A DNA stretch of 64,000 nt from a bacterium (GTDB taxonomy: Bacteria > Verrucomicrobiota > Kiritimatiellia > CAIKKV01 > CAITUY01): positions 1,655-65,654 of the forward strand of contig JBAXPK010000009.1 in NCBI GenBank assembly GCA_037132275.1, written 5' to 3'. Each line of letters opens with the position of its first letter. Within the stretch, counting starts at the first letter, position 1. A model generated the notes under the pieces. The model was given only the letters and a program-made list of their open reading frames with translations. It made no database searches and was not told where the DNA came from. This document shows positions 1-64,000 of this stretch, in pieces. The translations under genes and the position numbers were made by a program.

Positions 1-64
1 AAACACCGGCCGCCTCGGCGACATCCCGCAACCGCGTCCCTGATTTAATCCTGGTTTTGTTCAT
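1..64 (-). CDS. 5' end (about 21 codons) of a LacI-family-like HTH regulator; runs off the window
   Basis: Reverse-strand ATG at 62-64 gives MNKTRIKSGTRLRDVAEAAGV. This resembles the N-terminal HTH of LacI/PurR regulators. Only 21 aa are visible. Confidence 0.35.
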   Translation of the reverse strand, partial: MNKTRIKSGTRLRDVAEAAGV

Positions 65-78
65 CTGAAGCGCTTCAG
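65..78. promoter_or_regulatory. Perfect 14-bp palindrome CTGAAGCGCTTCAG with a central CG; candidate LacI-type operator or small terminator stem
   Basis: Read directly. It lies between the trpB2 stop (101) and the start of the LacI-like ORF (64). Confidence 0.25.
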
Positions 79-100
79 ATTGAGAAAATCAGGTTCGGGC

Positions 101-1474
101 TTACTTCAGCGGCGGGGGCTTGGGTAGATCCTTCAGGCAGGCTTGGGCCTTTTCAATTTCGTCATCCGGGAGGACGTAGTCGGTCAACTTGCCGTCGAAG
201 AAAGCCTGATAGCCGCTCAAGTCCATGATGCCGTGGCCGGACCAGTTGAGGACGATGACCTTCTCCTTGCCTTCTTCCTTCGCCTTGTTCGCCTCGCGGA
301 TGGCCATGGCGATGGCATGGGAGGTCTCGGGCGCCGGAATGAATCCTTCCGCCTGGATAAAGGTCATGGCGGCCCGGTAGCATTCCAGTTGGGGTATCGC
401 CTGGGCTTCAATCAGGCCTTCGCGCAGCGCGTGGCTCACCAGCGGCGCCATACCGTGGTAGCGGAGTCCACCGGCGTGGATCGGAGCGGGGACAAAGGTG
501 TGGCCGAGGCTGTGCATCGGCAATAACGGCGTCATCATGGCGACATCGCCGGAATCGTAGGAGAACTTGCCCTTGGTCATCTTGGGGCAGGCGGACGGTT
601 CGACGGCGATGACCTTGGGGTTCTTCGTCCCGGCAATCTTGTCGGCCAGGAACGGAAAGGCCATGCCGCCAAAGTTCGAGCCACCGCCGGCGCAGCCGAT
701 CACCACGTCGGGATAGAGCCCGATCTTGTCGAACTGCTTTTTGGTTTCGAGACCGATGATGGTTTGGTGCAGGAGCACATGGTTCAGCACGCTGCCGAGG
801 GCGTAACGGGTGTCCTTGTGGGTCACACAGTCTTCGATAGCCTCGCTGATGGCGATGGCCAGACTGCCCGGACAGTTGGGGTCGTTTGCTAGAATGGCGC
901 GGCCGGCATTGGTTTCCGTGCTTGGGCTGGCGACGCATTGGGCGCCCCAGGTTCGCATCATGATTTTGCGTAAAGGCTTCTGGTCGAAGCTGATTTTCAC
1001 CATGTACACCTTGCATTCCAAGCCGAACATCTGGCAGGCCATGGCGAGCGAGCTGCCCCATTGCCCGGCGCCGGTTTCGGTGGACAGGCGCTTGATGCCG
1101 AAGACCTTGTTGTAGTAGGCCTGTGGAACAGCGGTGTTAGGCTTGTGGCTGCCGGGCGCCGACACGCCTTCGTTCTTGTAATAGATTTTAGCGGGGGTCT
1201 TGAGCGCCTGCTCAAGCCGGTACGCGCGGCAGAGCGGGCTGGGGCGCCATTGCCAGAGGATCTGCAGGACTTCCTCGGGAATGTCGATCCAGCGCTGGGT
1301 GCTGACTTCCTGCTCGATCAGGTTCATGGGGAAGACCGGCGCCAGCATGTCGGGGGTGAGCGGCTTTCCGTCCGGCGTGACCGGCGGCGGCATGGCATGG
1401 GGAAAATCAGCGGCGATATTGTACCACTGACGGGGCATCTCATCTTCATTCAGGAATATTTTGATTTGCTTCAT
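101..1474 (-). CDS. trpB: TrpB2-type tryptophan synthase beta-like PLP enzyme
   Basis: 457-aa ORF. It has the long N-terminal extension and the GGGSNFGG and HTGAYK-like PLP-fold motifs typical of TrpB2. Confidence 0.85.
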   Translation of the reverse strand: MKQIKIFLNEDEMPRQWYNIAADFPHAMPPPVTPDGKPLTPDMLAPVFPMNLIEQEVSTQRWIDIPEEVLQILWQWRPSPLCRAYRLEQALKTPAKIYYKNEGVSAPGSHKPNTAVPQAYYNKVFGIKRLSTETGAGQWGSSLAMACQMFGLECKVYMVKISFDQKPLRKIMMRTWGAQCVASPSTETNAGRAILANDPNCPGSLAIAISEAIEDCVTHKDTRYALGSVLNHVLLHQTIIGLETKKQFDKIGLYPDVVIGCAGGGSNFGGMAFPFLADKIAGTKNPKVIAVEPSACPKMTKGKFSYDSGDVAMMTPLLPMHSLGHTFVPAPIHAGGLRYHGMAPLVSHALREGLIEAQAIPQLECYRAAMTFIQAEGFIPAPETSHAIAMAIREANKAKEEGKEKVIVLNWSGHGIMDLSGYQAFFDGKLTDYVLPDDEIEKAQACLKDLPKPPPLK

Positions 1475-1489
1475 GGTTGTGTTCCTTAT

Positions 1490-2743
1490 TTACCGTGTAA
1501 TTGGTTCTGTTCCGACAAAGCAGTTTTTTTCCCACAATCCGGAAGTCGTGGCGCCGCCGGATGTGATATAGGTGCCTTCTCCATCCATCATGTCATTCTT
1601 CCAGTCCCCGTTATATTGGTCGCCTTCGCCGAATTTAAACGAGCCGCGCCCGCTGACGAGACTGCCGTTTTTCCATAGGCCGGTAATCTGGCCGCCGTTG
1701 ACAAAGGTGTAGGTTCCTTCCCCGGTCATGGAGTCATTTTTCCACTGGCCGGTATATTTATCGCCATTCGCAAACGTCTCAGTTCCGGTGCCGTTCCGGG
1801 CGTCCTTAGACCAGGCGCCGTCATAGTCGGCGCCGCTGGGGAAACTCAACCGGCCCGGACCGTCTTTCCTGCCGTTGAGCAACTGGCCCGTATATCGTGA
1901 GCCATCGGAAAAGGTGATGTTCGTTGACAGGGTGGGGGTTTCGATTTTCAGCACAACAGGCGTAACAACAGGCGTAACAACGGGCTTTACAACGGGCTTT
2001 ACGACCGGCTGGACCGGCTGAGCGGGTTGGGTAGCAGATTTAGGTGTAGATTTTTCGGCGGGTTTCTTGGTGTGGCCGAAAAGCCTGGCCATGAATGAGG
2101 GTTGGCCGGGTTTCATGGCTGTGATGGCGGACTTGGCATTGCGCTCCTCCGCGATTGCGAGCGGGGTCTGGTTATTCGTGTCGGTAATCGATGGGTCGGC
2201 TCCATGACTCAGGAGCAATGACGCAATGTCGCCTGCGTCCGCATAGCCCGCCCAGTGGAGCGGGGTGAACCCGTTCATCGCCTTCACATTGATGGTGGCG
2301 CCTGACTGGATCAGAAGTTTGCAGAGCGGGAAGTTTTTATTGTAAGCCGCCCAATGGAGCGCGGTGGAACCCTTGGTGGTCACGGCATTGACGTTGGCGC
2401 CCTTCTTGACGAGATAGACCGCCACGTCTTGAAAGTCCTTGTTGACGGCGCAATGCAACGGCGTCAGGCCGCCTTCCGTGGCGAGATTCACCTCGGCACC
2501 GGCGGTTACCAGGGCCTTGACGATCTCCAGGTTGCCCTGAATGGAGGCGAGTATCAGGGGGGTGGTTCCGTCGGCGTCTTTGGCGTTCAGGACATCCGCC
2601 CCGGCGCCGCTGATGATGGTTTTGATTTGCGGAAGATCCTTCTCCTTGATGGCATTGTGAAGCGCCCCGGCATCACAGTTGCGTGCGGTTACCCCAAGGA
2701 ATACGAGGCCGACCAAGAGAGCGATGAAAAAATATTTCAGCAT
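1490..2743 (-). CDS. Secreted ankyrin-repeat / MORN-repeat protein
   Basis: Signal peptide, then about 5 ankyrin repeats (G.TPLH.A, LL..GA..N). A PVVK/PVVT linker follows, then repeated YxGxWxxGxxxGxG MORN units. Confidence 0.8.
   Translation of the reverse strand: MLKYFFIALLVGLVFLGVTARNCDAGALHNAIKEKDLPQIKTIISGAGADVLNAKDADGTTPLILASIQGNLEIVKALVTAGAEVNLATEGGLTPLHCAVNKDFQDVAVYLVKKGANVNAVTTKGSTALHWAAYNKNFPLCKLLIQSGATINVKAMNGFTPLHWAGYADAGDIASLLLSHGADPSITDTNNQTPLAIAEERNAKSAITAMKPGQPSFMARLFGHTKKPAEKSTPKSATQPAQPVQPVVKPVVKPVVTPVVTPVVLKIETPTLSTNITFSDGSRYTGQLLNGRKDGPGRLSFPSGADYDGAWSKDARNGTGTETFANGDKYTGQWKNDSMTGEGTYTFVNGGQITGLWKNGSLVSGRGSFKFGEGDQYNGDWKNDMMDGEGTYITSGGATTSGLWEKNCFVGTEPITR
1955..2020. repeat. 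In-frame tandem repeats encoding the (PVVK)2(PVVT)2 linker
   Basis: Units are AACAGGCGTAAC x2, AACGGGCTTTAC x2 and GACCGGCTG x2, inside the Ank/MORN CDS. Confidence 0.8.
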
Positions 2744-2836
2744 GTATCATTCCTTTTTTTTGAAACTCTTTCTCGACAAGAGCGGGATGTAAGATAAGAC
2801 TATGAACCCCGAAATGCAAGGAGGGGTTGGTGGGAA

Positions 2837-3460
2837 ATGATCGCGATTGTTGACTATAAAGCCGGGAACTTGACCAGTGTGAAACTGGCGTTTGAGGCCA
2901 TTGGAGTGGAGGCGGTCATCACCGACCGGCCGGAGACCATTCTTCAGGCGGATCGGGTGGTATTTCCCGGGGTGGGCGCCGCAGGCGCGTCGATGCGGAA
3001 CCTGTCGGAGTTGAACCTGGTCGATGCGCTTCGAACCGTGGTGGCGAGGGGGACCCCTTTCCTCGGTATTTGCGTTGGGATGCAGGTTTTGTTTGACCGA
3101 TCCGAAGAGGATGGCGGCACGCCGACGTTAGGGTTTATTCCCGGCGAGGTTCGATTGTTTCGTCCCGTAGAGCCCGCCGACAAGGTTCCTCAAATCGGAT
3201 GGAATGCCGTGCGGTTCCGCCGTTCTCACCCGGTGTTTGCCGGGGTTGAGAGTGAAACCGAATTCTATTTTGTGCATAGTTACTACCCGACGGCAAAGAA
3301 TTCGACCGATTGTGTGGGGACGACGGATTATGCGGGGGTGGAGTTCACCTCCGTTGTGGGCCGTGATAATCTTGTGGCGACACAGTTCCACATTGAGAAA
3401 TCGGGGCGCGTCGGGTTGAAGGTGTTTGAAAACTTCAGTCGATGGGATGGACAATGCTGA
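2837..3460 (+). CDS. hisH: Imidazole glycerol phosphate synthase, glutaminase subunit
   Basis: MIAIVDYKAGNL..GVG..FLGICVGMQ..HSY class-I amidotransferase motifs. Its end overlaps the hisF start. Confidence 0.95.
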   Translation: MIAIVDYKAGNLTSVKLAFEAIGVEAVITDRPETILQADRVVFPGVGAAGASMRNLSELNLVDALRTVVARGTPFLGICVGMQVLFDRSEEDGGTPTLGFIPGEVRLFRPVEPADKVPQIGWNAVRFRRSHPVFAGVESETEFYFVHSYYPTAKNSTDCVGTTDYAGVEFTSVVGRDNLVATQFHIEKSGRVGLKVFENFSRWDGQC

Positions 3461-4233
3461 CGAAACGAATCATTCCCTGCCTGGATGTCCGCAACAAGAA
3501 GGTCACCAAAGGCGTCAAATTCCAGAACAACGTGGTTCTGGGCGATGCGGTCGAGCTGGCGACGAAATACTACGACGAAGGCTGCGACGAGTTGGTGTTT
3601 TATGATATCACCGCCTCGGCCGAACGCCGCCCGATTGACATTGAGATGGTGCGCGAGGTGGCGCGGGCCATTCACATTCCTTTTGCGGTGGGCGGCGGGA
3701 TTTCCAATCTGTCCGATATGTCGCGGGTATTGCTGGCCGGTGCGGAGAAGATATCGGTCAATTCCCTGGCGGTGGTGAATCCGCAAATCATTGCGGATGG
3801 AGCCAAGGCCTTTGGATCCCAGTGCATCGTGTTGGGTATGGATCCCGTCCGGGTGGAGAATGATCCGCGGTTTCCGAGTGGATACGAGATTACCACCCGC
3901 GGTTTCCGCGAGCGAACCGGCATGGATGCGCTGGCCTGGGCGCGGCAAGCTGAGGATTTGGGCGTTGGCGAGATCGTCGTCAATTCGGTGGATGCGGATG
4001 GGATGAGAACCGGGTATGAACTTATCCTGACACGCCTGATCGCCGAGGCGGTCCGCATCCCGGTTGTGGCCTCCGGCGGGGCAGGGAAACCGTCTCACCT
4101 GGCCGATGCTTTCACAATAGGCAAGGCCGATGCCGCGATCATTGCCGGCATGATTCACACCGGCGAATACACCATTCCGCAAATCAAAAAAGAGTTGATC
4201 GCGGCCGGTGTTCCTATACGAAAAAGATGGTAA
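3454..4233 (+). CDS. hisF: Imidazole glycerol phosphate synthase, cyclase subunit
   Basis: MLTKRIIPCLDV... is the canonical HisF N-terminus. ATG at 3454 overlaps the hisH stop (ATGCTGA). Confidence 0.95.
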   Translation: MLTKRIIPCLDVRNKKVTKGVKFQNNVVLGDAVELATKYYDEGCDELVFYDITASAERRPIDIEMVREVARAIHIPFAVGGGISNLSDMSRVLLAGAEKISVNSLAVVNPQIIADGAKAFGSQCIVLGMDPVRVENDPRFPSGYEITTRGFRERTGMDALAWARQAEDLGVGEIVVNSVDADGMRTGYELILTRLIAEAVRIPVVASGGAGKPSHLADAFTIGKADAAIIAGMIHTGEYTIPQIKKELIAAGVPIRKRW

Positions 4234-4271
4234 TTCTAAATTAGCTTGATCGTCTAGCTGATTTTGAGATT

Positions 4272-4670
4272 ATGTATCCCATGACAGCGTTACTCCAAAA
4301 CGAGATTCTGGATTTTCTCAAGCAGCGCTTGCTTCCTGAGATTGGCGAGATACGAAAAGATCTGGATGCTTTTCGCGTTCAAACCCAGGCTGATTTCAAA
4401 GTCATCAATGGTCGACTCGATGAGATGGATAAGCGTTTCGAGCAAATGGACAAGCGTTTTGAGCAGGTAGACAAGCGTTTTGAGCAGGTAGACAAGCGTT
4501 TCGAGCAGGTAGACAAGCGGCTCGAGCAGTTGGATAAGCGCATGGACATGATGACTTTTGAGATGCATGAATTGAAGGGTGAAATGCGCGAAGTGCGTTC
4601 CTATGCCTTTACGACACGCATGAGCGAAACTCATTATGCCGTTCGTGACAAACCGAGGCCAAAATCCTGA
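4272..4670 (+). CDS. Small coiled-coil protein with heptad (M/V)DKRFEQ repeats
   Basis: 132-aa ORF. The central region is six consecutive 7-aa units encoded by 21-bp tandem repeats. No family recognised. Confidence 0.55.
   Translation: MYPMTALLQNEILDFLKQRLLPEIGEIRKDLDAFRVQTQADFKVINGRLDEMDKRFEQMDKRFEQVDKRFEQVDKRFEQVDKRLEQLDKRMDMMTFEMHELKGEMREVRSYAFTTRMSETHYAVRDKPRPKS
4425..4550 (+). repeat. Six copies of a 21-bp in-frame tandem repeat (ATG/GTA GAC AAG CGT TTY GAG CAG)
   Basis: Read directly. Units begin at 4425, 4446, 4467, 4488, 4509 and 4530. Confidence 0.9.
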
Positions 4671-5458
4671 TCCCAGAGCCCTTCTGCGTTCCGTTTTGTG
4701 ATTTCCGCCAACTCCTGCCCGGGAACATTCCTGACCTTCGCAACCGCTGTTAAAACGGCTGTCAAATGGGCCGGCTCGTTGATGGGATGACCATCGGTTT
4801 CCCGCAGGATGGTTGTTACAGGAGACAGGGATGGAGTCAGATCCGGGGCATCCGTCTCAATCAGCAGGCGATCTAGCGGAACGGCCGCCATGGCTTCCCG
4901 TCCCTTGCGGTTTTGTTCGAAGGTGATGGCGCCGGAGAAGGAAAAGAAGGCTCCTCGGCGTACCAGCGGCGCCACGAGTTCGCTGGATCCGGAATACGAA
5001 TGAAGCGCAAATCCGTGGGCGGGCCAGCCTTTTGAGTCCAGCAACTCCATCAGTCGGCCCCAGGCGCGGCGGCAATGGATCGAAACCGGCCGTTGCAGTT
5101 CATTGGCGAGATGGATTTGTGCCAGGAAGACGAACTCCTGATCGGCGAAGGTCGACTTGTCCAGCGCGTGATCAAGTCCGATTTCCCCTACAGCGGCTGA
5201 ACTGGCGGTCAGGATGCTGGCAAGGGAATCGAGCCAGTGCTCCGATCGTTCGCCGCTATACCGGGGGTGCAGTCCGTATGAGAGATGAACCCCGGGAAAG
5301 CGCCTGGCAATGTCCGGTAATGAGATCCAGTCCTGCTCGCAACTGCCACAGCACATCAATCCCGCCACGCCGGCGGCCGTGGCGCGCTCCATGGCGGCGT
5401 CAAGGTGCGGGAAGAGGCGTGCATCCTGCAAATGACAATGGGCATCGAAGAGCGGCAT
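4634..5458 (-). CDS. tatD: TatD-family metal-dependent hydrolase/DNase
   Basis: MPLFDAHCHL... is the TatD signature. I chose the internal ATG at 5456-5458. The longer ORF to 5629 reads through intergenic heptamer repeats. Confidence 0.85.
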   Translation of the reverse strand: MPLFDAHCHLQDARLFPHLDAAMERATAAGVAGLMCCGSCEQDWISLPDIARRFPGVHLSYGLHPRYSGERSEHWLDSLASILTASSAAVGEIGLDHALDKSTFADQEFVFLAQIHLANELQRPVSIHCRRAWGRLMELLDSKGWPAHGFALHSYSGSSELVAPLVRRGAFFSFSGAITFEQNRKGREAMAAVPLDRLLIETDAPDLTPSLSPVTTILRETDGHPINEPAHLTAVLTAVAKVRNVPGQELAEITKRNAEGLWDQDFGLGLSRTA

Positions 5459-5470
5459 AAAAGACAGTAT

Positions 5471-5498
5471 CCAGAATTCAGTGTCCAGAATCCAGAAT
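5471..5498. repeat. Three CCAGAAT heptamers in the tatD/lplT divergent intergenic region
   Basis: CCAGAAT at 5471, 5485 and 5492. This is the same heptamer as the 44.1-kb element. A tandem CTTTGCGGG x2 follows. Confidence 0.7.
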
Positions 5499-5546
5499 AT
5501 GTTTCCTTTGCGGGCTTTGCGGGCTTCTGTTAAAAACCGTCCAGCC

Positions 5547-6836
5547 ATGAATGAAGTAACAGACAAAAACAGGGGTTCCGAGGATGATGCCGCGATTCTC
5601 AGGCATGCACGCGGCAAGTTCGCCTGCATGGCGGCTTCCTATGGGCTGGGTGTTTTCAACGATAACTTTTTCAAGCAGGCGGCATTGGTGTTGTTTGTGG
5701 CGACCGGTCACAATGAAATGCAGGGATATGCGTTGAGTGTCTTCACATTGCCCTTCATTTTATTTGCCGCCCCGGCGGGCTGGTGTGCGGACCGCTTTGC
5801 CAAATGTCATGTGGTGATGGCCGCCAAGTGGTTGGAATTATTGGCAATGCTATTCGGCGCCGTGGGCATCTGTATGGGGAATTCGCCACTCATTTTCACC
5901 ATGCTGTTCATCATGGGATTCCAGGCCACCCTGTTCAGCCCGGCCATGAACGGATCCCTGCCCGACCTTTATCCGGAACGCTTTGTCACGCGTGCCAACG
6001 GGATTCTGCGAATGCTGGTGACTTTCGCGATTCTGGGGGGCGTGGCCGTGGCGGGGATGATGTTGGATCGCCAGGGACTGTACCGGGGGATTGATGCGGG
6101 CCGCTTGCTGGTGGCCGGAACGGTGGTGGCCGTGGCGATGGTGGGGGTGATGGTGAGTTACGGTGTGCCGCACCGGCCTGCCGCCAACCCGGCATTGCGG
6201 TTTCCCTGGAGTGGACCCTGGCATACCATTCAGGAACTTTTTGCCACCCGCAAGGATCCGTTATTGGCTACCACGATATTTACAAATGTCTTTGTCTGGT
6301 TGGTCGGGTCACTGGGAATTCTGATCATCAACCCGCTGGGGATTAACCAGTTTCACATGACCAAGACGATGACCAGTTACCTGATTGTGTGTCAGTTGGT
6401 GGGGCTTGCCGCAGGGGGAGTCATCAGCAGTCGCTTGATTCCCATTGGCCGCTGGTACCGGGTGGTCTGGCCGCTTTGTCTGGCCATGTCGCTGGTTATG
6501 GTGGCCATGGCCGGGGTGCCGATTCTGCCTGAAACCCTTCAGCGCCCGGCGCTCTTTGTGCTCATTTTCCTGCTGGGAAGTTTCGGCGGAGGGATTCTTA
6601 TCCCCATGGAAAGCTTTCTGCAGATTCGCCCGCCAATCCATCGCAAAGGCGCCGTGCTGTCGGCTGTGAACTTCATTGTGTTTGCCGGAATTCTCTCGTC
6701 CGGGCTTCTCTCTAATTTCCTGAATGCGCATCTGCCGCCGACCTCTGCCTTTGGGGTGATGGGACTGGCTTCGCTCGTGATTTCCGGGGTGTTGTTTTTC
6801 TTGTTCCGGAAGCAGCAGGAAACGGTGGGGGGATGA
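5547..6836 (+). CDS. lplT: MFS transporter, lysophospholipid transporter LplT-like
   Basis: Multi-TM MFS-like protein. It overlaps the downstream aas homologue by 4 bp (ATGA), as in the aas-lplT pairing of E. coli. The start at 5547 (MNEVTDK) is preferred. Confidence 0.75.
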   Translation: MNEVTDKNRGSEDDAAILRHARGKFACMAASYGLGVFNDNFFKQAALVLFVATGHNEMQGYALSVFTLPFILFAAPAGWCADRFAKCHVVMAAKWLELLAMLFGAVGICMGNSPLIFTMLFIMGFQATLFSPAMNGSLPDLYPERFVTRANGILRMLVTFAILGGVAVAGMMLDRQGLYRGIDAGRLLVAGTVVAVAMVGVMVSYGVPHRPAANPALRFPWSGPWHTIQELFATRKDPLLATTIFTNVFVWLVGSLGILIINPLGINQFHMTKTMTSYLIVCQLVGLAAGGVISSRLIPIGRWYRVVWPLCLAMSLVMVAMAGVPILPETLQRPALFVLIFLLGSFGGGILIPMESFLQIRPPIHRKGAVLSAVNFIVFAGILSSGLLSNFLNAHLPPTSAFGVMGLASLVISGVLFFLFRKQQETVGG

Positions 6837-9472
6837 GGTTGGGGGAAGAGAGCAACCGTCTGATATTTGTCTTGGTCCGAGGGCTTCTCAGGCTTCGGTA
6901 TCATATTCGTGTGCAGGGACTCGATGCGATTGCGGCGCGAGGGCGGACCGGTATTCTGTTTCTGCCGAATCATCCAGCCCTCATCGATCCGGTTATTATG
7001 ATGTCACGGCTCTATCCCCGTTTCCGGCTACGGCCCCTGGCGGATCAGGATCAGGTGAACCGGCCGGGAGTTCGCTGGTTGGCTGAACAGATCAACGTCG
7101 TAACCATTCCTGATCCCGCCGTCTATGGAGGAGCCAGTCGCCAGGCGGTGGAGGAAGGCGTTGAAAAATGTATTGAGGCGCTGAAGTCGGGGAGCAACCT
7201 GTTGCTTTATCCGGCTGGTCACATTGCCCGCCAGCGGTACGAAGACCTGGCCGGCGCCAGCGCGGTGGAGACCATTTTGGAGCGTCTCCCCGGGGTGCGT
7301 GTGGTTCTCGTGCAAACCCGCGGATTGTGGGGAAGCTCATTCAGTCGTGCCTCTGGGATGGCGCCAGCGTTGGGCAAAATATTCAAGAAGGGGATCCGGT
7401 CGCTTCTCGCCAACGGACTCTTCTTCTCGCCGCGTCGAAAGGTTGATATCACGTTGTGCGAGCCCACCGACTTTCCCCGGACTGGTGGCCGGGCGGTGTT
7501 GAACCGGTATCTCGAGACCTTTTATAATCACGATGCCCCGCCTGCATGGTACGTGCCTTATACCCGCTGGGAAAAGGGCGATGCCCATAAATTGCCCGAG
7601 CCGGTGCACGGGGCGACGGCCGGGGATCTCTCCGAAGTTCCGGCTGTTGTTCGGGACCAGGTGATCAAGCATCTGCGGGATCTGACAGGGCGTTCCTCGA
7701 TCCAAGACGCGGATTCCCTGGCCCGGGATTTGAACCTCGACAGTCTTGCCCTGGTTGACTTGGGACTCTGGGTGGAAGCCGAGTTCGGGTTTCCGGTCAG
7801 CGATGGCGCCGGGATGGAAACGGTTGGGGATGTTCTGCTGGCTGCCCGGGGCTTTTCTGCGGCCCCCGTGAAACAGGAACTAAAACCTGTTTCCCCGTCT
7901 TGGTTCCCGGCTCAAGGTCGGAGAGGCGACATTGCGATTCCCGGAGGTGACATGCTGACTTCCGTCTTCCTCGCCCAAGCCCGTCAGGGGCTTGATCGTG
8001 TTGTGCTGGCAGACCAGACCGGCGGGGTGAAGACCTATAGGGATGTGATTACCGGGATTCTGGCGCTCAAGCCGCAGATCGAGCGATTACCCGGCGACAT
8101 GGTCGGTATCATGCTCCCCGCCTCGGCGGGCGCCGGTGTGCTTTATCTCGCCATCTTGTTTGCCGGCAAGACTCCCGTGATGGTGAACTGGACGGTAGGG
8201 GTTCGCAATATGACCCACTCCCTTGATCTTTTGGGTGTGAAGGCCGTGCTTACGGCGGGCCGCGTGGTTCAGAAAATAGAATCCCAGTCCGGCAACTTGG
8301 GGTCGCTCAAAGAGCGGTTTATGCTGGTGGAGGAACTGGCCAAGAGGATGGGAAAAGGGACCAAACTGAGGGCTTGGCTGGCGGCGCGGACGTTCTGGCG
8401 CCGGAGTTTATCTTCGGTGTCGGTTCGGGATACGGCGGTGGTTCTGTTCACGAGCGGTTCCGAGAGTCTGCCCAAGGCCGTGCCGCTGACCCATGCCAAT
8501 CTTCTCGCGAATTTGCGCGACTTCACCAAAGTATTTCATTTTGCCACGGAGGATCGCCTGATCGGCATTCTGCCCCCGTTTCATTCTTTCGGGCTGACCT
8601 GTACCCTGCTGTTGCCCTTGTGCAGCGGCATCCCGGTGGCGTATCACCCCAATCCCACGGAAGGAGCCATGCTGGCGAGGTTGATTGAGGCGTATCGAAT
8701 CACCCTGCTGGTGGGGACGCCCACGTTCCTGGGCGGGATTCTGAGGGCTGTGAAGGGGGCGGAGTTGGATTCCCTCCGTGCTGTCATAACCGGTGCCGAG
8801 AAATGCCCGGAGGCAGTCTTTGACCTGATTCATCGCCAGTGGCCGCAGCTGAAAGTCATTGAGGGCTATGGTATCACCGAGTGTTCGCCGGTCGTGTCAG
8901 CCAACGACGAAGCAAACCCGCAATCGGGCACGATTGGCAGGGCGCTTCCCTCGGTCGAGACGGCGCTGGTGGACGTGGAGACCGGGCGCCGAATCGAACC
9001 GGGTCGCCCGGGAATGCTGCTGGTGCGCGGGCCCAGTATTTTCGGGGGATATCTGAACTATGACGGCGCCTCGCCGTTTGTGGAGTTTGAGGGGAAGTCG
9101 TGGTACAGAACCGGCGACCTGGTGATGCAGCGACCGGATGGGATACTGGTATTTTCCGGGCGGCTGAAGCGGTTCGTCAAACTGGGTGGCGAGATGATTT
9201 CGCTCCCTGCGATTGAGGAGGCGCTGGCGCGTTACTATGTGAAGCCGACCGATGAGGAGCCGGTGATTGCCGTCGAGGCGACGCCCGTTGATCTCAACCC
9301 GGAGCTGGTTCTCTTTACCATCCGGGAGTTGGATCGCGAGGAGGTCAACAACCGGATCAAGGAGGCAGGCCTGTCGCCCTTGCATAACATTCGTTTGATC
9401 CGCCGGGTCGAGAAAATTCCAGTTCTGGGCACGGGTAAAACCGACTACCGGGCGTTGCGGGAACTTAGGTGA
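6833..9472 (+). CDS. aas: Tri-domain Aas-like enzyme: PlsC-type acyltransferase + carrier (PP-binding) domain + acyl-ACP/AMP-forming synthetase
   Basis: NHPALIDP (HX4D-like) acyltransferase block. DLNLDSLALVDL phosphopantetheine-site-like motif. LFTSGSESLPKAV and YGITE..GDL..GRLKRFVKLGGE adenylation motifs. Confidence 0.85.
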   Translation: MRLGEESNRLIFVLVRGLLRLRYHIRVQGLDAIAARGRTGILFLPNHPALIDPVIMMSRLYPRFRLRPLADQDQVNRPGVRWLAEQINVVTIPDPAVYGGASRQAVEEGVEKCIEALKSGSNLLLYPAGHIARQRYEDLAGASAVETILERLPGVRVVLVQTRGLWGSSFSRASGMAPALGKIFKKGIRSLLANGLFFSPRRKVDITLCEPTDFPRTGGRAVLNRYLETFYNHDAPPAWYVPYTRWEKGDAHKLPEPVHGATAGDLSEVPAVVRDQVIKHLRDLTGRSSIQDADSLARDLNLDSLALVDLGLWVEAEFGFPVSDGAGMETVGDVLLAARGFSAAPVKQELKPVSPSWFPAQGRRGDIAIPGGDMLTSVFLAQARQGLDRVVLADQTGGVKTYRDVITGILALKPQIERLPGDMVGIMLPASAGAGVLYLAILFAGKTPVMVNWTVGVRNMTHSLDLLGVKAVLTAGRVVQKIESQSGNLGSLKERFMLVEELAKRMGKGTKLRAWLAARTFWRRSLSSVSVRDTAVVLFTSGSESLPKAVPLTHANLLANLRDFTKVFHFATEDRLIGILPPFHSFGLTCTLLLPLCSGIPVAYHPNPTEGAMLARLIEAYRITLLVGTPTFLGGILRAVKGAELDSLRAVITGAEKCPEAVFDLIHRQWPQLKVIEGYGITECSPVVSANDEANPQSGTIGRALPSVETALVDVETGRRIEPGRPGMLLVRGPSIFGGYLNYDGASPFVEFEGKSWYRTGDLVMQRPDGILVFSGRLKRFVKLGGEMISLPAIEEALARYYVKPTDEEPVIAVEATPVDLNPELVLFTIRELDREEVNNRIKEAGLSPLHNIRLIRRVEKIPVLGTGKTDYRALRELR

Positions 9473-9546
9473 TGCCATGGGCGGTCAGTTAATCCGCGAG
9501 CCTTCGCTCGCCATCAACATCTTTCCGGCCTGACTGTCACCGACCC

Positions 9547-10827
9547 CTACGCCGCTGATTCCGCGACCTCGTCCAGGGTTACCCGTTGTGATGTGACCAT
9601 GGTTTTGGTGACGTGAAATTCGCTGATATTGCCCCGCTTCGGCACCTCGAACATGACTTCCAGCATCAGGTGCTCCAGGATCGCCCTGAGCCCGCGTGCG
9701 CCGGTGCCTTTTTTGGAGGCGATACGGGCCAACTCCTTCAATGCGGCGTCGGCGAAAGTCAACTTCACGTCTTCCATGGCCATGAGCTTCTGATATTGAC
9801 GGATCATCGAGTTCTTCGGTTCCACGAGTACCCGGACCAGATCCTCCTCGGTCAGGGGGTTCAGAATGGTAACAATCGGGAGGCGGCCGACGAATTCAGG
9901 AATCAGGCCATATCGCATCAGGTCTTCCGGCTCAATACGGGCATCAATCAGTTCCGCAGCACTTTTCTTCGCCGGCTCCCCGAAACCGAGGGTTTGTTTG
10001 TGCTTGCGACGCCGGAGAATGTCGTCCAACCCCACAAAGGCGCCGCCACAGATGAAGAGGATGTGATCGGTATTAATCTTGAGATATTCCTGTTGGGGAT
10101 GCTTCCGCCCGCCGCCCGGAGGGACGCTCGCTGTTGTGCCTTCGATGATCTTTAGCAACGCCTGCTGAACGCCTTCCCCTGAAACGTCACGCGTGATGGA
10201 GACATTTTCGGTTTTACGGGCAATCTTGTCGATCTCATCGATATAGATAATACCGCGTTCCGCCTTGGCAACGTCCCCATTTGCCGCCTGTATCAGGCGG
10301 AGAAGCACATTCTCGACATCCTCCCCGACATAGCCCGCCTCGGTCAGGGTGGTGGCGTCGGAGATGCTGAACGGGACATCCAGGCATTTGGCAAGCGTTC
10401 GGGCGAGCAGCGTTTTCCCGGTTCCAGTCGGCCCGATCATCAGGATATTGCTCTTCTCAATCTCCACATCCTTGAACACCCTGTTGGCTTCGGCGTGCAA
10501 CCCTTGTTGATGGCGCTTGTAGTGGTTATGAACCGCCACCGACAGGACTTTTTTGGTCTGCTCCTGACCGATGACGTACTGATTCAGGTAGTCGTAGATT
10601 TCGTGGGGCTTGGGTATCTTTAAGAGGGGCAGCGCTTTTTCCTTCTTAGGCGCTGGCGCTGCGGCAGCGGCCTCCGGCTTACCACCCTTATCAAACATAT
10701 CCTGGCAGAGCTTGGAGCAATTCTTGCAGATAAAGACACCGTCAGGCCCGGCCAATAGGTTTCCCGTCTCCGAGGGGTGCCGTCCACAGAATGAACAACA
10801 GGCTTCAGGCGTTTTGAATTTAGCCAT
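9547..10827 (-). CDS. clpX: ATP-dependent Clp protease ATP-binding subunit ClpX
   Basis: N-terminal C4 zinc finger (CSFCGR..CKNC), Walker A GPTGTGKT and IYIDEIDK. Confidence 0.97.
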
Positions 10828-10848
10828 AGTATCCAGCTTTCTCTATAA

Positions 10849-11472
10849 TCAGCTCTTTTTGGCGCTGGTCTTTTGGTTTTTAACCAGAACCGAATCCACC
10901 AACCCGTAGGCGCAGGCCTCTTCGGCAGACATGAAGAAATCCCGATCGGAATCCTTGGCAATCGCCTCCAGGGATTTTCCGGTATGGAAGGCCAGGATTC
11001 CATTCAGGCGATCCCGCAGTCGCAGGATTTCCTTCGCCTGGATGCTGATGTCTGTGGCCTGGCCTTGGGCGCCCCCCCAAGGCTGATGGATCATGATGCG
11101 GGCGTTGGGCAGCGCAAAGCGCTTTCCCTTGGCGCCCGCAGTCAGCAGCACCGCGCCCATGCTGGCTGCCTGGCCAACACAATAGGTGGCCACATCGCAC
11201 TTTAGAAACTGGATCGTGTCGTAAATGGCCATGCCGGCCGTGACCGAGCCGCCCGGCGAATTGACGTAGAGGCAGATATCCTTCTCGGCGTCCTCGCTCT
11301 GAAGAAAAAGCATCTGGGCGATGATCAGGTTGGCCACATCGTCGTCGATCCCGCTTCCGATAAAGATAATCCGATCCTTCAGGAGGCGTGAATATATGTC
11401 ATAGGCACGTTCGCCGCGGCCTGTCTGTTCGACGACCATGGGTACCAGCATTTGATTATGGGATTGCATCAT
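10849..11472 (-). CDS. clpP: ATP-dependent Clp protease proteolytic subunit
   Basis: [28 protein letters not shown] catalytic triad context. Confidence 0.97.
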
Positions 11473-11482
11473 AAACTCCTTG

Positions 11483-12793
11483 TCATTCCGGTGTGATGGT
11501 TGCCGCGGCGTGCAGGCTGTCCACAGCCTTGTCGAGCCGCAGGTTTCGGCGCAAGCCGTCCAGGGCTTCCCGTTTCTCCAGGTCGGCTTTCAATTGTTCC
11601 GGGCTGCTCCCGGAGCGCATGGCCATCTCGGCAATCCGCTGATTCACATCCGCCTCGGTCACGACAACCTTTTCCTCGTCCGCGATGCGGGTGAGGATGT
11701 AGTTCACCTTGACGCGGTCGGCTGAAGACTGTGCGGCGCGGTTAAAGATATCTTCACGATGCGACTCAATGTCATCCTTGCTGACGCCGCGGCGCATGTT
11801 TTCCTGGACCACGTCCTGGATGATGTGGCGCGCCTCTTCCTCGATGAGCGATTGAGGCAACTCAGTGAGCGGCGTGTGCTCCATCAGCCATTTGACGATC
11901 TCATCTTTCTGGCGCCCGATTTCAGTAAGCTCGCCCGTGGCCTGCAGATTTTCCTTCACCTTGGCGCGGAGATCGGCCAACGATTCGGCGCCGACTCCCT
12001 TGGCGAACTCATCGTTCAACTCGGGTGATTTTCGTTCCCGGATGCCGCGCGCGGTGACGGTATAAACGGCGGACTTTCCGGCGGCGGACTTGGCTCTATA
12101 ATCCTCAGGAAAACTGATGGTTACTTCGCGGGTTTGTCCAATCGCGATGCCTTCCAACTGGGCCTTGATACCCGGCAGGAACTCCGGCATGGCGTCGGAG
12201 AGTAGCACCCAGAAATCCTTGCCTTGGGCCAGTTCGGGGCGATCCGGCGCGACCTCGCTCATCGGGCGGCCATCACAGGCGCCGGCGTAGTCGATTTCCA
12301 CGACATCGTCCTTCTTCGCCACACGGTCAGTGACCGCTTCAAAATGGGCGTTTCGGTCGCGCATCCCGGTCATGACCTTGTCGATATCCTCGTCCTTCAC
12401 CTCCACCTTGCGGCGGGTGATGGCGATGCCCTTGCAGGGGGGCAAGGCGAACTCCGGGGTCAGATCCACGGTGACCTTGAAGGTCAGGGGTAGTTGTTTG
12501 GCCACCGTGACGTCGCTCACGTCCACCACGGCCACCGGTTTGAGGTTTTCCTGCTTGAGAGCCTCATGATAGGCCTTCGGGACGAGGCGCTCACGGGTTT
12601 CCTCAAGGGCATCCTTGGAAAATTTCTTTTCGACAATGGCGGAGGGGGCTTTCCCCTGTCGAAAACCGGGAATGCGTGCATGGGACGCGATTTCCCGGAT
12701 TACTTTCTGGTATTCGACCGTCACCTGTTCCGCCGGGACTTCAATACGCAGGGCCTTGCGGCAGGGACCAATTTGTTCAACGGCAACTTTCAT
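11483..12793 (-). CDS. tig: Trigger factor
   Basis: N-terminal ..[10 protein letters not shown].. ribosome-binding signature. It sits in tig-clpP-clpX synteny. Confidence 0.95.
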
Positions 12794-12812
12794 AAGCGTT
12801 TTGTATTCTCCT

Positions 12813-14363
12813 TTATTCTTTCATCGCCATCAGGAATTCGGCGTTACTCTTTGTTTTCTTCAATCGGTTCACGATCAGTTCCATGGATTCCACCGCCGGA
12901 ACGCCGTTGACCGCACGTCGCAAAATCCAAATCTTACTCAGCTCGTCGGGATGGATCAAGAGTTCCTCTTTGCGGGTGCCCGATTTTTCCACATTGATCG
13001 CCGGGAAAATGCGCTTGTCAACCAGGGCGCGATCCAGGCAAAGCTCCATGTTTCCGGTTCCCTTGAATTCCTCGAAGATCACCTCGTCCATGCGGCTTCC
13101 CGTGTCCACCAGGGCTGTGGCGATGATCGTCAGGCTTCCGCCGTGCTCGATGTTTCGCGCCGCGCCGAAGAAACGCTTGGGTTTGTGCAGGGCATTGGCA
13201 TCCACGCCGCCCGAGAGGATCTTGCCGCTGTGCGGCTGCAGGGTGTTGTAGGCCCGGGCCAGACGCGTGATGCTGTCGAGCAGGATGCAGACATCCTTGC
13301 CGCATTCGACCATGCGCTTGGCCATTTCGATCACCATTTCGGCCACCTGGACATGCCGCTCTGGCGGCTCGTCGAAGGTGGAACTGAGCACATGCGCCTT
13401 GGTCGTGCGCTCCATGTCGGTTACTTCCTCAGGGCGCTCATCAATCAGCAAAACGATCAGGTAGGCCTCGGGATGATTGGCTGAAATGCTGTTCGCAATC
13501 TTCTGCAGGAGAACGGTTTTTCCCGTCCGGGGCGGCGCCACGATCAGGCCGCGTTGTCCCATGCCGATGGGGGTGAAGAGATCCATGACGCGCATGGAGA
13601 CCTCGCTGGGCTCCCGCTCGAGGATGAACCGGCGGTCGGGGAAAAGCGGGGTCAGGTTCTCGAAGGGAACCTTGCCCTTGGCCTTGTCGGGTTCGCCCAG
13701 GTTGATCTTGTCCACCTTGATCAGGGCGAAGAAGCGCTCCTTGTCCTTCGGGGCCCGGATCTCACCTTCCACCAGGTCGCCGGTTCGCAGGGCAAAACGG
13801 CGGATCTGGGACGGGGAGACGTAGATGTCCTCGGGGCAGGGAAGATAGTTGTAATACGGGGATCGGAGAAATCCGAAGCCATCCGGCAGGATTTCCAGGA
13901 CGCCCTTGCCATGCAAGGTGCCGCTCAGGCGGCCGTTGGCCTTCATGATCTCAAAAATCAACTCGTGTTTCCGCAGGGCGCCGAGATCGATGAGCCCGTA
14001 GGTCTCCGCCATGAGGTGGAGTTCGGGAACCGGTTTTAACTGCAGGTCGGATAAATTCAATGATTTTGGCGTGCCCTGCTGCCGCGGAGCTGAAGGCTGT
14101 CCTGCGCCAATATCCGGCATGGGATGGCCCTCCATCGGTTGCGTGGGTGCGCCCATCGGCGGCTGGGCATCCCCGTTAGACAACATCGGTTGCTGTTCGC
14201 CCGTGGCAACCTGCCCATTGTATTCCGGAGGGGGCAGGTGTTGGGGCGGGCGATCTACCATCATGTCCGGTTTTGGGGGACGCCTGTGTTGGGGGCGTCC
14301 ACCTCGGCCGCGATGTCCCCCTCGATGTTCCGGTCTGCCTGAATGATGTTGTCTCTCGTCCAT
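12813..14363 (-). CDS. rho: Transcription termination factor Rho with an Arg/Pro/Gln-rich N-terminal extension of about 120 aa
   Basis: Walker A PPRTGKT and the [15 protein letters not shown]-loop region. The start at 14361-14363 (MDERQ) is chosen because the longer ORF overlaps coaE. Confidence 0.93.
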
Positions 14364-14365
14364 AG

Positions 14366-14956
14366 TTAGTCTCCGCGGATTGACCGCAATACCTGGTTTA
14401 CCTGCTCCTCCAGCAATGCTTTGCCGTCGCAATTATAAATAACATAGTCGGCCCGTTCCATTTTAGCCGACAGGCTCATTTGGGCTCCGATTCTGGCGTG
14501 TGCGTCCTCAGGGGAATGCCCGCGTTCCATCAGCCGGCGCAACTGATCGGTCTCCTGGGCGGCCACGCAAATGACCACATCCCATGCCTTTTCCGCCCCG
14601 ATCTCGTAAAGCAGCGGAATAATGGCGGCCACCCGGTCAGCCGTTGCCGCCTGTGCCGTGACCCATTCTTCGAGACGCCGCAGTATTGCCGGATGAGTCA
14701 GGGCGTTCAGTGTGGCCCGCTTCCCCGGGTCTTCAAAGACCAACTGACCCAGGATCGACCGGTCAATGCCGCCATCCGGACCGATGATTCCGATCCCGAA
14801 GGCCTTCACCAACGACGTTTTGACAGAGGCATCCTGCTCCATCACCGCATGCCCGATGTCGTCGGTCTCACAAATCGGAATTCCAGCCCGCGCCATGATT
14901 TCCCCAACCAAGCTTTTTCCGCAGGCGATACCGCCGGTTAATGCAATTTTGATCAT
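14366..14956 (-). CDS. coaE: Dephospho-CoA kinase
   Basis: [16 protein letters not shown]-loop at the N-terminus and typical length. Confidence 0.9.
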
Positions 14957-15204
14957 GGTTGAGACAAGAAGGATGTGGGCAACAGCATACCTCTAGCTGC
15001 GCTGGACCGTGTTGAAATAATAGAAGGCTGAATTCAAATGGAGTAGGTTGTGCTGACACAAGGGAATCGGTTAGGATTCAGAAAAGTGTTGATGTTCTAT
15101 GCTATTAGCGGGGGGCCGTCAATACAATAGTTGTGCCCAACAGTAATTAACGCAGTCCTGTTTCCTGTTTATTACCGGCTTGCCGATGTGCTAGCATTCC
15201 GGCC

Positions 15205-15816
15205 ATGAACAAAGATCTTGAGGAAGTATTGGTGGTGGAACGGGCGTTGATTGAACGGATCGGTATGTTCCAGGGGCTTACCTTGGATACTCAACGGTAT
15301 CTTCCAGAATTGTTGAATCCGCGGAACTATCGTTTTGTGGCGCGTCACAAGGCGGAGCAAGACGATTCGCTGAAGCAGTTGATTCCGTATTTTCTGATTT
15401 GTCACGAGGATAAACTCTGGTGTTATGTCCGCGGGAAAAAATCCGGCGAAGAGCGCCTGGTGGCCAAGGCGTCCCTGGGTATCGGCGGTCATATGAACAA
15501 TCATGACCTGGATTTATTTGATCATATCTATGACCGCGCCGCGATCCGGGAACTGGAAGAGGAAGTGACGCTTCCTGCCGGCTATACACACAAGGCGGTG
15601 GCCTTATTGAACGACGATCTGACGCCGGTGGGCCGTGTCCATCTGGGCGTTATTCATGTTTTGCGATCCCCCACTCCCGACGTGCGAAAACGCGAAGGCG
15701 TGATCACGGAATCAGGGTTCCGCACCGTGGACGAACTCAGGGCGATGTATGACCGCTTGGAAACCTGGTCGCAAATTTGCATAGACCAGATTGACGGCTT
15801 GCTGGCGCGCGGGTAA
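15205..15816 (+). CDS. NUDIX-fold hydrolase-like protein
   Basis: GIGGH..x..AAIRELEEEV resembles the Nudix box GX5EX7REUXEEXGU. Exact substrate unknown. Confidence 0.6.
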   Translation: MNKDLEEVLVVERALIERIGMFQGLTLDTQRYLPELLNPRNYRFVARHKAEQDDSLKQLIPYFLICHEDKLWCYVRGKKSGEERLVAKASLGIGGHMNNHDLDLFDHIYDRAAIRELEEEVTLPAGYTHKAVALLNDDLTPVGRVHLGVIHVLRSPTPDVRKREGVITESGFRTVDELRAMYDRLETWSQICIDQIDGLLARG

Positions 15817-15822
15817 GGCGCT

Positions 15823-16788
15823 CTATTTCAGGCAGCCGGCCCGTCGTAGATTATTGGCGATCCGCTCGGCCACCGGCTCATCGGTAACCGTGAATGTGAG
15901 GCCGGTAACCTGCTCGTAGGCTTGAATATAGCGTTTGGCGGCCTCAATGCGGATCTCTTCCGGCAGTTCGGGAGGAGGGCCGTCACCCCGGAAATCCTTG
16001 GACACCAGCCATTCCCGGACATATTCCTTGTCGATTTTTCGCTGATCCTTCCCGGCCTTAAAAAGGGAGTCATAGGTGTCGGAAAACCAGTATCGCGATG
16101 AGTCCGGCGTATGGATCTCATCCGACACCACGAGTTTTCCGTTTAGCCGGCCGATTTCATATTTTGTATCCACCAGAATGAGCCCCTGTGCTGCGGCATG
16201 GTTGACGCCGGCATCGAAAAGCTTGAAGCAGAGGGCGGCGGCCGCATCATAGGTTTCCGCGTCGATCAACCCCTCCTGGATGGCTTCCTCCCGGGAGATG
16301 GGGCGGTCATGCTTCTCATGTTTTGTGGTGGGAGTGAGAATGGGGCACTCCAGTTTCTGGTCTTTCTTCATCCCTTCCGGGAGGGTATTGCCGCAGAAAT
16401 AACGCACGCCGCGCTCGTAGTTGTACCAGGCGGATGTTTTCGTGACCCCGGTGATATAACCACGGACAATGAATTCGAGCGGGAGTTGCTCGCACTCATG
16501 CACCACCATGACATTGGGATCCGGAATGGAGATCAGATGGTTGGGAACGATTTCCCGGGTCTTTTCAAACCAGAACGCGGCGAGTTGATTCAGGACCTGG
16601 CCCTTGAAGGGGATCGTGCCGATGATGCAGTCGAACGCCGAAACACGGTCCGTTGTAACGATGATTCTCTGATCCTTCTGGATATAACTCTCCCGCACCT
16701 TGCCCTGGAGCCGTTCGCCCAGTCCTGGAAAGTAGGTTTCGTTCAACGTGTTCTTCTGCTCGGCTCGGATGCGGTCTTCTGAAATCAT
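15823..16788 (-). CDS. purC: SAICAR synthetase (long form)
   Basis: GKVRESY..DRVSAFD..LVDTKYEIG motifs. Confidence 0.93.
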   Translation of the reverse strand: MISEDRIRAEQKNTLNETYFPGLGERLQGKVRESYIQKDQRIIVTTDRVSAFDCIIGTIPFKGQVLNQLAAFWFEKTREIVPNHLISIPDPNVMVVHECEQLPLEFIVRGYITGVTKTSAWYNYERGVRYFCGNTLPEGMKKDQKLECPILTPTTKHEKHDRPISREEAIQEGLIDAETYDAAAALCFKLFDAGVNHAAAQGLILVDTKYEIGRLNGKLVVSDEIHTPDSSRYWFSDTYDSLFKAGKDQRKIDKEYVREWLVSKDFRGDGPPPELPEEIRIEAAKRYIQAYEQVTGLTFTVTDEPVAERIANNLRRAGCLK

Positions 16789-16834
16789 AGTTGCTCTTTC
16801 CTCTTAATTACAGTGACTATTCTGTCATCCACCC

Positions 16835-17458
16835 TCATGAAAGCAATGTAATGCGCGTGGGGGTCATGGTCCATCCCCGTTGATTTTGAAAATGATCAAG
16901 GTGCCGACCGGCAAGGTTCCGGATTTCGAGGGTGAGTTCCCGGACTGACCGCTCGGACGCACTTTCTCCCAGAACGCTGGCGGCGGTCACCGCCAGCCCC
17001 TTGAGCCCCAGAAATCCCTGCCCGGAGGTCGCGTCCCAGACATCAGCGAAGGTAGCCAGGACAATCCGGATCCGTTCAAAGAGAATCAGTTCCATCCCGG
17101 CATCACGGGAGGTGATCAGGTGCCGGGTGTCGAGTACCCAAACGATTTCACGCCCGCAGGCGATCCAGGAGGCCGGATAGATGACCCGGTTTCCAAACAG
17201 CCGGATTCGCCGGGCCAGAACTCCTTCACCGGCAGCGTCCAGCGCATGCGCCAGCAATTCGCGGGACTGGCGCGGATCCATCTCTTCCGGGATGACTTCA
17301 ATCTGGTCGAGGTAAAGCGCCACGCCCTGGGCCGCTTCCGTCAGCGGAGGGTGCGACCCCAGCGCCGGGTTTCCGCAAAGCGCGGGGACATCGCTCAGCA
17401 GATAATCTGCAATTCGTTCGCGCACGGTTCCGGCGAGAGTGGTGTCCTGCCAGATCAT
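16835..17458 (-). CDS. Hypothetical protein, translationally coupled to nrdR
   Basis: 207-aa ORF. Its start overlaps the nrdR stop (ATGA at 17458). No recognisable motif. Confidence 0.45.
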   Translation of the reverse strand: MIWQDTTLAGTVRERIADYLLSDVPALCGNPALGSHPPLTEAAQGVALYLDQIEVIPEEMDPRQSRELLAHALDAAGEGVLARRIRLFGNRVIYPASWIACGREIVWVLDTRHLITSRDAGMELILFERIRIVLATFADVWDATSGQGFLGLKGLAVTAASVLGESASERSVRELTLEIRNLAGRHLDHFQNQRGWTMTPTRITLLS

Positions 17459-17910
17459 CAGTGGGTTACCATTCCTTGGATTGCATTGATAAACTGATTC
17501 ACGTCTTTGAATCGCCGGTAAACGGAGGCAAACCGGACATAGGCCACCTCGTCAATTTTCTCCAGACGCTCCATTACTTTTTCGCCGATGATGTCGCTGG
17601 TGACCTCGCGCTCAAAATCATTCCCCAATTCCGTGATAATATTATCCACCAGAACTTCGATCTCTTCCATTCCGACGGGACGCTTCTCGCAGGCGCGGGC
17701 AATGCCGTTGATTAGTTTTTCGCGGGACAATTCCTCGTGGCGCCCATCGCGCTTGATGATATGGAGCGCCACCTTGACGACCTCTTCACGGGTAGTGAAA
17801 CGATGCTCGCAATTGACGCACACCCGGCGTCGGCGAATAACGTCCCCGGAGCGGGACGCCCGGCTGTCTATCACTTTATCCTCGTTATGACCGCATCGCG
17901 GACAACGCAT
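17458..17910 (-). CDS. nrdR: Transcriptional repressor NrdR
   Basis: MRCPRCGHNEDKVIDSR..C.NC zinc ribbon plus ATP-cone. Confidence 0.95.
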   Translation of the reverse strand: MRCPRCGHNEDKVIDSRASRSGDVIRRRRVCVNCEHRFTTREEVVKVALHIIKRDGRHEELSREKLINGIARACEKRPVGMEEIEVLVDNIITELGNDFEREVTSDIIGEKVMERLEKIDEVAYVRFASVYRRFKDVNQFINAIQGMVTH

Positions 17911-18047
17911 GGTTCACCTTGGCTTGTTGTTTGACTTCGAATTGTAGGAGAAAAACAGGTTTCGGTCAATAAGTCGAGATTTCAGGTTGAAGATTTATGC
18001 GTAGCGATTACACTGACGCCATTATTTGTAAAGAAAGAAGGTTAATT

Positions 18048-19124
18048 ATGGCGCGTGTATTTAACTTTGGTGCGGGTCCTGCAGTGCTTCCGGTTGAGGT
18101 TCTTGAAGAGGCCCAGAAGGAACTTCTGGATTTCAAGGGTTCCGGCATGTCTATCATGGAGCACAGTCATCGGGGCAAAGAGTATGATGCCGTACATCAG
18201 GAGGCGATAGAGAATGTCAGCAAACTTCTGAAGTTGTCGGATGATTACTCCGTCCTGTTTGTCCAGGGCGGCGCCAGCATGCAGTTTGCCATGGTGCCCC
18301 TGAATCTGTTGGGAGCCGGCCAATCTGCCGATTATGTCAATTCCGGCGCCTGGGCGGACAAGGCCGTCAAAGAGGCGAAGCTATGTGGGACCGTGAACGT
18401 CATTGCCAATACAGGCAAGGATATCCCGACCCGCATGCCCAAGAACGAAGACCTTAAATTTACCCCGGGCGCGGCGTATGTGCACATCACCTCAAATGAG
18501 ACGATTGCCGGTTCGCAGTGGAAAGTGTTTCCCAAGACGGAAGCGCCGCTGGTTGCCGATATGTCCTCGGATATTCTGTCCCGTCCCTTTGATGCCGGCC
18601 AATTTGGCGTGATCTATGCCGGCGCCCAGAAAAATCTTGGTCCCTCGGGATTGGCTCTGGTGGTGATGCGGAAGGAGCTGGCGGAACGGGTTCCGGCCAA
18701 TGCGCCCACGATGCTCAAATACAAGACGTATATTGAGGAGAACTCCCTGTACAATACTCCCCCGACATTCGGCATCTATATCCTGGCGCTGGTCACACGC
18801 TGGATGCTCAAATTGGGGCCTGAGGTCCTGTACAAGCAGAATGTTGACAAGGCCGCCAAGATCTATGCCGCCCTCGACGGCAGCACATTCTACAAGGGGA
18901 CGGCGGTCAAGGAATTCCGTTCCGATATGAACCTCACCTTCCGATTGCCCACCGAGGCCCTGGAAGAGACCTTTATCAAGGAAGCTTCCAAGCAGGGGAT
19001 GAAGGGCTTGAAGGGGCATCGCTCCGTAGGCGGCATCCGCGCCTCGATCTACAATGCCTTCCCGGTGGCCGGGGTGGATACCCTGGTGGCCTTCATGAAG
19101 GAATTTGAGAAGAAGAACGGTTAA
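18048..19124 (+). CDS. serC: Phosphoserine aminotransferase
   Basis: MARVFNFGAGPAVLP..SHRGKE..GAQKNLGPSG motifs. ATG at 18048 is preferred over the upstream start. Confidence 0.95.
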   Translation: MARVFNFGAGPAVLPVEVLEEAQKELLDFKGSGMSIMEHSHRGKEYDAVHQEAIENVSKLLKLSDDYSVLFVQGGASMQFAMVPLNLLGAGQSADYVNSGAWADKAVKEAKLCGTVNVIANTGKDIPTRMPKNEDLKFTPGAAYVHITSNETIAGSQWKVFPKTEAPLVADMSSDILSRPFDAGQFGVIYAGAQKNLGPSGLALVVMRKELAERVPANAPTMLKYKTYIEENSLYNTPPTFGIYILALVTRWMLKLGPEVLYKQNVDKAAKIYAALDGSTFYKGTAVKEFRSDMNLTFRLPTEALEETFIKEASKQGMKGLKGHRSVGGIRASIYNAFPVAGVDTLVAFMKEFEKKNG

Positions 19125-19126
19125 TG

Positions 19127-19196
19127 GTTATCAGTTATTTGGTGTTGGTTATTAGGGCTTGTTCCAACAACCATTAACTGATAACGATTAACGACT
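19127..19196 (+). terminator. Long imperfect hairpin downstream of serC
   Basis: AATGGTTATCAGTTA..TGGTGTTGG pairs with CCAACAACCA..TAACTGATAACGATT. There is no clear U-tract. Confidence 0.35.
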
Positions 19197-19200
19197 TCCC

Positions 19201-19277
19201 GCGCCTGTAGCTCAATTGGATAGAGCGTCAGCCTCCGAAGCTGAAGGTTGTGAGTTCGATCCTCGCCAGGCGCACCA
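19201..19277 (+). tRNA. tRNA-Arg (anticodon CCG), CCA encoded
   Basis: Acceptor GCGCCTG/CAGGCGC. Anticodon stem-loop CAGCC-TCCGAAG-GCTG with loop CTCCGAA. T-arm GTGAGTTCGATCCTCGC. Confidence 0.9.
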
Positions 19278-19300
19278 TACAACATCGGAACTTTTCCGAA

Positions 19301-20353
19301 TCATTTTATCCCGATTCCCAGATTGGGATCGGCATCGAGTTCCATGGCCTCGCCGAGTGGGCGCGTTGCCTCCAGCTTATGGAAAGCCAGGCCGGCGACC
19401 ATGGCGGCGTTATCGGTGCAATACCGGGAATCGGCGAGTACCAGTCGGATCCGTTTTTTATCCGCCATGACGCCGAGTTTCTCGCGCAGGCGTTTGTTCA
19501 GGGAAACCCCGCCGACCACGGCCATGGTTTGGGCCGATTCCGCCGCATGGGAGGAGCGCTGCACCAGGGTATCCACAATCGCTTCCTGATAACTGGCCGC
19601 AAGGTTGTTGATGTCCGCATCCGGACCGCTGCCGAGGGGATGATCCTTGATGTGATAGAGCAGGGCGGTTTTCAACCCGCTGAAACTGACGCAATATTTA
19701 GGGATGAGATCCGGCGTGCGGGCATGGAGTTTTCGTACAAAGCCGCGCGGGAACGTGACAAACTCCAGACTGCCGGTGCGGGCGGCCTTGTCAATGGCCG
19801 GTCCGCCGGGATACCCGAGCCCGAGGAGATTGGAGCCCTTGTCGAACGCTTCGCCGGCGGCATCGTCCACGGTGCGCCCGAGTTGATGATAATCGCCGAT
19901 GCTGTTCACCTGGATGAAGCAGGTGTGGCCGCCGGAGACAATCAGGGCTAGAAAGGGACAGAGAGAAGCGGGCGGCATCTCCGGATGTCCCAGAAAAATG
20001 GAGTAGATATGGGCTTCAAGATGATTGATGCCGATCAGCGGCTTGGCGAGGCGCAGGGCCAGCCCCTTCGCTCCCGAGAGTCCCACGAGCAGGGAACTCG
20101 TCAGCCCGGGCCCATGGGTGACGGCAATGGCGTCAATCTCCGGCCAGGAAAGGCCGGAAGCGCTGATTGCCTCGGCAATCACCCCGGGAAGGTGTTCAAC
20201 ATGCATGCGCGAGGCGATTTCCGGAACCACGCCGCCATAGGGTTTGTGATGGGCAATCTGGGTGTAAACGATGTTCGAGAGCACCGTGTGACCATCGCGG
20301 ACGACGGCGGCCGATGTCTCGTCGCAGGAGGTCTCTATGCCGAGGATGTTCAT
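19301..20353 (-). CDS. tsaD: tRNA N6-adenosine threonylcarbamoyltransferase
   Basis: MNILGIETSCDETSAAVV..HLEAH..SGGHT motifs. Confidence 0.95.
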   Translation of the reverse strand: MNILGIETSCDETSAAVVRDGHTVLSNIVYTQIAHHKPYGGVVPEIASRMHVEHLPGVIAEAISASGLSWPEIDAIAVTHGPGLTSSLLVGLSGAKGLALRLAKPLIGINHLEAHIYSIFLGHPEMPPASLCPFLALIVSGGHTCFIQVNSIGDYHQLGRTVDDAAGEAFDKGSNLLGLGYPGGPAIDKAARTGSLEFVTFPRGFVRKLHARTPDLIPKYCVSFSGLKTALLYHIKDHPLGSGPDADINNLAASYQEAIVDTLVQRSSHAAESAQTMAVVGGVSLNKRLREKLGVMADKKRIRLVLADSRYCTDNAAMVAGLAFHKLEATRPLGEAMELDADPNLGIGIK

Positions 20354-20368
20354 GTTATCTTTTGCGCC

Positions 20369-21661
20369 TCACATTGCCTTGAAAATCAGGAGCCCCTTGA
20401 GCAAATCAACCGCGCGGTCAAGCTGCCGGTCCGTCACCTTATCGAGATCGGGTGGCTTGGTTTTGGGGTCAATCAGGCCTGGGGTCTCGGTGTCTATCCG
20501 CTTGAGCTGAACTTTCTGCCATTCCTCGGGCGACATGGGCACGGATATGTCGGGTTCAATGCCCTTCTCGTGGATGCAGCGTCCACTGGGCGTGTAATAG
20601 CGGGCGGTGGTGATGCGCGCAGCGGTGCCGTCCTCGATGGGGATGATGTTCTGTACGGATCCTTTTCCGAAAGTGGTTTCGCCCACGAGTACCGCCCGTT
20701 TATTGTCATGCAAGGCCCCTGAAACAATTTCAGCGGCGCTGGCGGAGCCTCCGTTGACCAGAACAACGATCGGGAAACCGGTAAAATGGATCGGTCCACC
20801 GGCATAAGCCGACGGTTGGCGGGAAGACGGGCCCCGGCCCTTGGTGGAAACGATCAAGGTTCCTTGGGGGAGAAACAGTTCGCTCACCTCGACGGACGAG
20901 GATAGCAATCCGCCGGGATTATTCCGCTGATCGAGCACCAGCGCTTTCATGTTTTTGGCAAGAAGATCCTCCACCGCTTTCCGGAGGGCCGGGCCGGTGG
21001 GGATGCTGAACTCGGTGATGCGGATGTAGCCGATGTCCTTGTCCAGCATCCGGGTTCCCTTGATTGTGGAAACCTTGATTTCCTCCCGGATCAGGGAGAA
21101 GTTTTTAAACTCCCCTCCGCGCAGGATCTTGAGCGAGACCGGGGTGCCGGGGATGCCCCGAAGCTTGGAGACCGCCTCGGGTATGTCAAGGGCCTCGGTT
21201 TTGTTGCTGTTGATTTCAATAATCTTGTCGCCGGAGAGAATACCTGCCCGGTATGCCGGGGTATCTTCCATCGGGGCAATGACTGTTAGCGCGCCTTCCT
21301 TGACACTGATCTGGATCCCGAGGCCGCCGAATTTCCCCTGGGTTTCCTCCCTGAGTTCCTTGTAGGCGGGCGCCTCCATGTACTGGCTGAACGGGTCCAG
21401 CGACTGAAGCATTCCCTTCAAGGCGGAAGTGACTAGGTTTGAATAGCTGACCTTGGTCTCGTCCACATAATTCTGGCGGACGAGCAACATGGTTTTGGTG
21501 AGAATTCGGACCTGCCGATAGGCCTCGTCCTCGGCGGCGGCGGATACCGTTGTGGTTAGGGAGGATGTGGCAGGCGCATCCCCGGAGGGCTGAAGATGCC
21601 GACAACCGGCCAGAAGGATGATGGCGAGACATGGTGCCGAAATCATGAAACGTGTCTTCAT
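20369..21661 (-). CDS. Carboxy-terminal processing (S41) peptidase with PDZ domain
   Basis: Signal peptide or lipobox-like N-terminus. PDZ (GILSGDKIIEIN). GGLLSS..TFGKGSVQ catalytic region. Confidence 0.9.
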   Translation of the reverse strand: MKTRFMISAPCLAIILLAGCRHLQPSGDAPATSSLTTTVSAAAEDEAYRQVRILTKTMLLVRQNYVDETKVSYSNLVTSALKGMLQSLDPFSQYMEAPAYKELREETQGKFGGLGIQISVKEGALTVIAPMEDTPAYRAGILSGDKIIEINSNKTEALDIPEAVSKLRGIPGTPVSLKILRGGEFKNFSLIREEIKVSTIKGTRMLDKDIGYIRITEFSIPTGPALRKAVEDLLAKNMKALVLDQRNNPGGLLSSSVEVSELFLPQGTLIVSTKGRGPSSRQPSAYAGGPIHFTGFPIVVLVNGGSASAAEIVSGALHDNKRAVLVGETTFGKGSVQNIIPIEDGTAARITTARYYTPSGRCIHEKGIEPDISVPMSPEEWQKVQLKRIDTETPGLIDPKTKPPDLDKVTDRQLDRAVDLLKGLLIFKAM

Positions 21662-21669
21662 GCGTCCTC

Positions 21670-22539
21670 TTAGTCCTCTTCAGAAAGGCGGATGAGATAT
21701 TGTCCGTACTCGTTTTTGGCCAATTCCTGACCCAGTGCCCGAAGTTCTTTCCGCGTGATGTAACCCAGCGAGTAGGCAATTTCTTCAAGACACGCCATTT
21801 TGAACCCCTGGCGGGATTGAACGGTATGAACGAAACTTGCGGCCTGGAACATCGAGTCATGCGTGCCGGTATCCAGCCAGGCAAACCCGCGGCCGAGCGA
21901 ATGAACGCGCAGGGCCCCCCGCCGCAGATAATCGAGATTCACATCCGTGATCTCCAATTCGCCGCGCGGGGAGGGCTTGAGGTTGGCCGCCACGTCAAGG
22001 ACGTGGTTGTCGTAAAAATAGAGGCCGGGCACGGCAAATTTTGATTTGGGTTTTGCCGGTTTTTCCTCCAGCGACAGGGCGCGCCCGGCGGCATCGAAGG
22101 CCACCACCCCGTAACGCTCGGGATCGGCGACGGGATAGGCGAAGACCATGGCTCCGCTTTGCAGCTGGCTGGCCTCGCGTAGACACGCGGAAAAGTTGTG
22201 CCCATAGAAAATGTTATCCCCCAGAATCAGCGCCACCGAATCCTGGCCCACAAAGTCACGTCCGATAATGAAGGCTTGGGCCAGTCCTTCCGGTTTGGGT
22301 TGCTCGGCGTACTGGAGGGTGATGCCCAGTTGGCGGCCATCCCCCAACAAGGTGCGGAACAGGGGTAAATCGTGGGGGGTACTGATCAGGAGAATATCCC
22401 GGATGCCGGCCAGCATGAGCACCGACAGCGGATAATAGATCATCGGTTTGTCATATACCGGAAGCAACTGCTTGCTCACCGCCTTGGTCAGTGGAAACAT
22501 GCGCGTCCCCGACCCGCCTGCCAAAACAATACCTTTCAT
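21670..22539 (-). CDS. rfbA: Glucose-1-phosphate thymidylyltransferase
   Basis: [24 protein letters not shown] motifs. Confidence 0.95.
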
Positions 22540-22677
22540 GAGCCTTTCTCCCTCTCGATGGTTATCGCATTTGATTCAGCCCCTGTATTCTGGGGAACTG
22601 TAGCCTAATGTCCAGCGGTTATTATTCGTTCAGATGGAATTGGGATCATCTGCGATCAGGTGCAACCGCGTAAAAGA

Positions 22678-22746
22678 TCCGAACCACCGGCCGCACTGTA
22701 CGCCTCGCCCTGTCGGGCTCGTCACCAGTGAGCCGGAACGTTCGCC
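22678..22746 (+). repeat. attC-like site A
   Basis: R'' TCCGAAC, arm CCGGC(CG)CACTG, loop, arm CAGTG(A)GCCGG, spacer AAC, R' GTTCGCC. Confidence 0.55.
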
Positions 22747-22758
22747 CCGAAAAGATGA

Positions 22759-22786
22759 TTGACGTAAGTATAACTTCGGTTATACT
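22759..22786 (+). promoter_or_regulatory. Candidate promoter/operator of cassette 1
   Basis: TTGACG (22759-22764), 16-nt spacer, TATACT (22781-22786). A perfect 8-bp inverted repeat AGTATAAC-TTCG-GTTATACT (22767-22786) overlaps the -10. Confidence 0.4.
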
Positions 22787-22794
22787 ATTTGATT

Positions 22795-23031
22795 ATGAAA
22801 ACGGCTATATCAATACCGGATGACATCTTCAGCGCGGCGGAGAATTTCGCCCATCAAAGTCACTTGAGCCGAAGCGCTCTGTTTACTCGCGCTTTGGTGG
22901 AATTCCTGTCTCGTCGGCGGAATGAAGGGGTGACGGAACGGCTCAATCGACTGTACAGCAGTGAAGAGTCTCACCTTGATGAAACCCTTTTGAAAATGCA
23001 GGCTTCCGTGGTTTCCAAGGAGAAATGGTAA
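22795..23031 (+). CDS. Ribbon-helix-helix (CopG-like) antitoxin
   Basis: MKTAISIPDDIFSAAE..SRSALFTRAL RHH pattern. It overlaps the downstream MazF-like gene. Confidence 0.75.
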   Translation: MKTAISIPDDIFSAAENFAHQSHLSRSALFTRALVEFLSRRRNEGVTERLNRLYSSEESHLDETLLKMQASVVSKEKW

Positions 23032-23369
23032 TGCACCGGGGCGAGATCTGGTGGGCATCTCTGGGTGAACCTGAAGGGTCAGGGCCGGGCTATCGGCGCC
23101 CCGTACTGATCGTGCAATCGGATGAATTTAATCGTAGCCGGATCAGCACCGTCATAGTTGTGGTTCTCACGTCCAATGTTGCCCTGGCTCAAGCACCGGG
23201 TAATGTTCTGCTCAAAGCGCGGCATGCGGGACTTGCCAAGGACTCCGTAGTCAATGTCTCGCAGGTGATCACAGTGGACAAGCAATGTCTGACCGAAAAG
23301 GTAAAGAAGCTGGAATCATCCGCGATGGCGGAAATCGATAATGGGCTGCGGCTTGTTTTAGCCATTTGA
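23025..23369 (+). CDS. mazF: MazF/PemK-family toxin (endoribonuclease)
   Basis: RGEIWWASLGEPEGSGPGYRRPVLIVQSDEFN..VVVLTS is the PemK signature. Confidence 0.85.
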   Translation: MVMHRGEIWWASLGEPEGSGPGYRRPVLIVQSDEFNRSRISTVIVVVLTSNVALAQAPGNVLLKARHAGLAKDSVVNVSQVITVDKQCLTEKVKKLESSAMAEIDNGLRLVLAI

Positions 23370-23374
23370 AACTC

Positions 23375-23435
23375 GGCGAACAACACCTCGGAGTTTACGT
23401 CGCTGACGCGCCGAAACTCAAGGTGAGCGTTCGCC
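23375..23435 (+). repeat. attC-like site B
   Basis: R'' GGCGAAC, AA, CACCTCGGAGTTT, loop ACGTCGCTGACGCGCCG, AAACTCAAGGTG, AGC, R' GTTCGCC. Confidence 0.6.
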
Positions 23436-23475
23436 ATATATAAGACGGACAGGAAAAATGTTTGTATGCACGCCA

Positions 23476-23496
23476 GGTATGATATATAGTCATACC
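23476..23496 (+). promoter_or_regulatory. Candidate operator of cassette 2
   Basis: Perfect inverted repeat GGTATGA-TATATAG-TCATACC. It ends 20 nt upstream of the ATG at 23517 and is followed by AAAAGAGG. Confidence 0.35.
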
Positions 23497-23516
23497 ATAA
23501 CTTAAAAGAGGCATAT

Positions 23517-23759
23517 ATGGCTGTCGCAAAAATTGCTATTTCACTGGAAGAGGACATTCTTGTTGAGCTCGACCGACTTGTGCGGCGGCATATTTTCCCC
23601 AATCGAAGCCGCGCCATTCAGGAGGCGGTAATGGAAAAGGTGACGCGTCTCTCCGCCAACCGTCTTGCGACTGAGTGCGCAAAACTCGATCCCAAGGCGG
23701 AACAGGCCTTGGCTGAGGAAGGAATGTCCAAGGAGGTCGCCTCATGGCCAGAATATTGA
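23517..23759 (+). CDS. Ribbon-helix-helix (CopG-like) antitoxin
   Basis: [35 protein letters not shown] pattern. It overlaps the downstream toxin gene. Confidence 0.75.
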
Positions 23760-24106
23760 GGGGCGACCTCGTCTGGGCTGACCTGAACCCGGTAAAGGGG
23801 CATGAACAGGCCGGGCTCCGCCCGGCACTGATCCTCAGCCCGGAGATATTCAATGATCGCTCCGGAACGGTGATTGCCATGGCGCTCACAAGTCAACCGC
23901 AGAGGGCGGGATTCCCGCTCACCATGGAAATCACAAGCGTTTCCCTCCCGAAGCCGACCTGGGTGAAGATCAGCCAGATCAGAACGCTTTCCGTTGAGCG
24001 ATTGGGCAAGCGAATGGGACATGTTTCTGATGCCGAGATGAGCCAAATCATCGAAGGACTGAATGAAATCATCGGCGAACAAGCAAATTCAGGCTATCGC
24101 CGCTGA
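23744..24106 (+). CDS. mazF: MazF/PemK-family toxin
   Basis: [34 protein letters not shown]. The 3' end lies inside attC-like site C. Confidence 0.85.
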
Positions 24107-24137
24107 GCGCGGCTCAGCCTGATTTGCACCGTTGGGC
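24074..24137 (+). repeat. attC-like site C
   Basis: R'' GGCGAAC, AA, GCAAATTCAGGCT, loop, AGCCTGATTTGC (one T bulged), ACC, R' GTTGGGC (fits GTTRRRY). Confidence 0.6.
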
Positions 24138-24161
24138 CGATCAATGAAAATTGAACACCAC

Positions 24162-24190
24162 TTGACGTAGATACTTAATGTATATACATT
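24162..24190 (+). promoter_or_regulatory. Candidate sigma70-type promoter of the brnTA cassette
   Basis: TTGACG (24162-24167), 17-nt spacer, TACATT (24185-24190). The -10 ends 7 nt before the brnT ATG. Confidence 0.35.
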
Positions 24191-24197
24191 GCTGCCA

Positions 24198-24476
24198 ATG
24201 AAGTTCACATGGGATGAGGAAAAGAATGCGATCAACCGGCAATAACACGGGATCGATTTTGATGACGTCTCGACTGTTTTCGAGAAGCCCATGGTGACGT
24301 TCCTTGACCAGAGGAAAGAGTATGGTGAGGACAGATGGGTGGGAATTGGATGGCTTAGCGACATTCTGGCGGTGATTGTGTTTACCGAGCCCGATGACGA
24401 GACCATCCGGGTTATCTCCGCCCGAAAGGCAAAACGACATGAAGCACACATCTACAAACAAGAAATCAGGAACTGA
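24198..24476 (+). pseudogene. brnT: BrnT (DUF497) toxin gene interrupted by an in-frame TAA at 24243-24245
   Basis: The frame reads MKFTWDEEKNAINRQ*HGIDFDDVSTVFEKPMVTF...IRVISARKAKRHE. The stop replaces the conserved Lys of the N..KHG motif. Confidence 0.75.
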
Positions 24477-24705
24477 CTGGACCCGCCTTCGCGAGATGAA
24501 GGACGAGGACATTGATGTCTCCGATATTCCCGTGATTGACCGATCCATGTTGAAGAAAATGGTCATTCGGATGCCGGAGAAAAAGTCCCCGGTTTCAATC
24601 CGTCTCGATCCCGGTGTGATTGAATGGTTCCGGCGGCAGGGGCAAGGATACCAGACGCGAATCAATGCAGTTCTTAAATCCTATGTTGAGGCGCATTCGC
24701 ATTGA
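24439..24705 (+). CDS. brnA: BrnA-type antitoxin
   Basis: MKHTSTNKKSGTDWTRL..DEDIDVSDIP..VSIRLDPGVIEWFRRQGQGYQTRINAVLKSYV is the BrnA pattern. It overlaps the brnT 3' end. Confidence 0.8.
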   Translation: MKHTSTNKKSGTDWTRLREMKDEDIDVSDIPVIDRSMLKKMVIRMPEKKSPVSIRLDPGVIEWFRRQGQGYQTRINAVLKSYVEAHSH

Positions 24706-24723
24706 TCATCAGATGATGAACCC

Positions 24724-24787
24724 GCCCAACAACTCCTCGGAGAGTTTACGTCGCTAATCGCGCCGAAACTCAAGGTCACCGTTCGGT
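24724..24787 (+). repeat. attC-like site D
   Basis: R'' GCCCAAC (fits RYYYAAC), AA, CTCCTCGGAGAGTTT, loop ACGTCGCTAATCGCGCCG, AAACTCAAGGTCAC, R' GTTCGGT. It is a paralogue of site B. Confidence 0.6.
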
Positions 24788-24806
24788 CTCGCAAATTATG
24801 ATTGAT

Positions 24807-24838
24807 CCACACATGAGAGTGTGTGATGATGTGTGTGG
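24807..24838 (+). promoter_or_regulatory. Inverted-repeat-rich candidate operator upstream of vapB
   Basis: CCACACAT..CACACA-TGAGAG-TGTGTG..ATGTGTGTGG, followed by GGAGGA and the ATG at 24849. Confidence 0.3.
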
Positions 24839-24848
24839 AGGAAATGAT

Positions 24849-25049
24849 ATGGCAACAAACCTACAACTCGATGACAAGCTGATCAAGCAAGCCGTCGCAC
24901 TTGGTTGTCACCGCACAAAGAGGGCGGCGGTGACACAGGCGTTGTCTGACTACATTCGCAACCTTCAGCAGGAGAAGATTCTTGATCTGTTTGGGAAGGT
25001 CGACTTCACCCAGGGATATGACTATAAACGGCAGCGGGCTAAAGCATGA
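24849..25049 (+). CDS. vapB: VapB-family antitoxin
   Basis: MATNLQLDDKLIKQAVALG..TKRAAVTQAL pattern. ATGA overlap with the PIN gene. Confidence 0.75.
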   Translation: MATNLQLDDKLIKQAVALGCHRTKRAAVTQALSDYIRNLQQEKILDLFGKVDFTQGYDYKRQRAKA

Positions 25050-25507
25050 GAGTACTCGTTGATACGAGTATTTGGTCGCTCGCTCTACGCCGGTCAGGGC
25101 ATGTCCAGAATCCGGAAGCTGAGGAGTTGAAGCGCCTGATTGGTTTGCATGTGGTGGAAATCATTGGGCCCATCCGTCAGGAGATCCTCTCTGGGGTGAG
25201 GGAGCAGTCGCAGTTTAATCAACTGGAATCACAACTCGCTGTATTTCCTGATCTGCCACTGCATTCCGAGGACTTCGCGACAGCAGCCAAAATGTTCAAT
25301 GTATGCCGTTCAAAGGGCATTCAGGGTTCAAATACTGATTTCCTGATCTGCGCGGTTGCTGTGCGGTACGATTTTGCAGTCTTCACGACGGATGCCGACT
25401 TTCGTCTTTTCGCCAAGTGCCTGCCCATCGTCATTCATGAATTCAAAACAATGGCCGAACCACACCGTGTTCCGTACGGCTCGCAAGCTCGCCGCCGGAA
25501 ACGGTGA
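25046..25507 (+). CDS. vapC: PIN-domain VapC toxin
   Basis: MRVLVDTSIW..E..TDFLICAVA..FTTDADF acidic PIN residues. The C-terminal tail is encoded inside attC-like site E. Confidence 0.8.
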   Translation: MRVLVDTSIWSLALRRSGHVQNPEAEELKRLIGLHVVEIIGPIRQEILSGVREQSQFNQLESQLAVFPDLPLHSEDFATAAKMFNVCRSKGIQGSNTDFLICAVAVRYDFAVFTTDADFRLFAKCLPIVIHEFKTMAEPHRVPYGSQARRRKR

Positions 25508-25516
25508 CCGTTCGCT
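25454..25516 (+). repeat. attC-like site E
   Basis: R'' GCCGAAC, CAC, ACCGTGTTCCG, loop TACGGCTCGCAAGCTCGCCG, CGGAAACGGT (one G bulged), GAC, R' GTTCGCT. Confidence 0.6.
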
Positions 25517-25576
25517 CAATAAAAGAGGGATTGATAAAATGGGCTAATTTAGAGATAGTACTCGAAGGTGACAAAC

Positions 25577-25783
25577 ATGGTTATGATACATCCAGAATAT
25601 GTGGTTGACGCGCAACAGCATCGAAAGGCTGTCTTATTGCCTGTGGTCGAATGGGAACAGATCGTTGATGAGCTCGAGGAGCTGGATGATATACGAGCTT
25701 ATGACCAGGCGAAGGCTTCCTCTCAGGAAAAGATTCCCTTTGAGCAGGCCGTCCGGGAGATCCGCCTCGGAATCGGCGCATGA
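25577..25783 (+). CDS. Antitoxin partnered with the RelE/ParE toxin (Phd/RelB-like, unclassified)
   Basis: Small acidic protein (..VVEWEQIVDELEELDDIRAYDQAK..). SD GAAGGTG lies upstream of the ATG at 25577. ATGA overlap with the toxin. Confidence 0.65.
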   Translation: MVMIHPEYVVDAQQHRKAVLLPVVEWEQIVDELEELDDIRAYDQAKASSQEKIPFEQAVREIRLGIGA

Positions 25784-26034
25784 GTTACGGGCTTGAAATC
25801 TTACGTGCAGCCCAAAAGCAACTCGCTCAAATTACACCGGTTGATCGAGATCGAATTGTCTCTGCTATCAAGGATTTGGCGGATGCCCCTCGTCCCGCCG
25901 GGTGCAAAAAGCTTTCAGGCCGTCCCGGCTGGCGTATCCGAATAGGCTCTTACCGGGTCATCTATGAGATCCATGATGACAAGTTGATGATACTTGTCGT
26001 CACTGTTGGCCACCGAAGAGAAATATACCGATAG
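25780..26034 (+). CDS. relE: RelE/ParE-family toxin
   Basis: ..KKLSGRPGWRIRIGSYRVIYEIHDDKLMILVVTVGHRREIY is the classic RelE/StbE C-terminus. Confidence 0.85.
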   Translation: MSYGLEILRAAQKQLAQITPVDRDRIVSAIKDLADAPRPAGCKKLSGRPGWRIRIGSYRVIYEIHDDKLMILVVTVGHRREIYR

Positions 26035-26208
26035 CGAACCAGCTCTTACCACGACGGCTCGCATGCTCGCCGCAGGTCAAGAGTCACGTGTGCGCCCGGC
26101 ATGGCGCACGACTAGTGGGTGAAAGACCCATACGGAGCCGTACGTCCGGTGGTGCGAGAGCTGGGGGAGGGAACCCTCCCCTGGCTACTCGATTGGGGAA
26201 TGAGATTA
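26033..26208 (+). repeat. attC-like site F, split by a 114-bp insertion at the crossover point
   Basis: R'' AGCGAAC, CAG, CTCTTACC, loop ACGACGGCTCGCATGCTCGCCGCA, GGTCAAGAG, TCAC, G(26088) then the insertion, then TTGGGG (26203-26208). Confidence 0.5.
26089..26202 (+). other. 114-bp hairpin-dense insertion inside attC-like site F
   Basis: Terminal hairpin GTGCGCC-CGGCAT-GGCGCAC (26090-26109). GGGT-GAAAG-ACCC (26117-26129). GGGGAGGG-AA-CCCTCCCC (26164-26181). Deleting it restores GTTGGGG. Confidence 0.5.
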
Positions 26209-26235
26209 TAAAGATGATGGATAGGAATTAATTCA

Positions 26236-26310
26236 ATGTGGGAGGGGCACTCCGTGCCGCGACAGGTTCAAGAGAGAGTCTGAACGAGACAAGAATCGCG
26301 CCTCCCACAT
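26236..26310 (+). ncRNA. Candidate structured element (three-way junction) in an ORF-less cassette
   Basis: Perfect 10-bp closing stem ATGTGGGAGG/CCTCCCACAT. It encloses GGCAC-TCC-GTGCC and GCGA..GTTCA-AGAGAGAGTC-TGAAC..TCGC. Function and strand unknown. Confidence 0.3.
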
Positions 26311-26343
26311 GGGGTGAACTCAGGGTGATCAAAACGAGGACGA

Positions 26344-26407
26344 CCCCAACAACACACTCGTGCCTACCGTCGCTAAACGCTCCGGCGGCACAGTGTGAAC
26401 GTTCGGT
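26344..26407 (+). repeat. attC-like site G
   Basis: R'' CCCCAAC, AA, CACACTCGTGCC, loop TACCGTCGCTAAACGCTCCGGC, GGCACAGTGTG (one C bulged), AAC, R' GTTCGGT. Confidence 0.6.
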
Positions 26408-26422
26408 GTGAGGAATGACAAT

Positions 26423-26689
26423 ATGTGGGAAGTGATTTCGAAATACTATTGTATTGACTGGATTGCATTGGTGCTGAATGCAGTTGCAATTTTTCTTCTC
26501 GGGAAGAAACGAAAGGCGGGTTGGTCGCTGGGTGTTGTAGCCAACATTTTCTGGATTGTATTCGGCATCCTTGCGCACAGCGTGGCGACAATGGTTGCCT
26601 GCAGCATTTTCGTCGCTCTGAATGTGAAGGGTTGGTGGAACTGGAGCAAAGAGCAAGCACCGCCCCAGCAGGATGCAGGCGACGCTTAA
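26423..26689 (+). CDS. 88-aa three-TM membrane protein with possible PnuC-like half-transporter resemblance
   Basis: MWEVISKYYCIDWIALVLNAVAIFLLGKKRKAGW..NIFWIVFGI..ACSIFVALNVKGWWNW. Three hydrophobic helices and Trp-rich motifs reminiscent of PnuC. This is a weak call. Confidence 0.4.
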   Translation: MWEVISKYYCIDWIALVLNAVAIFLLGKKRKAGWSLGVVANIFWIVFGILAHSVATMVACSIFVALNVKGWWNWSKEQAPPQQDAGDA

Positions 26690-27336
26690 CCACGGGCCTG
26701 ATCCGCATGGTTCTTGGGTTGGTTCACCCTGCGAATGCAGAGGGTATCATCTCTTGAGCGATATTTTTCGAGTACCCGTGTGAGCCTCTTCATGGGCAGG
26801 CCGATGACGGGGGCGATGTCGCCGTCGATGCGTTCAACAATAGCGGCGGAATAGGGATCCTGAATCGCATAAGCGCCTGCCCAACCGAGTGGGTGGGTGA
26901 GGGTCACATAGCGTCGGATTCGGTCAGGCGACCACTTCCTCAGAGTGACGGTTGCCGACTCCACCCATCTGACCACCCTGATTTTTCCGCCTTTTGCGGT
27001 CGGGGGAATGATGACGCAGGCCGCGCTGCTAATCCGGTGCGGCCGCCGGCCCAACTGGGTGAGCATGCGCCGGGCGGCGGCGAGGGAAGCGGGTTTCCCA
27101 ATGATTTTGCCGTCGAGGATCAGGGCCGTATCGGCTCCGATCACGATGGCGCGGGGATATCGACGGGCCACGGCCCTGGCCTTTAGTAGCGCAAGGGCGA
27201 GTACATGGCGTTTCAGGTTTTCGCCCTTGGCCGGCGCGGGTTCCACCTCATGAGAAGGGATTTGGAGGAAACGGTATCCCGCCCCCCTCAAGAGGGACGC
27301 TCGACCTTTGGATTGTGATGCCAGAATCAGTTTCAT
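26686..27336 (-). CDS. maf: Maf-like nucleoside triphosphate pyrophosphatase
   Basis: MKLILASQSKGRASLL..GADT..GAYAIQ motifs. ATG at 27334-27336 is preferred. The C-terminal tail of about 25 aa has no Maf counterpart. Confidence 0.85.
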   Translation of the reverse strand: MKLILASQSKGRASLLRGAGYRFLQIPSHEVEPAPAKGENLKRHVLALALLKARAVARRYPRAIVIGADTALILDGKIIGKPASLAAARRMLTQLGRRPHRISSAACVIIPPTAKGGKIRVVRWVESATVTLRKWSPDRIRRYVTLTHPLGWAGAYAIQDPYSAAIVERIDGDIAPVIGLPMKRLTRVLEKYRSRDDTLCIRRVNQPKNHADQARG

Positions 27337-27440
27337 GAGCGGACAGCCAGCGTTTTGAAAGCCTACCAGTCCACCCCCCGCAACACCTAATAAAAAAAAC
27401 CGTTTTGAAAATATCGGTCTCACACCTATAATGCCCAGCT

Positions 27441-28835
27441 ATGACTGAACCGGTGTCCGAAAACAAAGAGCAACTTGTCATTGATTTAAATTTTATTCCC
27501 GGATGGGCGCGACGACCGCCCGACGCACGGCCAGCGGGAGGAATGGATAGATTTAATTCCTCCCAGGAGAGCCGGGGCGGCGATTCCAGGAGGCGTGACC
27601 GTCCTGAGCGGTCTGAGCGGCGTTCAGGTGGTGGTGCAAAAAGGCCCGAATTCCGGGATCGCCCGCGCAGCGATTTTGCTCTCCCCGCGCCGAAGCCCGA
27701 TCCTATGGATGAACGTCTGGCCCTGCTGGACGTGACCTTTCTTCCCGAGCGCCGCGGTCTGACACCATTGGCCCATCGGCTGGGGAAATCGGGACGGGCC
27801 TACTCGTTGTTTGAGGTGGCTGCCCTTTTTCTAAGCAAACCGGATTTTTACCTCATCAAGATCGAGGCACCGGCTACCCTTGAAAACTTTTCATTTTGTC
27901 AGTGTGCGGATTGCAAGGCCATCTTCCTTGGCAAAGAGGCTGCCGCCGCCCATGTTTTCGCCAAGCATTTCGAAAAGTTCTGCAAAAAAGAGGATCAGGA
28001 GGCTGAACCTCCGAAGGGAAACTTTGTCTGTATTGCCAAATGCGGCCTGTCGGGTGTCCTGCTAGGCCCGCCGAATTACCATGGCTACAATGACAAGGTG
28101 GCAGAGGTGCATCGTGCCCGATATCCGGATATGCCGATAGAGGCTTACCGGAAACGTATTGAGACGATTCATGATGCGGCCGTGATTGAGCAATGGAAGG
28201 CCGAGATGTGCAAGCAGGCCATTTACCGGTTCGGGGAGGGCGAGAAGGCTGTGACGTTCAGCCGGTTTACCGAGGCCGAGGCTTATTTTCGGGATCACTG
28301 CCTGCCGGGAACGGTCAAGGAGTCGAGGAATGTGGTTGTGCCCGGTGTGATTGCCCATGCGATGGAGCCGGGACCGCTACGCCGGGTAATCGAGGATGTC
28401 TGGCAAAAGGAAAGCCGGTTCCCACTGAAACTTTCGGTCACGCTTCGGTTGGCCTTCCGCCATCTGGGGCTGCACACGTTCAAGGCGGCGGGCGGCTTTA
28501 CGTTTGTCACCTCGGTGGCGCCGAACGCAATTGATCCTGCGCATGCAGTGGAAGGGATCCGGGATATCCTGGATTTTGTTGCCGCCAATCCGGGTTGCTC
28601 GCGGGCAAATCTGCTGTCAAAACTGGTGCCCGAGGCATCCCCCGTGGCCGGGGAGGCTGAGTCGCCGGTAGCGGTAACCATGCCTCCGCGCGAGTCTGAA
28701 CTGCGGCGGCAATTGCAGTGGCTGGTTGAAAAAGGGCATGTGATTGAATTTTCCGACGGGAGCATGGCGGTGCCTGCCACCGCCGTGGCGAGAGTGCAGA
28801 TGGCCCGGCCCAAGGGGAAAAGCCGACGGGAATGA
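27441..28835 (+). CDS. Hypothetical protein with an Arg-rich disordered N-terminus and a C2H2-spaced Cys/His motif
   Basis: 464-aa ORF. It contains RRRDRPERSERRSGGGAKRPEFRDRPR and C-X2-C-X12-H-X4-H at aa 155-176. Confidence 0.6.
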   Translation: MTEPVSENKEQLVIDLNFIPGWARRPPDARPAGGMDRFNSSQESRGGDSRRRDRPERSERRSGGGAKRPEFRDRPRSDFALPAPKPDPMDERLALLDVTFLPERRGLTPLAHRLGKSGRAYSLFEVAALFLSKPDFYLIKIEAPATLENFSFCQCADCKAIFLGKEAAAAHVFAKHFEKFCKKEDQEAEPPKGNFVCIAKCGLSGVLLGPPNYHGYNDKVAEVHRARYPDMPIEAYRKRIETIHDAAVIEQWKAEMCKQAIYRFGEGEKAVTFSRFTEAEAYFRDHCLPGTVKESRNVVVPGVIAHAMEPGPLRRVIEDVWQKESRFPLKLSVTLRLAFRHLGLHTFKAAGGFTFVTSVAPNAIDPAHAVEGIRDILDFVAANPGCSRANLLSKLVPEASPVAGEAESPVAVTMPPRESELRRQLQWLVEKGHVIEFSDGSMAVPATAVARVQMARPKGKSRRE

Positions 28836-28875
28836 CGTATTGTAGCCGCCGATTAAGGAAGGACCCAGTACTATA

Positions 28876-29664
28876 ATGATCGTGAGCAAGAGTCTTCTGG
28901 CGGGAGTGTGTGTGGGAGTTGTGGGCGGGTTGGCCCTGCCGGTGTTAGCGGCTAATGTTATCACCCTGAAAAACGGGCGGGTCATATCGGCCCCAACCAT
29001 CGAATGGCGCAGTAGTACCGGGGATTATATCGTTGCCGCCGAGGGGGGGGCTGTGCCGATTCCTTTGGCACAGGTGGCTCGTCTGAATATCGAAAGGCCT
29101 GCTGAGTTCGATCAAGCTATTGGACTGGTCAAATCCCGTCTTTTTAGGCAGGCGGTTCCGTTGCTGGAGGGGATTGTCTCAAAGTACAAAATGCTGAATT
29201 GGGACGTGGATGCGGGAAAATGGCTGGTGCAGTGCTATCTGGAGATAAATGATCCCAAGAAACTCGCCACCGCCATGGATGCCTTGGTTGCGGCAGGCGG
29301 CACAGTGCCCAATAATACGCTAATGATGTATTGGAAGATGTTGCAAAAGGCCGGCGATGTTAAAAGGCTCAACCGGGAGATAACCCGAACCCTCGGGACC
29401 GGATCCCCTGATTTTGTCGCTACGGCGTATATGATGAGAGGAAATGCCTACCTGAAAGACGGGGACGAAGCCTCGGCGCTGGCTGACTTTCTGAAAGTGG
29501 TCACCCTGTTCAAGAACGAGAAGGCTGTTCAGCCTGAAGCGTTATTCACTGCGGCTGATTTGTTGGACAAGGCCAAGGATCCGCGTGGCGCAGACCTGCG
29601 AAAGGTGCTCATGCAGGAATACAAGAACAGCGAGTATGCCACCAAGGCAGCGGCCGTGAAGTAA
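28876..29664 (+). CDS. Secreted protein with a helical-repeat (TPR-like) C-terminal domain; paralogue of 33318-34106
   Basis: Signal peptide ..LALPVLAAN. Shared blocks with the paralogue are V(A)R(L/I).I.(R/K)P.EFD.A and QPEAL..A..LLD...DPR...L. Confidence 0.65.
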   Translation: MIVSKSLLAGVCVGVVGGLALPVLAANVITLKNGRVISAPTIEWRSSTGDYIVAAEGGAVPIPLAQVARLNIERPAEFDQAIGLVKSRLFRQAVPLLEGIVSKYKMLNWDVDAGKWLVQCYLEINDPKKLATAMDALVAAGGTVPNNTLMMYWKMLQKAGDVKRLNREITRTLGTGSPDFVATAYMMRGNAYLKDGDEASALADFLKVVTLFKNEKAVQPEALFTAADLLDKAKDPRGADLRKVLMQEYKNSEYATKAAAVK

Positions 29665-29702
29665 GGATTGGCAGGGCGCTCTCACCGTCGAGCGCCGCTA
29701 CG

Positions 29703-30341
29703 TCAGTCGTGGGCGCCGCTCGGTTTATCCTTCGCCAGGCGCTTCATCAGGGCTTTGTAATCCGCCGGCGGGGCAAAGATATCGTCGGGTGTCCCCGGTT
29801 TTGCATCCGGTCCCATGGAGGAGAGCCAGATGGCATCGCTGGTGTTGGAGTACTGGAATGGGTGGCCCCATAAATCGGGGGGCAAGGATTCAAGATAGTA
29901 GCCTTGCCAGCCCTGAACCCCCGGGTTTTGCACCAGTGCCTTGAGCCCTTCCCCGGTGGTGGGGTATCGTCTGCAATGAACCCGGAACCATTCCAGGGCG
30001 GTGTGGATGACCGTAAGTTCCTTCCGGGTTTGAACTATTTTAGTGGGAGGTTGGTAGGGAACCGTGACGGTATTATTACTGCTCAGAACGACTCCGCCCA
30101 CCAGGATGCAGCCGCCCAGAACCCAAACCGCGATACGGGGGTGGCTCATGAAGATCATCCAGATGGGCTTTCGCAATTGATGGGATGCGGGGAGACGCTG
30201 CTGGATGCCTTCCCTTCGGGTTTTGTCCACCTTGAGTGTCTTCCATTTCTCAGGGTGTCGCAGCCCCTTTTTACAACTCGGGCACTGGGATTTCTGAAGG
30301 GCTTCAAAAATGTGATGGCAATGGGGACAGCGATATTTCAT
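29703..30341 (-). CDS. Zinc-ribbon / single-TM protein with a C-terminal GspG-like (type II secretion pseudopilin) domain
   Basis: MKYRCPHCHH..CPSCKK zinc ribbon and TM (IAVWVLGGCILVGGVVL). Then ..YPTTGEGLKALVQNP..WQGYYLESLPPDLWGHPFQY..LSSMGPDAKPGTPDDI, the GspG C-domain pattern. No prepilin leader. Confidence 0.65.
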   Translation of the reverse strand: MKYRCPHCHHIFEALQKSQCPSCKKGLRHPEKWKTLKVDKTRREGIQQRLPASHQLRKPIWMIFMSHPRIAVWVLGGCILVGGVVLSSNNTVTVPYQPPTKIVQTRKELTVIHTALEWFRVHCRRYPTTGEGLKALVQNPGVQGWQGYYLESLPPDLWGHPFQYSNTSDAIWLSSMGPDAKPGTPDDIFAPPADYKALMKRLAKDKPSGAHD

Positions 30342-30463
30342 TTTTTTGCAAATTAAAGAATCAACGGGACTATAGAGTAAGAACACAAGGCAGACAAATC
30401 GAAAGATCAGCAGGGCAGGGTTCTCTTGACGTGACCAAACCTGTTTGATAACAAGGTAAGACC

Positions 30464-33304
30464 ATGGTGACAAATAAGCTCTGCATGTCGGGCCTTCGGG
30501 TGATACGCCGGTTTCTGGCGGGTGCTGTTTTCCTTTTATCCGTATCATCCATTCTGGCCGGGGACGAACAAACCGAGATCCAGAACGAGCTCAAATTTGC
30601 CTCCGAACTGATCAAGGCGAAGTTCCCTGACTATGCCCAGAAGTCCGTGGACAAACTACTCATCAAGTATCCCGCCGCCAAGGCGGAAGCCTCCAGGGTC
30701 CGGATCGAAGTGCTGACATCCCGCGGTAAGTTTGATGAGGCGGAAGCCGTGTTAAAGACCATGCCCCCGGGCACCCCGGAAACCATCGTCATGTATCTGG
30801 CCGTTGGCGACCAGTATTATGCCTTTTCGCGCATGAAGGATGCCCAGAGGATTTATGAGGGGTTCTTTAAGCAATTTCCCAAGGGGCCGCCGGCGGAAGT
30901 GGCTCGGCTCTATGGTGAATCGGCCTACAAATTTTCCCAGATGCTGTTGTTGGTCGGCGATTTGCCTGCCGCGCTGGAGGCTTATCGCCGGGTGTTGACC
31001 TGCCCGTTGAATTCTTCCGAGATCGAGCGCCGGGTAAAAACAGAGATCGCTGAGCTTTGTCTTCGCGTGGCGCAGCTTAATGAGACCCCCGCAGCCAAGA
31101 AGAAGGATCTTCTGGCCGAAGCCTTGAAACTGTGCAATGAGGTTCAGTGGTCGGGAACGGATCTCTGGTTTGCCAAGACCCTGGTGATTATGGCCCATAT
31201 CCACATGGTGAACGGCGATCCGTCCCGTGCCCGCAAGGTGCTTACGGATTACATGGGCATGTTGAGCGATGTTGACAAGATGCTGCGGGAATCCAAGGAG
31301 TCGAGCAAACTCAGTCCGATGGCCGAGTGCAAGTTCCTGCTTGGAACCCTGTGCGAGGATGAGGCGAGGGCGCTGATGAGCGACAAAACAAAGGATCCTG
31401 AAACCATCAAGCTCTTCGCCCAGGCCATGAGTCAGTTCTATACCGTTGCCCAGAACTATCCTGGTAGCACATGGGCGCCGGAAGCTCGCCGTCGTGCCGA
31501 TGGCATCGCCGATATGCTCGAGACTGATTATGGGAAAACCGTGAAGCGTCCGGAACGTAATAACACCCAGATGGTCTCCGAGCAGTTGAAGGAGGCGCGG
31601 GTGCTTTTCCAGAATCAGGAATTCAAGGCGTCTGCGGAAAAATATATCGAAGTTCTGAACATGGCGGATGATTTCAAGGGGGCTCCCTGGGCGGTCAGCG
31701 AATTGGCGCGCAGTTATATTGAGCTCAACGATGCTCCTTATGCGCAGGCGATGACCGGATTTCTTGCGGAACGTTACAGCCAGACCACCAATCGTTATGA
31801 AGAAGGAGGGAATGCGCTGCTGGCGGTCGCCGTCGCCTATGATGAGCGTAAGGCCCAGCCGAAGGCGGATGCCGTGTATGATCTGTTTTTTGCCAATTAT
31901 CCCGACCATTCCAAAGCCCCCGCCATTCTGTTCCGCCAGGGGGAGGTGGCGCTCCGGCTGACCAACTACGTCGCCGCCCTGAAGAACTATCAGAGAATTG
32001 TGGAGACGTATCCCCGGAACCGGGCCTATCCTGATGCGCTGAGCCGGGCGGGTTATTGCCTGTCCATGCTGGGCGATCACACGAATGCCATCCCGATGTT
32101 GACTAATTATATCGCCCAGGTTTTCTCAGGCGCCGAAATGGTCACCTCAAGGCTGAGATTGGCTGACGAATATCGGCAGGCGAATATGATCGTTCCCGCG
32201 CTGAATGAATATGCCCGGCTCCTCAAGCTCATCGCGCAGGATTCTGCCAAGTATTCCGAGACCCCGGAGGATGTGGCGCGGGTTAAACGCGCCACTGAGT
32301 TTGCGCTTTATTCCAAGGCCCAGTGCTATTCCCGGTTGCGCGACCCGGCCGATCAGATCCCGTCTTATCAACAGAAAGCTGTTGAGGGCTACGAACTCTT
32401 TATGAAGGACTTTCCCAAATCAGAACTGGCTCCAGCGGCCCTGGGCGCCATGGGAACGCTGAATTATCTGATGAATAAGGCGGATGTGGCGGGGAAGTGT
32501 TTTGAACGCCTGAAGGCCGATTATCCCAATAGCGTACAAGCTTTGGATACGGTGTTTGTCCGGGCGGATGCGCTGATGTCGATGGGCGACGTGCAAAAGG
32601 CCGTTGTGGTGTTTGGCGAGATGCTGAAGAGCCCCCAATCGTTTAAGCCCACCCAGTTCCTGCGTGCCGGCCGGGTGTTATTGGAGGCTCAGGAATATGA
32701 TGTCGCCAAGGGGCTTTTTGCCGAGGCGATAAAAACGCAGGATGTGCCGCTCTGGCAGGCGGCGTCGCTGGGTTATGGACAGGCGCTCGTCGGAGCGGCT
32801 GACTATGAGGCGGCGATCGGGGTGTATACAAACTTTTTAGGTAAGTACGCGAAATCCGGGTATGTGATTGAAGTCAATCTGTCCTTGAGCCGGGCATACG
32901 CCGAGATGGGTAAGAAGATGCCCGAGGCCCAGAAGGCAAAACCTTATTTTGACAAGGCGTATGGGGCCATGGGCAAAGTGCGCCAATATGCCCGGGATCC
33001 GGAATTGCTGGTCAGGGCGGACCTTGAAATGGCGGCAATTCAACTCCTGCAGGGCGACAAAATGGGCGCCATGGCGTCCTACATGAAGATTCTTCTGTTC
33101 ACGGATCCTTCCAATCAGAAAGTGCGTCCCCTTGTGGAGCAGGCCTTTGACAATGCACTGCCTTTGATGAAGGATCTGGGCCGATATCAGGATATGGTGG
33201 AAGCGTGCGAAACCTACCTGAAACAGTTCCCGACAGGGCGGCTTGTGATCAAGGCGCGGCAGGGGCGAGATGAGGCAAAGGCCCGGCTGGCAACCGGAAG
33301 GTAA
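30464..33304 (+). CDS. Large secreted tetratricopeptide-repeat protein (946 aa)
   Basis: N-terminal hydrophobic signal. TPR-like A..Y..A......P..A motifs recur throughout. Confidence 0.75.
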   Translation: MVTNKLCMSGLRVIRRFLAGAVFLLSVSSILAGDEQTEIQNELKFASELIKAKFPDYAQKSVDKLLIKYPAAKAEASRVRIEVLTSRGKFDEAEAVLKTMPPGTPETIVMYLAVGDQYYAFSRMKDAQRIYEGFFKQFPKGPPAEVARLYGESAYKFSQMLLLVGDLPAALEAYRRVLTCPLNSSEIERRVKTEIAELCLRVAQLNETPAAKKKDLLAEALKLCNEVQWSGTDLWFAKTLVIMAHIHMVNGDPSRARKVLTDYMGMLSDVDKMLRESKESSKLSPMAECKFLLGTLCEDEARALMSDKTKDPETIKLFAQAMSQFYTVAQNYPGSTWAPEARRRADGIADMLETDYGKTVKRPERNNTQMVSEQLKEARVLFQNQEFKASAEKYIEVLNMADDFKGAPWAVSELARSYIELNDAPYAQAMTGFLAERYSQTTNRYEEGGNALLAVAVAYDERKAQPKADAVYDLFFANYPDHSKAPAILFRQGEVALRLTNYVAALKNYQRIVETYPRNRAYPDALSRAGYCLSMLGDHTNAIPMLTNYIAQVFSGAEMVTSRLRLADEYRQANMIVPALNEYARLLKLIAQDSAKYSETPEDVARVKRATEFALYSKAQCYSRLRDPADQIPSYQQKAVEGYELFMKDFPKSELAPAALGAMGTLNYLMNKADVAGKCFERLKADYPNSVQALDTVFVRADALMSMGDVQKAVVVFGEMLKSPQSFKPTQFLRAGRVLLEAQEYDVAKGLFAEAIKTQDVPLWQAASLGYGQALVGAADYEAAIGVYTNFLGKYAKSGYVIEVNLSLSRAYAEMGKKMPEAQKAKPYFDKAYGAMGKVRQYARDPELLVRADLEMAAIQLLQGDKMGAMASYMKILLFTDPSNQKVRPLVEQAFDNALPLMKDLGRYQDMVEACETYLKQFPTGRLVIKARQGRDEAKARLATGR

Positions 33305-33317
33305 GGATCGGGATATC

Positions 33318-34106
33318 ATGAAGCACAAGTTCATAGTGATGGGGGTTGGCGTGCTGGGTGTTATCTTGGCGACTGCCGGATTCGCAAAGGCGGAGTCGGT
33401 AAACAAGCACGATGGAACGGAAGTCCGCGGCAATAAAGTCAAGTGGTTCGCGGTTCGCCAGGAGTATCAGGTTGAAGATGCCGAAGGGTCCATCATTACC
33501 ATTCCCGTCGATGACGTGGCCTCGGTTCGGATTACCAAGCCGGTTGAGTTTGACAAGGCGGCACAGGCCTGCGACGCCAAGCAGTATGATGTGGCGATTC
33601 CGATCCTGGAGGATCTGATCAGCCGTTACAAGAGACTGGAGTGGGATGGTAAGGCCAGTGAACTGCTGGCCAAGGCCTGTTTCGGGAAAGGGGATTATAA
33701 AAAGGCGGCCCAGGTCATGGGGGGGATCATTGAGGGAACCCCGAAATCGTTGGTTACCGATGATCAGAATGCCCTTTACTGGAGTGCCCTGTTGAACGCT
33801 CAGATGATGGCGGTACTGAAGAAAAATCTCAACGAAGCGATTGCCGGCGAGTCGAGATCCCTCGCGGCCCTGGCCTTGATCCGGCGCGGTGAGATGAATA
33901 AGGAGGATGGCAAACGGGAGGATGCGGTGCTGGATTTTCTTCGCGTTATCCTGGTGTACGACGATATCCTCCAGGTACAACCGGAAGCCCTCTATAAAGG
34001 GGCCAAGTTACTCGATGAGATGCGGGATCCCCGGGCAGATGAATTGAAGAAGAGGTTGACGTCACGCTATTCCGACAGCCCCTATGCGAGGAAGCTGGGC
34101 GGATGA
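33318..34106 (+). CDS. Secreted protein, paralogue of 28876-29664
   Basis: Signal peptide MKHKFIVMGVGVLGVILATAGFAKA and the same conserved blocks as 28876-29664. Confidence 0.65.
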   Translation: MKHKFIVMGVGVLGVILATAGFAKAESVNKHDGTEVRGNKVKWFAVRQEYQVEDAEGSIITIPVDDVASVRITKPVEFDKAAQACDAKQYDVAIPILEDLISRYKRLEWDGKASELLAKACFGKGDYKKAAQVMGGIIEGTPKSLVTDDQNALYWSALLNAQMMAVLKKNLNEAIAGESRSLAALALIRRGEMNKEDGKREDAVLDFLRVILVYDDILQVQPEALYKGAKLLDEMRDPRADELKKRLTSRYSDSPYARKLGG

Positions 34107-34148
34107 GATTGGGAATTGGGTAGCTAACTTAGCAAGGAGAACAAAACG

Positions 34149-34991
34149 ATGAAAAAAGCGGTATGGTTGGGTCTGGCAATGGCGGTTTTTGGTGTGTTTG
34201 TTTCGACGCAGTGGGCCAAGGCCCAGGGCGCGGCGGCGGGCGGTGGGGCGGCTCCAGCTGCAGCCGTTGCGGCGACTCCGGCAACAGCGGCTCCTTCGGG
34301 TATGGTGGTGACGGATGAAGGCGCCACAAAACCGGAGAAGCATAGCAGTGGCGGATTCATCGAAATCGTCACCCGTGCCGGTTGGTTCGGTATGGTGATC
34401 TGGCTTATGCTGATCGTGTGTTCCATCATCAGTGTGGCCTTGATTGTAGACTCATTCGTCAATATCAAGGACGTCAAAATCATGCCTCCCCATCTGATTG
34501 ATAATGTTCGGACGGCCATGGAGCAGGGCGACCTGTTGAAGGCGATCCAGCATTGCGACGGCGCCCCGGGGGCGCTGGCCAACATTCTGAAGGCGGGATT
34601 TGCCCAGGTTGAGGAAGGGTATGAAGTCGTTCAAGACGCCGTGGGCGTTGCAGCGGATCTGGAAAGCGAAAAATTGCTCAGCCGCGTGACCTATCTCAGC
34701 GTGATTTCAAATACCACTCCGATGCTGGGACTGATCGGTACGGTTCAAGGAATGATCATGGCGTTTTATACGATGGGCACCATGGAGGCGGGCGCCGCCC
34801 AGCAGTCCATGCTCGCGGTGAACATCTCGCACGGGTTGTGGGCGACGGCCGTCGGTCTGGGAACCGCCGTGCCGGCGACGATTTTCTTCTACTATTTCAA
34901 GAATCGTGCCATGAACAGCATTTTGCGCATGGAAGCCCTGACGCTGGACCTGATCAAGGCCCTCCGCAATGTCGAAGTGGTGTCGGAGTAA
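34149..34991 (+). CDS. exbB: MotA/TolQ/ExbB-family proton channel with an Ala-rich N-terminal periplasmic extension
   Basis: Signal peptide plus Ala/Pro-rich segment, then three TM helices with ..TPMLGLIGTVQGMIMAF... Confidence 0.85.
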   Translation: MKKAVWLGLAMAVFGVFVSTQWAKAQGAAAGGGAAPAAAVAATPATAAPSGMVVTDEGATKPEKHSSGGFIEIVTRAGWFGMVIWLMLIVCSIISVALIVDSFVNIKDVKIMPPHLIDNVRTAMEQGDLLKAIQHCDGAPGALANILKAGFAQVEEGYEVVQDAVGVAADLESEKLLSRVTYLSVISNTTPMLGLIGTVQGMIMAFYTMGTMEAGAAQQSMLAVNISHGLWATAVGLGTAVPATIFFYYFKNRAMNSILRMEALTLDLIKALRNVEVVSE

Positions 34992-35014
34992 GCCGGTATT
35001 AGAGGTGACAACCT

Positions 35015-35434
35015 ATGCGTCAGAAACGAGAGGAAGAATATCTTAACGGCAACTTGACGGCCATGATTGACGTGGTCTTTCAGTTGATCATTTTCTTTGT
35101 CTGCACCACCAACCTTCAGGATAAGGCCATTGACGACCGGATCAAACTCGCCATGGCCCCCAATGGAAAAGTGGAAACGAGGAAGAATCCCTACGAGGTA
35201 AAGGTCTATGTCGCCGAAAAGGGAGGGCTTTCTATAGCCCGTACGCCCCTGTCGGCCGACATGCTGACGATCATCCTGAAGAAATCCAGGGCGGACGCGA
35301 GAGGCAATGAGGTTCCTGTACTGATTATGGCGGATGCCCGGGCGAAACATAGCGCTGTCAAAAAGGCCATGGATGCCTGTACAGCGGCCGGTATCTGGAA
35401 AATCAAATTTACCGCACTTAAAGAAAAGGCCTGA
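35015..35434 (+). CDS. exbD: ExbD/TolR-family protein
   Basis: ..LNGNLTAMIDVVFQLIIFFV.. is the conserved Asp-containing TM helix. Confidence 0.85.
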   Translation: MRQKREEEYLNGNLTAMIDVVFQLIIFFVCTTNLQDKAIDDRIKLAMAPNGKVETRKNPYEVKVYVAEKGGLSIARTPLSADMLTIILKKSRADARGNEVPVLIMADARAKHSAVKKAMDACTAAGIWKIKFTALKEKA

Positions 35435-35450
35435 TTGGCTGAAGGGTGTT

Positions 35451-35864
35451 ATGGCTAGAAAACGAAGACGAAATTCATTTCAGGCGGGTGAATTGAACCT
35501 GACCGCCATGATTGATGTGGCCTTCCAGTTGCTGGCGTTCTTCATCCTCACGGCGAAGCCGGTGGATGTGATCACCAATCTGGATGTCTTTCGCCCCATG
35601 GCGGAGAAGGCGTCACAGGAACAATCCCCGGCCAAGGTGATCCGGGTAACAGTGTTCCCCGATGGGTTTACGATTAACGATCGGGCTGTGGACAGCAAAG
35701 GGTTGAGCGCACTTCTTGGAAAACTGGCTGATTTGGACAAAACTCAGACCGTTCTCATCCAGTGCCTCAATGAGTCCCCGCACGGCAAGTTGATTGAGTT
35801 ATTGGATCTCTGCGCGAAGCTGAAGCTGACCAATCTTTCTGTGATCAGTTCTGGTGGAGCCTGA
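35451..35864 (+). CDS. exbD: ExbD/TolR-family protein (second copy)
   Basis: ..ELNLTAMIDVAFQLLAFFIL... ATG at 35451 is preferred over the upstream overlapping start. Confidence 0.85.
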   Translation: MARKRRRNSFQAGELNLTAMIDVAFQLLAFFILTAKPVDVITNLDVFRPMAEKASQEQSPAKVIRVTVFPDGFTINDRAVDSKGLSALLGKLADLDKTQTVLIQCLNESPHGKLIELLDLCAKLKLTNLSVISSGGA

Positions 35865-35959
35865 CGGAAGGATTACTTCCGGTTTTTTTGTAATGTTTTG
35901 CTATTTGCAGGTAATAGGCCATAGGTGAGACTAACCCGGTTTTCAGGAGTGCTATAAAC

Positions 35960-37465
35960 ATGGATGTAAACCACATCAAGAGGCTGATCAAGGAGCATGT
36001 CTGGGGCCCCGTGGGGTCAGTCATCGTGCATGTTGTCATTGTGACGATGCTGGTGGTATTTGCGGTGGCACCGCAGTCCCAGGTGGCGCCGGAAGTTGAA
36101 GTCAACATGATGGAAACCAAGGCCGATGTGTTGGAGGAGGTGTTGAAGACTGAGGTTAAGCCTGAAACCCCGCCTCCTGAAAAGGATGTCGATGTGGATC
36201 GGCCGGATTCGGCGACGACCAGCACGATGGATGTTCCTTCCGATGCCCCCGGCAGCGGGATGGGCAATGCCGAGGGAGCAGGGATTGGTAGCGGGGATCC
36301 TTCCCTGGCAGCCGGTTTTGAGGTGGCTATGGCCAAGAGCCCCCTCGTCATGAGGGGTTTATATGCCACACGGACGGCGGGCGGACGGGGTGGGGCGCTC
36401 AGTGCCTTTGGTGGAACCAAACGCGGCGAAGATGCTGTGATGCGCGCCTTGCGTTGGTTAAAGGCCAAGCAGGACGAGGACGGATCATGGAAGACTGTGG
36501 ATCAAGCGTATCCGGATCACGCGCCCGCGATGGCCGGCCTGGCCCTTTTGTGTTTTCTGGCCCATGGGGAAACGCCGGCTTCGCCGGAGTTCGGTCAGAC
36601 GGTCGAAAGAGCCATGAAATATATTGTCAGCAAGCAGGGTCCGAACGGCGGGTTCGGTGAAAAGCCATTCAGCGACCATGGGACCTATGAACATGGCATC
36701 TGCACATATGCCATCGCGGAAGGCTTTGGTCTAACCAAAATCATGGCGTTGAAGGAGGCCATGGACAAGGGAATCCAGATAATCATCAACGGGCAGCAGG
36801 CCTGTGGCGGGTATGACTATGCCTACAAGGCAGAGCCGCGCTGGGATATGTCTGTGACGGGTTGGCAGTTGCAAGCCATGAAGGCGGCCAAAATGGCGGG
36901 TTGTTCCAACGAAAAACTGGAAGAGTCCATTACCAAGGCGATCGATTTTCTTCGTAAGATCAATATTCCCGGTCAGGGAGGGTTTGGGTATAGCGGAAAT
37001 AATGGTGCTCCGGACTCGAAATCGACGCCTTCCATGACCGGCGCCGCCACATTGTGTCTTCAGTTGTTGGGCAAACCTGATTGCAAGGAGGTCAAGAACG
37101 GCTTGAAATGGCTCAATGACAATCCTGTTACCGTGGAGTGGGAGAAAGGCGACGGCGGCAAGCATGCTGTGTATGCTTGGTACTATATCACGCAGGCCAA
37201 GTTCCAAAAGGGCGGTCCTGACTGGAAGGCGTGGAACACCATGTTTTCCACAGCCCTGATCAAGGGGCAGATCATTGAGGGGAAGTTGGGGCACTGGGAG
37301 GGTGGCGATAGCGGGTGGGCCTCGGGGATCGTCTATACCACCACGCTGAGCTGCCTGATGCTGGAAGTCTACTATCGCTATCTGCCTACCTTCCAACATG
37401 TTGAAAACGCTCCGGATGCCCCCGTCGCCGCTAAGTCGGATGACGTGGTGGTGGAAGTGAAGTAA
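35960..37465 (+). CDS. Membrane-anchored protein with a prenyltransferase/squalene-cyclase-type alpha/alpha-toroid repeat domain, at the tonB position
   Basis: One N-terminal TM, then an acidic Pro-containing linker. Repeats follow: ALRWLKAKQDEDGSW, AMKYIVSKQGPNGGFG, NGQQACGGYDY, AIDFLRKINIPGQGGFGY. Confidence 0.65.
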   Translation: MDVNHIKRLIKEHVWGPVGSVIVHVVIVTMLVVFAVAPQSQVAPEVEVNMMETKADVLEEVLKTEVKPETPPPEKDVDVDRPDSATTSTMDVPSDAPGSGMGNAEGAGIGSGDPSLAAGFEVAMAKSPLVMRGLYATRTAGGRGGALSAFGGTKRGEDAVMRALRWLKAKQDEDGSWKTVDQAYPDHAPAMAGLALLCFLAHGETPASPEFGQTVERAMKYIVSKQGPNGGFGEKPFSDHGTYEHGICTYAIAEGFGLTKIMALKEAMDKGIQIIINGQQACGGYDYAYKAEPRWDMSVTGWQLQAMKAAKMAGCSNEKLEESITKAIDFLRKINIPGQGGFGYSGNNGAPDSKSTPSMTGAATLCLQLLGKPDCKEVKNGLKWLNDNPVTVEWEKGDGGKHAVYAWYYITQAKFQKGGPDWKAWNTMFSTALIKGQIIEGKLGHWEGGDSGWASGIVYTTTLSCLMLEVYYRYLPTFQHVENAPDAPVAAKSDDVVVEVK

Positions 37466-37471
37466 TCGCGG

Positions 37472-39259
37472 ATGAGCGAAGGCGGGCACATACGGCTTCT
37501 TCCCACCGATGTGGCTAATAAAATCGCGGCGGGAGAGGTCGTTGAGCGTCCTGCCTCCGTTCTCAAGGAAGTCCTCGAAAACGCCATTGATGCCGGCGCC
37601 ACTCAAATTGATGTCGAGATTGTAGCTGGCGGAACCCGCCTTGTTTCGGTGGCCGACAACGGATCCGGCATGAATCGCGATGACGCCCTTCTCGCCATTG
37701 AGAGGCATGCCACCAGTAAAATCTACACGGTGGCGGACATTGAGCACATTCACACCCTGGGTTTCCGCGGGGAGGCGCTTGCCGCCATCTCCTCGGTTTC
37801 ACGCTTCCGTTTTCAAACCCGGCGGCATGATGAGTTGGCCGGGACGGAATTGGTCGTCAGCGGAGGAAAACTGCTCGACGTGAAGGATGCCGGCTGTCCG
37901 CCCGGCACCCTCTTTGAGGTTCGCGACCTTTTTTTTAATATTCCCGTGCGCCGGAAATTCCTGAGGTCCCCCCAGACAGAAACCGTGCATGTGAGGCAGA
38001 TGTTTCTACTGCAAGCATTGGCGTGGCCGGCGGTGGGGATGAGTTTGACTCTGGATGGCCGGCGCGCCTGGTCCTTGGCTTCCGGCTCTACCCCGCTGGA
38101 ACGGATTCGTGAACTGTTCGGGAAGGATCTCGTGGAAAAGTTGTGCCCGGTGACGAAGCCTTCCGGAGAAGTTAGGATTTCGGGCTTTGTCAGCCTCCCA
38201 GAGCTGACCCGTGGCGACAGGACGGAGCAGTATGTTTTTGTAAACGGACGCCCTGCCACGGCCCCCGTGGTAAATTATGCCCTTGGTGAAGCCTTTCATG
38301 CCTTGATTGCCGAGGGGCGGCATCCTTATGTTTTTTTGTATCTGGAGACGGATCCGGAACTAGTTGATGTGAACGTACATCCCACCAAGAAGGAAGTCCG
38401 CTTCCGGAATCCCTCCGAGGTGCGGGATGCGATTATTGGCGCGATCCGCTCGGCTTTGTCGGGTGCGGGATCCGCATTTGTGGCAGGGCAGGGATCGGGG
38501 CCTGAGGGTCCCTTGGACGGAGATCAAAAGGTCATCCTGCCCACCCTTCAAATTGATGATCTTCCCGTGTCACGCGTGTTTTCGTATCCACGCCTGCCGC
38601 CTCAGGAAGTGAGGCCTATCGTGATGCCGGGCAGGGCCACGCCCGACCTTTTGGCGGCCGCTCCCGTGCAGAAGGGACCGTGGACATGGTGTCGTGTGAT
38701 CGGGCAAATAGGCGGGCTCTATGTGCTGCTCGAAACCGGGGATGGTTACGTCGTCATGGATCCCCACGCGGCCCACGAGCGGGTCTTGTTTGAAAAAATC
38801 CTGAACTCACTGGAGCATGGGCGTGTGGAAAGTCAGGGACTACTGGCGCCGACGACGGTTGAGTTGCAGCCCCGTGATGCGCTCTTCGTTCGCAAGAATC
38901 TAGATGTGATCAAGAAGATGGGGATTGGAGTGGCGGAGTTTGGGGGCGATACCTTTGTTGTGGATGCGTTGCCGCAAGGGATGGAAGAATTGGATATCAA
39001 GGAGTTGCTGATTGATATGGCGCATCATCTTGAAACCCTTGGCGAGCGGGGTAGTCATACCCGCTGGCGTGAAGAGGCCATTGCGCAGGCAGCCTGTAAG
39101 GCGGCCGTGAAGGCCCGTGACCGGTTGAGCCTGCTGGAAGTGGAACAACTGGTTATTGACCTGGCCTCGGCCGAGATGCCCTATACCTGCCCCCATGGCC
39201 GCCCGACTTTAATCTATACCTCATTCAAGGAACTTGCCCGCAAGTTCGGACGGGAATAA
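37472..39259 (+). CDS. mutL: DNA mismatch repair protein MutL
   Basis: [35 protein letters not shown] and the GFRGEAL motif. Confidence 0.95.
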   Translation: [595 protein letters not shown]

Positions 39260-39392
39260 CTGGGGATTGACGGAGCCGTCGCTGATGTCCATAGATCGCC
39301 ACTTGCTATATCAGTCCTTCGGCGTACCATTCTGCCCCATGGATCACGTCGATAGACCCCGATTCTCAAATCGCCGGAACCGGCGGCATGCC

Positions 39393-39962
39393 ATGCAGTC
39401 ACAAACGCACAGAAAGACGCGAAACGGTGTGGCTGTAATTCTCTGTTTCGTGGTTCTGGCCTTGACGGCCATGCCGTCACTCGGGCAGCAGAAAACGCGG
39501 GAGGCTCCCGCGAGGACGAATGCCCCACCCACCCATATCCTGTTTGTGTGCACGGGCAACTTCTACCGAAGCCGCTTCGCCGAGGAGTATTTCAACTACA
39601 AGGCGAAACAGCTTGGCCTCGCGTGTCGCGCCGAGTCACGCGGGACCATAGTTGTGCCAGGAGCCGATCCGGGGCCTCCGGGAATGTCTCCCACGACCCT
39701 GGTGAAGTTGGAAGAGCGTGGCATCAAACCAGCCGGAACAAACCGTTGCCGCATGGCGCTTTCGACCAATGACATTTCCCGATTTGATGTCTTCGTCGCC
39801 CTCAACGGGGCAGAGCAGCTCGAGGCCATGAAGCGCGTGGGCTATCCCGCTCAACGCACCATTTCATGGGATATCCAGGACGGTGTCGAGAACGTCGATC
39901 GCGAATTCTCGCGTCTGGTGGCCGACCTGGATGCACTGCTCAAAGATTGTATCGTTCCCTGA
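39393..39962 (+). CDS. Low-molecular-weight phosphotyrosine phosphatase / ArsC-like protein with an N-terminal signal or anchor
   Basis: ILFVCTGNFYRSR is the CX5R(S/T) P-loop. It is preceded by the hydrophobic segment VAVILCFVVLALTAMPSLG. The start is uncertain (39234, 39285 or 39393). Confidence 0.65.
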   Translation: MQSQTHRKTRNGVAVILCFVVLALTAMPSLGQQKTREAPARTNAPPTHILFVCTGNFYRSRFAEEYFNYKAKQLGLACRAESRGTIVVPGADPGPPGMSPTTLVKLEERGIKPAGTNRCRMALSTNDISRFDVFVALNGAEQLEAMKRVGYPAQRTISWDIQDGVENVDREFSRLVADLDALLKDCIVP

Positions 39963-40072
39963 ACCGTTCTGTTAACAACCGCCCTCCTACGCCCTGCGGC
40001 GGGTAAGCCTTGCGCGGCAATTGTTTTGGTCGCAGACCATCCGTAGCTCAAGCGTTAGCACCGGGCGAAGGA

Positions 40073-40166
40073 TGGCGGAGAGGGAGGGATTTGAACCCTC
40101 GGTACCGGTTGTTACCAGTACGGCGGTTTAGCAAACCGCTGCTTTCGACCACTCAGCCACCTCTCC
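40073..40166 (-). tRNA. tRNA-Ser (anticodon GCT), long variable arm, CCA encoded
   Basis: The reverse complement reads GGAGAGGTGGCTGAGTGGTCGAAAGCAGCGGTTTGCTAAACCGC..GAGGGTTCAAATCCCTCCCTCTCCGCCA. Confidence 0.9.
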
Positions 40167-40381
40167 AGGAAAAGAAATAACGACTCCAAACAGGTGAGTA
40201 ATCGCGGCTAAAGCTAGGGAAGGAGCCTTGAAAAGTCAAGGGCGGGTTTACTCGGGGCTAGGGTGCCATCGATAAACATTTGCTCACCCGTGGGCAAGTC
40301 GTGCAGGCAAAAGCCATTGCATTTCCAGCCTGCTTCAGGCACCGTACCCACTAGACATCGCAATCTCAGGTGGCACCAGGC

Positions 40382-42223
40382 ATGCTTATCATTGTTGAAT
40401 CGCCGACCAAGGCAAAAAAAATACAATCCCTTCTCCGGGTCAAGGCCATGTCGACCGTGGGTCACTTCAAAGACCTTCCCGATGCCGTCCTCGGGGTTGA
40501 CCTCAAAACTTACGAGCCAACTTTTGTCTATCACGAGAAGAAGGCTCATCTTCCTGAGGCCTTGCGGGCGGCCGCCAAAGGGGAAACCGTGATGCTGGCC
40601 GGCGACCCGGACCGCGAGGGTTATGCCATCAGTTGTCACATTTTCGACGAGGTCAAGTCCGTTGCCAAGGAATGCCTCCGCATGGAGATTTACGAGGTCA
40701 CCGAAAAGGGGCTCAAGGAAGCCCTGGCCAAGGCGGTTCCTTTCGCGCAGACCAATACCGGACTGTACAATGCGTTCCTCGGGCGCAGGGTTGGCGACCG
40801 GTTGGTCGGGTATATCCTTTCCCCGATCGCCAGCAGAAGCCTCCACAATAAATTCAGCGTCGGGCGGGTGCAGTCACCTGCGGTCCGATTGGTGGTGGAT
40901 CGCGAGCGGGAGATTAGGAATTTCACGTCATCTTTATACTGGATCTTAAGCATTCAACTCAATAAGGAGGGCGCCCTGTTTTCGGCATCGCATGTCAAAG
41001 GCAAGTTCGAGAATCTGGCCGATGCCAAGGGAATAATCGCCGCCATCCAGGGGGAAACCCATGCACGGGCCGAAAAAGTTGACCAGAAGGAAACCCGCCA
41101 ATCGCCGAAGCCGCCGTTCACGACGGTGGATCTGCAAGCGGCGGCCGCCGCCCGGTTGAAATTTACCCCGGAATTGACGATGAAACTCGCCCAAGCCCTC
41201 TTTGACCATGGTTTGACGACCTATCACCGCACCGATTCCGTCCGGATGGACGAGGCGTTTATCGCCGAGATCCGCGGGTTTCTAGAGAAGACGCTCGGCG
41301 CCGGCTATCTTCCGGCCAAGCCCAACCAGTATAAGTCGAAAAACTCGCAGGCGGAGGCTCATGAAGGCATTCGTCCCACCCATATGCATTCCGTCTCTGA
41401 GATCGACGCCCTGATGGCCAGGGAGCAACTCACCTCGGAACACGCCAAGCTTTACGACCTGATTTTCCGGCGGGCTGTGGCGAGCCAAATGGCGCCGGCA
41501 CGCTACGACGCCACGATGTTGCTTTTCGATGTGGCCGGTGAAAAATTCAAGGCCACCGGCCGGGTTCTTAAATTTGACGGGTTTCTCAAGGTGTACGCCG
41601 AGGCTGATGAGGAGAAGGAGCGCAAGGCGGAGGAGGAACGCAAGGGGGAGGAAGAGAAAACGCAGACGCTTCCCCCCGTGGCCCTGGGCGAGCGGGTACT
41701 GAAAGACAAGGAGACCCTGGAGGAGAAAAAGACCAAGCCGCCGGGCCGGTTTACGCTGGGCTCGCTTGTGAAGGAACTGGAGCGGCTCGGTATCGGGCGC
41801 CCCTCGACCTACGCAACCATTACCAAGAATATTACCGACCGCGGTTATGTGAGTGTGGAAAAAGGAAAGGTGGTTCCCCTGCCGCCCGGCGAAGCCCTGA
41901 TCGATTTTCTGAGGGCGAAGCATTCCTGGGTGATTGATTACGAACTGACCAGCAAGATGGAGGCTGTTCTTGACCGTGTGGTTGAGAATACAGAAACCTG
42001 GCAACGTTTTTGCAAAGGCGTTCACAACAAGATGGGGTATGCGGTTCCCCCGGCGCGAGCCGTTGGGGGCGGCCCGAGCGAGGCGCAACTCAAGTACGCC
42101 GCAGCCCTGGCGGCTCAACACCATCTTTCGATACCCGAAGAAACCCTGAAGACCGGCAAGGCGCTTTCGGAATGGATCGCGGAGAGGGTTGGAAAGAAGG
42201 GCCCAGCGCATTCTTCCGGATGA
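40382..42223 (+). CDS. Short type IA DNA topoisomerase (Toprim + topoisomerase core, no Zn-finger tail)
   Basis: MLIIVESPTKAKKI..GDPDREGYAIS Toprim motifs. ..TYHRTDS.. is the active-site Tyr context. There is a Glu/Lys-rich insertion at aa ~405-425. Confidence 0.8.
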   Translation: MLIIVESPTKAKKIQSLLRVKAMSTVGHFKDLPDAVLGVDLKTYEPTFVYHEKKAHLPEALRAAAKGETVMLAGDPDREGYAISCHIFDEVKSVAKECLRMEIYEVTEKGLKEALAKAVPFAQTNTGLYNAFLGRRVGDRLVGYILSPIASRSLHNKFSVGRVQSPAVRLVVDREREIRNFTSSLYWILSIQLNKEGALFSASHVKGKFENLADAKGIIAAIQGETHARAEKVDQKETRQSPKPPFTTVDLQAAAAARLKFTPELTMKLAQALFDHGLTTYHRTDSVRMDEAFIAEIRGFLEKTLGAGYLPAKPNQYKSKNSQAEAHEGIRPTHMHSVSEIDALMAREQLTSEHAKLYDLIFRRAVASQMAPARYDATMLLFDVAGEKFKATGRVLKFDGFLKVYAEADEEKERKAEEERKGEEEKTQTLPPVALGERVLKDKETLEEKKTKPPGRFTLGSLVKELERLGIGRPSTYATITKNITDRGYVSVEKGKVVPLPPGEALIDFLRAKHSWVIDYELTSKMEAVLDRVVENTETWQRFCKGVHNKMGYAVPPARAVGGGPSEAQLKYAAALAAQHHLSIPEETLKTGKALSEWIAERVGKKGPAHSSG

Positions 42224-42259
42224 TGAGCCTGCAAAACAGTGAAGAATAATGGCTGCGGA

Positions 42260-42802
42260 TCAGCAAGGCAGCAGAAGGCCGGAGTCGGAATGCAGTCTGT
42301 CGCGTAGGTCGGCCATGGAATCAAACGTTAAATCCGCCACGTCCCTGGGGGCGGAAGGATGAACAAGGATGGTGCGGCATCCGGCAGTTCGCCCGGCTTC
42401 CGCATCCTTGGGTGAATCGCCGATCATCCATGATTTTGAGAGGTCGATGGAATGGGCTTTTGCCGCCGCTAAAATCATGCCGGGTTTGGGTTTGCGGCAC
42501 GTGCACCCCGCGTCATTATCATGGGGGCAGTAATAAATGTCCAGTAGGGCGAGGCCGTGCCGCTCTTTCAGGGCCGCGCGCAACCGGTGATGGATGTCTT
42601 CCACGGTTGCCGCCGTCATGATGCCGCGGGCCACGCCGCGCTGGTTGGTTACGATCACGGCAGCATAGCCAAGGCCGGTGACGTTCCGGAGAATATCAAC
42701 GAACTCCGGCAGAATGTGGAAATCTTCCCAGCGTTCAACGTAACCCGGTCCGGGAGATTGGTTCACAATCCCATCCCGGTCAAAAAAGATGCACTTGATC
42801 AT
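42260..42802 (-). CDS. gmhB: HAD-IIIA phosphatase, D,D-heptose 1,7-bisphosphate phosphatase-like
   Basis: IFFDRDGIVN..VTNQ..C.CRKPKPGM..GDS motifs. Confidence 0.85.
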   Translation of the reverse strand: MIKCIFFDRDGIVNQSPGPGYVERWEDFHILPEFVDILRNVTGLGYAAVIVTNQRGVARGIMTAATVEDIHHRLRAALKERHGLALLDIYYCPHDNDAGCTCRKPKPGMILAAAKAHSIDLSKSWMIGDSPKDAEAGRTAGCRTILVHPSAPRDVADLTFDSMADLRDRLHSDSGLLLPC

Positions 42803-44136
42803 GGGACCTTCACTTTCACTTCAAACGAAGTTTCCGCAAATATCTGGGATCGTACCGAACCGACCTTGTAGGCGACAACCCGTAATGTATGGGGGCCTTG
42901 GGTGAGGGTGGCTGGATCCAGGATCGTTTCCGGGTTATTCCCCACGGCCTGCAGGGTTCTTCCGTCGAGCAGGAACATGAACCGGTTAAACACCTCGTTG
43001 CGACGGGATTGGATTACAGCGGTAACAGGTTTGCGTTTTGCAAAGGATCCGTCCTCAAGGCCGCGAATCACCAGTGTTGACAACGGGGACCAGGGACTGG
43101 CGAGGGGTTCGCCCAGCAGCAGGATCTGGAGGGGGCAGCGGATGGATTGTGTAAGGCTTTCGAGGATGGTGCAGCCTGCCGCCTGGAGGGAAAAGACCCG
43201 CGCATGCGGGAACTTCATCCATATTGAGCGCGGCTCAACCACGGTTCCGGCCGATGCCGTGGCGCCGGCCCGGATCCATTCGGTGATTTTGGTTTGGCTG
43301 TTGCTGTCGAAAACCGCCCCGAAACTGGTCAAATGTTCGGCGATGGCCCCGGGTAGGAAATTGAACGGTCGGGTGGAGATTCCGGGTACATCCGCGATCC
43401 CGGACATGAGTCCGATTTGTCCGTCAGGATTTGACGGGAATGCGTTGGTTATGACGGTGGCGATACCCTGGGCTTTCAAGTCGCGAATGACGGGGGCGAA
43501 TTCCCAGGTCCGGCAGAGGGTTCGTACGTCATTGTTTGTTACGAGGGTGATCGTGCCGTCCGGCCAGGTCCGGTCGGACTTTACGCCAGCCCGCAGGCAG
43601 GCCATGATTTCCTCGCGAGTATTGCCGTTGGGCCCCATATAGCCCAGCATCATGCTCGGAACGGGCATGTCCTGTCCGAGCCAGGCGTTCAGAACATCCA
43701 GCGACTGGGCGGGAAACCCGTGTGTTTGTCCGGCGCCCGGCCCGGCGAAAAGAGGGGAGGCGTAGGTTCCTTTTTCAGTCCATTCCTTCTCCGGTAACCG
43801 GCCTTTCAGGAAGGTGATGCCATGGAGGGAAAGGGCCGGGGTGGAGGTGATGCGGATGGGGAAGTCCACGGAATAGATCCAGGCGAGGATATGGTCGCCG
43901 ATGCCGCGTTCCCGTATGGCGAGGCACGCCGGCGCCCAGATTGTTTTGGTGAACTCATCCGGCGTCATCTCCAGCGCCGGATTTTCCGGGAGGTCGAGTT
44001 CCACCAGGTTGACCCCGGGGACATTCCGCAACGCGGCATATTCCCGTGCTATTTCCAGGGATCGCGGGGAGTGGCGGTTAGCGAGCAGCAATACCTCATG
44101 GGGACCCAGCGCGAAGGCGGTGGAAGCCAGTCCCAA
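42799..44136 (-). CDS. Conserved hypothetical, probably exported protein (recalled as TIGR03790-like; unverified)
   Basis: 445-aa ORF coupled (4-bp overlap) to gmhB. The only available start is TTG at 44136, leaving a truncated signal-peptide-like N-terminus directly abutting the heptamer palindrome. Confidence 0.55.
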   Translation of the reverse strand: MGLASTAFALGPHEVLLLANRHSPRSLEIAREYAALRNVPGVNLVELDLPENPALEMTPDEFTKTIWAPACLAIRERGIGDHILAWIYSVDFPIRITSTPALSLHGITFLKGRLPEKEWTEKGTYASPLFAGPGAGQTHGFPAQSLDVLNAWLGQDMPVPSMMLGYMGPNGNTREEIMACLRAGVKSDRTWPDGTITLVTNNDVRTLCRTWEFAPVIRDLKAQGIATVITNAFPSNPDGQIGLMSGIADVPGISTRPFNFLPGAIAEHLTSFGAVFDSNSQTKITEWIRAGATASAGTVVEPRSIWMKFPHARVFSLQAAGCTILESLTQSIRCPLQILLLGEPLASPWSPLSTLVIRGLEDGSFAKRKPVTAVIQSRRNEVFNRFMFLLDGRTLQAVGNNPETILDPATLTQGPHTLRVVAYKVGSVRSQIFAETSFEVKVKVP

Positions 44137-44140
44137 AAAA

Positions 44141-44272
44141 GAAATCAGAATCCAGAATCCAGAATCCAGAATCCAGAAAACTGAAGTTGAAAAGAAAGAG
44201 GCCGGATTCAGAACGATGTTCTTCTGAATTTCGGTTTCAACATTCTGGATTCTGGATTCTGGATTCTGGATA
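44141..44272. repeat. ~130-bp imperfect palindrome built from (CCAGAAT)n arms
   Basis: Left arm TCAGAAT(CCAGAAT)3CCAGAA at 44145-44178. Right arm (TTCTGGA)n at 44243-44269. Inner perfect inverted repeat ATTCAGAA (44206-44213) / TTCTGAAT (44222-44229). Confidence 0.85.
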
Positions 44273-44284
44273 CCGTCCCTTCCT

Positions 44285-46834
44285 TTACCCGCCGTTTCTG
44301 GGCAATTCGATCGGGCAGGGCTTCAGGTTCCAGACCTCGCGCGAATATTCCATGATGGTCCGGTCGGAACTGAACTTGCCCATGTTGGCGATATTCATCA
44401 CGACCATGCTGCCCCATTTGTCCTGGTCGCGATAGGTCTCGTCCACCACTGTTTGGGTTTGGACGTAGGACTGAAAATCAGCCAAATGCATGTAATAGTC
44501 GCCATGCTCCAGCAGGGCTTCCCGGATAGACCGGAATAACCCGGGCTGTTCCAGGTTGATGAAGTCGCCGGACAGGCAGTCAATGATCGTCCGGATGGAT
44601 TCATCGGTGTTGTAATAGTCCCAGGGATTATAGCCGGCGGCGCGGAGGTCGTTGACCTCTTCGATGGTTTTGCCGAAGAGGAAGAAGTTATCGGCACCCA
44701 CTTCCTCCCGGATCTCGATGTTCGCGCCGTCGAGCGTGCCGATCGTCAGCGCGCCGTTCAGGGCAAACTTCATGTTGCCGGTGCCGCTGGCCTCGGTTCC
44801 AGCGGTGCTGATCTGCTCGCTCAGGTCGCTGGCCGGGATGATGCGCTCGGCGAGAGAGACGCGGTAATCGCTCAGGAAGACCACCTTCATGCGGCCCCGC
44901 ACATCGGGATCGGTGTTGATCACGGAGGAGAGGTCATTGATGAGCTTGATGATCAACTTGGCCATGGCGTACCCCGGGGCCGCCTTGCCGCCGAAGATGA
45001 AGGTCCGGGGCTGGACGAACATGTTGGGATCCTTCTTGATCTGCGTATAGCGGTGCAGGATGTGCAGGCAGTTGAGAAGCTGGCGCTTGTATTCGTGCAT
45101 GCGCTTGACCTGGACGTCAAAAAGGGAGTTGGGATCCACATCCACGCCGTGAGCGACCCGGATATAGTCCGCCAGGCGAACCTTGTTATCCAGTTTGATG
45201 CGGCGCAGATCGGCCTTGAATTCCGCCTCCTTGGCGTAGCGCTCGAGTTTCTTGAGATCGTAGAGGTTCTTGATCCAGCCGTCGCCGATTCTTTTGGTGA
45301 TCAGGGACGCCAGGGCGGGATTGCTCTTGAGCAGCCAGCGGCGCTGGGTGATGCCGTTGGTCATATTGGTGAATTTCTGCGGCCACAACTCGAAGAAATC
45401 CTTGAACAGGGTTTCCTTGAGCAACTGGGAGTGCAGCGCGGCCACGCCATTGACTTTGTGGCTGCCCACCACGGCGAGGTTCGCCATGCGGAGCTGTTTT
45501 TCATGGCCTTCCTCAACGAGCGACATGCGACCGAGGCGCTCGTGGTCGTTCGGAAACTTGTTCATGACCTGTCGCAGGAAGCGGCGATTAATTTCGTAAA
45601 TGATGGTCAGATGTCGCGGCAGCAGATCCTCGAAAAGCCGGACGGGCCATTTCTCCAGTGCCTCGGGCATGATGGTGTGGTTCGTGTAGCCGAATACGCG
45701 CGTGGTCAGATCCCACGCCAGATCCCAGTCCAGGCCGTTTGTGTCAATCAAAAGGCGCATCATCTCGGCAATACCCATGGCGGGATGGGTGTCGTTCAAC
45801 TGGATCGCGACCTTATCGGGCAGTACGCGCCAATCGGTATTGTTGACCCGGAAGCGGCGCAGGATATCCTGAAGCGAACAGGAGACGAAGAAGTACTGTT
45901 GCTTGAAGCGGAGTTCGCGGCCCTGCTCGATGCGGTCATTGGGGTACAGGATCTTGGTGATGTTCTCGCGCAGGATCTTCTGTTCATAGGCGCGGATGTA
46001 ATCGCCATTGTTGAAGAACGAGAGGTCGAACTCTTCCGAGGCCTTGGCCGTCCAGAGGCGCAGGTTGTTCACCGTGTTGTTGCCGTAACCGGCGACGGGG
46101 AAATCGTAGGGCATGCCGATGATCGTATCGTGATTGACCCAGCGCGAGGTATGGCGCCCCTGGTCGTCGCGCTCATCCTTGACTTCGCCGCCGAAATGGA
46201 CGGGATACTGGTATTCGGGCCGCTCAATGTCCCACGGGGTTCCATCACGGAGCCAGTTGTCGGGCTCCTCAACCTGGTTCCCGTTGCGGAGCGCCTGACG
46301 GAAGATACCGTAGTCGTAGCGGATGCCGTAGCCGTAGCCGGGGAGTTCGAGTGTGGCCAGCGAGTCGATAAAGCAGGCGGCCAGACGGCCGAGACCGCCG
46401 TTGCCGAGGGCGGCATCGCGCTCCAGATCGCGCAGATAGTTCCAGTCGAGGCCCAGTTCGGCCATGGCTTTGGCGACAATCTGGTCAAGCCCGAGGTTGA
46501 TCACATTGTTCCCCATGGCCCGGCCGATGAGATACTCCAGGGACAGATAATAAACGCGTTTGACGTTGCGCGAGACGTAGGTCTGGCTGGTTTGGATCCA
46601 TCGGCCGATCAGGCGGTCGCGGACAGACATGGCGAGGGCGATGTAGCGGTCATGGTCGGTCGCCGAGTACTGGTCGCGGGCCAGCGTGTATCGCAAATGG
46701 TTCTCGAAGCTTAATTTGATGGCTTCGACGGTGTCGAGGGTGCGGTATTGACGCAAATCATCACAGGGCGCCACTCCGTTATTAGTGCTGTCGGATGGGC
46801 GTTTCTTTTTCATGGTTGTCGTCGTCTTGGCCAT
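44285..46834 (-). CDS. glgP: Glycogen/alpha-glucan phosphorylase
   Basis: 849 aa with ..GNGGLGRLAACF.. and the EASGTGNMKFALNG PLP-Lys motif. Confidence 0.95.
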   Translation of the reverse strand: MAKTTTTMKKKRPSDSTNNGVAPCDDLRQYRTLDTVEAIKLSFENHLRYTLARDQYSATDHDRYIALAMSVRDRLIGRWIQTSQTYVSRNVKRVYYLSLEYLIGRAMGNNVINLGLDQIVAKAMAELGLDWNYLRDLERDAALGNGGLGRLAACFIDSLATLELPGYGYGIRYDYGIFRQALRNGNQVEEPDNWLRDGTPWDIERPEYQYPVHFGGEVKDERDDQGRHTSRWVNHDTIIGMPYDFPVAGYGNNTVNNLRLWTAKASEEFDLSFFNNGDYIRAYEQKILRENITKILYPNDRIEQGRELRFKQQYFFVSCSLQDILRRFRVNNTDWRVLPDKVAIQLNDTHPAMGIAEMMRLLIDTNGLDWDLAWDLTTRVFGYTNHTIMPEALEKWPVRLFEDLLPRHLTIIYEINRRFLRQVMNKFPNDHERLGRMSLVEEGHEKQLRMANLAVVGSHKVNGVAALHSQLLKETLFKDFFELWPQKFTNMTNGITQRRWLLKSNPALASLITKRIGDGWIKNLYDLKKLERYAKEAEFKADLRRIKLDNKVRLADYIRVAHGVDVDPNSLFDVQVKRMHEYKRQLLNCLHILHRYTQIKKDPNMFVQPRTFIFGGKAAPGYAMAKLIIKLINDLSSVINTDPDVRGRMKVVFLSDYRVSLAERIIPASDLSEQISTAGTEASGTGNMKFALNGALTIGTLDGANIEIREEVGADNFFLFGKTIEEVNDLRAAGYNPWDYYNTDESIRTIIDCLSGDFINLEQPGLFRSIREALLEHGDYYMHLADFQSYVQTQTVVDETYRDQDKWGSMVVMNIANMGKFSSDRTIMEYSREVWNLKPCPIELPRNGG

Positions 46835-46971
46835 AGTCTACCCCAGTTTGTTGTCATGCATCGAAACAAGCAGGAAGTATAGAGTAAATTGGGCGGAATG
46901 GCAAATAGCATGCCGCGTTTAGGGTGCAGGTTATGATTGACTCAGAAGGCGGGTTGATTGAAGCTTGCCGC

Positions 46972-47379
46972 ATGAAAACATCGACAACATTAGTTTCCTC
47001 AAAGGTTAGGGTTTGGAAATTTGGTCGTTTGGGAATTGGGGGCGTCGTGCTCCTGACGGCCGCTGCGGCGGTGTTGGCGGCGGAAAGCCCCCCGCCAAAA
47101 GACCTGGGCTTGTTCTTTCAGCAAAATTGCGCCCGCTGCCACGGGGCGAACGGGGATGGGCGTGATGCGACAGGCAAGCACCTTCGTGGAGCGGTTTTTA
47201 CCACTCCACAATGGCAGCAGAATAACAATGATACGGCCATGGCCAAGGTCATCCTCAAGGGTAAGTTCTTCGGACTGGCAATGCCCGCTTTCAAGGATTC
47301 GCTCAGCCAGGATGAGGCCCTTCGCCTGGTCAGGGATATCCTTCATAAGCAATTGGGCGCACCCAAGCCTCGTCCGTGA
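46972..47379 (+). CDS. Small exported c-type cytochrome
   Basis: Signal or TM segment, CARCH haem-binding motif, distal ..GLAMPAF.. Met. Confidence 0.8.
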   Translation: MKTSTTLVSSKVRVWKFGRLGIGGVVLLTAAAAVLAAESPPPKDLGLFFQQNCARCHGANGDGRDATGKHLRGAVFTTPQWQQNNNDTAMAKVILKGKFFGLAMPAFKDSLSQDEALRLVRDILHKQLGAPKPRP

Positions 47380-47822
47380 TACGATTCGATCGCCATCATA
47401 TGAAAACTTGTTCCCTGCGCGAATCTGAAGCCGTCGAGCCGAAACAGCTTGCCGCCCTGCTCGAGTTTATTCCCGTCTTTGAGGATCCGACTTTCTGTCC
47501 CGAACGGATAATACCGGTTGATGAATCCGAACTGCCTGATGTGGATTTCATGAAGGTGGTATCGCGTTTCATGGATGCCTGCTACAAGAACGGGTTCGTG
47601 GTCCGCTTTGACTGGGAAGCGTGGGAGGCTGAGGGAATGGGCTACGTCAGGACGCCGGAATTATTAAAGGAGGCCGATCTGAATGGATTGCGTCGGTTGC
47701 TCACCTGGCATGTCCGGCAAAACCGGTTTGTCAGGCTCCACGTCGCCACCATGATCGCCACGGGACATATTTTGCAAGTGTTGAAACGCTTGAACGAGCT
47801 GGTTATCCCAGAATGTCCTTGA
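47376..47822 (+). CDS. Hypothetical protein coupled to the cytochrome c gene
   Basis: GTG at 47376 overlaps the upstream stop; an alternative ATG is at 47400. No motif recognised. Confidence 0.5.
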   Translation: MIRFDRHHMKTCSLRESEAVEPKQLAALLEFIPVFEDPTFCPERIIPVDESELPDVDFMKVVSRFMDACYKNGFVVRFDWEAWEAEGMGYVRTPELLKEADLNGLRRLLTWHVRQNRFVRLHVATMIATGHILQVLKRLNELVIPECP

Positions 47823-49017
47823 GCCCCTCGATCAGGCGGTCAATGTCGGCATGGGTGTTGAAAACATGGGTCGAGGCCCGTATCGTTCCCTCCAGTTTTA
47901 ACCGATGGTGAAGAATGTGGGCGCAATGATAGCCGCCGCTTACCAGAATCTGGTGCCGGTCAAACAATTGACGGGCCACGGCATCGGCGCTGAGCCCGCT
48001 GGTTTCCACTTTGAAGGTTGCCAGTCCGATCCGATGAGTTAAGGGAACGCTGCCGGCAAGAACGTTTACTTCCGGGATGGCACCCAGTGCTTCCACAAGA
48101 TGCCTGCCCAGGTCAAACGAGTGGCTGGCAACCGCCTCCATACCGATGGCGCGAAGATAAGCCACTGCGGCGCCAAGCCCGATCACTCCCTCGATATTGG
48201 GCGTTCCCGCCTCGAAACGGAGAGGAAGTGCGTGAGCGACAAACCGGTCATCGCTATGGAATTTCACCATTCCGCCGCCAGTTTGATACAAGGACAGCGC
48301 GTCCAGCCGTTCCCGTTTCCCATACAAAATTCCGACGCCGGACGGGCCCAGCAATTTGTGCCCCGAGGTCGCCAGGAAATCGCAATCAAGCGCCTTGACG
48401 TCGATGGGAATATGACTGGCACTCTGGGAGGCATCAAGGAACACGGGCACATTCCGGGCATGGGCTGCGGCAATCCACGGCTCCACCGGCGCCAGCACCC
48501 CCAGTGTGTTTGAAACCTGGGCTATTGTCGCCAGCCGAGTTCGGGGCGACAGGAGCGAATCGATTTGGTCGTAAAGGGGAACCCCTTCGGAATCAAGGTC
48601 GACAGGCATCACCCTGGCATGAACCCGCCAGGGCATGAAGTTGGAGTGATGTTCGGAAGGAGCCAGGATCACCTCGTCATCAGACTTCAAGACAAGCCCG
48701 TGCGCCACGAGGTTAATGGCTTCCGTGGTGTTGCGCGTAAAGATAATCTCATCCGGCGAGGCGTTCAGGAATGAGGCCACCTCATGGCGGGCCCGCTCGA
48801 ATAAATCGGTCGCTTCCTCCGAGAGGCCATGGACACCCCGGTGGACATTGGCGGTGTGGTTTTCGTAAAACCGGGTGACCGCATCGATGACGCACCGGGG
48901 TTTGGGAGCCGTGGACGCACTGTCGAGGTGCGTGATGGTGTGGCCATCAACCTGTCTCTTGAGCAGGGGAAAATCCGCCCGGGTCCAGGCTAGCGGATCG
49001 GTTCGAGGTGAATTCAT
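47803..49017 (-). CDS. Class V aminotransferase, SufS/CsdA-like cysteine desulfurase
   Basis: ..ANVHRGVH..TSGHKLLGPSGVGILYG.. (PLP-Lys) and ..GGYHCAH.. active-site Cys context. Confidence 0.85.
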   Translation of the reverse strand: MNSPRTDPLAWTRADFPLLKRQVDGHTITHLDSASTAPKPRCVIDAVTRFYENHTANVHRGVHGLSEEATDLFERARHEVASFLNASPDEIIFTRNTTEAINLVAHGLVLKSDDEVILAPSEHHSNFMPWRVHARVMPVDLDSEGVPLYDQIDSLLSPRTRLATIAQVSNTLGVLAPVEPWIAAAHARNVPVFLDASQSASHIPIDVKALDCDFLATSGHKLLGPSGVGILYGKRERLDALSLYQTGGGMVKFHSDDRFVAHALPLRFEAGTPNIEGVIGLGAAVAYLRAIGMEAVASHSFDLGRHLVEALGAIPEVNVLAGSVPLTHRIGLATFKVETSGLSADAVARQLFDRHQILVSGGYHCAHILHHRLKLEGTIRASTHVFNTHADIDRLIEGLKDILG

Positions 49018-50333
49018 CGGGACTCCTCTCCTGTCATGAACAGGGCTTCATGGTTCCATGCCCCCGAAGTCCGGGCAAGGCGGAATTTTCCGGATGGTTC
49101 CGTGGGTATGGCGGCCTCAGGTCGCATGATGATGCAGGCGCCCGGCCCATAAATCGACTGTAGGCCGGCTTGGAGTACCAACTTCGGCTCGGCCTGACCC
49201 GTTGAGGCGACGTAGTGGAAAATATAATCACAGGCGCCTGTTTGCTCCATCTGGTAGGACACAAGGGCATCCATTTCGCCCACCGTTCGGTCAAGGTCAT
49301 CCACCGTGACGGCCCGGCCGGTTTCCGTAAACGTCAAATCCCTCGTTCGCCCTAGGATACGGGCTGCCGTCAGACCCCTTGAGCGGCCGCAGGGACAGGC
49401 ACCGGTTTCAAGCCGGATCAGATCGCCGATATCAAAACGAAGGAGGCAGACCCATGGATTCCCGAGCGTGGTGACCAGAATCCGGCCGACACGCGGATCG
49501 CCGAGGGAGGGGGTCAAGGGCTGGAAGTCCAAATGGCAGTACTCCGTGTTCTGGTGGAAGCGTCCGTGCTCGCATTCGGTGAGGATATGTCCCGTCTCCG
49601 TGGATCCATAAGAACTCAGGATCGGGGTGCGGGGGAAGACGGGCTTGATATGCCGATAATGGAGGCGAGAGGGGAACTCATAGGTCAGGGAGACAAACCG
49701 GGGTTGATACAGGGCGCGGCCCTGTTCCCGGGCATAGCGGCACAGAATGGCCAGATAGGCGGGGTCGGCCTCAAGCAGGTCCGGTTGGAACTGGTCCAGT
49801 TCGTGGATCATCCGGTCCATGTCATGCGGCAGCCAGCGGGTCGGATCCGTCTGCTGGTTGAGAAACAAAAGGCGTCCCAAGGTACGCTCCTCGAGAGATA
49901 ATTCGCCGATATGGCAAACAGTTCCGGCGCATAGCGGCGTGGTGAGGACCGCCTCGCGTTGACGCCCGGTGATGACGCGGTCGAGACCGGTGTGAAGAGA
50001 TGCGGCGGCCTGTTCGGAAGCATCCCACCAGGGTTGATACCAGACGATGGACGAACGATCCTCGGTGGTGCCACTGGTGGTGACCCATTCCACTTCGCCC
50101 GATACCAGACCGGCTTTTAAGTTTCGATCCCGGGGCACAAACCCCTTTGGCATGTGCGCCCGGATATCACGTTTGGTCAAAACGGGAAGGGCGGCGTATC
50201 GTTGTTCCAGGGGGCATTCCGACCCCGGGTCAAACGCTCGCCAGCTCTCGTAGAAAGGGACATTTGCGAGCGCATGATCCAATGCATTCGGGTTCACTAG
50301 TGGATGTTCCGGGAATTGTATTGTTTTGGGCAT
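49014..50333 (-). CDS. Adenylate-forming enzyme of the phenylacetate-CoA ligase / F390-synthetase (CapK-like) family
   Basis: TSGTTEDRS and YGSTETG ANL-superfamily motifs, with PaaK-like length. Confidence 0.7.
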   Translation of the reverse strand: MPKTIQFPEHPLVNPNALDHALANVPFYESWRAFDPGSECPLEQRYAALPVLTKRDIRAHMPKGFVPRDRNLKAGLVSGEVEWVTTSGTTEDRSSIVWYQPWWDASEQAAASLHTGLDRVITGRQREAVLTTPLCAGTVCHIGELSLEERTLGRLLFLNQQTDPTRWLPHDMDRMIHELDQFQPDLLEADPAYLAILCRYAREQGRALYQPRFVSLTYEFPSRLHYRHIKPVFPRTPILSSYGSTETGHILTECEHGRFHQNTEYCHLDFQPLTPSLGDPRVGRILVTTLGNPWVCLLRFDIGDLIRLETGACPCGRSRGLTAARILGRTRDLTFTETGRAVTVDDLDRTVGEMDALVSYQMEQTGACDYIFHYVASTGQAEPKLVLQAGLQSIYGPGACIIMRPEAAIPTEPSGKFRLARTSGAWNHEALFMTGEESR

Positions 50334-51115
50334 CAGCCGATCCTAAAGCCGCGCATGGAGATGGATCCGAGGACGACCTCTTCCGTGAAAAACGATAGCG
50401 CCTCATTCTTCTCCTGGAGCGCCAGCGCGTAGAGCATTGGTAGATAATGTTCGTTTGTGGGGATGGCCAGCGCTGCCGTGGCCCCTAGCCGGGCATAATG
50501 AACCAATGCGTCATGGTCGCGTGTCTCGATAAGCGTTTTCAATTTTGCGTCAAATTCCGACGCCCACTCGAAAGGCTTGTTTGTCCATTCCATCAGGCCA
50601 AGGTTGTGAACCATGTTGCCGCTTCCAACGATCAGCAGGCCCCGTTCTCGCAAAGGGGCTAGTTCGCGGCCGATCTCGTAATGGCGGTGCGGCGGCAACG
50701 CACGATTAAGGCTCAGTTGGAAAACGGGCACGTTCGCCTTTGGATACATGCGGCAGAGGACGGACCATGTGCCGTGATCCAAACCCCAGTTCATATCCGG
50801 TTTGACCGTTATAGAATGGATGATTTCGCAGGTTGTCCGTACCCATTCCGGTGATCCGTCGGTCGGATACTGTTTCATAAACAGTTCCGGTGGAAAGCCC
50901 CCAAAGTCGTGAATGGTCTTTGGTTTCGGCATGGCCGTCACCCATGTCCCGTCGGTTTCCCAGTGTGCGGAGATGCAGAGTATGGCTTGTGGATGGGGCA
51001 GAGCCGCCCCCAATGCCGCCCAGGTGCGGCTGAATTTATTATCCTCGAGTGCATTCATGGGGCTGCCATGGCCGACGAAAAGCACTGGCATTTTTGTCGT
51101 GGTTCCCGTGGTCAT
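50333..51115 (-). CDS. ygiD: Class III extradiol dioxygenase, 4,5-DOPA dioxygenase (YgiD)-like
   Basis: MPVLFVGHGSPMNA..ISAHWE..DHG..VGSGNMVHNL motifs. Confidence 0.85.
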   Translation of the reverse strand: MTTGTTTKMPVLFVGHGSPMNALEDNKFSRTWAALGAALPHPQAILCISAHWETDGTWVTAMPKPKTIHDFGGFPPELFMKQYPTDGSPEWVRTTCEIIHSITVKPDMNWGLDHGTWSVLCRMYPKANVPVFQLSLNRALPPHRHYEIGRELAPLRERGLLIVGSGNMVHNLGLMEWTNKPFEWASEFDAKLKTLIETRDHDALVHYARLGATAALAIPTNEHYLPMLYALALQEKNEALSFFTEEVVLGSISMRGFRIG

Positions 51116-51441
51116 CGTGCCGAACCCTCCAGCGATACGATTGTCACCCCGCTGCCGCCGGGGGTTTGGCCGGCTTCGCCCAGCCTGAAGTGAGTGATCC
51201 CCAGGGCCTTCAAACGCTGGTGAATGGCCTTGCGCAACGCACCGGTGCCGTGCCCGTGAATAAGGCGGACTTCCAGAAACCCCTCCAGCATAGCGTCGCT
51301 CAGGAACAGGTCGAGGCGGGGCAGCATGTCCTCCACTCTCAGCCCATGCATGTCGATTTCACTTGCCGCCCCGGGCCGCCGCGCGGAACGGCGGATCAAA
51401 ACCCGGTTCCTCATTGTATTGCCGGACGCTTGTTTTTTCAT
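51112..51441 (-). CDS. Smr-domain protein
   Basis: ..IDMHGLRVEDMLPRLDLFL..VRLIHGHGTGALR.. Smr signature. 4-bp overlap with ygiD. Confidence 0.8.
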   Translation of the reverse strand: MKKQASGNTMRNRVLIRRSARRPGAASEIDMHGLRVEDMLPRLDLFLSDAMLEGFLEVRLIHGHGTGALRKAIHQRLKALGITHFRLGEAGQTPGGSGVTIVSLEGSAR

Positions 51442-51599
51442 GTGATGTTTTTAATAGAACGGAACAAGGAGATATTGCTTTGTTTAATAAGTTGTGACAA
51501 GCACAGTTGCCTGCTGCTTGTTATGTGCGGAACGATATGGTCTACTTTCAGCAGTAATGGCGGTATTCTGTAAATAAGTAGGGCGAGGTTAACACAAAG

Positions 51600-52874
51600 A
51601 TGGGCGATTTTTTGCATTCTGCGGCTATTGGTTCCACAACGCTTGTTGCGGTCATGGTGATGTACCAGTTCGTCCTGGCGATTGCGGCCTATTTTCACAG
51701 GCGTCGGGCGGTCAGGGAAATGGGGCGAGCCATGCCTGGCTTGGAGCAATACCCGCCGATTACCATTTTGGTGCCCGCCCACAATGAAGAGGTGGTGATC
51801 GAGCGTACGGTGAGAACCTTGCTGGCGTTGCGGTATCCCGAAACCAAACTGACGTTGCTGGTCATCGATGACGCCTCGACAGACGGCACCGCAGCGATCC
51901 TGGACCGCCTGCACAGGGAAAACCCGCGCGTTCAGGTTTACCACCGCCAAAAACCGGACGGCGGGCTTGGCAAAGCGGCCGCCCTTAACGCCGCCACTCT
52001 GCGCGTTACGGACGATTATATCGCCGTCTACGACGCGGACAACTGCCCCGAGCCGGATTCGTTATTGCGGTTGATGGCGCGTTTCATCGAAAACCCGTCG
52101 TTGGCGGCGGCGGTTGGAAAGTTTCGCTGCGGCAACAAACGCCAGAACTTTCTCACCCGTTGCGTCAACATTGAGGGCCTGTGTTTCCAGGACATTGTAC
52201 AGGCCGGCCGCCATATGATCTTTGGCATCGCCTTTTTAACCGGTACCAACTACGTGATTAAAAAGAGTGTCCTTTTGGAGGTCGGCGGGTGGGACGAAGA
52301 GGCGCTGGCGGAGGATAGCGAACTTTCCACTCGCTTATACATGGGACAATACCGCGTTGACTATGTGCCCTGTTCACAGACCTGGGAGCAGGAGCCGGAG
52401 ACCATGAGGGTATGGATGAAGCAACGCACCCGCTGGGCGCGTGGCAACAACTATGCCATCATGAAAATCATCCGTACCTTTGCGATGTCGAAAGACAAGT
52501 GGCGCACCTTCGAGAATCTACTCATGTTGGCGATGAGTTATCTCTTTCTGATGGCCATTGTCATCTCTCAAACCATCTTGATCCTGTCGTTATGTGGATT
52601 CAATCACATCGGCCACGATGCCGGGTGGATCTTCGGATTCTGGAAGTTAGCTGCCTTTATGTACGTTGCGCAAGTCTGGTACACCCTCGCCCTTGAGCGG
52701 GAAGCGCAGCCGGTGAACGTGCTGGTTGGCCTGTTGATGTACTTCTTCTATGGTTACCTCTGGATGGCCGCCATTGTCCGCGCCCTCTATCACGACGTGG
52801 TCGTAAGGAAGGAGCGCATCTGGGACAAGACGGCGCGTTTCGAGACTGAACTGGAGGTCGGCGACCAGGCGTAG
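51600..52874 (+). CDS. Family 2 glycosyltransferase, processive (PgaC/NodC/cellulose-synthase-like)
   Basis: DDASTDGT, YDADN, ..GT(N).., QRTRWARG (QxxRW) motifs, plus N- and C-terminal TM helices. Confidence 0.85.
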   Translation: MGDFLHSAAIGSTTLVAVMVMYQFVLAIAAYFHRRRAVREMGRAMPGLEQYPPITILVPAHNEEVVIERTVRTLLALRYPETKLTLLVIDDASTDGTAAILDRLHRENPRVQVYHRQKPDGGLGKAAALNAATLRVTDDYIAVYDADNCPEPDSLLRLMARFIENPSLAAAVGKFRCGNKRQNFLTRCVNIEGLCFQDIVQAGRHMIFGIAFLTGTNYVIKKSVLLEVGGWDEEALAEDSELSTRLYMGQYRVDYVPCSQTWEQEPETMRVWMKQRTRWARGNNYAIMKIIRTFAMSKDKWRTFENLLMLAMSYLFLMAIVISQTILILSLCGFNHIGHDAGWIFGFWKLAAFMYVAQVWYTLALEREAQPVNVLVGLLMYFFYGYLWMAAIVRALYHDVVVRKERIWDKTARFETELEVGDQA

Positions 52875-52965
52875 TCACCCCTTTGACACCTCCAGGCGCT
52901 GTCTGCCTGATGATTCAATCCGGGAATTGCTGGGCTTCAGGAGGTCGCGCTGGTATAAAGGCGGC

Positions 52966-53535
52966 ATGAGCGACCGGCGTGAGTTGGATCAGGAGTTGGT
53001 GGCCCGATCCCGGGAGGGTGACCACGCGGCGTATACGCAACTCATGGATTACTATCAGGCTCCCATTCTGAACTTCGTTTATCGTATGGTGGGCAACCGG
53101 GAAGAGGCGGAAGATATCGCCCAGGATGTGTTTGTCAGGGCCTATCGAAAACTTGGCTCGTTTGCCTTTCGCTCGTCACGCGATCGGTTTTCGACATGGC
53201 TGTTTCAGTTGGCCCGAAATGCGACAGTAGATGTTTTGAGACGGCGGCAACGGCGTCCCGTTCAGTCGCTTGATGAATTCCCGCTGCTGGCGCCCGTGAC
53301 CGTTGGTGACCCCGCCCTGGACGCCGGTGACAGGGAACAGGAACGGGCGATTGCCGCCGCCATCGCCGAACTTCCCGAAGACCAGCGCATCGCCCTGGTG
53401 CTTTCAGTCTATGAGGGGCAGCCTTATGCCGATATTGCCGTGATTATGAATGCCTCCGTGAAATCGGTGGAGGCGAGAATTTACCGCGCCCGTCAGTTCT
53501 TGCGGCAGCGGTTGGCGCTTTTTTTGTCGCAATAA
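52966..53535 (+). CDS. ECF-type RNA polymerase sigma factor
   Basis: ..AEDIAQDVFVRAY.. (region 2) and ..LPEDQRIALVLSVYEGQPYADIAVIM.. (region 4). Confidence 0.9.
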   Translation: MSDRRELDQELVARSREGDHAAYTQLMDYYQAPILNFVYRMVGNREEAEDIAQDVFVRAYRKLGSFAFRSSRDRFSTWLFQLARNATVDVLRRRQRRPVQSLDEFPLLAPVTVGDPALDAGDREQERAIAAAIAELPEDQRIALVLSVYEGQPYADIAVIMNASVKSVEARIYRARQFLRQRLALFLSQ

Positions 53536-53590
53536 TATTTCTGCGAGGGTTTTTGCTTCCGCCAGCGTTTTAAGAAGTAGAGGGAGAGGA

Positions 53591-53947
53591 ATGTTGAGTG
53601 TGAAAAGTAATTATTCATACAGTGGCTTGCCTGAGGACGAGAAACTTGATGCGTTGCTGAAAACGTATGGGGGCATTACCCCTGCGCCAGATTTCAATGA
53701 GGCGGTTTGGCAGCGATTAAGTATAGATAAATCCCGGAATAAGGCGCAGCCTGTCCTGACATGGGTCAGGGTTAATGTGAAACCCTTCGATGCGGTTGCG
53801 GCTTTGGCGGGCGTGGCGGCTGGGTTTATCCTGTCCCTGCAAGTCCTATCCCACGGGGTAGCGCCGGCGGATCCGCGTTTTCAAATACTCAATTCCGCGA
53901 GTTTGACGGGGGGCTATATGCAGTTGGCTTCACAGGGGGTGAAATGA
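53591..53947 (+). CDS. Putative anti-sigma factor (single TM)
   Basis: Position immediately after the ECF sigma gene. One TM (AALAGVAAGFILSLQVL). 4-bp overlap with the next gene. The call rests on position, not on a motif. Confidence 0.5.
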   Translation: MLSVKSNYSYSGLPEDEKLDALLKTYGGITPAPDFNEAVWQRLSIDKSRNKAQPVLTWVRVNVKPFDAVAALAGVAAGFILSLQVLSHGVAPADPRFQILNSASLTGGYMQLASQGVK

Positions 53948-54420
53948 ACTATAAACGATTAACGTTATTGCTGGCAGGGGTATTGGTGACGTTGGTTGCG
54001 CTTCTGCTCATTCGCCCGATGATGGAGTGTACGGTTCCTTCAATTGAATCGATCAACGACAGCCGCTGGCTTAAAAAAACATTGAAGTTAACCCCGGCAC
54101 AGGCGGCGGAAATCCAGAGCCTTCACCAGGAGTTGGGGAAGACGCTGGCCGGGTGTTGCGGTCGGCATTGCCGGGCACGGGCCTCCCTGATGGAGGCGCT
54201 GTTTGCCTCGACGAATGGGTTGGAGCGGTCACAGGCGCTTATTGATGAGATGTGCCGGGCACAGGCTGCGAGCGAGCTGGCGACGCTGACTAATATTTAT
54301 CGTGTGCGCGAGGTGCTGACCCCAAAACAGAGGGAGCTATACGAGCGCCAGGTGAAATCCATGGATTGTATGAGCGGAACGGCGGGTGGCGGGGCTACCT
54401 GTGGATGTATGGGTAAGTGA
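53944..54420 (+). CDS. Periplasmic CpxP/Spy/ZraP-like heavy-metal sensor protein with a Cys-rich C-terminus
   Basis: LTPAQ and LTPKQ (LTXXQ) motifs. C-terminal CMSGTAGGGATCGCMGK. Confidence 0.65.
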   Translation: MNYKRLTLLLAGVLVTLVALLLIRPMMECTVPSIESINDSRWLKKTLKLTPAQAAEIQSLHQELGKTLAGCCGRHCRARASLMEALFASTNGLERSQALIDEMCRAQAASELATLTNIYRVREVLTPKQRELYERQVKSMDCMSGTAGGGATCGCMGK

Positions 54421-54452
54421 TAAAACAGAAAGAAGTGAGAAAGGAAAAGAAG

Positions 54453-54731
54453 ATGAAAGCATTACTATTAGTGGGAGTGTTGCTGGCGTCGGTGTCCATG
54501 GCGTTCGCCGGGTCAACCGATGGGGTTGCGGCAAAGGCGCAAACGGCTTGCCCGATCATGGGCGAAGCCGTTAACTCGAAGGTCTTCGTGGATTATCAGG
54601 GGCAGCGCATCTATTTCTGCTGCAACCATTGCCCGGCGATCTTCAATAAAGATCCGGAAAAGTACATCAAGAAGATGAAAGACCAGGGAGTGACGTTGGA
54701 GAAGACTCCCGTCGCGGCGGATAAAAAGTAG
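54453..54731 (+). CDS. Secreted YHS/TRASH-type metal-binding protein
   Basis: Signal peptide MKALLLVGVLLASVSMAFA, then CPIMGE..YQGQRIYFCCNHC..F..DPEKY. Confidence 0.7.
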   Translation: MKALLLVGVLLASVSMAFAGSTDGVAAKAQTACPIMGEAVNSKVFVDYQGQRIYFCCNHCPAIFNKDPEKYIKKMKDQGVTLEKTPVAADKK

Positions 54732-54753
54732 GAACTCAGGCTTCGGAGAGGAA

Positions 54754-54862
54754 AAGAATTTGAACAGAAGCACACGAAGACCGCAAAGGTAATGGGTTTT
54801 CCGCCGGAGGCGGGGAAGAAAATTCTTCTTCGCGATCTTCGCGAACTTCTGTTCAAATTCTT
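54754..54862. repeat. Palindromic intergenic repeat, copy 1 (immediately upstream of cusC)
   Basis: Perfect 17-bp arms AAGAATTTGAACAGAAG (54754-54770) / CTTCTGTTCAAATTCTT (54846-54862). Central CCGCC-GGA-GGCGG (54801-54813). Confidence 0.85.
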
Positions 54863-54873
54863 CGTTTTGGTTT

Positions 54874-56133
54874 ATGAACTTGAAAGCCCATTTTATCGGT
54901 TGCTTGCTACTTCTCACGGCTTTACCAACCCTGGCCGGGGATACCAATTCCCTTACGCTCCAGCAGGTGATGGCGGCATCACGGGCCGATAACGCCACGC
55001 TTCGTGCCCTCGCGCAGAAAGCCGGAGCCATGGGCGAACGGTCGCGACAGGCGGGCTCCCTGGCCAATCCCATGCTGACCTATCGCGGTATGAATTCCAC
55101 CAGCGGGGGACAGTGGCCTAACTCGGATGAGAAACGACTCGAAATCGAGCAGGCCTTTCCCTGGCCGGGCAAACGGGGACTGACGCAGGTGATGGCCGAG
55201 AAGGAAGCGGATGCCATGCAGTCCGAGGCCCGGGCTATGGAGCTTGATGTGGAAATGCTGGCCGCCGAAACCTTTTATGCGTTATATGCCGTCCAGCAAT
55301 CGCTGGCGATCACCCGTTCCGAGGAAGCCCTGTTGCGCCGTATCGAAGACCTGGCTACCACCCGCTATGCCACGGGCGCTGTCGGCCAACAGGATGTCTT
55401 GAAGGCTCAAACCGAAATCACCCTGCTTCATCAAAAGCAAATTGATCTCGAAGTCCGCGAGTTCATGCTGAAAACCAAACTCAATACCCTCATGAATCGG
55501 CCCGTCACCGCGCCGATGGGGCAGGTCGTCGCGCCCCTGCAAAAGGGATCCATTGATGATGCGGAACGGATTGCCGCCCAAGCGCTTGCGCGCCGCCCGG
55601 AAATCAAACTGGCGCAGGCGCGGATTGAGCGGGCGCAGGCGGGGCAGGCCTTCATGAAGAAAGAGGGGTTGCCCGATTACAAGGTTGGACTGGAATACCG
55701 GAGCATGCCGGCTGATGACCAGGTGATGTTCATGGTGGGAATCGAACTTCCCCTCTGGCGAAGCAAGATCGGTGCCGGTGTGCGCGAAGCGGGGCTCACG
55801 CTTCAGTCGGAACAGGCGGCCCGTGAGGCGGCGGAGCGGCAGGTGGCCCGGGAGGTTCAGGATGCCTTGACGCAAGTTCGGGCGGCACAACGGACGCTGA
55901 CGCTTACCCGCAAGGAACTGATTCCCCAGGCTGAACTGCGGTTCGCCGCCAGCGAGGCGGCCTATCGGGGCGGCGGCAAGGGCGACTTTATGGATCTTTT
56001 GGAGAGTCAGCGGTTTCTGCTGAATGCGCGGGTGATGGCGGTGACGGCCGAGGGCGAGTTGGGCATGCAGTGGGTCCGGTTGGCGAGGGCTGCAGGACTG
56101 GGAGTTCTGGAAATCAGAGAAGAGGTAAAATGA
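54874..56133 (+). CDS. cusC: TolC-family outer-membrane efflux protein (CusC-like)
   Basis: Signal peptide, two-repeat OEP architecture, operon with the RND pump. Confidence 0.85.
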   Translation: MNLKAHFIGCLLLLTALPTLAGDTNSLTLQQVMAASRADNATLRALAQKAGAMGERSRQAGSLANPMLTYRGMNSTSGGQWPNSDEKRLEIEQAFPWPGKRGLTQVMAEKEADAMQSEARAMELDVEMLAAETFYALYAVQQSLAITRSEEALLRRIEDLATTRYATGAVGQQDVLKAQTEITLLHQKQIDLEVREFMLKTKLNTLMNRPVTAPMGQVVAPLQKGSIDDAERIAAQALARRPEIKLAQARIERAQAGQAFMKKEGLPDYKVGLEYRSMPADDQVMFMVGIELPLWRSKIGAGVREAGLTLQSEQAAREAAERQVAREVQDALTQVRAAQRTLTLTRKELIPQAELRFAASEAAYRGGGKGDFMDLLESQRFLLNARVMAVTAEGELGMQWVRLARAAGLGVLEIREEVK

Positions 56134-57368
56134 AAATGCGAGCCATGATAGTTGTCATGTTGTGCATCCTGGGCGCAGGGCTCATGACATTGCCGATGGG
56201 CTGCCGTGATCAGAACCATTCGCGCGGTACCGCCAAGGTCGCGCAGTATCATTGCCCCATGCATCCCACGGTGGTTGACAACAAGCCCAGTGACTGCCCG
56301 ATTTGCGGGATGAAACTGGTGCTGATCGACGAACCAGCGGCAAAGTCGGGTGCGGGGTCGGTTGCCGGACAGGTCGCGGGGTTGGCGGCCGTCACCATTT
56401 CCCTGGAGGCGCGTGAGCGCATGGGGCTCACGTTGGGTACGGTTGAACCGCGCGTCTTTACGCGATCCCTTCGAACCTCGGCGCGGATCGTGCCTGATGA
56501 GACCCGTCAGTACCGGGTGACGACGAAGGTGGAGGGATGGGTGGAGTCGCTGTCCGTGGGAGCCACCGGTCAGGCGGTGAAGAAAGGCGAGCCGCTTCTC
56601 TCTCTTTACAGCCCGGAACTGGTGTCGGCCCAGCAGGAGTATTTGATTGCCATCCACTCCAAAATGCTGGCGGGTGAGGGGGGCGATGCGTTATTGGCGG
56701 CGGCCCGGCGTCGGCTTCAGTTGCGGGATATCACCGATGAGCAAATCGCCCAGTTGGAAAAACGGGGTGAACCCCTGAAGGCTCTGACCCTTTTTGCCCC
56801 GGCCTCGGGGCGGATCACGGAAAAGAGCGTCCTGGCGGGCCAGAAAATCATGCCGGGCGAGTCCTTGATGGTGGTGAGCGACTTCTCCGTGGTGTGGGGA
56901 GATGCCGATATCTATGAATCGGATCTGCCGTTCGTGCATGAGGGCCTGCCAATGGAGATATCCTTGCCATTCTGGCCCGGGAAGAATTTCCAGGGTGTGA
57001 TCAGCTATGTGGCGCCCAGTCTCGATCCTGTGAGCCGGACGGTAAAAGCGCGGTTGGTCATTCCGAATCCGGAGTTGCTTCTCAAGCCTGAAATGTATGC
57101 CGAGGCCCGGCTATCCTATTCTTTGGGAGAGCGGCTTGCCGTGCCAGAGGCGGCGGTGATGCGTACGGGTGAACGGGGTTATGCCTTCCGGGATGGCGGC
57201 GATGGCCAATTGGTTCCGGTTGAGGTGGAACTGGGCGCGCACATGGATGGCTTTTACGAAGTGCTGTCAGGGTTGAAAGCCGGTGAGCGGGTGGTCACGT
57301 CCGCGAATTTTCTGGTGGATTCAGAATCTTCAATGCGGGCCGCGCTGGAGGCGGTTTCGGGGAAATAA
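56130..57368 (+). CDS. cusB: RND efflux periplasmic adaptor (CusB-like) with an N-terminal CxxxH..CPICGM metal-binding domain
   Basis: YHCPMHPTVV..DCPICGMKL motif, then HlyD/MFP barrel-sandwich repeats. ATGA overlap with cusC. Confidence 0.85.
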   Translation: MKMRAMIVVMLCILGAGLMTLPMGCRDQNHSRGTAKVAQYHCPMHPTVVDNKPSDCPICGMKLVLIDEPAAKSGAGSVAGQVAGLAAVTISLEARERMGLTLGTVEPRVFTRSLRTSARIVPDETRQYRVTTKVEGWVESLSVGATGQAVKKGEPLLSLYSPELVSAQQEYLIAIHSKMLAGEGGDALLAAARRRLQLRDITDEQIAQLEKRGEPLKALTLFAPASGRITEKSVLAGQKIMPGESLMVVSDFSVVWGDADIYESDLPFVHEGLPMEISLPFWPGKNFQGVISYVAPSLDPVSRTVKARLVIPNPELLLKPEMYAEARLSYSLGERLAVPEAAVMRTGERGYAFRDGGDGQLVPVEVELGAHMDGFYEVLSGLKAGERVVTSANFLVDSESSMRAALEAVSGK

Positions 57369-57371
57369 TCC

Positions 57372-60300
57372 ATGATCAAGCGCATTATTGAATTTAGCGC
57401 GCGCAACCGGGTGCTGGTCATTATGCTGGTGGTGGCCGCCATGGCCTACGCCATGCATGCGCTCCGGAATATCAACCTGGACGCGATTCCCGACCTGAGC
57501 GATACCCAGGTGATTGTCCAGTCCCGCTGGGATCGCAGTCCCGATATCATTGAAGACCAGATTACCTATCCGGTCATCACAGCTTTGCTGGGCGCGCCGA
57601 AGGTCAAGGCGATCCGCGGCTTCAGCGATTTTGGGTTCTCCTACGTGTATGTCATCTTTCAGGACGGAACCGATATCTACTGGGCGCGCAGTCGTGTGGT
57701 GGAATATTTGTCCAAACTTCAAGGCGCCCTGCCCGCCGGGGTGACTCCCCAGCTCGGACCGGATGCGACGGGGGTAGGGTGGGTCTATCAGTATGCCCTG
57801 GTTGACAAGAGCGGCACACACAATCTGGCCGACCTGCGCAGTTTTCAGGATTGGACGCTGCGCTATGCCCTGCAAAGTGTGCCGGGTGTGGCCGAGGTGG
57901 CGGGAATTGGCGGCTTCCAAAAGCAGTATCAGGTCACGGTGGATCCGGCCCGGTTGCAGAGTTATGGCGTTTCAATGATGGATGTCGCCGGCGCGGTGAA
58001 ACGCAGTAACAACGAAGTCGGCGGCCGGTTATTGGAGTGGAGCGGCCGGGAATACATGGTGCGCGGGCGGGGCTATGTGACGTCCACGGAGGATATCGGC
58101 AAGGCCGTGGTCAGGGCGGGAAACACCGGCACGCCGGTGTTGCTGCGCGATGTCGCGACCGTTGCCCTGGGATCCCAGATCCGGCGCGGGGTTTCCGATT
58201 TGGACGGCAATGGCGATACGGTGGGCGGCATTGTGGTCATGCGGCACGGTGAAAATGCCTTGAACGTCATTGAGCGGGTGAAGGCGAAACTCGACGAACT
58301 CAAGCCGTCGCTGCCCAAGGGCGTGGAGGTGGTGACGACCTATGACCGATCCGGCCTGATTAAGCGGGCGATTGCCAGTCTCAAGGATGACCTGGTGATG
58401 GAAATGATCATCGTCAGTCTGGTCATTTTGTTTTTCCTGTGGCATCTTCCCTCTGCCATGGTGCCGATCCTGACCATTCCGGTCTCGGTGCTGTTATGTT
58501 TCATCCCACTGTATTTGATGGGGATCAGCTCCAACATCATGAGTCTCTCCGGGCTTGCCATATCAATCGGTGTGCTGGTGGATGGCGCGATTGTTGAAGT
58601 CGAAAATGCGTACCGGAAACTTGAACTCTGGAAACGGTCGGGTGGCAAGGGGGACTGTCATGCGATCCGGCTGGAGGCGCTCATTGAGGTCGCGCCCTCG
58701 GTCTTTTTCTCGTTGCTGGTGGTGGCGGTCTCCTTTCTGCCGGTGTTTACGCTGGTGGATCAGGAGGGGCGGCTCTTTACGCCGCTGGCCTACACCAAGA
58801 CGCTGGCCATCGCCATGGCGGCGCTGCTGGCGGTGACGCTCGATCCGGCCGTGCGCATGTTGTTCACCCGCATGGATGACTATAAATTCCGCTGGAAACC
58901 GTTGTCGGGAGTATTAAACGCCCTGTTGGTAGGGCGCTATGTCCGCGAAGATAAGCATCCGGTCAGCCGGTTGCTGTTTGCGCTTTATGAGCGGCCCTGT
59001 CGCTGGGTTCTGCGTCATCCCAGGACGGTGATTACGCTCGCCGTCGCGATTGTGGCGAGCACGGTGCCGGTGTATCTGAAATTGGGCAGCGAGTTCATGC
59101 CGCCCCTGGATGAAGGCACGATTCTCTATATGCCCACCACGATGCCCGGTATCTCGGTGACCGAGGCCCAGCGGTTGATGGAGACGCAGGACCGGATACT
59201 GCACACCTTCCCTGAGGTTGTCTCGGTCTTTGGCAAAGCCGGCCGCTCGGATACGTCCACCGATCCCGCCCCGTTCTCGATGATGGAGACCACGGTGGCG
59301 CTGAAACCGATGGCCGAATGGCGTGCGAAACCTTGCTGGTATTCAAATTTTGCCCCTCCGTGGCTGCGCTCTGTGCTGGGCCATATCTGGCCGGAACATA
59401 TCTCGCGGGAGGAACTGATCGCCGAGTTGGATCGCGCCCTCAAGATCCCCGGCTCGGTCAACGCCTGGACCATGCCGATCAAGGGTCGGATCGATATGCT
59501 TACCACCGGGGTGCGCACCCCCGTCGGAATCAAGGTGTTTGGCAAAGACCTCGCCGAGATTCAGCACGTGGGGGAGTCGATTGAAGGGGTTCTGCAAAAG
59601 GTGCCCGGAACACGCAGCGTGTTTGCCGAGCGCGCCTCCGGCGGGTTCTTTGTGGATATTGTACCCAGGCGTGAGGCCTTGGCCCGCTATGGGCTGACCG
59701 TGGATGACCTGCAGGCGGTGGTCATGTCCGCCATTGGCGGCGAAACCGTTTCGACCACGATTGAAGGCCGCGAGCGTTACAGCATCAACGTGCGCTACCC
59801 GCGTGATCTGCGCAGTCACCTGGATGAACTGCAGCGGGTTCTGGTGACGGCCCGTATGGGCGACGTGCAGGTCCCGTTGTCCGAGGTGGCCGATCTCGCG
59901 CTGGTCAACGGGCCCGCCATGATCCGCGACGAAAACGGAATGCTGGCGGGTTACGTCTATGTGGATATCGCCGGGCGTGACCTGGGCGGCTATGTGGAGG
60001 AGGCCAAGCGGGTGGTGGGCGAAAAGGTGTCGCTCCCGACGGGTTATTCACTGGTCTGGAGCGGGCAATACGAGAACATGATGCGGGTACGGGAACGAAT
60101 GAAGGTGGTGGTGCCGCTGACCATCGGGTTGATCTTCCTGCTGCTCTATATGAACACCAAGTCCGCGTTCAAGACGCTGGTGGTGATGCTGGCCGTGCCG
60201 TTTTCGCTGGTGGGCGCCGTGTGGCTGCTCTATCTGCTTGGCTACAACATGTCCGTGGCCGTCTGGGTGGGCATGATTGCCTTGATGGGGCTGGATGCCG

Positions 60301-60614
60301 AGACCGGGGTGTTTATGCTGCTGTTTCTTGATTTGTCGTATGCCGAGGCCAAACGGGAAGGACGTCTGCGAACCCTGGCCGACTTGCATGAGGCCATCGT
60401 GCATGGCGCGGTCAAGCGTATCCGGCCCAAACTAATGACCGTGGCTGCCGCCTCCATGGGTTTGATGCCGATCATGTGGTCCATCGGAACAGGGTCAGAC
60501 CTGATGAAGCGGGTGGCCGCCCCCATGGTCGGTGGGCTGTTTACCTCGTTCCTGATGGAGTTGCTTGTCTACCCCGCCATCTATCTCCTATGGAAACGCC
60601 GCGCCACTACATAG
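57372..60614 (+). CDS. cusA: Heavy-metal efflux RND transporter (CusA/CzcA family)
   Basis: 1080 aa with MIKRIIEFSARNRVLV.. N-terminus, 12-TM RND architecture and CusA/CzcA-like conserved blocks. Confidence 0.93.
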   Translation: MIKRIIEFSARNRVLVIMLVVAAMAYAMHALRNINLDAIPDLSDTQVIVQSRWDRSPDIIEDQITYPVITALLGAPKVKAIRGFSDFGFSYVYVIFQDGTDIYWARSRVVEYLSKLQGALPAGVTPQLGPDATGVGWVYQYALVDKSGTHNLADLRSFQDWTLRYALQSVPGVAEVAGIGGFQKQYQVTVDPARLQSYGVSMMDVAGAVKRSNNEVGGRLLEWSGREYMVRGRGYVTSTEDIGKAVVRAGNTGTPVLLRDVATVALGSQIRRGVSDLDGNGDTVGGIVVMRHGENALNVIERVKAKLDELKPSLPKGVEVVTTYDRSGLIKRAIASLKDDLVMEMIIVSLVILFFLWHLPSAMVPILTIPVSVLLCFIPLYLMGISSNIMSLSGLAISIGVLVDGAIVEVENAYRKLELWKRSGGKGDCHAIRLEALIEVAPSVFFSLLVVAVSFLPVFTLVDQEGRLFTPLAYTKTLAIAMAALLAVTLDPAVRMLFTRMDDYKFRWKPLSGVLNALLVGRYVREDKHPVSRLLFALYERPCRWVLRHPRTVITLAVAIVASTVPVYLKLGSEFMPPLDEGTILYMPTTMPGISVTEAQRLMETQDRILHTFPEVVSVFGKAGRSDTSTDPAPFSMMETTVALKPMAEWRAKPCWYSNFAPPWLRSVLGHIWPEHISREELIAELDRALKIPGSVNAWTMPIKGRIDMLTTGVRTPVGIKVFGKDLAEIQHVGESIEGVLQKVPGTRSVFAERASGGFFVDIVPRREALARYGLTVDDLQAVVMSAIGGETVSTTIEGRERYSINVRYPRDLRSHLDELQRVLVTARMGDVQVPLSEVADLALVNGPAMIRDENGMLAGYVYVDIAGRDLGGYVEEAKRVVGEKVSLPTGYSLVWSGQYENMMRVRERMKVVVPLTIGLIFLLLYMNTKSAFKTLVVMLAVPFSLVGAVWLLYLLGYNMSVAVWVGMIALMGLDAETGVFMLLFLDLSYAEAKREGRLRTLADLHEAIVHGAVKRIRPKLMTVAAASMGLMPIMWSIGTGSDLMKRVAAPMVGGLFTSFLMELLVYPAIYLLWKRRATT

Positions 60615-60662
60615 GGCACATGTCACGTCCGTAGGGGTTCTATTTGGTACTCAAGAGAAGAG

Positions 60663-60764
60663 TTTGAACAGAAGCACACAAAGATCACGAAGAATAAGAA
60701 TTATTATTACCGCCGGAGGCGGAAATAACAATTCCTTTGCGAGCTTCGTGGCCTTCTGTTCAAA
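60663..60764. repeat. Palindromic intergenic repeat, copy 2 (immediately downstream of cusA)
   Basis: TTTGAACAGAAGCACAC.. (60663-) / CTTCTGTTCAAA (60753-60764). Central CCGCC-GGA-GGCGG (60710-60722). The left arm matches copy 1 in the same orientation. Confidence 0.85.
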
Positions 60765-60883
60765 ATTATTGCCGGATTATAGGGGGCAAATACAAGTCCG
60801 ACGGGAGTGACATGCTCCCCACAGTCGCCCGGTAAGCCAAACTGGCTTGACGGGGGGAGCCCCATACATAAAACTCATCCGCT

Positions 60884-63346
60884 ATGTCTTTGGGCGAATC
60901 ATGCGATGTGGCTGTGATTGGGGGCGGGATCGGCGGATTGACTGCCGCCGCCCTTCTTTCCAAAGCCGGCCTCAAGGTCTCGGTGTTTGAAGCCCAGGGT
61001 CAGCCCGGCGGCTATCTTTGCGGCTTCGACCGCAACGGCTTTGCCTTCGATACGGCGATCCAATGGCTCAATCAGTGCCATTCCGGCGGGTTCGTCCACC
61101 GTCTGTTCAACACCCTCGGCGATGATTATCCCCGCTGTAAACCGCTCACGCGCATCAGCCGAACGCGGGGCGCCGCGTTCGATTACCTGCTCACCACCAA
61201 TCCCCTGGCCTTGCGGGATCGCCTGATTCAGGATTTCCCGGGCGACGAGAAAGGCATCCGCGCATTTTTCCGTGATGCGCAGGCGCTCGGCCTGCGGTGG
61301 GAACGCCTGAATGACTGTATCCGCACCAGCGAGACCATGGCCATTGCCGAGAAGTTCAGTCACGGGGGCCGGATGCTGGGATGGTGCCTCCCCATCATGA
61401 AGCATATCCGGGTCTCGGTTGATAAGGGTGTGGAGCGATATTTCCAAAATCCGGAACTGAAAAAACTCTTCGCCTGGCAGGAAAGTTTCATCGCCATGTT
61501 GATGCCGGTCGCCTGGGCCTTTACCGGAAATTTTCATGCGCCGCCGCGCGGCGGCAGCCGCGCCCTGGTGGCCTGGCTCTGTAAAAATATCGAGTCCACC
61601 GGTTCGGCGGTGTACCTGAATCAACGGGTCGCCCGCGTGTTGTTGAATGATCACAAACAGGCCGTTGGCGTATCCCTGGCCGATGGACGGGTGGTGCAGG
61701 CCGGGCAGGTTGTGTCGGCCGGCGATCTAAGGACGCTCTACGACGAGATGCTGCCCGCAGGATGCGTCTCCAACAGACTGCGGACTGCCGTGCGTACGGC
61801 CGACCTGTACTACTCGAATTTCTCCGTGTTCCTGGGCCTGGATTGCGACCCCGCCACGCTCGGATTCGGCGAGGAAATGCTTTACCTGACCAAAGATGGC
61901 GTCTCGCGTGAAGAGCAGTATGGCGGGGATCCGGAGAAAACCGCGCTGACGATCATGGCCCCGTCGGTTCGTGATCCTTCCGTGGCGCCGCCGGGGAAGG
62001 GGACGCTGACCATTCATTGCCCGGCCATTCTGAGCCGTTATGACACCTGGCACACCGAAGAAGGCAGGAAACGCGGCGCAGACTACAAGGCGTTCAAGAC
62101 GCAATTCGCCGAGACGTTGATCCGCCGTGTGGAGGAGGAGTTCGCGCCCGGGCTCCGCAGCCACATCGAAGTCATGGAAGCCGCGACCCCCGTGACGTAC
62201 TGGCGGTACACCGGCAATGCGGAGGGAAGCATCATGGGAACCCGGCCGACCGGCAAAAATATCCGCGCCCTGGTGTCCCGCTGCAAAACCCCTGTGAAAA
62301 ATCTCTTCGTGGCCGGGCATTGGGCGGATTATGGCGGAGGCGTTCCCGTCGCCATGCAGACCGGTGCCAATGCCGCCTTATTAATTCTGAATGAGCGCAA
62401 ACACCCCGCTCGCCAGGCGCTAAAAGCCTTGCTGGACGGGAAGGCGCGGGAACGGCTCACCATTGGGATCCCCCGGGCGCTTACCCATTACCTTTATCCT
62501 GAACTCTGGGAAACCTTCCTGACCGAACTGGGTATGAAGGTCGTCCTCTCCGCCCCAACCACCCGGAAGACCATCGAGCAAGCCGGTCTGGTTTCCGAGA
62601 CGGAACACTGCCTGCCCTTTAAGTTATTTGATGCCCATCTCGCCGAACTGGTCGGCAAGGTGGATATGATTTTTGTGCCGCGCCTCCTGTCGACACGCCG
62701 CAGGCATATTGCCTGCCCGAAACTCGGGGTGATGCCGGACAGCGCCCGCGCCCAGTTCCCGCAGGGCGTGAAGATCCTCACGCTGGATATCAATGAGGCC
62801 CTGACGCCGCTGGTCGACTCCCTGGCGCAACTGGGGCGTATGCTGAACGCGGACGAGGCGGTCATTGCGACGGCGACGTGCAGCGCGATGGCCGCCCTGC
62901 AGGCCGCCCGGAATAAAAGCGCCCCCCCGCGACAGCCGGACACGCTGTGTTTTCTCATGATCGGCCATCCCTACAACCTTCACGACCCGTATCTATCCGA
63001 ACTGATCCTCGGCAAACTCGACAGGTTGGGTGTCAGGGTGGAAACGGTTTCCTTTGCCGCGCAGGACATCGACTCGGAACCGATCAAGTGGGATATGTGC
63101 AGTGTCATCTACGATCAGTTGAACCGGCTGGAGCCTGCGGACTGTGACGGGGTGATTCAACTTAGTTCGTTCAATTGCGGCTGTGATTCGATTGTCAGCG
63201 TTCTGTTCCGTGAGATTTTGGAGGGGAAGAAGATTCCCCTCATGACGCTGGTGTTGGATGAACATGCCGGCCAGGCCGGTGTGGATACGCGGCTGGAAGC
63301 GTTTGTCGATTCCATAAAGGAGCAACATGCCGTCGCTGGCCATTGA
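60884..63346 (+). CDS. Fusion protein: CrtI/phytoene-desaturase-family FAD oxidoreductase (N) + acyl-CoA dehydratase activase-related (DUF2229-like) domain (C)
   Basis: CDVAVIGGGIGGLTAA Rossmann motif and CrtI-like C-terminal ..GHWADYGGGVP... From about aa 510: IGIPRALTHYLYPELWETFLTELGMKVVLS..CLPFKL..IFVPRL. Confidence 0.7.
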   Translation: MSLGESCDVAVIGGGIGGLTAAALLSKAGLKVSVFEAQGQPGGYLCGFDRNGFAFDTAIQWLNQCHSGGFVHRLFNTLGDDYPRCKPLTRISRTRGAAFDYLLTTNPLALRDRLIQDFPGDEKGIRAFFRDAQALGLRWERLNDCIRTSETMAIAEKFSHGGRMLGWCLPIMKHIRVSVDKGVERYFQNPELKKLFAWQESFIAMLMPVAWAFTGNFHAPPRGGSRALVAWLCKNIESTGSAVYLNQRVARVLLNDHKQAVGVSLADGRVVQAGQVVSAGDLRTLYDEMLPAGCVSNRLRTAVRTADLYYSNFSVFLGLDCDPATLGFGEEMLYLTKDGVSREEQYGGDPEKTALTIMAPSVRDPSVAPPGKGTLTIHCPAILSRYDTWHTEEGRKRGADYKAFKTQFAETLIRRVEEEFAPGLRSHIEVMEAATPVTYWRYTGNAEGSIMGTRPTGKNIRALVSRCKTPVKNLFVAGHWADYGGGVPVAMQTGANAALLILNERKHPARQALKALLDGKARERLTIGIPRALTHYLYPELWETFLTELGMKVVLSAPTTRKTIEQAGLVSETEHCLPFKLFDAHLAELVGKVDMIFVPRLLSTRRRHIACPKLGVMPDSARAQFPQGVKILTLDINEALTPLVDSLAQLGRMLNADEAVIATATCSAMAALQAARNKSAPPRQPDTLCFLMIGHPYNLHDPYLSELILGKLDRLGVRVETVSFAAQDIDSEPIKWDMCSVIYDQLNRLEPADCDGVIQLSSFNCGCDSIVSVLFREILEGKKIPLMTLVLDEHAGQAGVDTRLEAFVDSIKEQHAVAGH

Positions 63347-64000
63347 ACCCTGGGGTAATTACTCGCTGGCGCTGGGAGCGTCGGTGGAATGCCTGCGCGT
63401 CACGCCCTGGACCCGCACCTGCACCACGCCGGAAATCCTGCAATTGGGCGTGGAAGCCGCGCCGGAGTTCAGTTGCATTTCCTTCAAGGCCGCTACCGGG
63501 CATTTCATCAAGGCCGCCATGGAAGGGGTGGAATACGGCGTGATGGTCAACAGCCAGGGCACCTGCCGGTTGCGCTACTACCGCATGCTTCAACAGAAAC
63601 TGCTGAAGGAGCGCGGCTTCAACCTGTTTATCTTTGGCCTCGGCTACGATGGCTTCAAGCCACCGATCATCCGGTATTTCAATCCCACCGTCTCATCCTT
63701 TCTGCGCTGCTGCTTCCGGGCGCGGTTGAAAACCCTCACCATTGATGACCTGGAAGTGGCCGCCTGGACACGGCGGGCGGTAGAGTTGAATCCGGGCGAC
63801 ACGACGCGCGTGATGAATGTCTGCCTCAAGGATCTGGACCAGGCCCGGACGCTGCCCGAGATCAGGGCGTTCCGGAATTCCATCGCGGGGCGATTCCGCC
63901 ATGTCCCCGTGCACACCGGGCGGCGACCGCTTAAGATCGGCCTGATCGGCGAGGCCACGGTGTTGCGGGACCGGTGTATCAATCATGACCTCGAGGAAAC
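63327..64000 (+). CDS. Activase-related / 2-hydroxyacyl-CoA dehydratase-like protein, 3'-truncated by the window end
   Basis: Open frame from ATG 63327 to the window end. It is absent from the supplied ORF track because it has no stop. It reads MPSLAIEPWGNYSLALG..CISFKAATGHF..GTCRLRYY... It overlaps the upstream gene by 20 bp. Confidence 0.6.
   Translation, partial: MPSLAIEPWGNYSLALGASVECLRVTPWTRTCTTPEILQLGVEAAPEFSCISFKAATGHFIKAAMEGVEYGVMVNSQGTCRLRYYRMLQQKLLKERGFNLFIFGLGYDGFKPPIIRYFNPTVSSFLRCCFRARLKTLTIDDLEVAAWTRRAVELNPGDTTRVMNVCLKDLDQARTLPEIRAFRNSIAGRFRHVPVHTGRRPLKIGLIGEATVLRDRCINHDLEE

Follow-up and report, generated by a model that had tools for sequence, protein, structure and literature searches.

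A transducer with a vWA head and an SHLS-type TM helix was described from PVC bacteria in 2025; its gene lies behind the gene of a TPR protein, tolQ and two heterologous copies of tolR (PMC12204202). As described in the relevant section of that paper, the search began from a Kiritimatiellota species without TolA and TonB; a toroid-type transducer is not mentioned in that section. In Akkermansia muciniphila, the MUL1 locus Amuc_0543-0548 was reported to be required for the intracellular accumulation of mucin products (Davey et al. 2023). An annotation table lists Amuc_0546 as ExbD/TolR and Amuc_0548 as ExbB, and MUL1B was reported only from gut Akkermansia. The genes FSU_2396-2403 of Fibrobacter succinogenes encode OmpA, two TPR proteins, ExbB, two ExbD-domain proteins and a transducer, and are upregulated on cellulose. 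For TonB, the pattern of the ExbD-binding D-box has been defined (PMC10907165).

Here we analyzed a window of 64,000 nucleotides from a bacterium of the Kiritimatiellia (contig JBAXPK010000009.1). The view is limited to this 64-kb window and a canonical TonB may lie elsewhere in the genome. The initial annotation had proposed eight genes; all eight ORFs, here named A to H, were present at the same coordinates and carried the proposed domains according to Pfam and NCBIfam models (Table 1). Since the ORFs are long, give significant domain matches and show conserved synteny, they are not chance features. The ORF of D opens at 33270, before the MKHKF start at 33318. The ORF of G opens at 35334 with a probable start at 35451 (MARKRRRN), and its counterpart in relatives has 137 aa. 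The ORF of B reaches upstream to 30548, and its predicted start M71 likely lies at 30338. The genes C to H form a single operon-like unit, composed of a PMF motor and the putative periplasmic output of this motor, with intergenic gaps of 13, 42, 23, 16 and 95 bp in gene order.

Table 1. Genes A to H and features of protein H with their positions in the analyzed window
Feature	Position	Strand	Description	Basis
A	28876..29664	+	Small periplasmic TPR protein, 262 aa, signal peptide	ORF, weak TPR matches
B	29703..30338	-	Zn-ribbon, TM, GspG-like globular domain	T2SSG PF08334 (4.9e-19), Zn_ribbon_8 (3.5e-5)
C	30464..33304	+	946-aa periplasmic all-TPR protein, CpoB/YbgF- and BamD-like repeats	TPR families, TIGR02795
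D	33318..34106	+	Small periplasmic protein, 262 aa from MKHKF	TPR/YfiO-like matches, conserved C-D pair
E	34149..34991	+	ExbB/TolQ-like stator subunit	MotA_ExbB PF01618 (6e-23)
F	35015..35434	+	ExbD/TolR-like subunit 1	ExbD PF02472 (1.8e-19)
G	35451..35864	+	ExbD/TolR-like subunit 2	ExbD PF02472 (6.1e-17)
H	35960..37465	+	501-aa bitopic protein, putative force transducer	Domain matches, AF2 model, synteny
H 17-36	36008..36067	+	TM helix, S20-x3-H24-x6-L31(-x3-A35)	AF2 helix, conservation, hhalign
H 45-51	36092..36112	+	D-box-like strand V-E-V-N-M-M-E after P43	Pattern match
H 52-139	36113..36376	+	Disordered acidic Pro-containing linker, ~90 residues	AF2 pLDDT, composition
H 140-470	36377..37369	+	Single (alpha/alpha)6 barrel, QW motif Q171..G175.W177	AF2, Foldseek
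H 493-501	37436..37462	+	Conserved strand-like C-terminal tail, SDDVVVEVK-COOH	Family consensus

Synteny was compared in 55 informative loci, for each of which 3 kb or more of the upstream region was available, spanning Kiritimatiellia, Lentisphaeria, Victivallales, Opitutia and Spartobacteria. H was located directly behind ExbD in 33 loci, mostly with gaps of 12-150 bp, and the full set C-D/A-E-F-G preceded it in 30. The neighbourhood conservation for which the initial annotation had suggested a check is thus found across PVC classes, and gene calls in a 67%-identical relative followed the identical order. The other 22 H copies were orphans with no motor nearby. H paralogues are numerous within genomes and occur as tandem copies of up to four as well as orphans.

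By analogy, we would regard H as a force transducer of the TonB/TolA class with a swapped head, coupled to the motor formed by E, F and G, and assign this reading a probability of about 0.6. The toroid protein had already been proposed to be the energised output of the motor, and this proposal is partly supported by the lack of TonB_C, the conserved neighbourhood and the docking-type motifs of H.

E has a signal peptide, and its periplasmic N-terminus is extended by an Ala-rich stretch. Its best NCBIfam model was TolQ (93.9 bits, cutoff 221), and F and G scored best with the TolR model (32 and 30 bits, cutoff 127). F and G are divergent paralogues sharing only 29% identity; the TM Asp was retained in both (F motif NLTAMIDVVFQ). 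The conserved core opens with C, which preceded the motor in 30 of the 33 motor-linked loci. The protein matched many TPR families, among them the tol_pal_ybgF model TIGR02795 with 120 bits, which is above that model's cutoff, and its sole PDB sequence match was CpoB (6g5s, E=8e-7). Its core partner D has a beta-rich N-terminal segment followed by TPR repeats. C and D were conserved as a pair, and this co-conservation is the basis on which the TPR proteins are candidates for a scaffold.

The same matches would also fit a PVC substitute for TolQ-TolR-TolA-CpoB, with H in the place of TolA and C/D in that of CpoB, acting in outer membrane stabilisation and constriction at division and not in uptake. 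Additionally, the motor cluster seems to be single-copy, is situated amid housekeeping genes and adjoins mutL across classes. Pal-like OmpA and TolB-like PD40 proteins are encoded ~9 kb away in locus L001, and a Kiritimatiellota representative is reported to have no discernible TolA and TonB (PMC12204202). However, the matches to TolQ and TolR stay far under the curated cutoffs, the YbgF score of C is a sum of generic TPR repeats, and neither tolB nor pal was found in the 64-kb window. The many H paralogues and the alternative head on the same chassis (see below) are closer to a multi-TonB uptake situation than to a single TolA. We regard a Tol-Pal analogue as rather unlikely.

The N-terminus of H bears the motifs on which the reading as a transducer draws. 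One face of its TM helix shows the SHLS pattern of TonB and TolA with the final Ser changed to Ala (A35), and the residues G, P, G, S and H were invariant across 29 diverse N-termini. The D-box-like strand, with the order hydrophobic-polar-hydrophobic-polar-hydrophobic-hydrophobic-polar, is situated 8 residues past the helix. A strict D-box regex matched 51 of 104 His-type family members, 49 of them at a single fixed offset; shuffled sequences were matched in 7% at any position in the region. In hhalign comparisons with E. coli TonB and TolA, in which the probabilities reached just 6-12%, the S/H of H was in register with S16/H20 of TonB and S18/H22 of TolA, and simultaneously the strand was placed opposite ISVTMV and IDAVMV. 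A search of PDB with the N-terminal profile retrieved no TonB or TolA chain. Given this result and the low hhalign probabilities, the resemblance is one of motifs and homology is not established. A subtype without the TM His (YAKxQxxRLxxPxxAxxVP) was likewise found directly after ExbD2, so that the His is not obligatory for the linkage.

The layout of H given in the initial annotation, namely one TM helix, an acidic Pro-containing linker and a toroid domain, was recovered by AF2 and Pfam. The AF2 model comprises one TM helix, a disordered stretch from 45 to 133 (pLDDT <50) and an (alpha/alpha)6 barrel from 140 to 470 (pLDDT >90). No TonB C-terminal sequence had been noticed, and indeed TonB_C gave no match at E<=0.1 among Pfam and NCBIfam models and was equally absent from the AF2 model. 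The linker, with 11 Pro and 18 Asp+Glu in 103 residues, terminates in a conserved SPLVMRGLY..R segment, and P128, L134, R138 and R143 are invariant. The prenyltransferase/SHC-like character of the toroid was borne out by matches to SQHop_cyclase_C (1.8e-14) and Prenyltrans (2.5e-6), the QW motif and the barrel fold; the PDB profile match to SHC covered residues 158-247 only. A motif check of the barrel sequence revealed no DxDD, DDxxD or thioester motif.

The C-terminal tail has the family consensus S-D-D-V-V-V-D-V-[LKI], and the strict pattern was found in 96 of 149 complete C-termini. Both the N-module and this tail recur in a sister family whose proteins carry a PA14-like domain, which indicates a modular transducer chassis. 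The N-module profile retrieved toroid and PA14-like proteins, and no vWA domain was present in the checked matches of atypical length.

Foldseek matched the barrel mainly to enzymes (AprG, GH76, AGE epimerases, SHC) and additionally to complement TED, with TM-scores of about 0.65 and 10-18% identity. Many of its polar and aromatic residues are invariant (H202, E254, D296, K308, R473, several Tyr and Trp). Together with the 22 orphans among 55 copies and an N-terminus whose profile gave no statistical match to TonB/TolA, these features would suit an anchored periplasmic enzyme or binding protein, e.g. for glycans or isoprenoids, which merely shares the operon while a TonB/TolA-like protein encoded elsewhere serves the motor. 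This appears improbable to us. H holds a fixed place straight behind ExbD2 in distant classes, and its TonB-type TM and D-box motifs would be needless for an unrelated anchored enzyme. Its long disordered tether likewise speaks against this reading. Moreover, the cyclase and thioester motifs are absent, the N-module and tail recur on the non-enzymatic PA14-like head, and orphans are just as typical of TonB paralogues.

The genes A and B lie outside the core of the system and are conserved in close relatives only. A and D are paralogues (32% identity, E=3e-40); A is present in locus L003 and stands in for D in L022, L040, L049 and L062. B was kept only in L001, L003, L005 and L007, and in L007 a B-like gene is the first of a separate operon that further encodes a short ExbB and a single ExbD. 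Neither the prepilin motif G-F-T-L-I-E nor an N_methyl match was detected in B by sequence reading and with Pfam/NCBIfam, and its identification as a prepilin was rejected. Within the GspG/TPR cluster of the initial annotation, C and D are conserved with the motor and belong to the core; B and the first TPR gene A do not. A link to type II secretion or type IV pili, in which a pseudopilus-based device, powered or anchored by the motor together with H, would capture polymers and B would be its pseudopilin-like protein, is very improbable: the GspG domain of B, the L007 operon, the T2SSF (L024) or N_methyl pseudopilin genes (L032, L064) near three of five orphan H loci examined and the need for both an ExbBD-containing and a pilus locus in Akkermansia mucin import, as reported, are opposed by the restriction of B to close relatives, its opposite strand and missing prepilin motif, the lack of secretin, ATPase and platform genes in the cluster, and the abundance of pseudopilin genes in PVC genomes, where adjacency may be due to chance.

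If H is the transducer, the divergent ExbD paralogues, F and G, would sit as a heterodimer inside the stator ring of ExbB (E). The TM helix of H may dock outside this ring via its Ser20/His24/Leu31 face, as in TonB and TolA, and the strand V45-E-V-N-M-M-E51 would be captured between the periplasmic domains of both ExbD subunits like the TonB D-box. The motor would then pull on the acidic linker, which bears the putatively ligand-binding barrel and the C-terminal beta-strand tail in place of TonB_C or TolA-III. Barrel, tail or both could hold a periplasmic partner or one at the outer membrane, with C and D as prime candidates for this partner or its scaffold. Docking, force transmission and the nature of the partner are inferred here by analogy with the Ton and Tol motors, whereas gene content, synteny, motifs, fold and the absence of TonB_C are observations. 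The output may tentatively be seen in a TBDT-independent import or handling of polymers, either external or from the envelope, by analogy to Akkermansia MUL1 with its ExbBD and to the TPR-ExbBD cluster of Fibrobacter.

Compared with known systems, the locus shares with Ton the MotA_ExbB stator, ExbD with its TM Asp, several paralogous partners per genome, and a partner with N-terminal S-x3-H-x6-L, D-box-like strand and Pro-containing periplasmic linker. However, it has two distinct ExbD genes and neither TonB_C nor a TonB-dependent transporter; the linker is acidic and not a Pro-Glu/Pro-Lys rod, and the fourth motif residue is Ala. Tol-Pal is resembled in the best-scoring stator models, the periplasmic TPR protein with CpoB-like repeats and the housekeeping setting, but H lacks the domain II helix and domain III of TolA, the operon lacks tolB-pal, the stator scores stay under the curated cutoffs and H paralogues are many. 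SHC and prenyltransferase toroids share the QW-type motif, Pfam and PDB profile matches over about 90-120 residues and the helical barrel. However, H has a single barrel, whereas SHC has two domains, and H lacks DxDD and DDxxD; TM-scores between these toroids and H were about 0.3-0.65 at 10-18% identity, and H is tethered in the periplasm.

By annotation, MUL1 is alike in that a PVC bacterium carries ExbB and ExbD genes adjoining mul1A/mul1B, although the reported gene order differs from C-H. Also judged by annotation, FSU_2396-2403 follows the same TPR-TPR-ExbB-ExbD-ExbD-transducer logic, but belongs to another phylum and ends with a gene annotated as TonB family protein. The closest description is that of the vWA-headed transducers from the same phylum, which, as reported, share with H the SHLS-type TM, the motor box, the disordered linker and a non-TonB globular head (PMC12204202). 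Their head is of the vWA/Rossmann type, whereas H has an (alpha/alpha)6 barrel and additionally the conserved C-terminal strand tail. The system, regarded as uncharacterised in the initial annotation, is therefore new in its barrel head and not wholly unprecedented, since a vWA-headed transducer behind TPR-tolQ-tolR-tolR is already known. ExbB-ExbD-ExbD with the toroid-headed H seems to represent a so far undescribed version of the machinery for delivering energy to the outer envelope.

The genes of the cluster were assigned by Pfam and NCBIfam scans of an ORF list covering 24–42 kb of the window. All genes described in the initial annotation were recovered in this list, at the positions given there. 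Two of its more specific proposals also held: the small TPR protein D is a paralogue of A (32% identity, E=3e-40), and in the ExbB-like protein E an Ala-rich stretch lies ahead of the first TM helix. E has a signal peptide as well. The two ExbD-like proteins, F and G, are paralogues that have diverged to 29% identity, and both keep the TM Asp (..AMIDV..). For the GspG-domain gene B the most likely start is M71 (MKYRCPHC, position 30338), resulting in a protein of 211 aa; the similar counterpart of a relative was called as 206 aa. The starts of D and G are probably located at 33318 and 35451, respectively. Intergenic gaps from C through to the 501-aa toroid protein gene H amount to 13, 42, 23, 16 and 95 bp, and genes for mutL, a phosphatase and a topoisomerase are found 3' of H.

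Location and domain content of features in the window and in loci of relatives (L numbers)
Feature	Location	Strand	Description
Low-GC region	window 23744-26034		GC 0.50 vs ~0.57; type II toxin-antitoxin genes (PemK/MazF toxin, BrnA antitoxin, VapB and PIN toxin, ParE toxin)
464-aa ORF	window 27441-28835		upstream of A; Arg/Ser-rich N-terminus; no Pfam family
A	window 28876-29664		weak TPR matches (Pfam, NCBIfam)
B	window 29703-30548	minus	T2SSG domain PF08334 (4.9e-19) after zinc ribbon
C	window 30464-33304		946 aa, nearly all TPR; 120 bits on CpoB/YbgF model, sum of six stretches
D	window 33270-34106		TPR/BamD-like
E	window 34149-34991		MotA_ExbB PF01618 (6e-23)
F	window 35015-35434		ExbD PF02472 (1.8e-19)
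G (exbD2)	window 35334-35864		ExbD PF02472 (6.1e-17)
Terminator-like hairpin	window 35865-35881	plus	directly after exbD2 stop, 80 bp before H; 6-bp stem, then GTTTTTTTGT
H	window 35960-37465		SQHop_cyclase_C (1.8e-14); Prenyltrans (2.5e-6)
H stop to mutL start	window 37465-37472		mutL begins 6 bp after H
Doubled block	L007 4474-13794		ExbB-ExbD-ExbD-H-mutL twice, equal scores; second mutL truncated
B-like operon	L007 13498-16843	minus	220-aa B-like protein (zinc ribbon, TM, T2SSG) directly upstream of short ExbB
Orphan toroid paralogue	L024 8299-9528
Orphan toroid paralogue	L032 11498-12514
Orphan toroid paralogue	L064 11467-12105
Orphan toroid paralogue	L071 7067-8461

A scan for terminator-like sites gave 21 observed vs 14.4 expected. 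The T-run of the hairpin behind exbD2 was partly kept in the relatives L001 and L005. The stem was not conserved, and the hairpin was therefore dropped as a component of the system.

More than 1,600 homologues of H were present in the database, and when each GTDB species was scanned through a single genome, at least 590 relatives were obtained. Among the best 79 of these at least 590 loci every named record was a PVC bacterium, the groups being Kiritimatiellia, Lentisphaeria, Victivallales, Opitutia, Spartobacteria and Methylacidiphilum. The closest H loci among the matches listed belonged to Kiritimatiellia/Verrucomicrobiota MAGs with 65–72% identity, which places the window in this lineage. 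For the synteny analysis the window proteins were compared with all ORFs of the relatives' loci, and the 55 loci with at least 3 kb upstream of H were scored. An ExbD gene was located directly 5' of H in 33 of these, mostly with gaps of 12–150 bp. Conservation of the neighbourhood, which the initial annotation had proposed as a check, was evident from the complete set C–D (or A)–E–F–G preceding H in 30 of the 55 loci, and the order C-A-E-F-G-H is also present in the cultured Pontiella sulfatireligans F21 (L049). Tandem copies of H were frequent (up to four), and 22 of the scored loci carried an orphan H without a motor gene nearby.

Of the cluster as originally outlined, the side from C to H was conserved. 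A and B do not belong to the core; together with the upstream 464-aa gene they were confined to the closest relatives, the latter gene being adjacent to the conserved genes only in L003 and L007.

Adjacency of mutL to H or to the cluster spans Kiritimatiellia, Lentisphaeria, Victivallales and Opitutia (L001, L003–L005, L011, L014, L016–L018, L022, L023, L029, L035, L036, L040, L045, L046, L048, L052, L055, L065, L072 and L080). This synteny is of unusual depth for genes without an obvious functional link. The doubled block of L007 seems to stem from the assembly and not to be a biological duplication.

The structure of H was modelled with AlphaFold2 from 76 homologues (mean pLDDT 80). The predicted TM helix at residues 17–36 is part of an N-terminal helix pair, residues 45–133 are disordered, residues 140–470 form an all-helical (alpha/alpha)6 barrel with pLDDT >90, and the C-terminal tail of 25 residues is of low confidence. 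The alpha/alpha toroid first recognized from sequence motifs was thus confirmed by both the Pfam toroid families and the model. No PF03544 match was found in H at E<=0.1, in agreement with the all-helical barrel and with the earlier remark that a TonB C-terminal domain is missing. Foldseek comparison with the PDB retrieved AprG, GH76 mannanases, AGE-type epimerases, single-domain squalene-hopene cyclases and complement TED domains, all as generic (alpha/alpha)6 barrels (TM-score ~0.65 of target length, 10–18% identity). The family profile matched squalene-hopene cyclase over residues 158–247 only, which is the QW-motif region, and H scored 43.5 bits on TIGR01787 (cutoff 322.7). A search of H for DxDD, DDxxD and thioester motifs found none. 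Squalene-hopene cyclase and other class II terpene cyclases have a two-domain beta-gamma architecture with DxDD, whereas H has a single barrel without it. Since the barrel matches are generic, the profile covers the QW region only and catalytic motifs are absent, a cyclase or prenyltransferase function is unsupported; with the motifs and the second domain missing, a cyclase or thioester role of the barrel was rejected.

The TM helix of H, WGPVGSVIVHVVIVTMLVVFAV, gives the spacing S20-x3-H24-x6-L31-x3-A35. It resembles the SHLS motif of TonB (S16/H20/L27/S31) and TolA (S18/H22/L29/S33) (PMC12204202, PMC10907165) in Ser, His and Leu, the fourth position being A35 instead of Ser. Across 29 diverse N-termini of the H family, G, P, G, S and H were the only invariant residues. 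Eight residues past the TM helix begins P43-E-V-E-V-N-M-M-E51. Here, V45–E51 exactly fits the D-box pattern (hydrophobic-polar-hydrophobic-polar-hydrophobic-hydrophobic-polar), flanked by Pro and placed just after the anchor. In TonB the D-box ISVTMVT is captured by the ExbD dimer via strand addition (PMC10907165). A strict regular expression for the D-box was matched by 51 of 104 His-type members, 49 of them at a single fixed offset; in shuffled regions, with matches counted wherever they fell, the rate was 7%. The N-terminal profile of H was aligned by hhalign with the N-termini of E. coli TonB and TolA; Ser/His face and D-box strand both fell in register (pairwise P-values 0.006 and 0.003, probabilities 6–12%). 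A profile of the N-terminal 62 residues found nothing in the PDB when all of its sequences were searched at E<=10, and homology of this module to TonB/TolA is therefore unproven by sequence. We regard the similarity as an apparent motif-level correspondence and do not claim homology.

A second, His-less TM subtype (YAKxQxxRLxxPxxAxxVP) with a longer cytoplasmic N-terminus was also found directly after ExbD2. The idea that the TM His tracks motor adjacency was rejected, as both subtypes follow ExbD2 and orphans of the His type are common.

Searched against 1.84 billion representative proteins, the 62-position N-terminal profile gave 106 matches, mostly toroid proteins or their fragments. Four sister proteins of 377–411 aa (P0168, P0199, P0220 and P0221; loci L082–L085) carry the Ser/His TM helix of H, a D-box-like strand and an acidic linker, and share with H the segment LV...Y..(K)R before the head. 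The head itself differs from that of H, with a weak PA14 match in two of the four. The sister proteins end in ..NTDIHVDVI, ..ENDVSVIIR, ..KDEVSIEII and ..PDEVSIIIE, a tail of the type D-[DE]-V-x-[VI]-x-[VI]. The consensus of the toroid family is S-D-D-V-V-V-D-V-[LKI]-COOH, the strict pattern being present in 96 of 149 complete C-termini, and the H of the window ends in SDDVVVEVK. Motor genes were found in neither of the two contexts examined, those of P0221 and P0168. That both ends are kept while the middle is swapped argues for an N-terminus which would dock to the motor, a C-terminal strand which would dock to a partner, and an exchangeable, probably ligand-binding head between them. The tail of H, acidic and then alternately hydrophobic, may be comparable to a Ton box or to C-terminal peptides of the kind bound by TPR domains.

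We assign a probability of about 0.6 to the motor-coupling core, according to which H would be the transducer of E5(F,G). In this mechanism E, F and G would build a 5:2-type motor driven by the proton-motive force, to which H, as a transducer of the TonB/TolA class, would attach through the Ser/His side of its TM helix and through the D-box-like strand. The tether would pass force to barrel and tail, and these would bind a partner in the periplasm or at the outer membrane; C and D, the TPR proteins conserved along with the motor, are the obvious candidates. The initial interpretation of H as the energised output of the motor is, as far as sequence comparison goes, supported in its core.

A rival reading is Tol-like envelope maintenance. 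It is favoured by the top model matches (TolQ, TolR and CpoB), the housekeeping gene setting and TolB/Pal-like genes about 9 kb off in L001. The best model for E was TolQ with 93.9 bits (cutoff 221), and F and G reached 32 and 30 bits on TolR (cutoff 127), so that all three fall under the equivalog cutoffs of the Tol-Pal system. C scored 120 bits on TIGR02795 (cutoff 90), summed over six repeated stretches, and matched CpoB (6g5s) with E=8e-7; CpoB has about 260 aa, compared with 946 aa in C. TolA domains II/III and a tolB-pal pair in or by the operon are absent at the H cluster, and no TolA-like match for H was obtained with Pfam or NCBIfam.

As another rival reading, motor and H might act in polymer uptake, in line with the large number of paralogous heads, the existence of a PA14-like variant and parallels in Akkermansia and Fibrobacter. 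In Fibrobacter succinogenes, FSU_2396-2403 has the order OmpA-TPR-TPR-...-ExbB-ExbD-ExbD-TonB and is induced on cellulose. The Akkermansia muciniphila locus MUL1 is reported to be needed for mucin products to accumulate inside cells, with ExbB/ExbD genes beside mul1A/mul1B. A possible homology of the H cluster with MUL1 is a lead.

A link to pseudopilus machinery is weak. The GspG major pseudopilin combines a prepilin motif with the globular domain, whereas B carries the globular domain and a cytoplasmic zinc ribbon before the TM; it scored 59 bits on TIGR01710 (cutoff 88.85), and neither a prepilin N_methyl match (Pfam) nor a G-F-T-L-I-E motif was found in its sequence. In favour are the presence of B in the cluster, the short ExbB-ExbD operon of L007 with its B-like first gene, and T2SS or pseudopilin neighbours at three orphan H genes. 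The L007 operon, with an ExbB of 208 aa and one ExbD on the same strand, lies behind a gene for a 514-aa protein without Pfam match, and a comparable ExbB-ExbD pair follows mutL in L003. This suggests that GspG-domain proteins of the B type have their own motor. Next to the four orphan paralogues of the table, genes for the T2SS platform (T2SSF), an N-methyl pseudopilin or DUF1559, and DUF1552 were found. Such genes are common in PVC genomes, and the adjacency may be due to chance. That H is an uncoupled anchored enzyme or binder is less likely, because the docking motifs are conserved and the gene position is fixed.

A wider reading, which we consider improbable as a whole, joins these elements: PVC bacteria without classical TonB/TolA would use modular proton-motor 'grapples'. 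Here a chassis resembling TonB, made up of the TM Ser/His face, the D-box strand and an acidic tether, would carry interchangeable ligand-binding heads, namely (alpha/alpha)6 barrel, PA14-like and possibly vWA heads. A universal C-terminal D-D-V-x-V-x-V strand would plug into the TPR proteins conserved with the motor or an outer-membrane partner, and the whole would power TBDT-independent 'selfish' polymer import into an enlarged periplasm. If this is true, MUL1-dependent mucin uptake in Akkermansia and similar phenomena would be explained by such a mechanism.

Ton and Tol are, to our knowledge, the only well-understood routes of energy delivery to the Gram-negative outer envelope, and both share one C-terminal fold. 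In the H family the motor-docking chassis appears to be kept and the working end exchanged, for an (alpha/alpha)6 barrel or, in the sister family, a PA14-like domain. This would widen, in phyla (Kiritimatiellota, Lentisphaerota and Verrucomicrobiota) whose polymer uptake and envelope biology are poorly understood, a notion that is itself very recent: that of diverse periplasmic outputs driven by 5:2 motors. His24, strand 45–51, the C-terminal tail and the partner TPR proteins are offered as concrete parts. The cluster offers defined residues, candidate partners and a host in culture, and is therefore of interest both for research on Ton/Tol and for the envelope biology of PVC bacteria.

Compared with the Ton system, the MotA/TolQ/ExbB channel domain is present in E, with the curated ExbB equivalog models below their cutoffs, and the ExbD-type single TM with proton-binding Asp is found in F and G. 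The D-box strand after the TM has a putative counterpart in H. The C-terminal TonB_C domain, which binds Ton boxes, is replaced in H by barrel and tail, and no TonB-dependent outer-membrane transporter was found in a Pfam scan of the cluster genes.

The closest published description is PMC12204202 (Mol Biol Evol 2025). Its starting point is Tichowtungia (Kiritimatiellota), in which TolA and TonB were not discernible, and it reports bitopic proteins that combine a vWA head with a disordered linker, a motor box and a TM helix of the SHLS type. The gene layout described there is that of the window; the head is a vWA domain there and an (alpha/alpha)6 barrel in H. A vWA domain is absent from H, in which Pfam detected toroid families only and AlphaFold2 gave a barrel, and no vWA gene was seen after ExbD2 where H is displaced (L041; second motor of L003 and L007). 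A full-text literature search returned no description of a toroid-headed transducer. The H cluster is a variant of a system type that was first reported in 2025, and not categorically new; new here are the toroid head, the PA14-like sister and the tail common to both.
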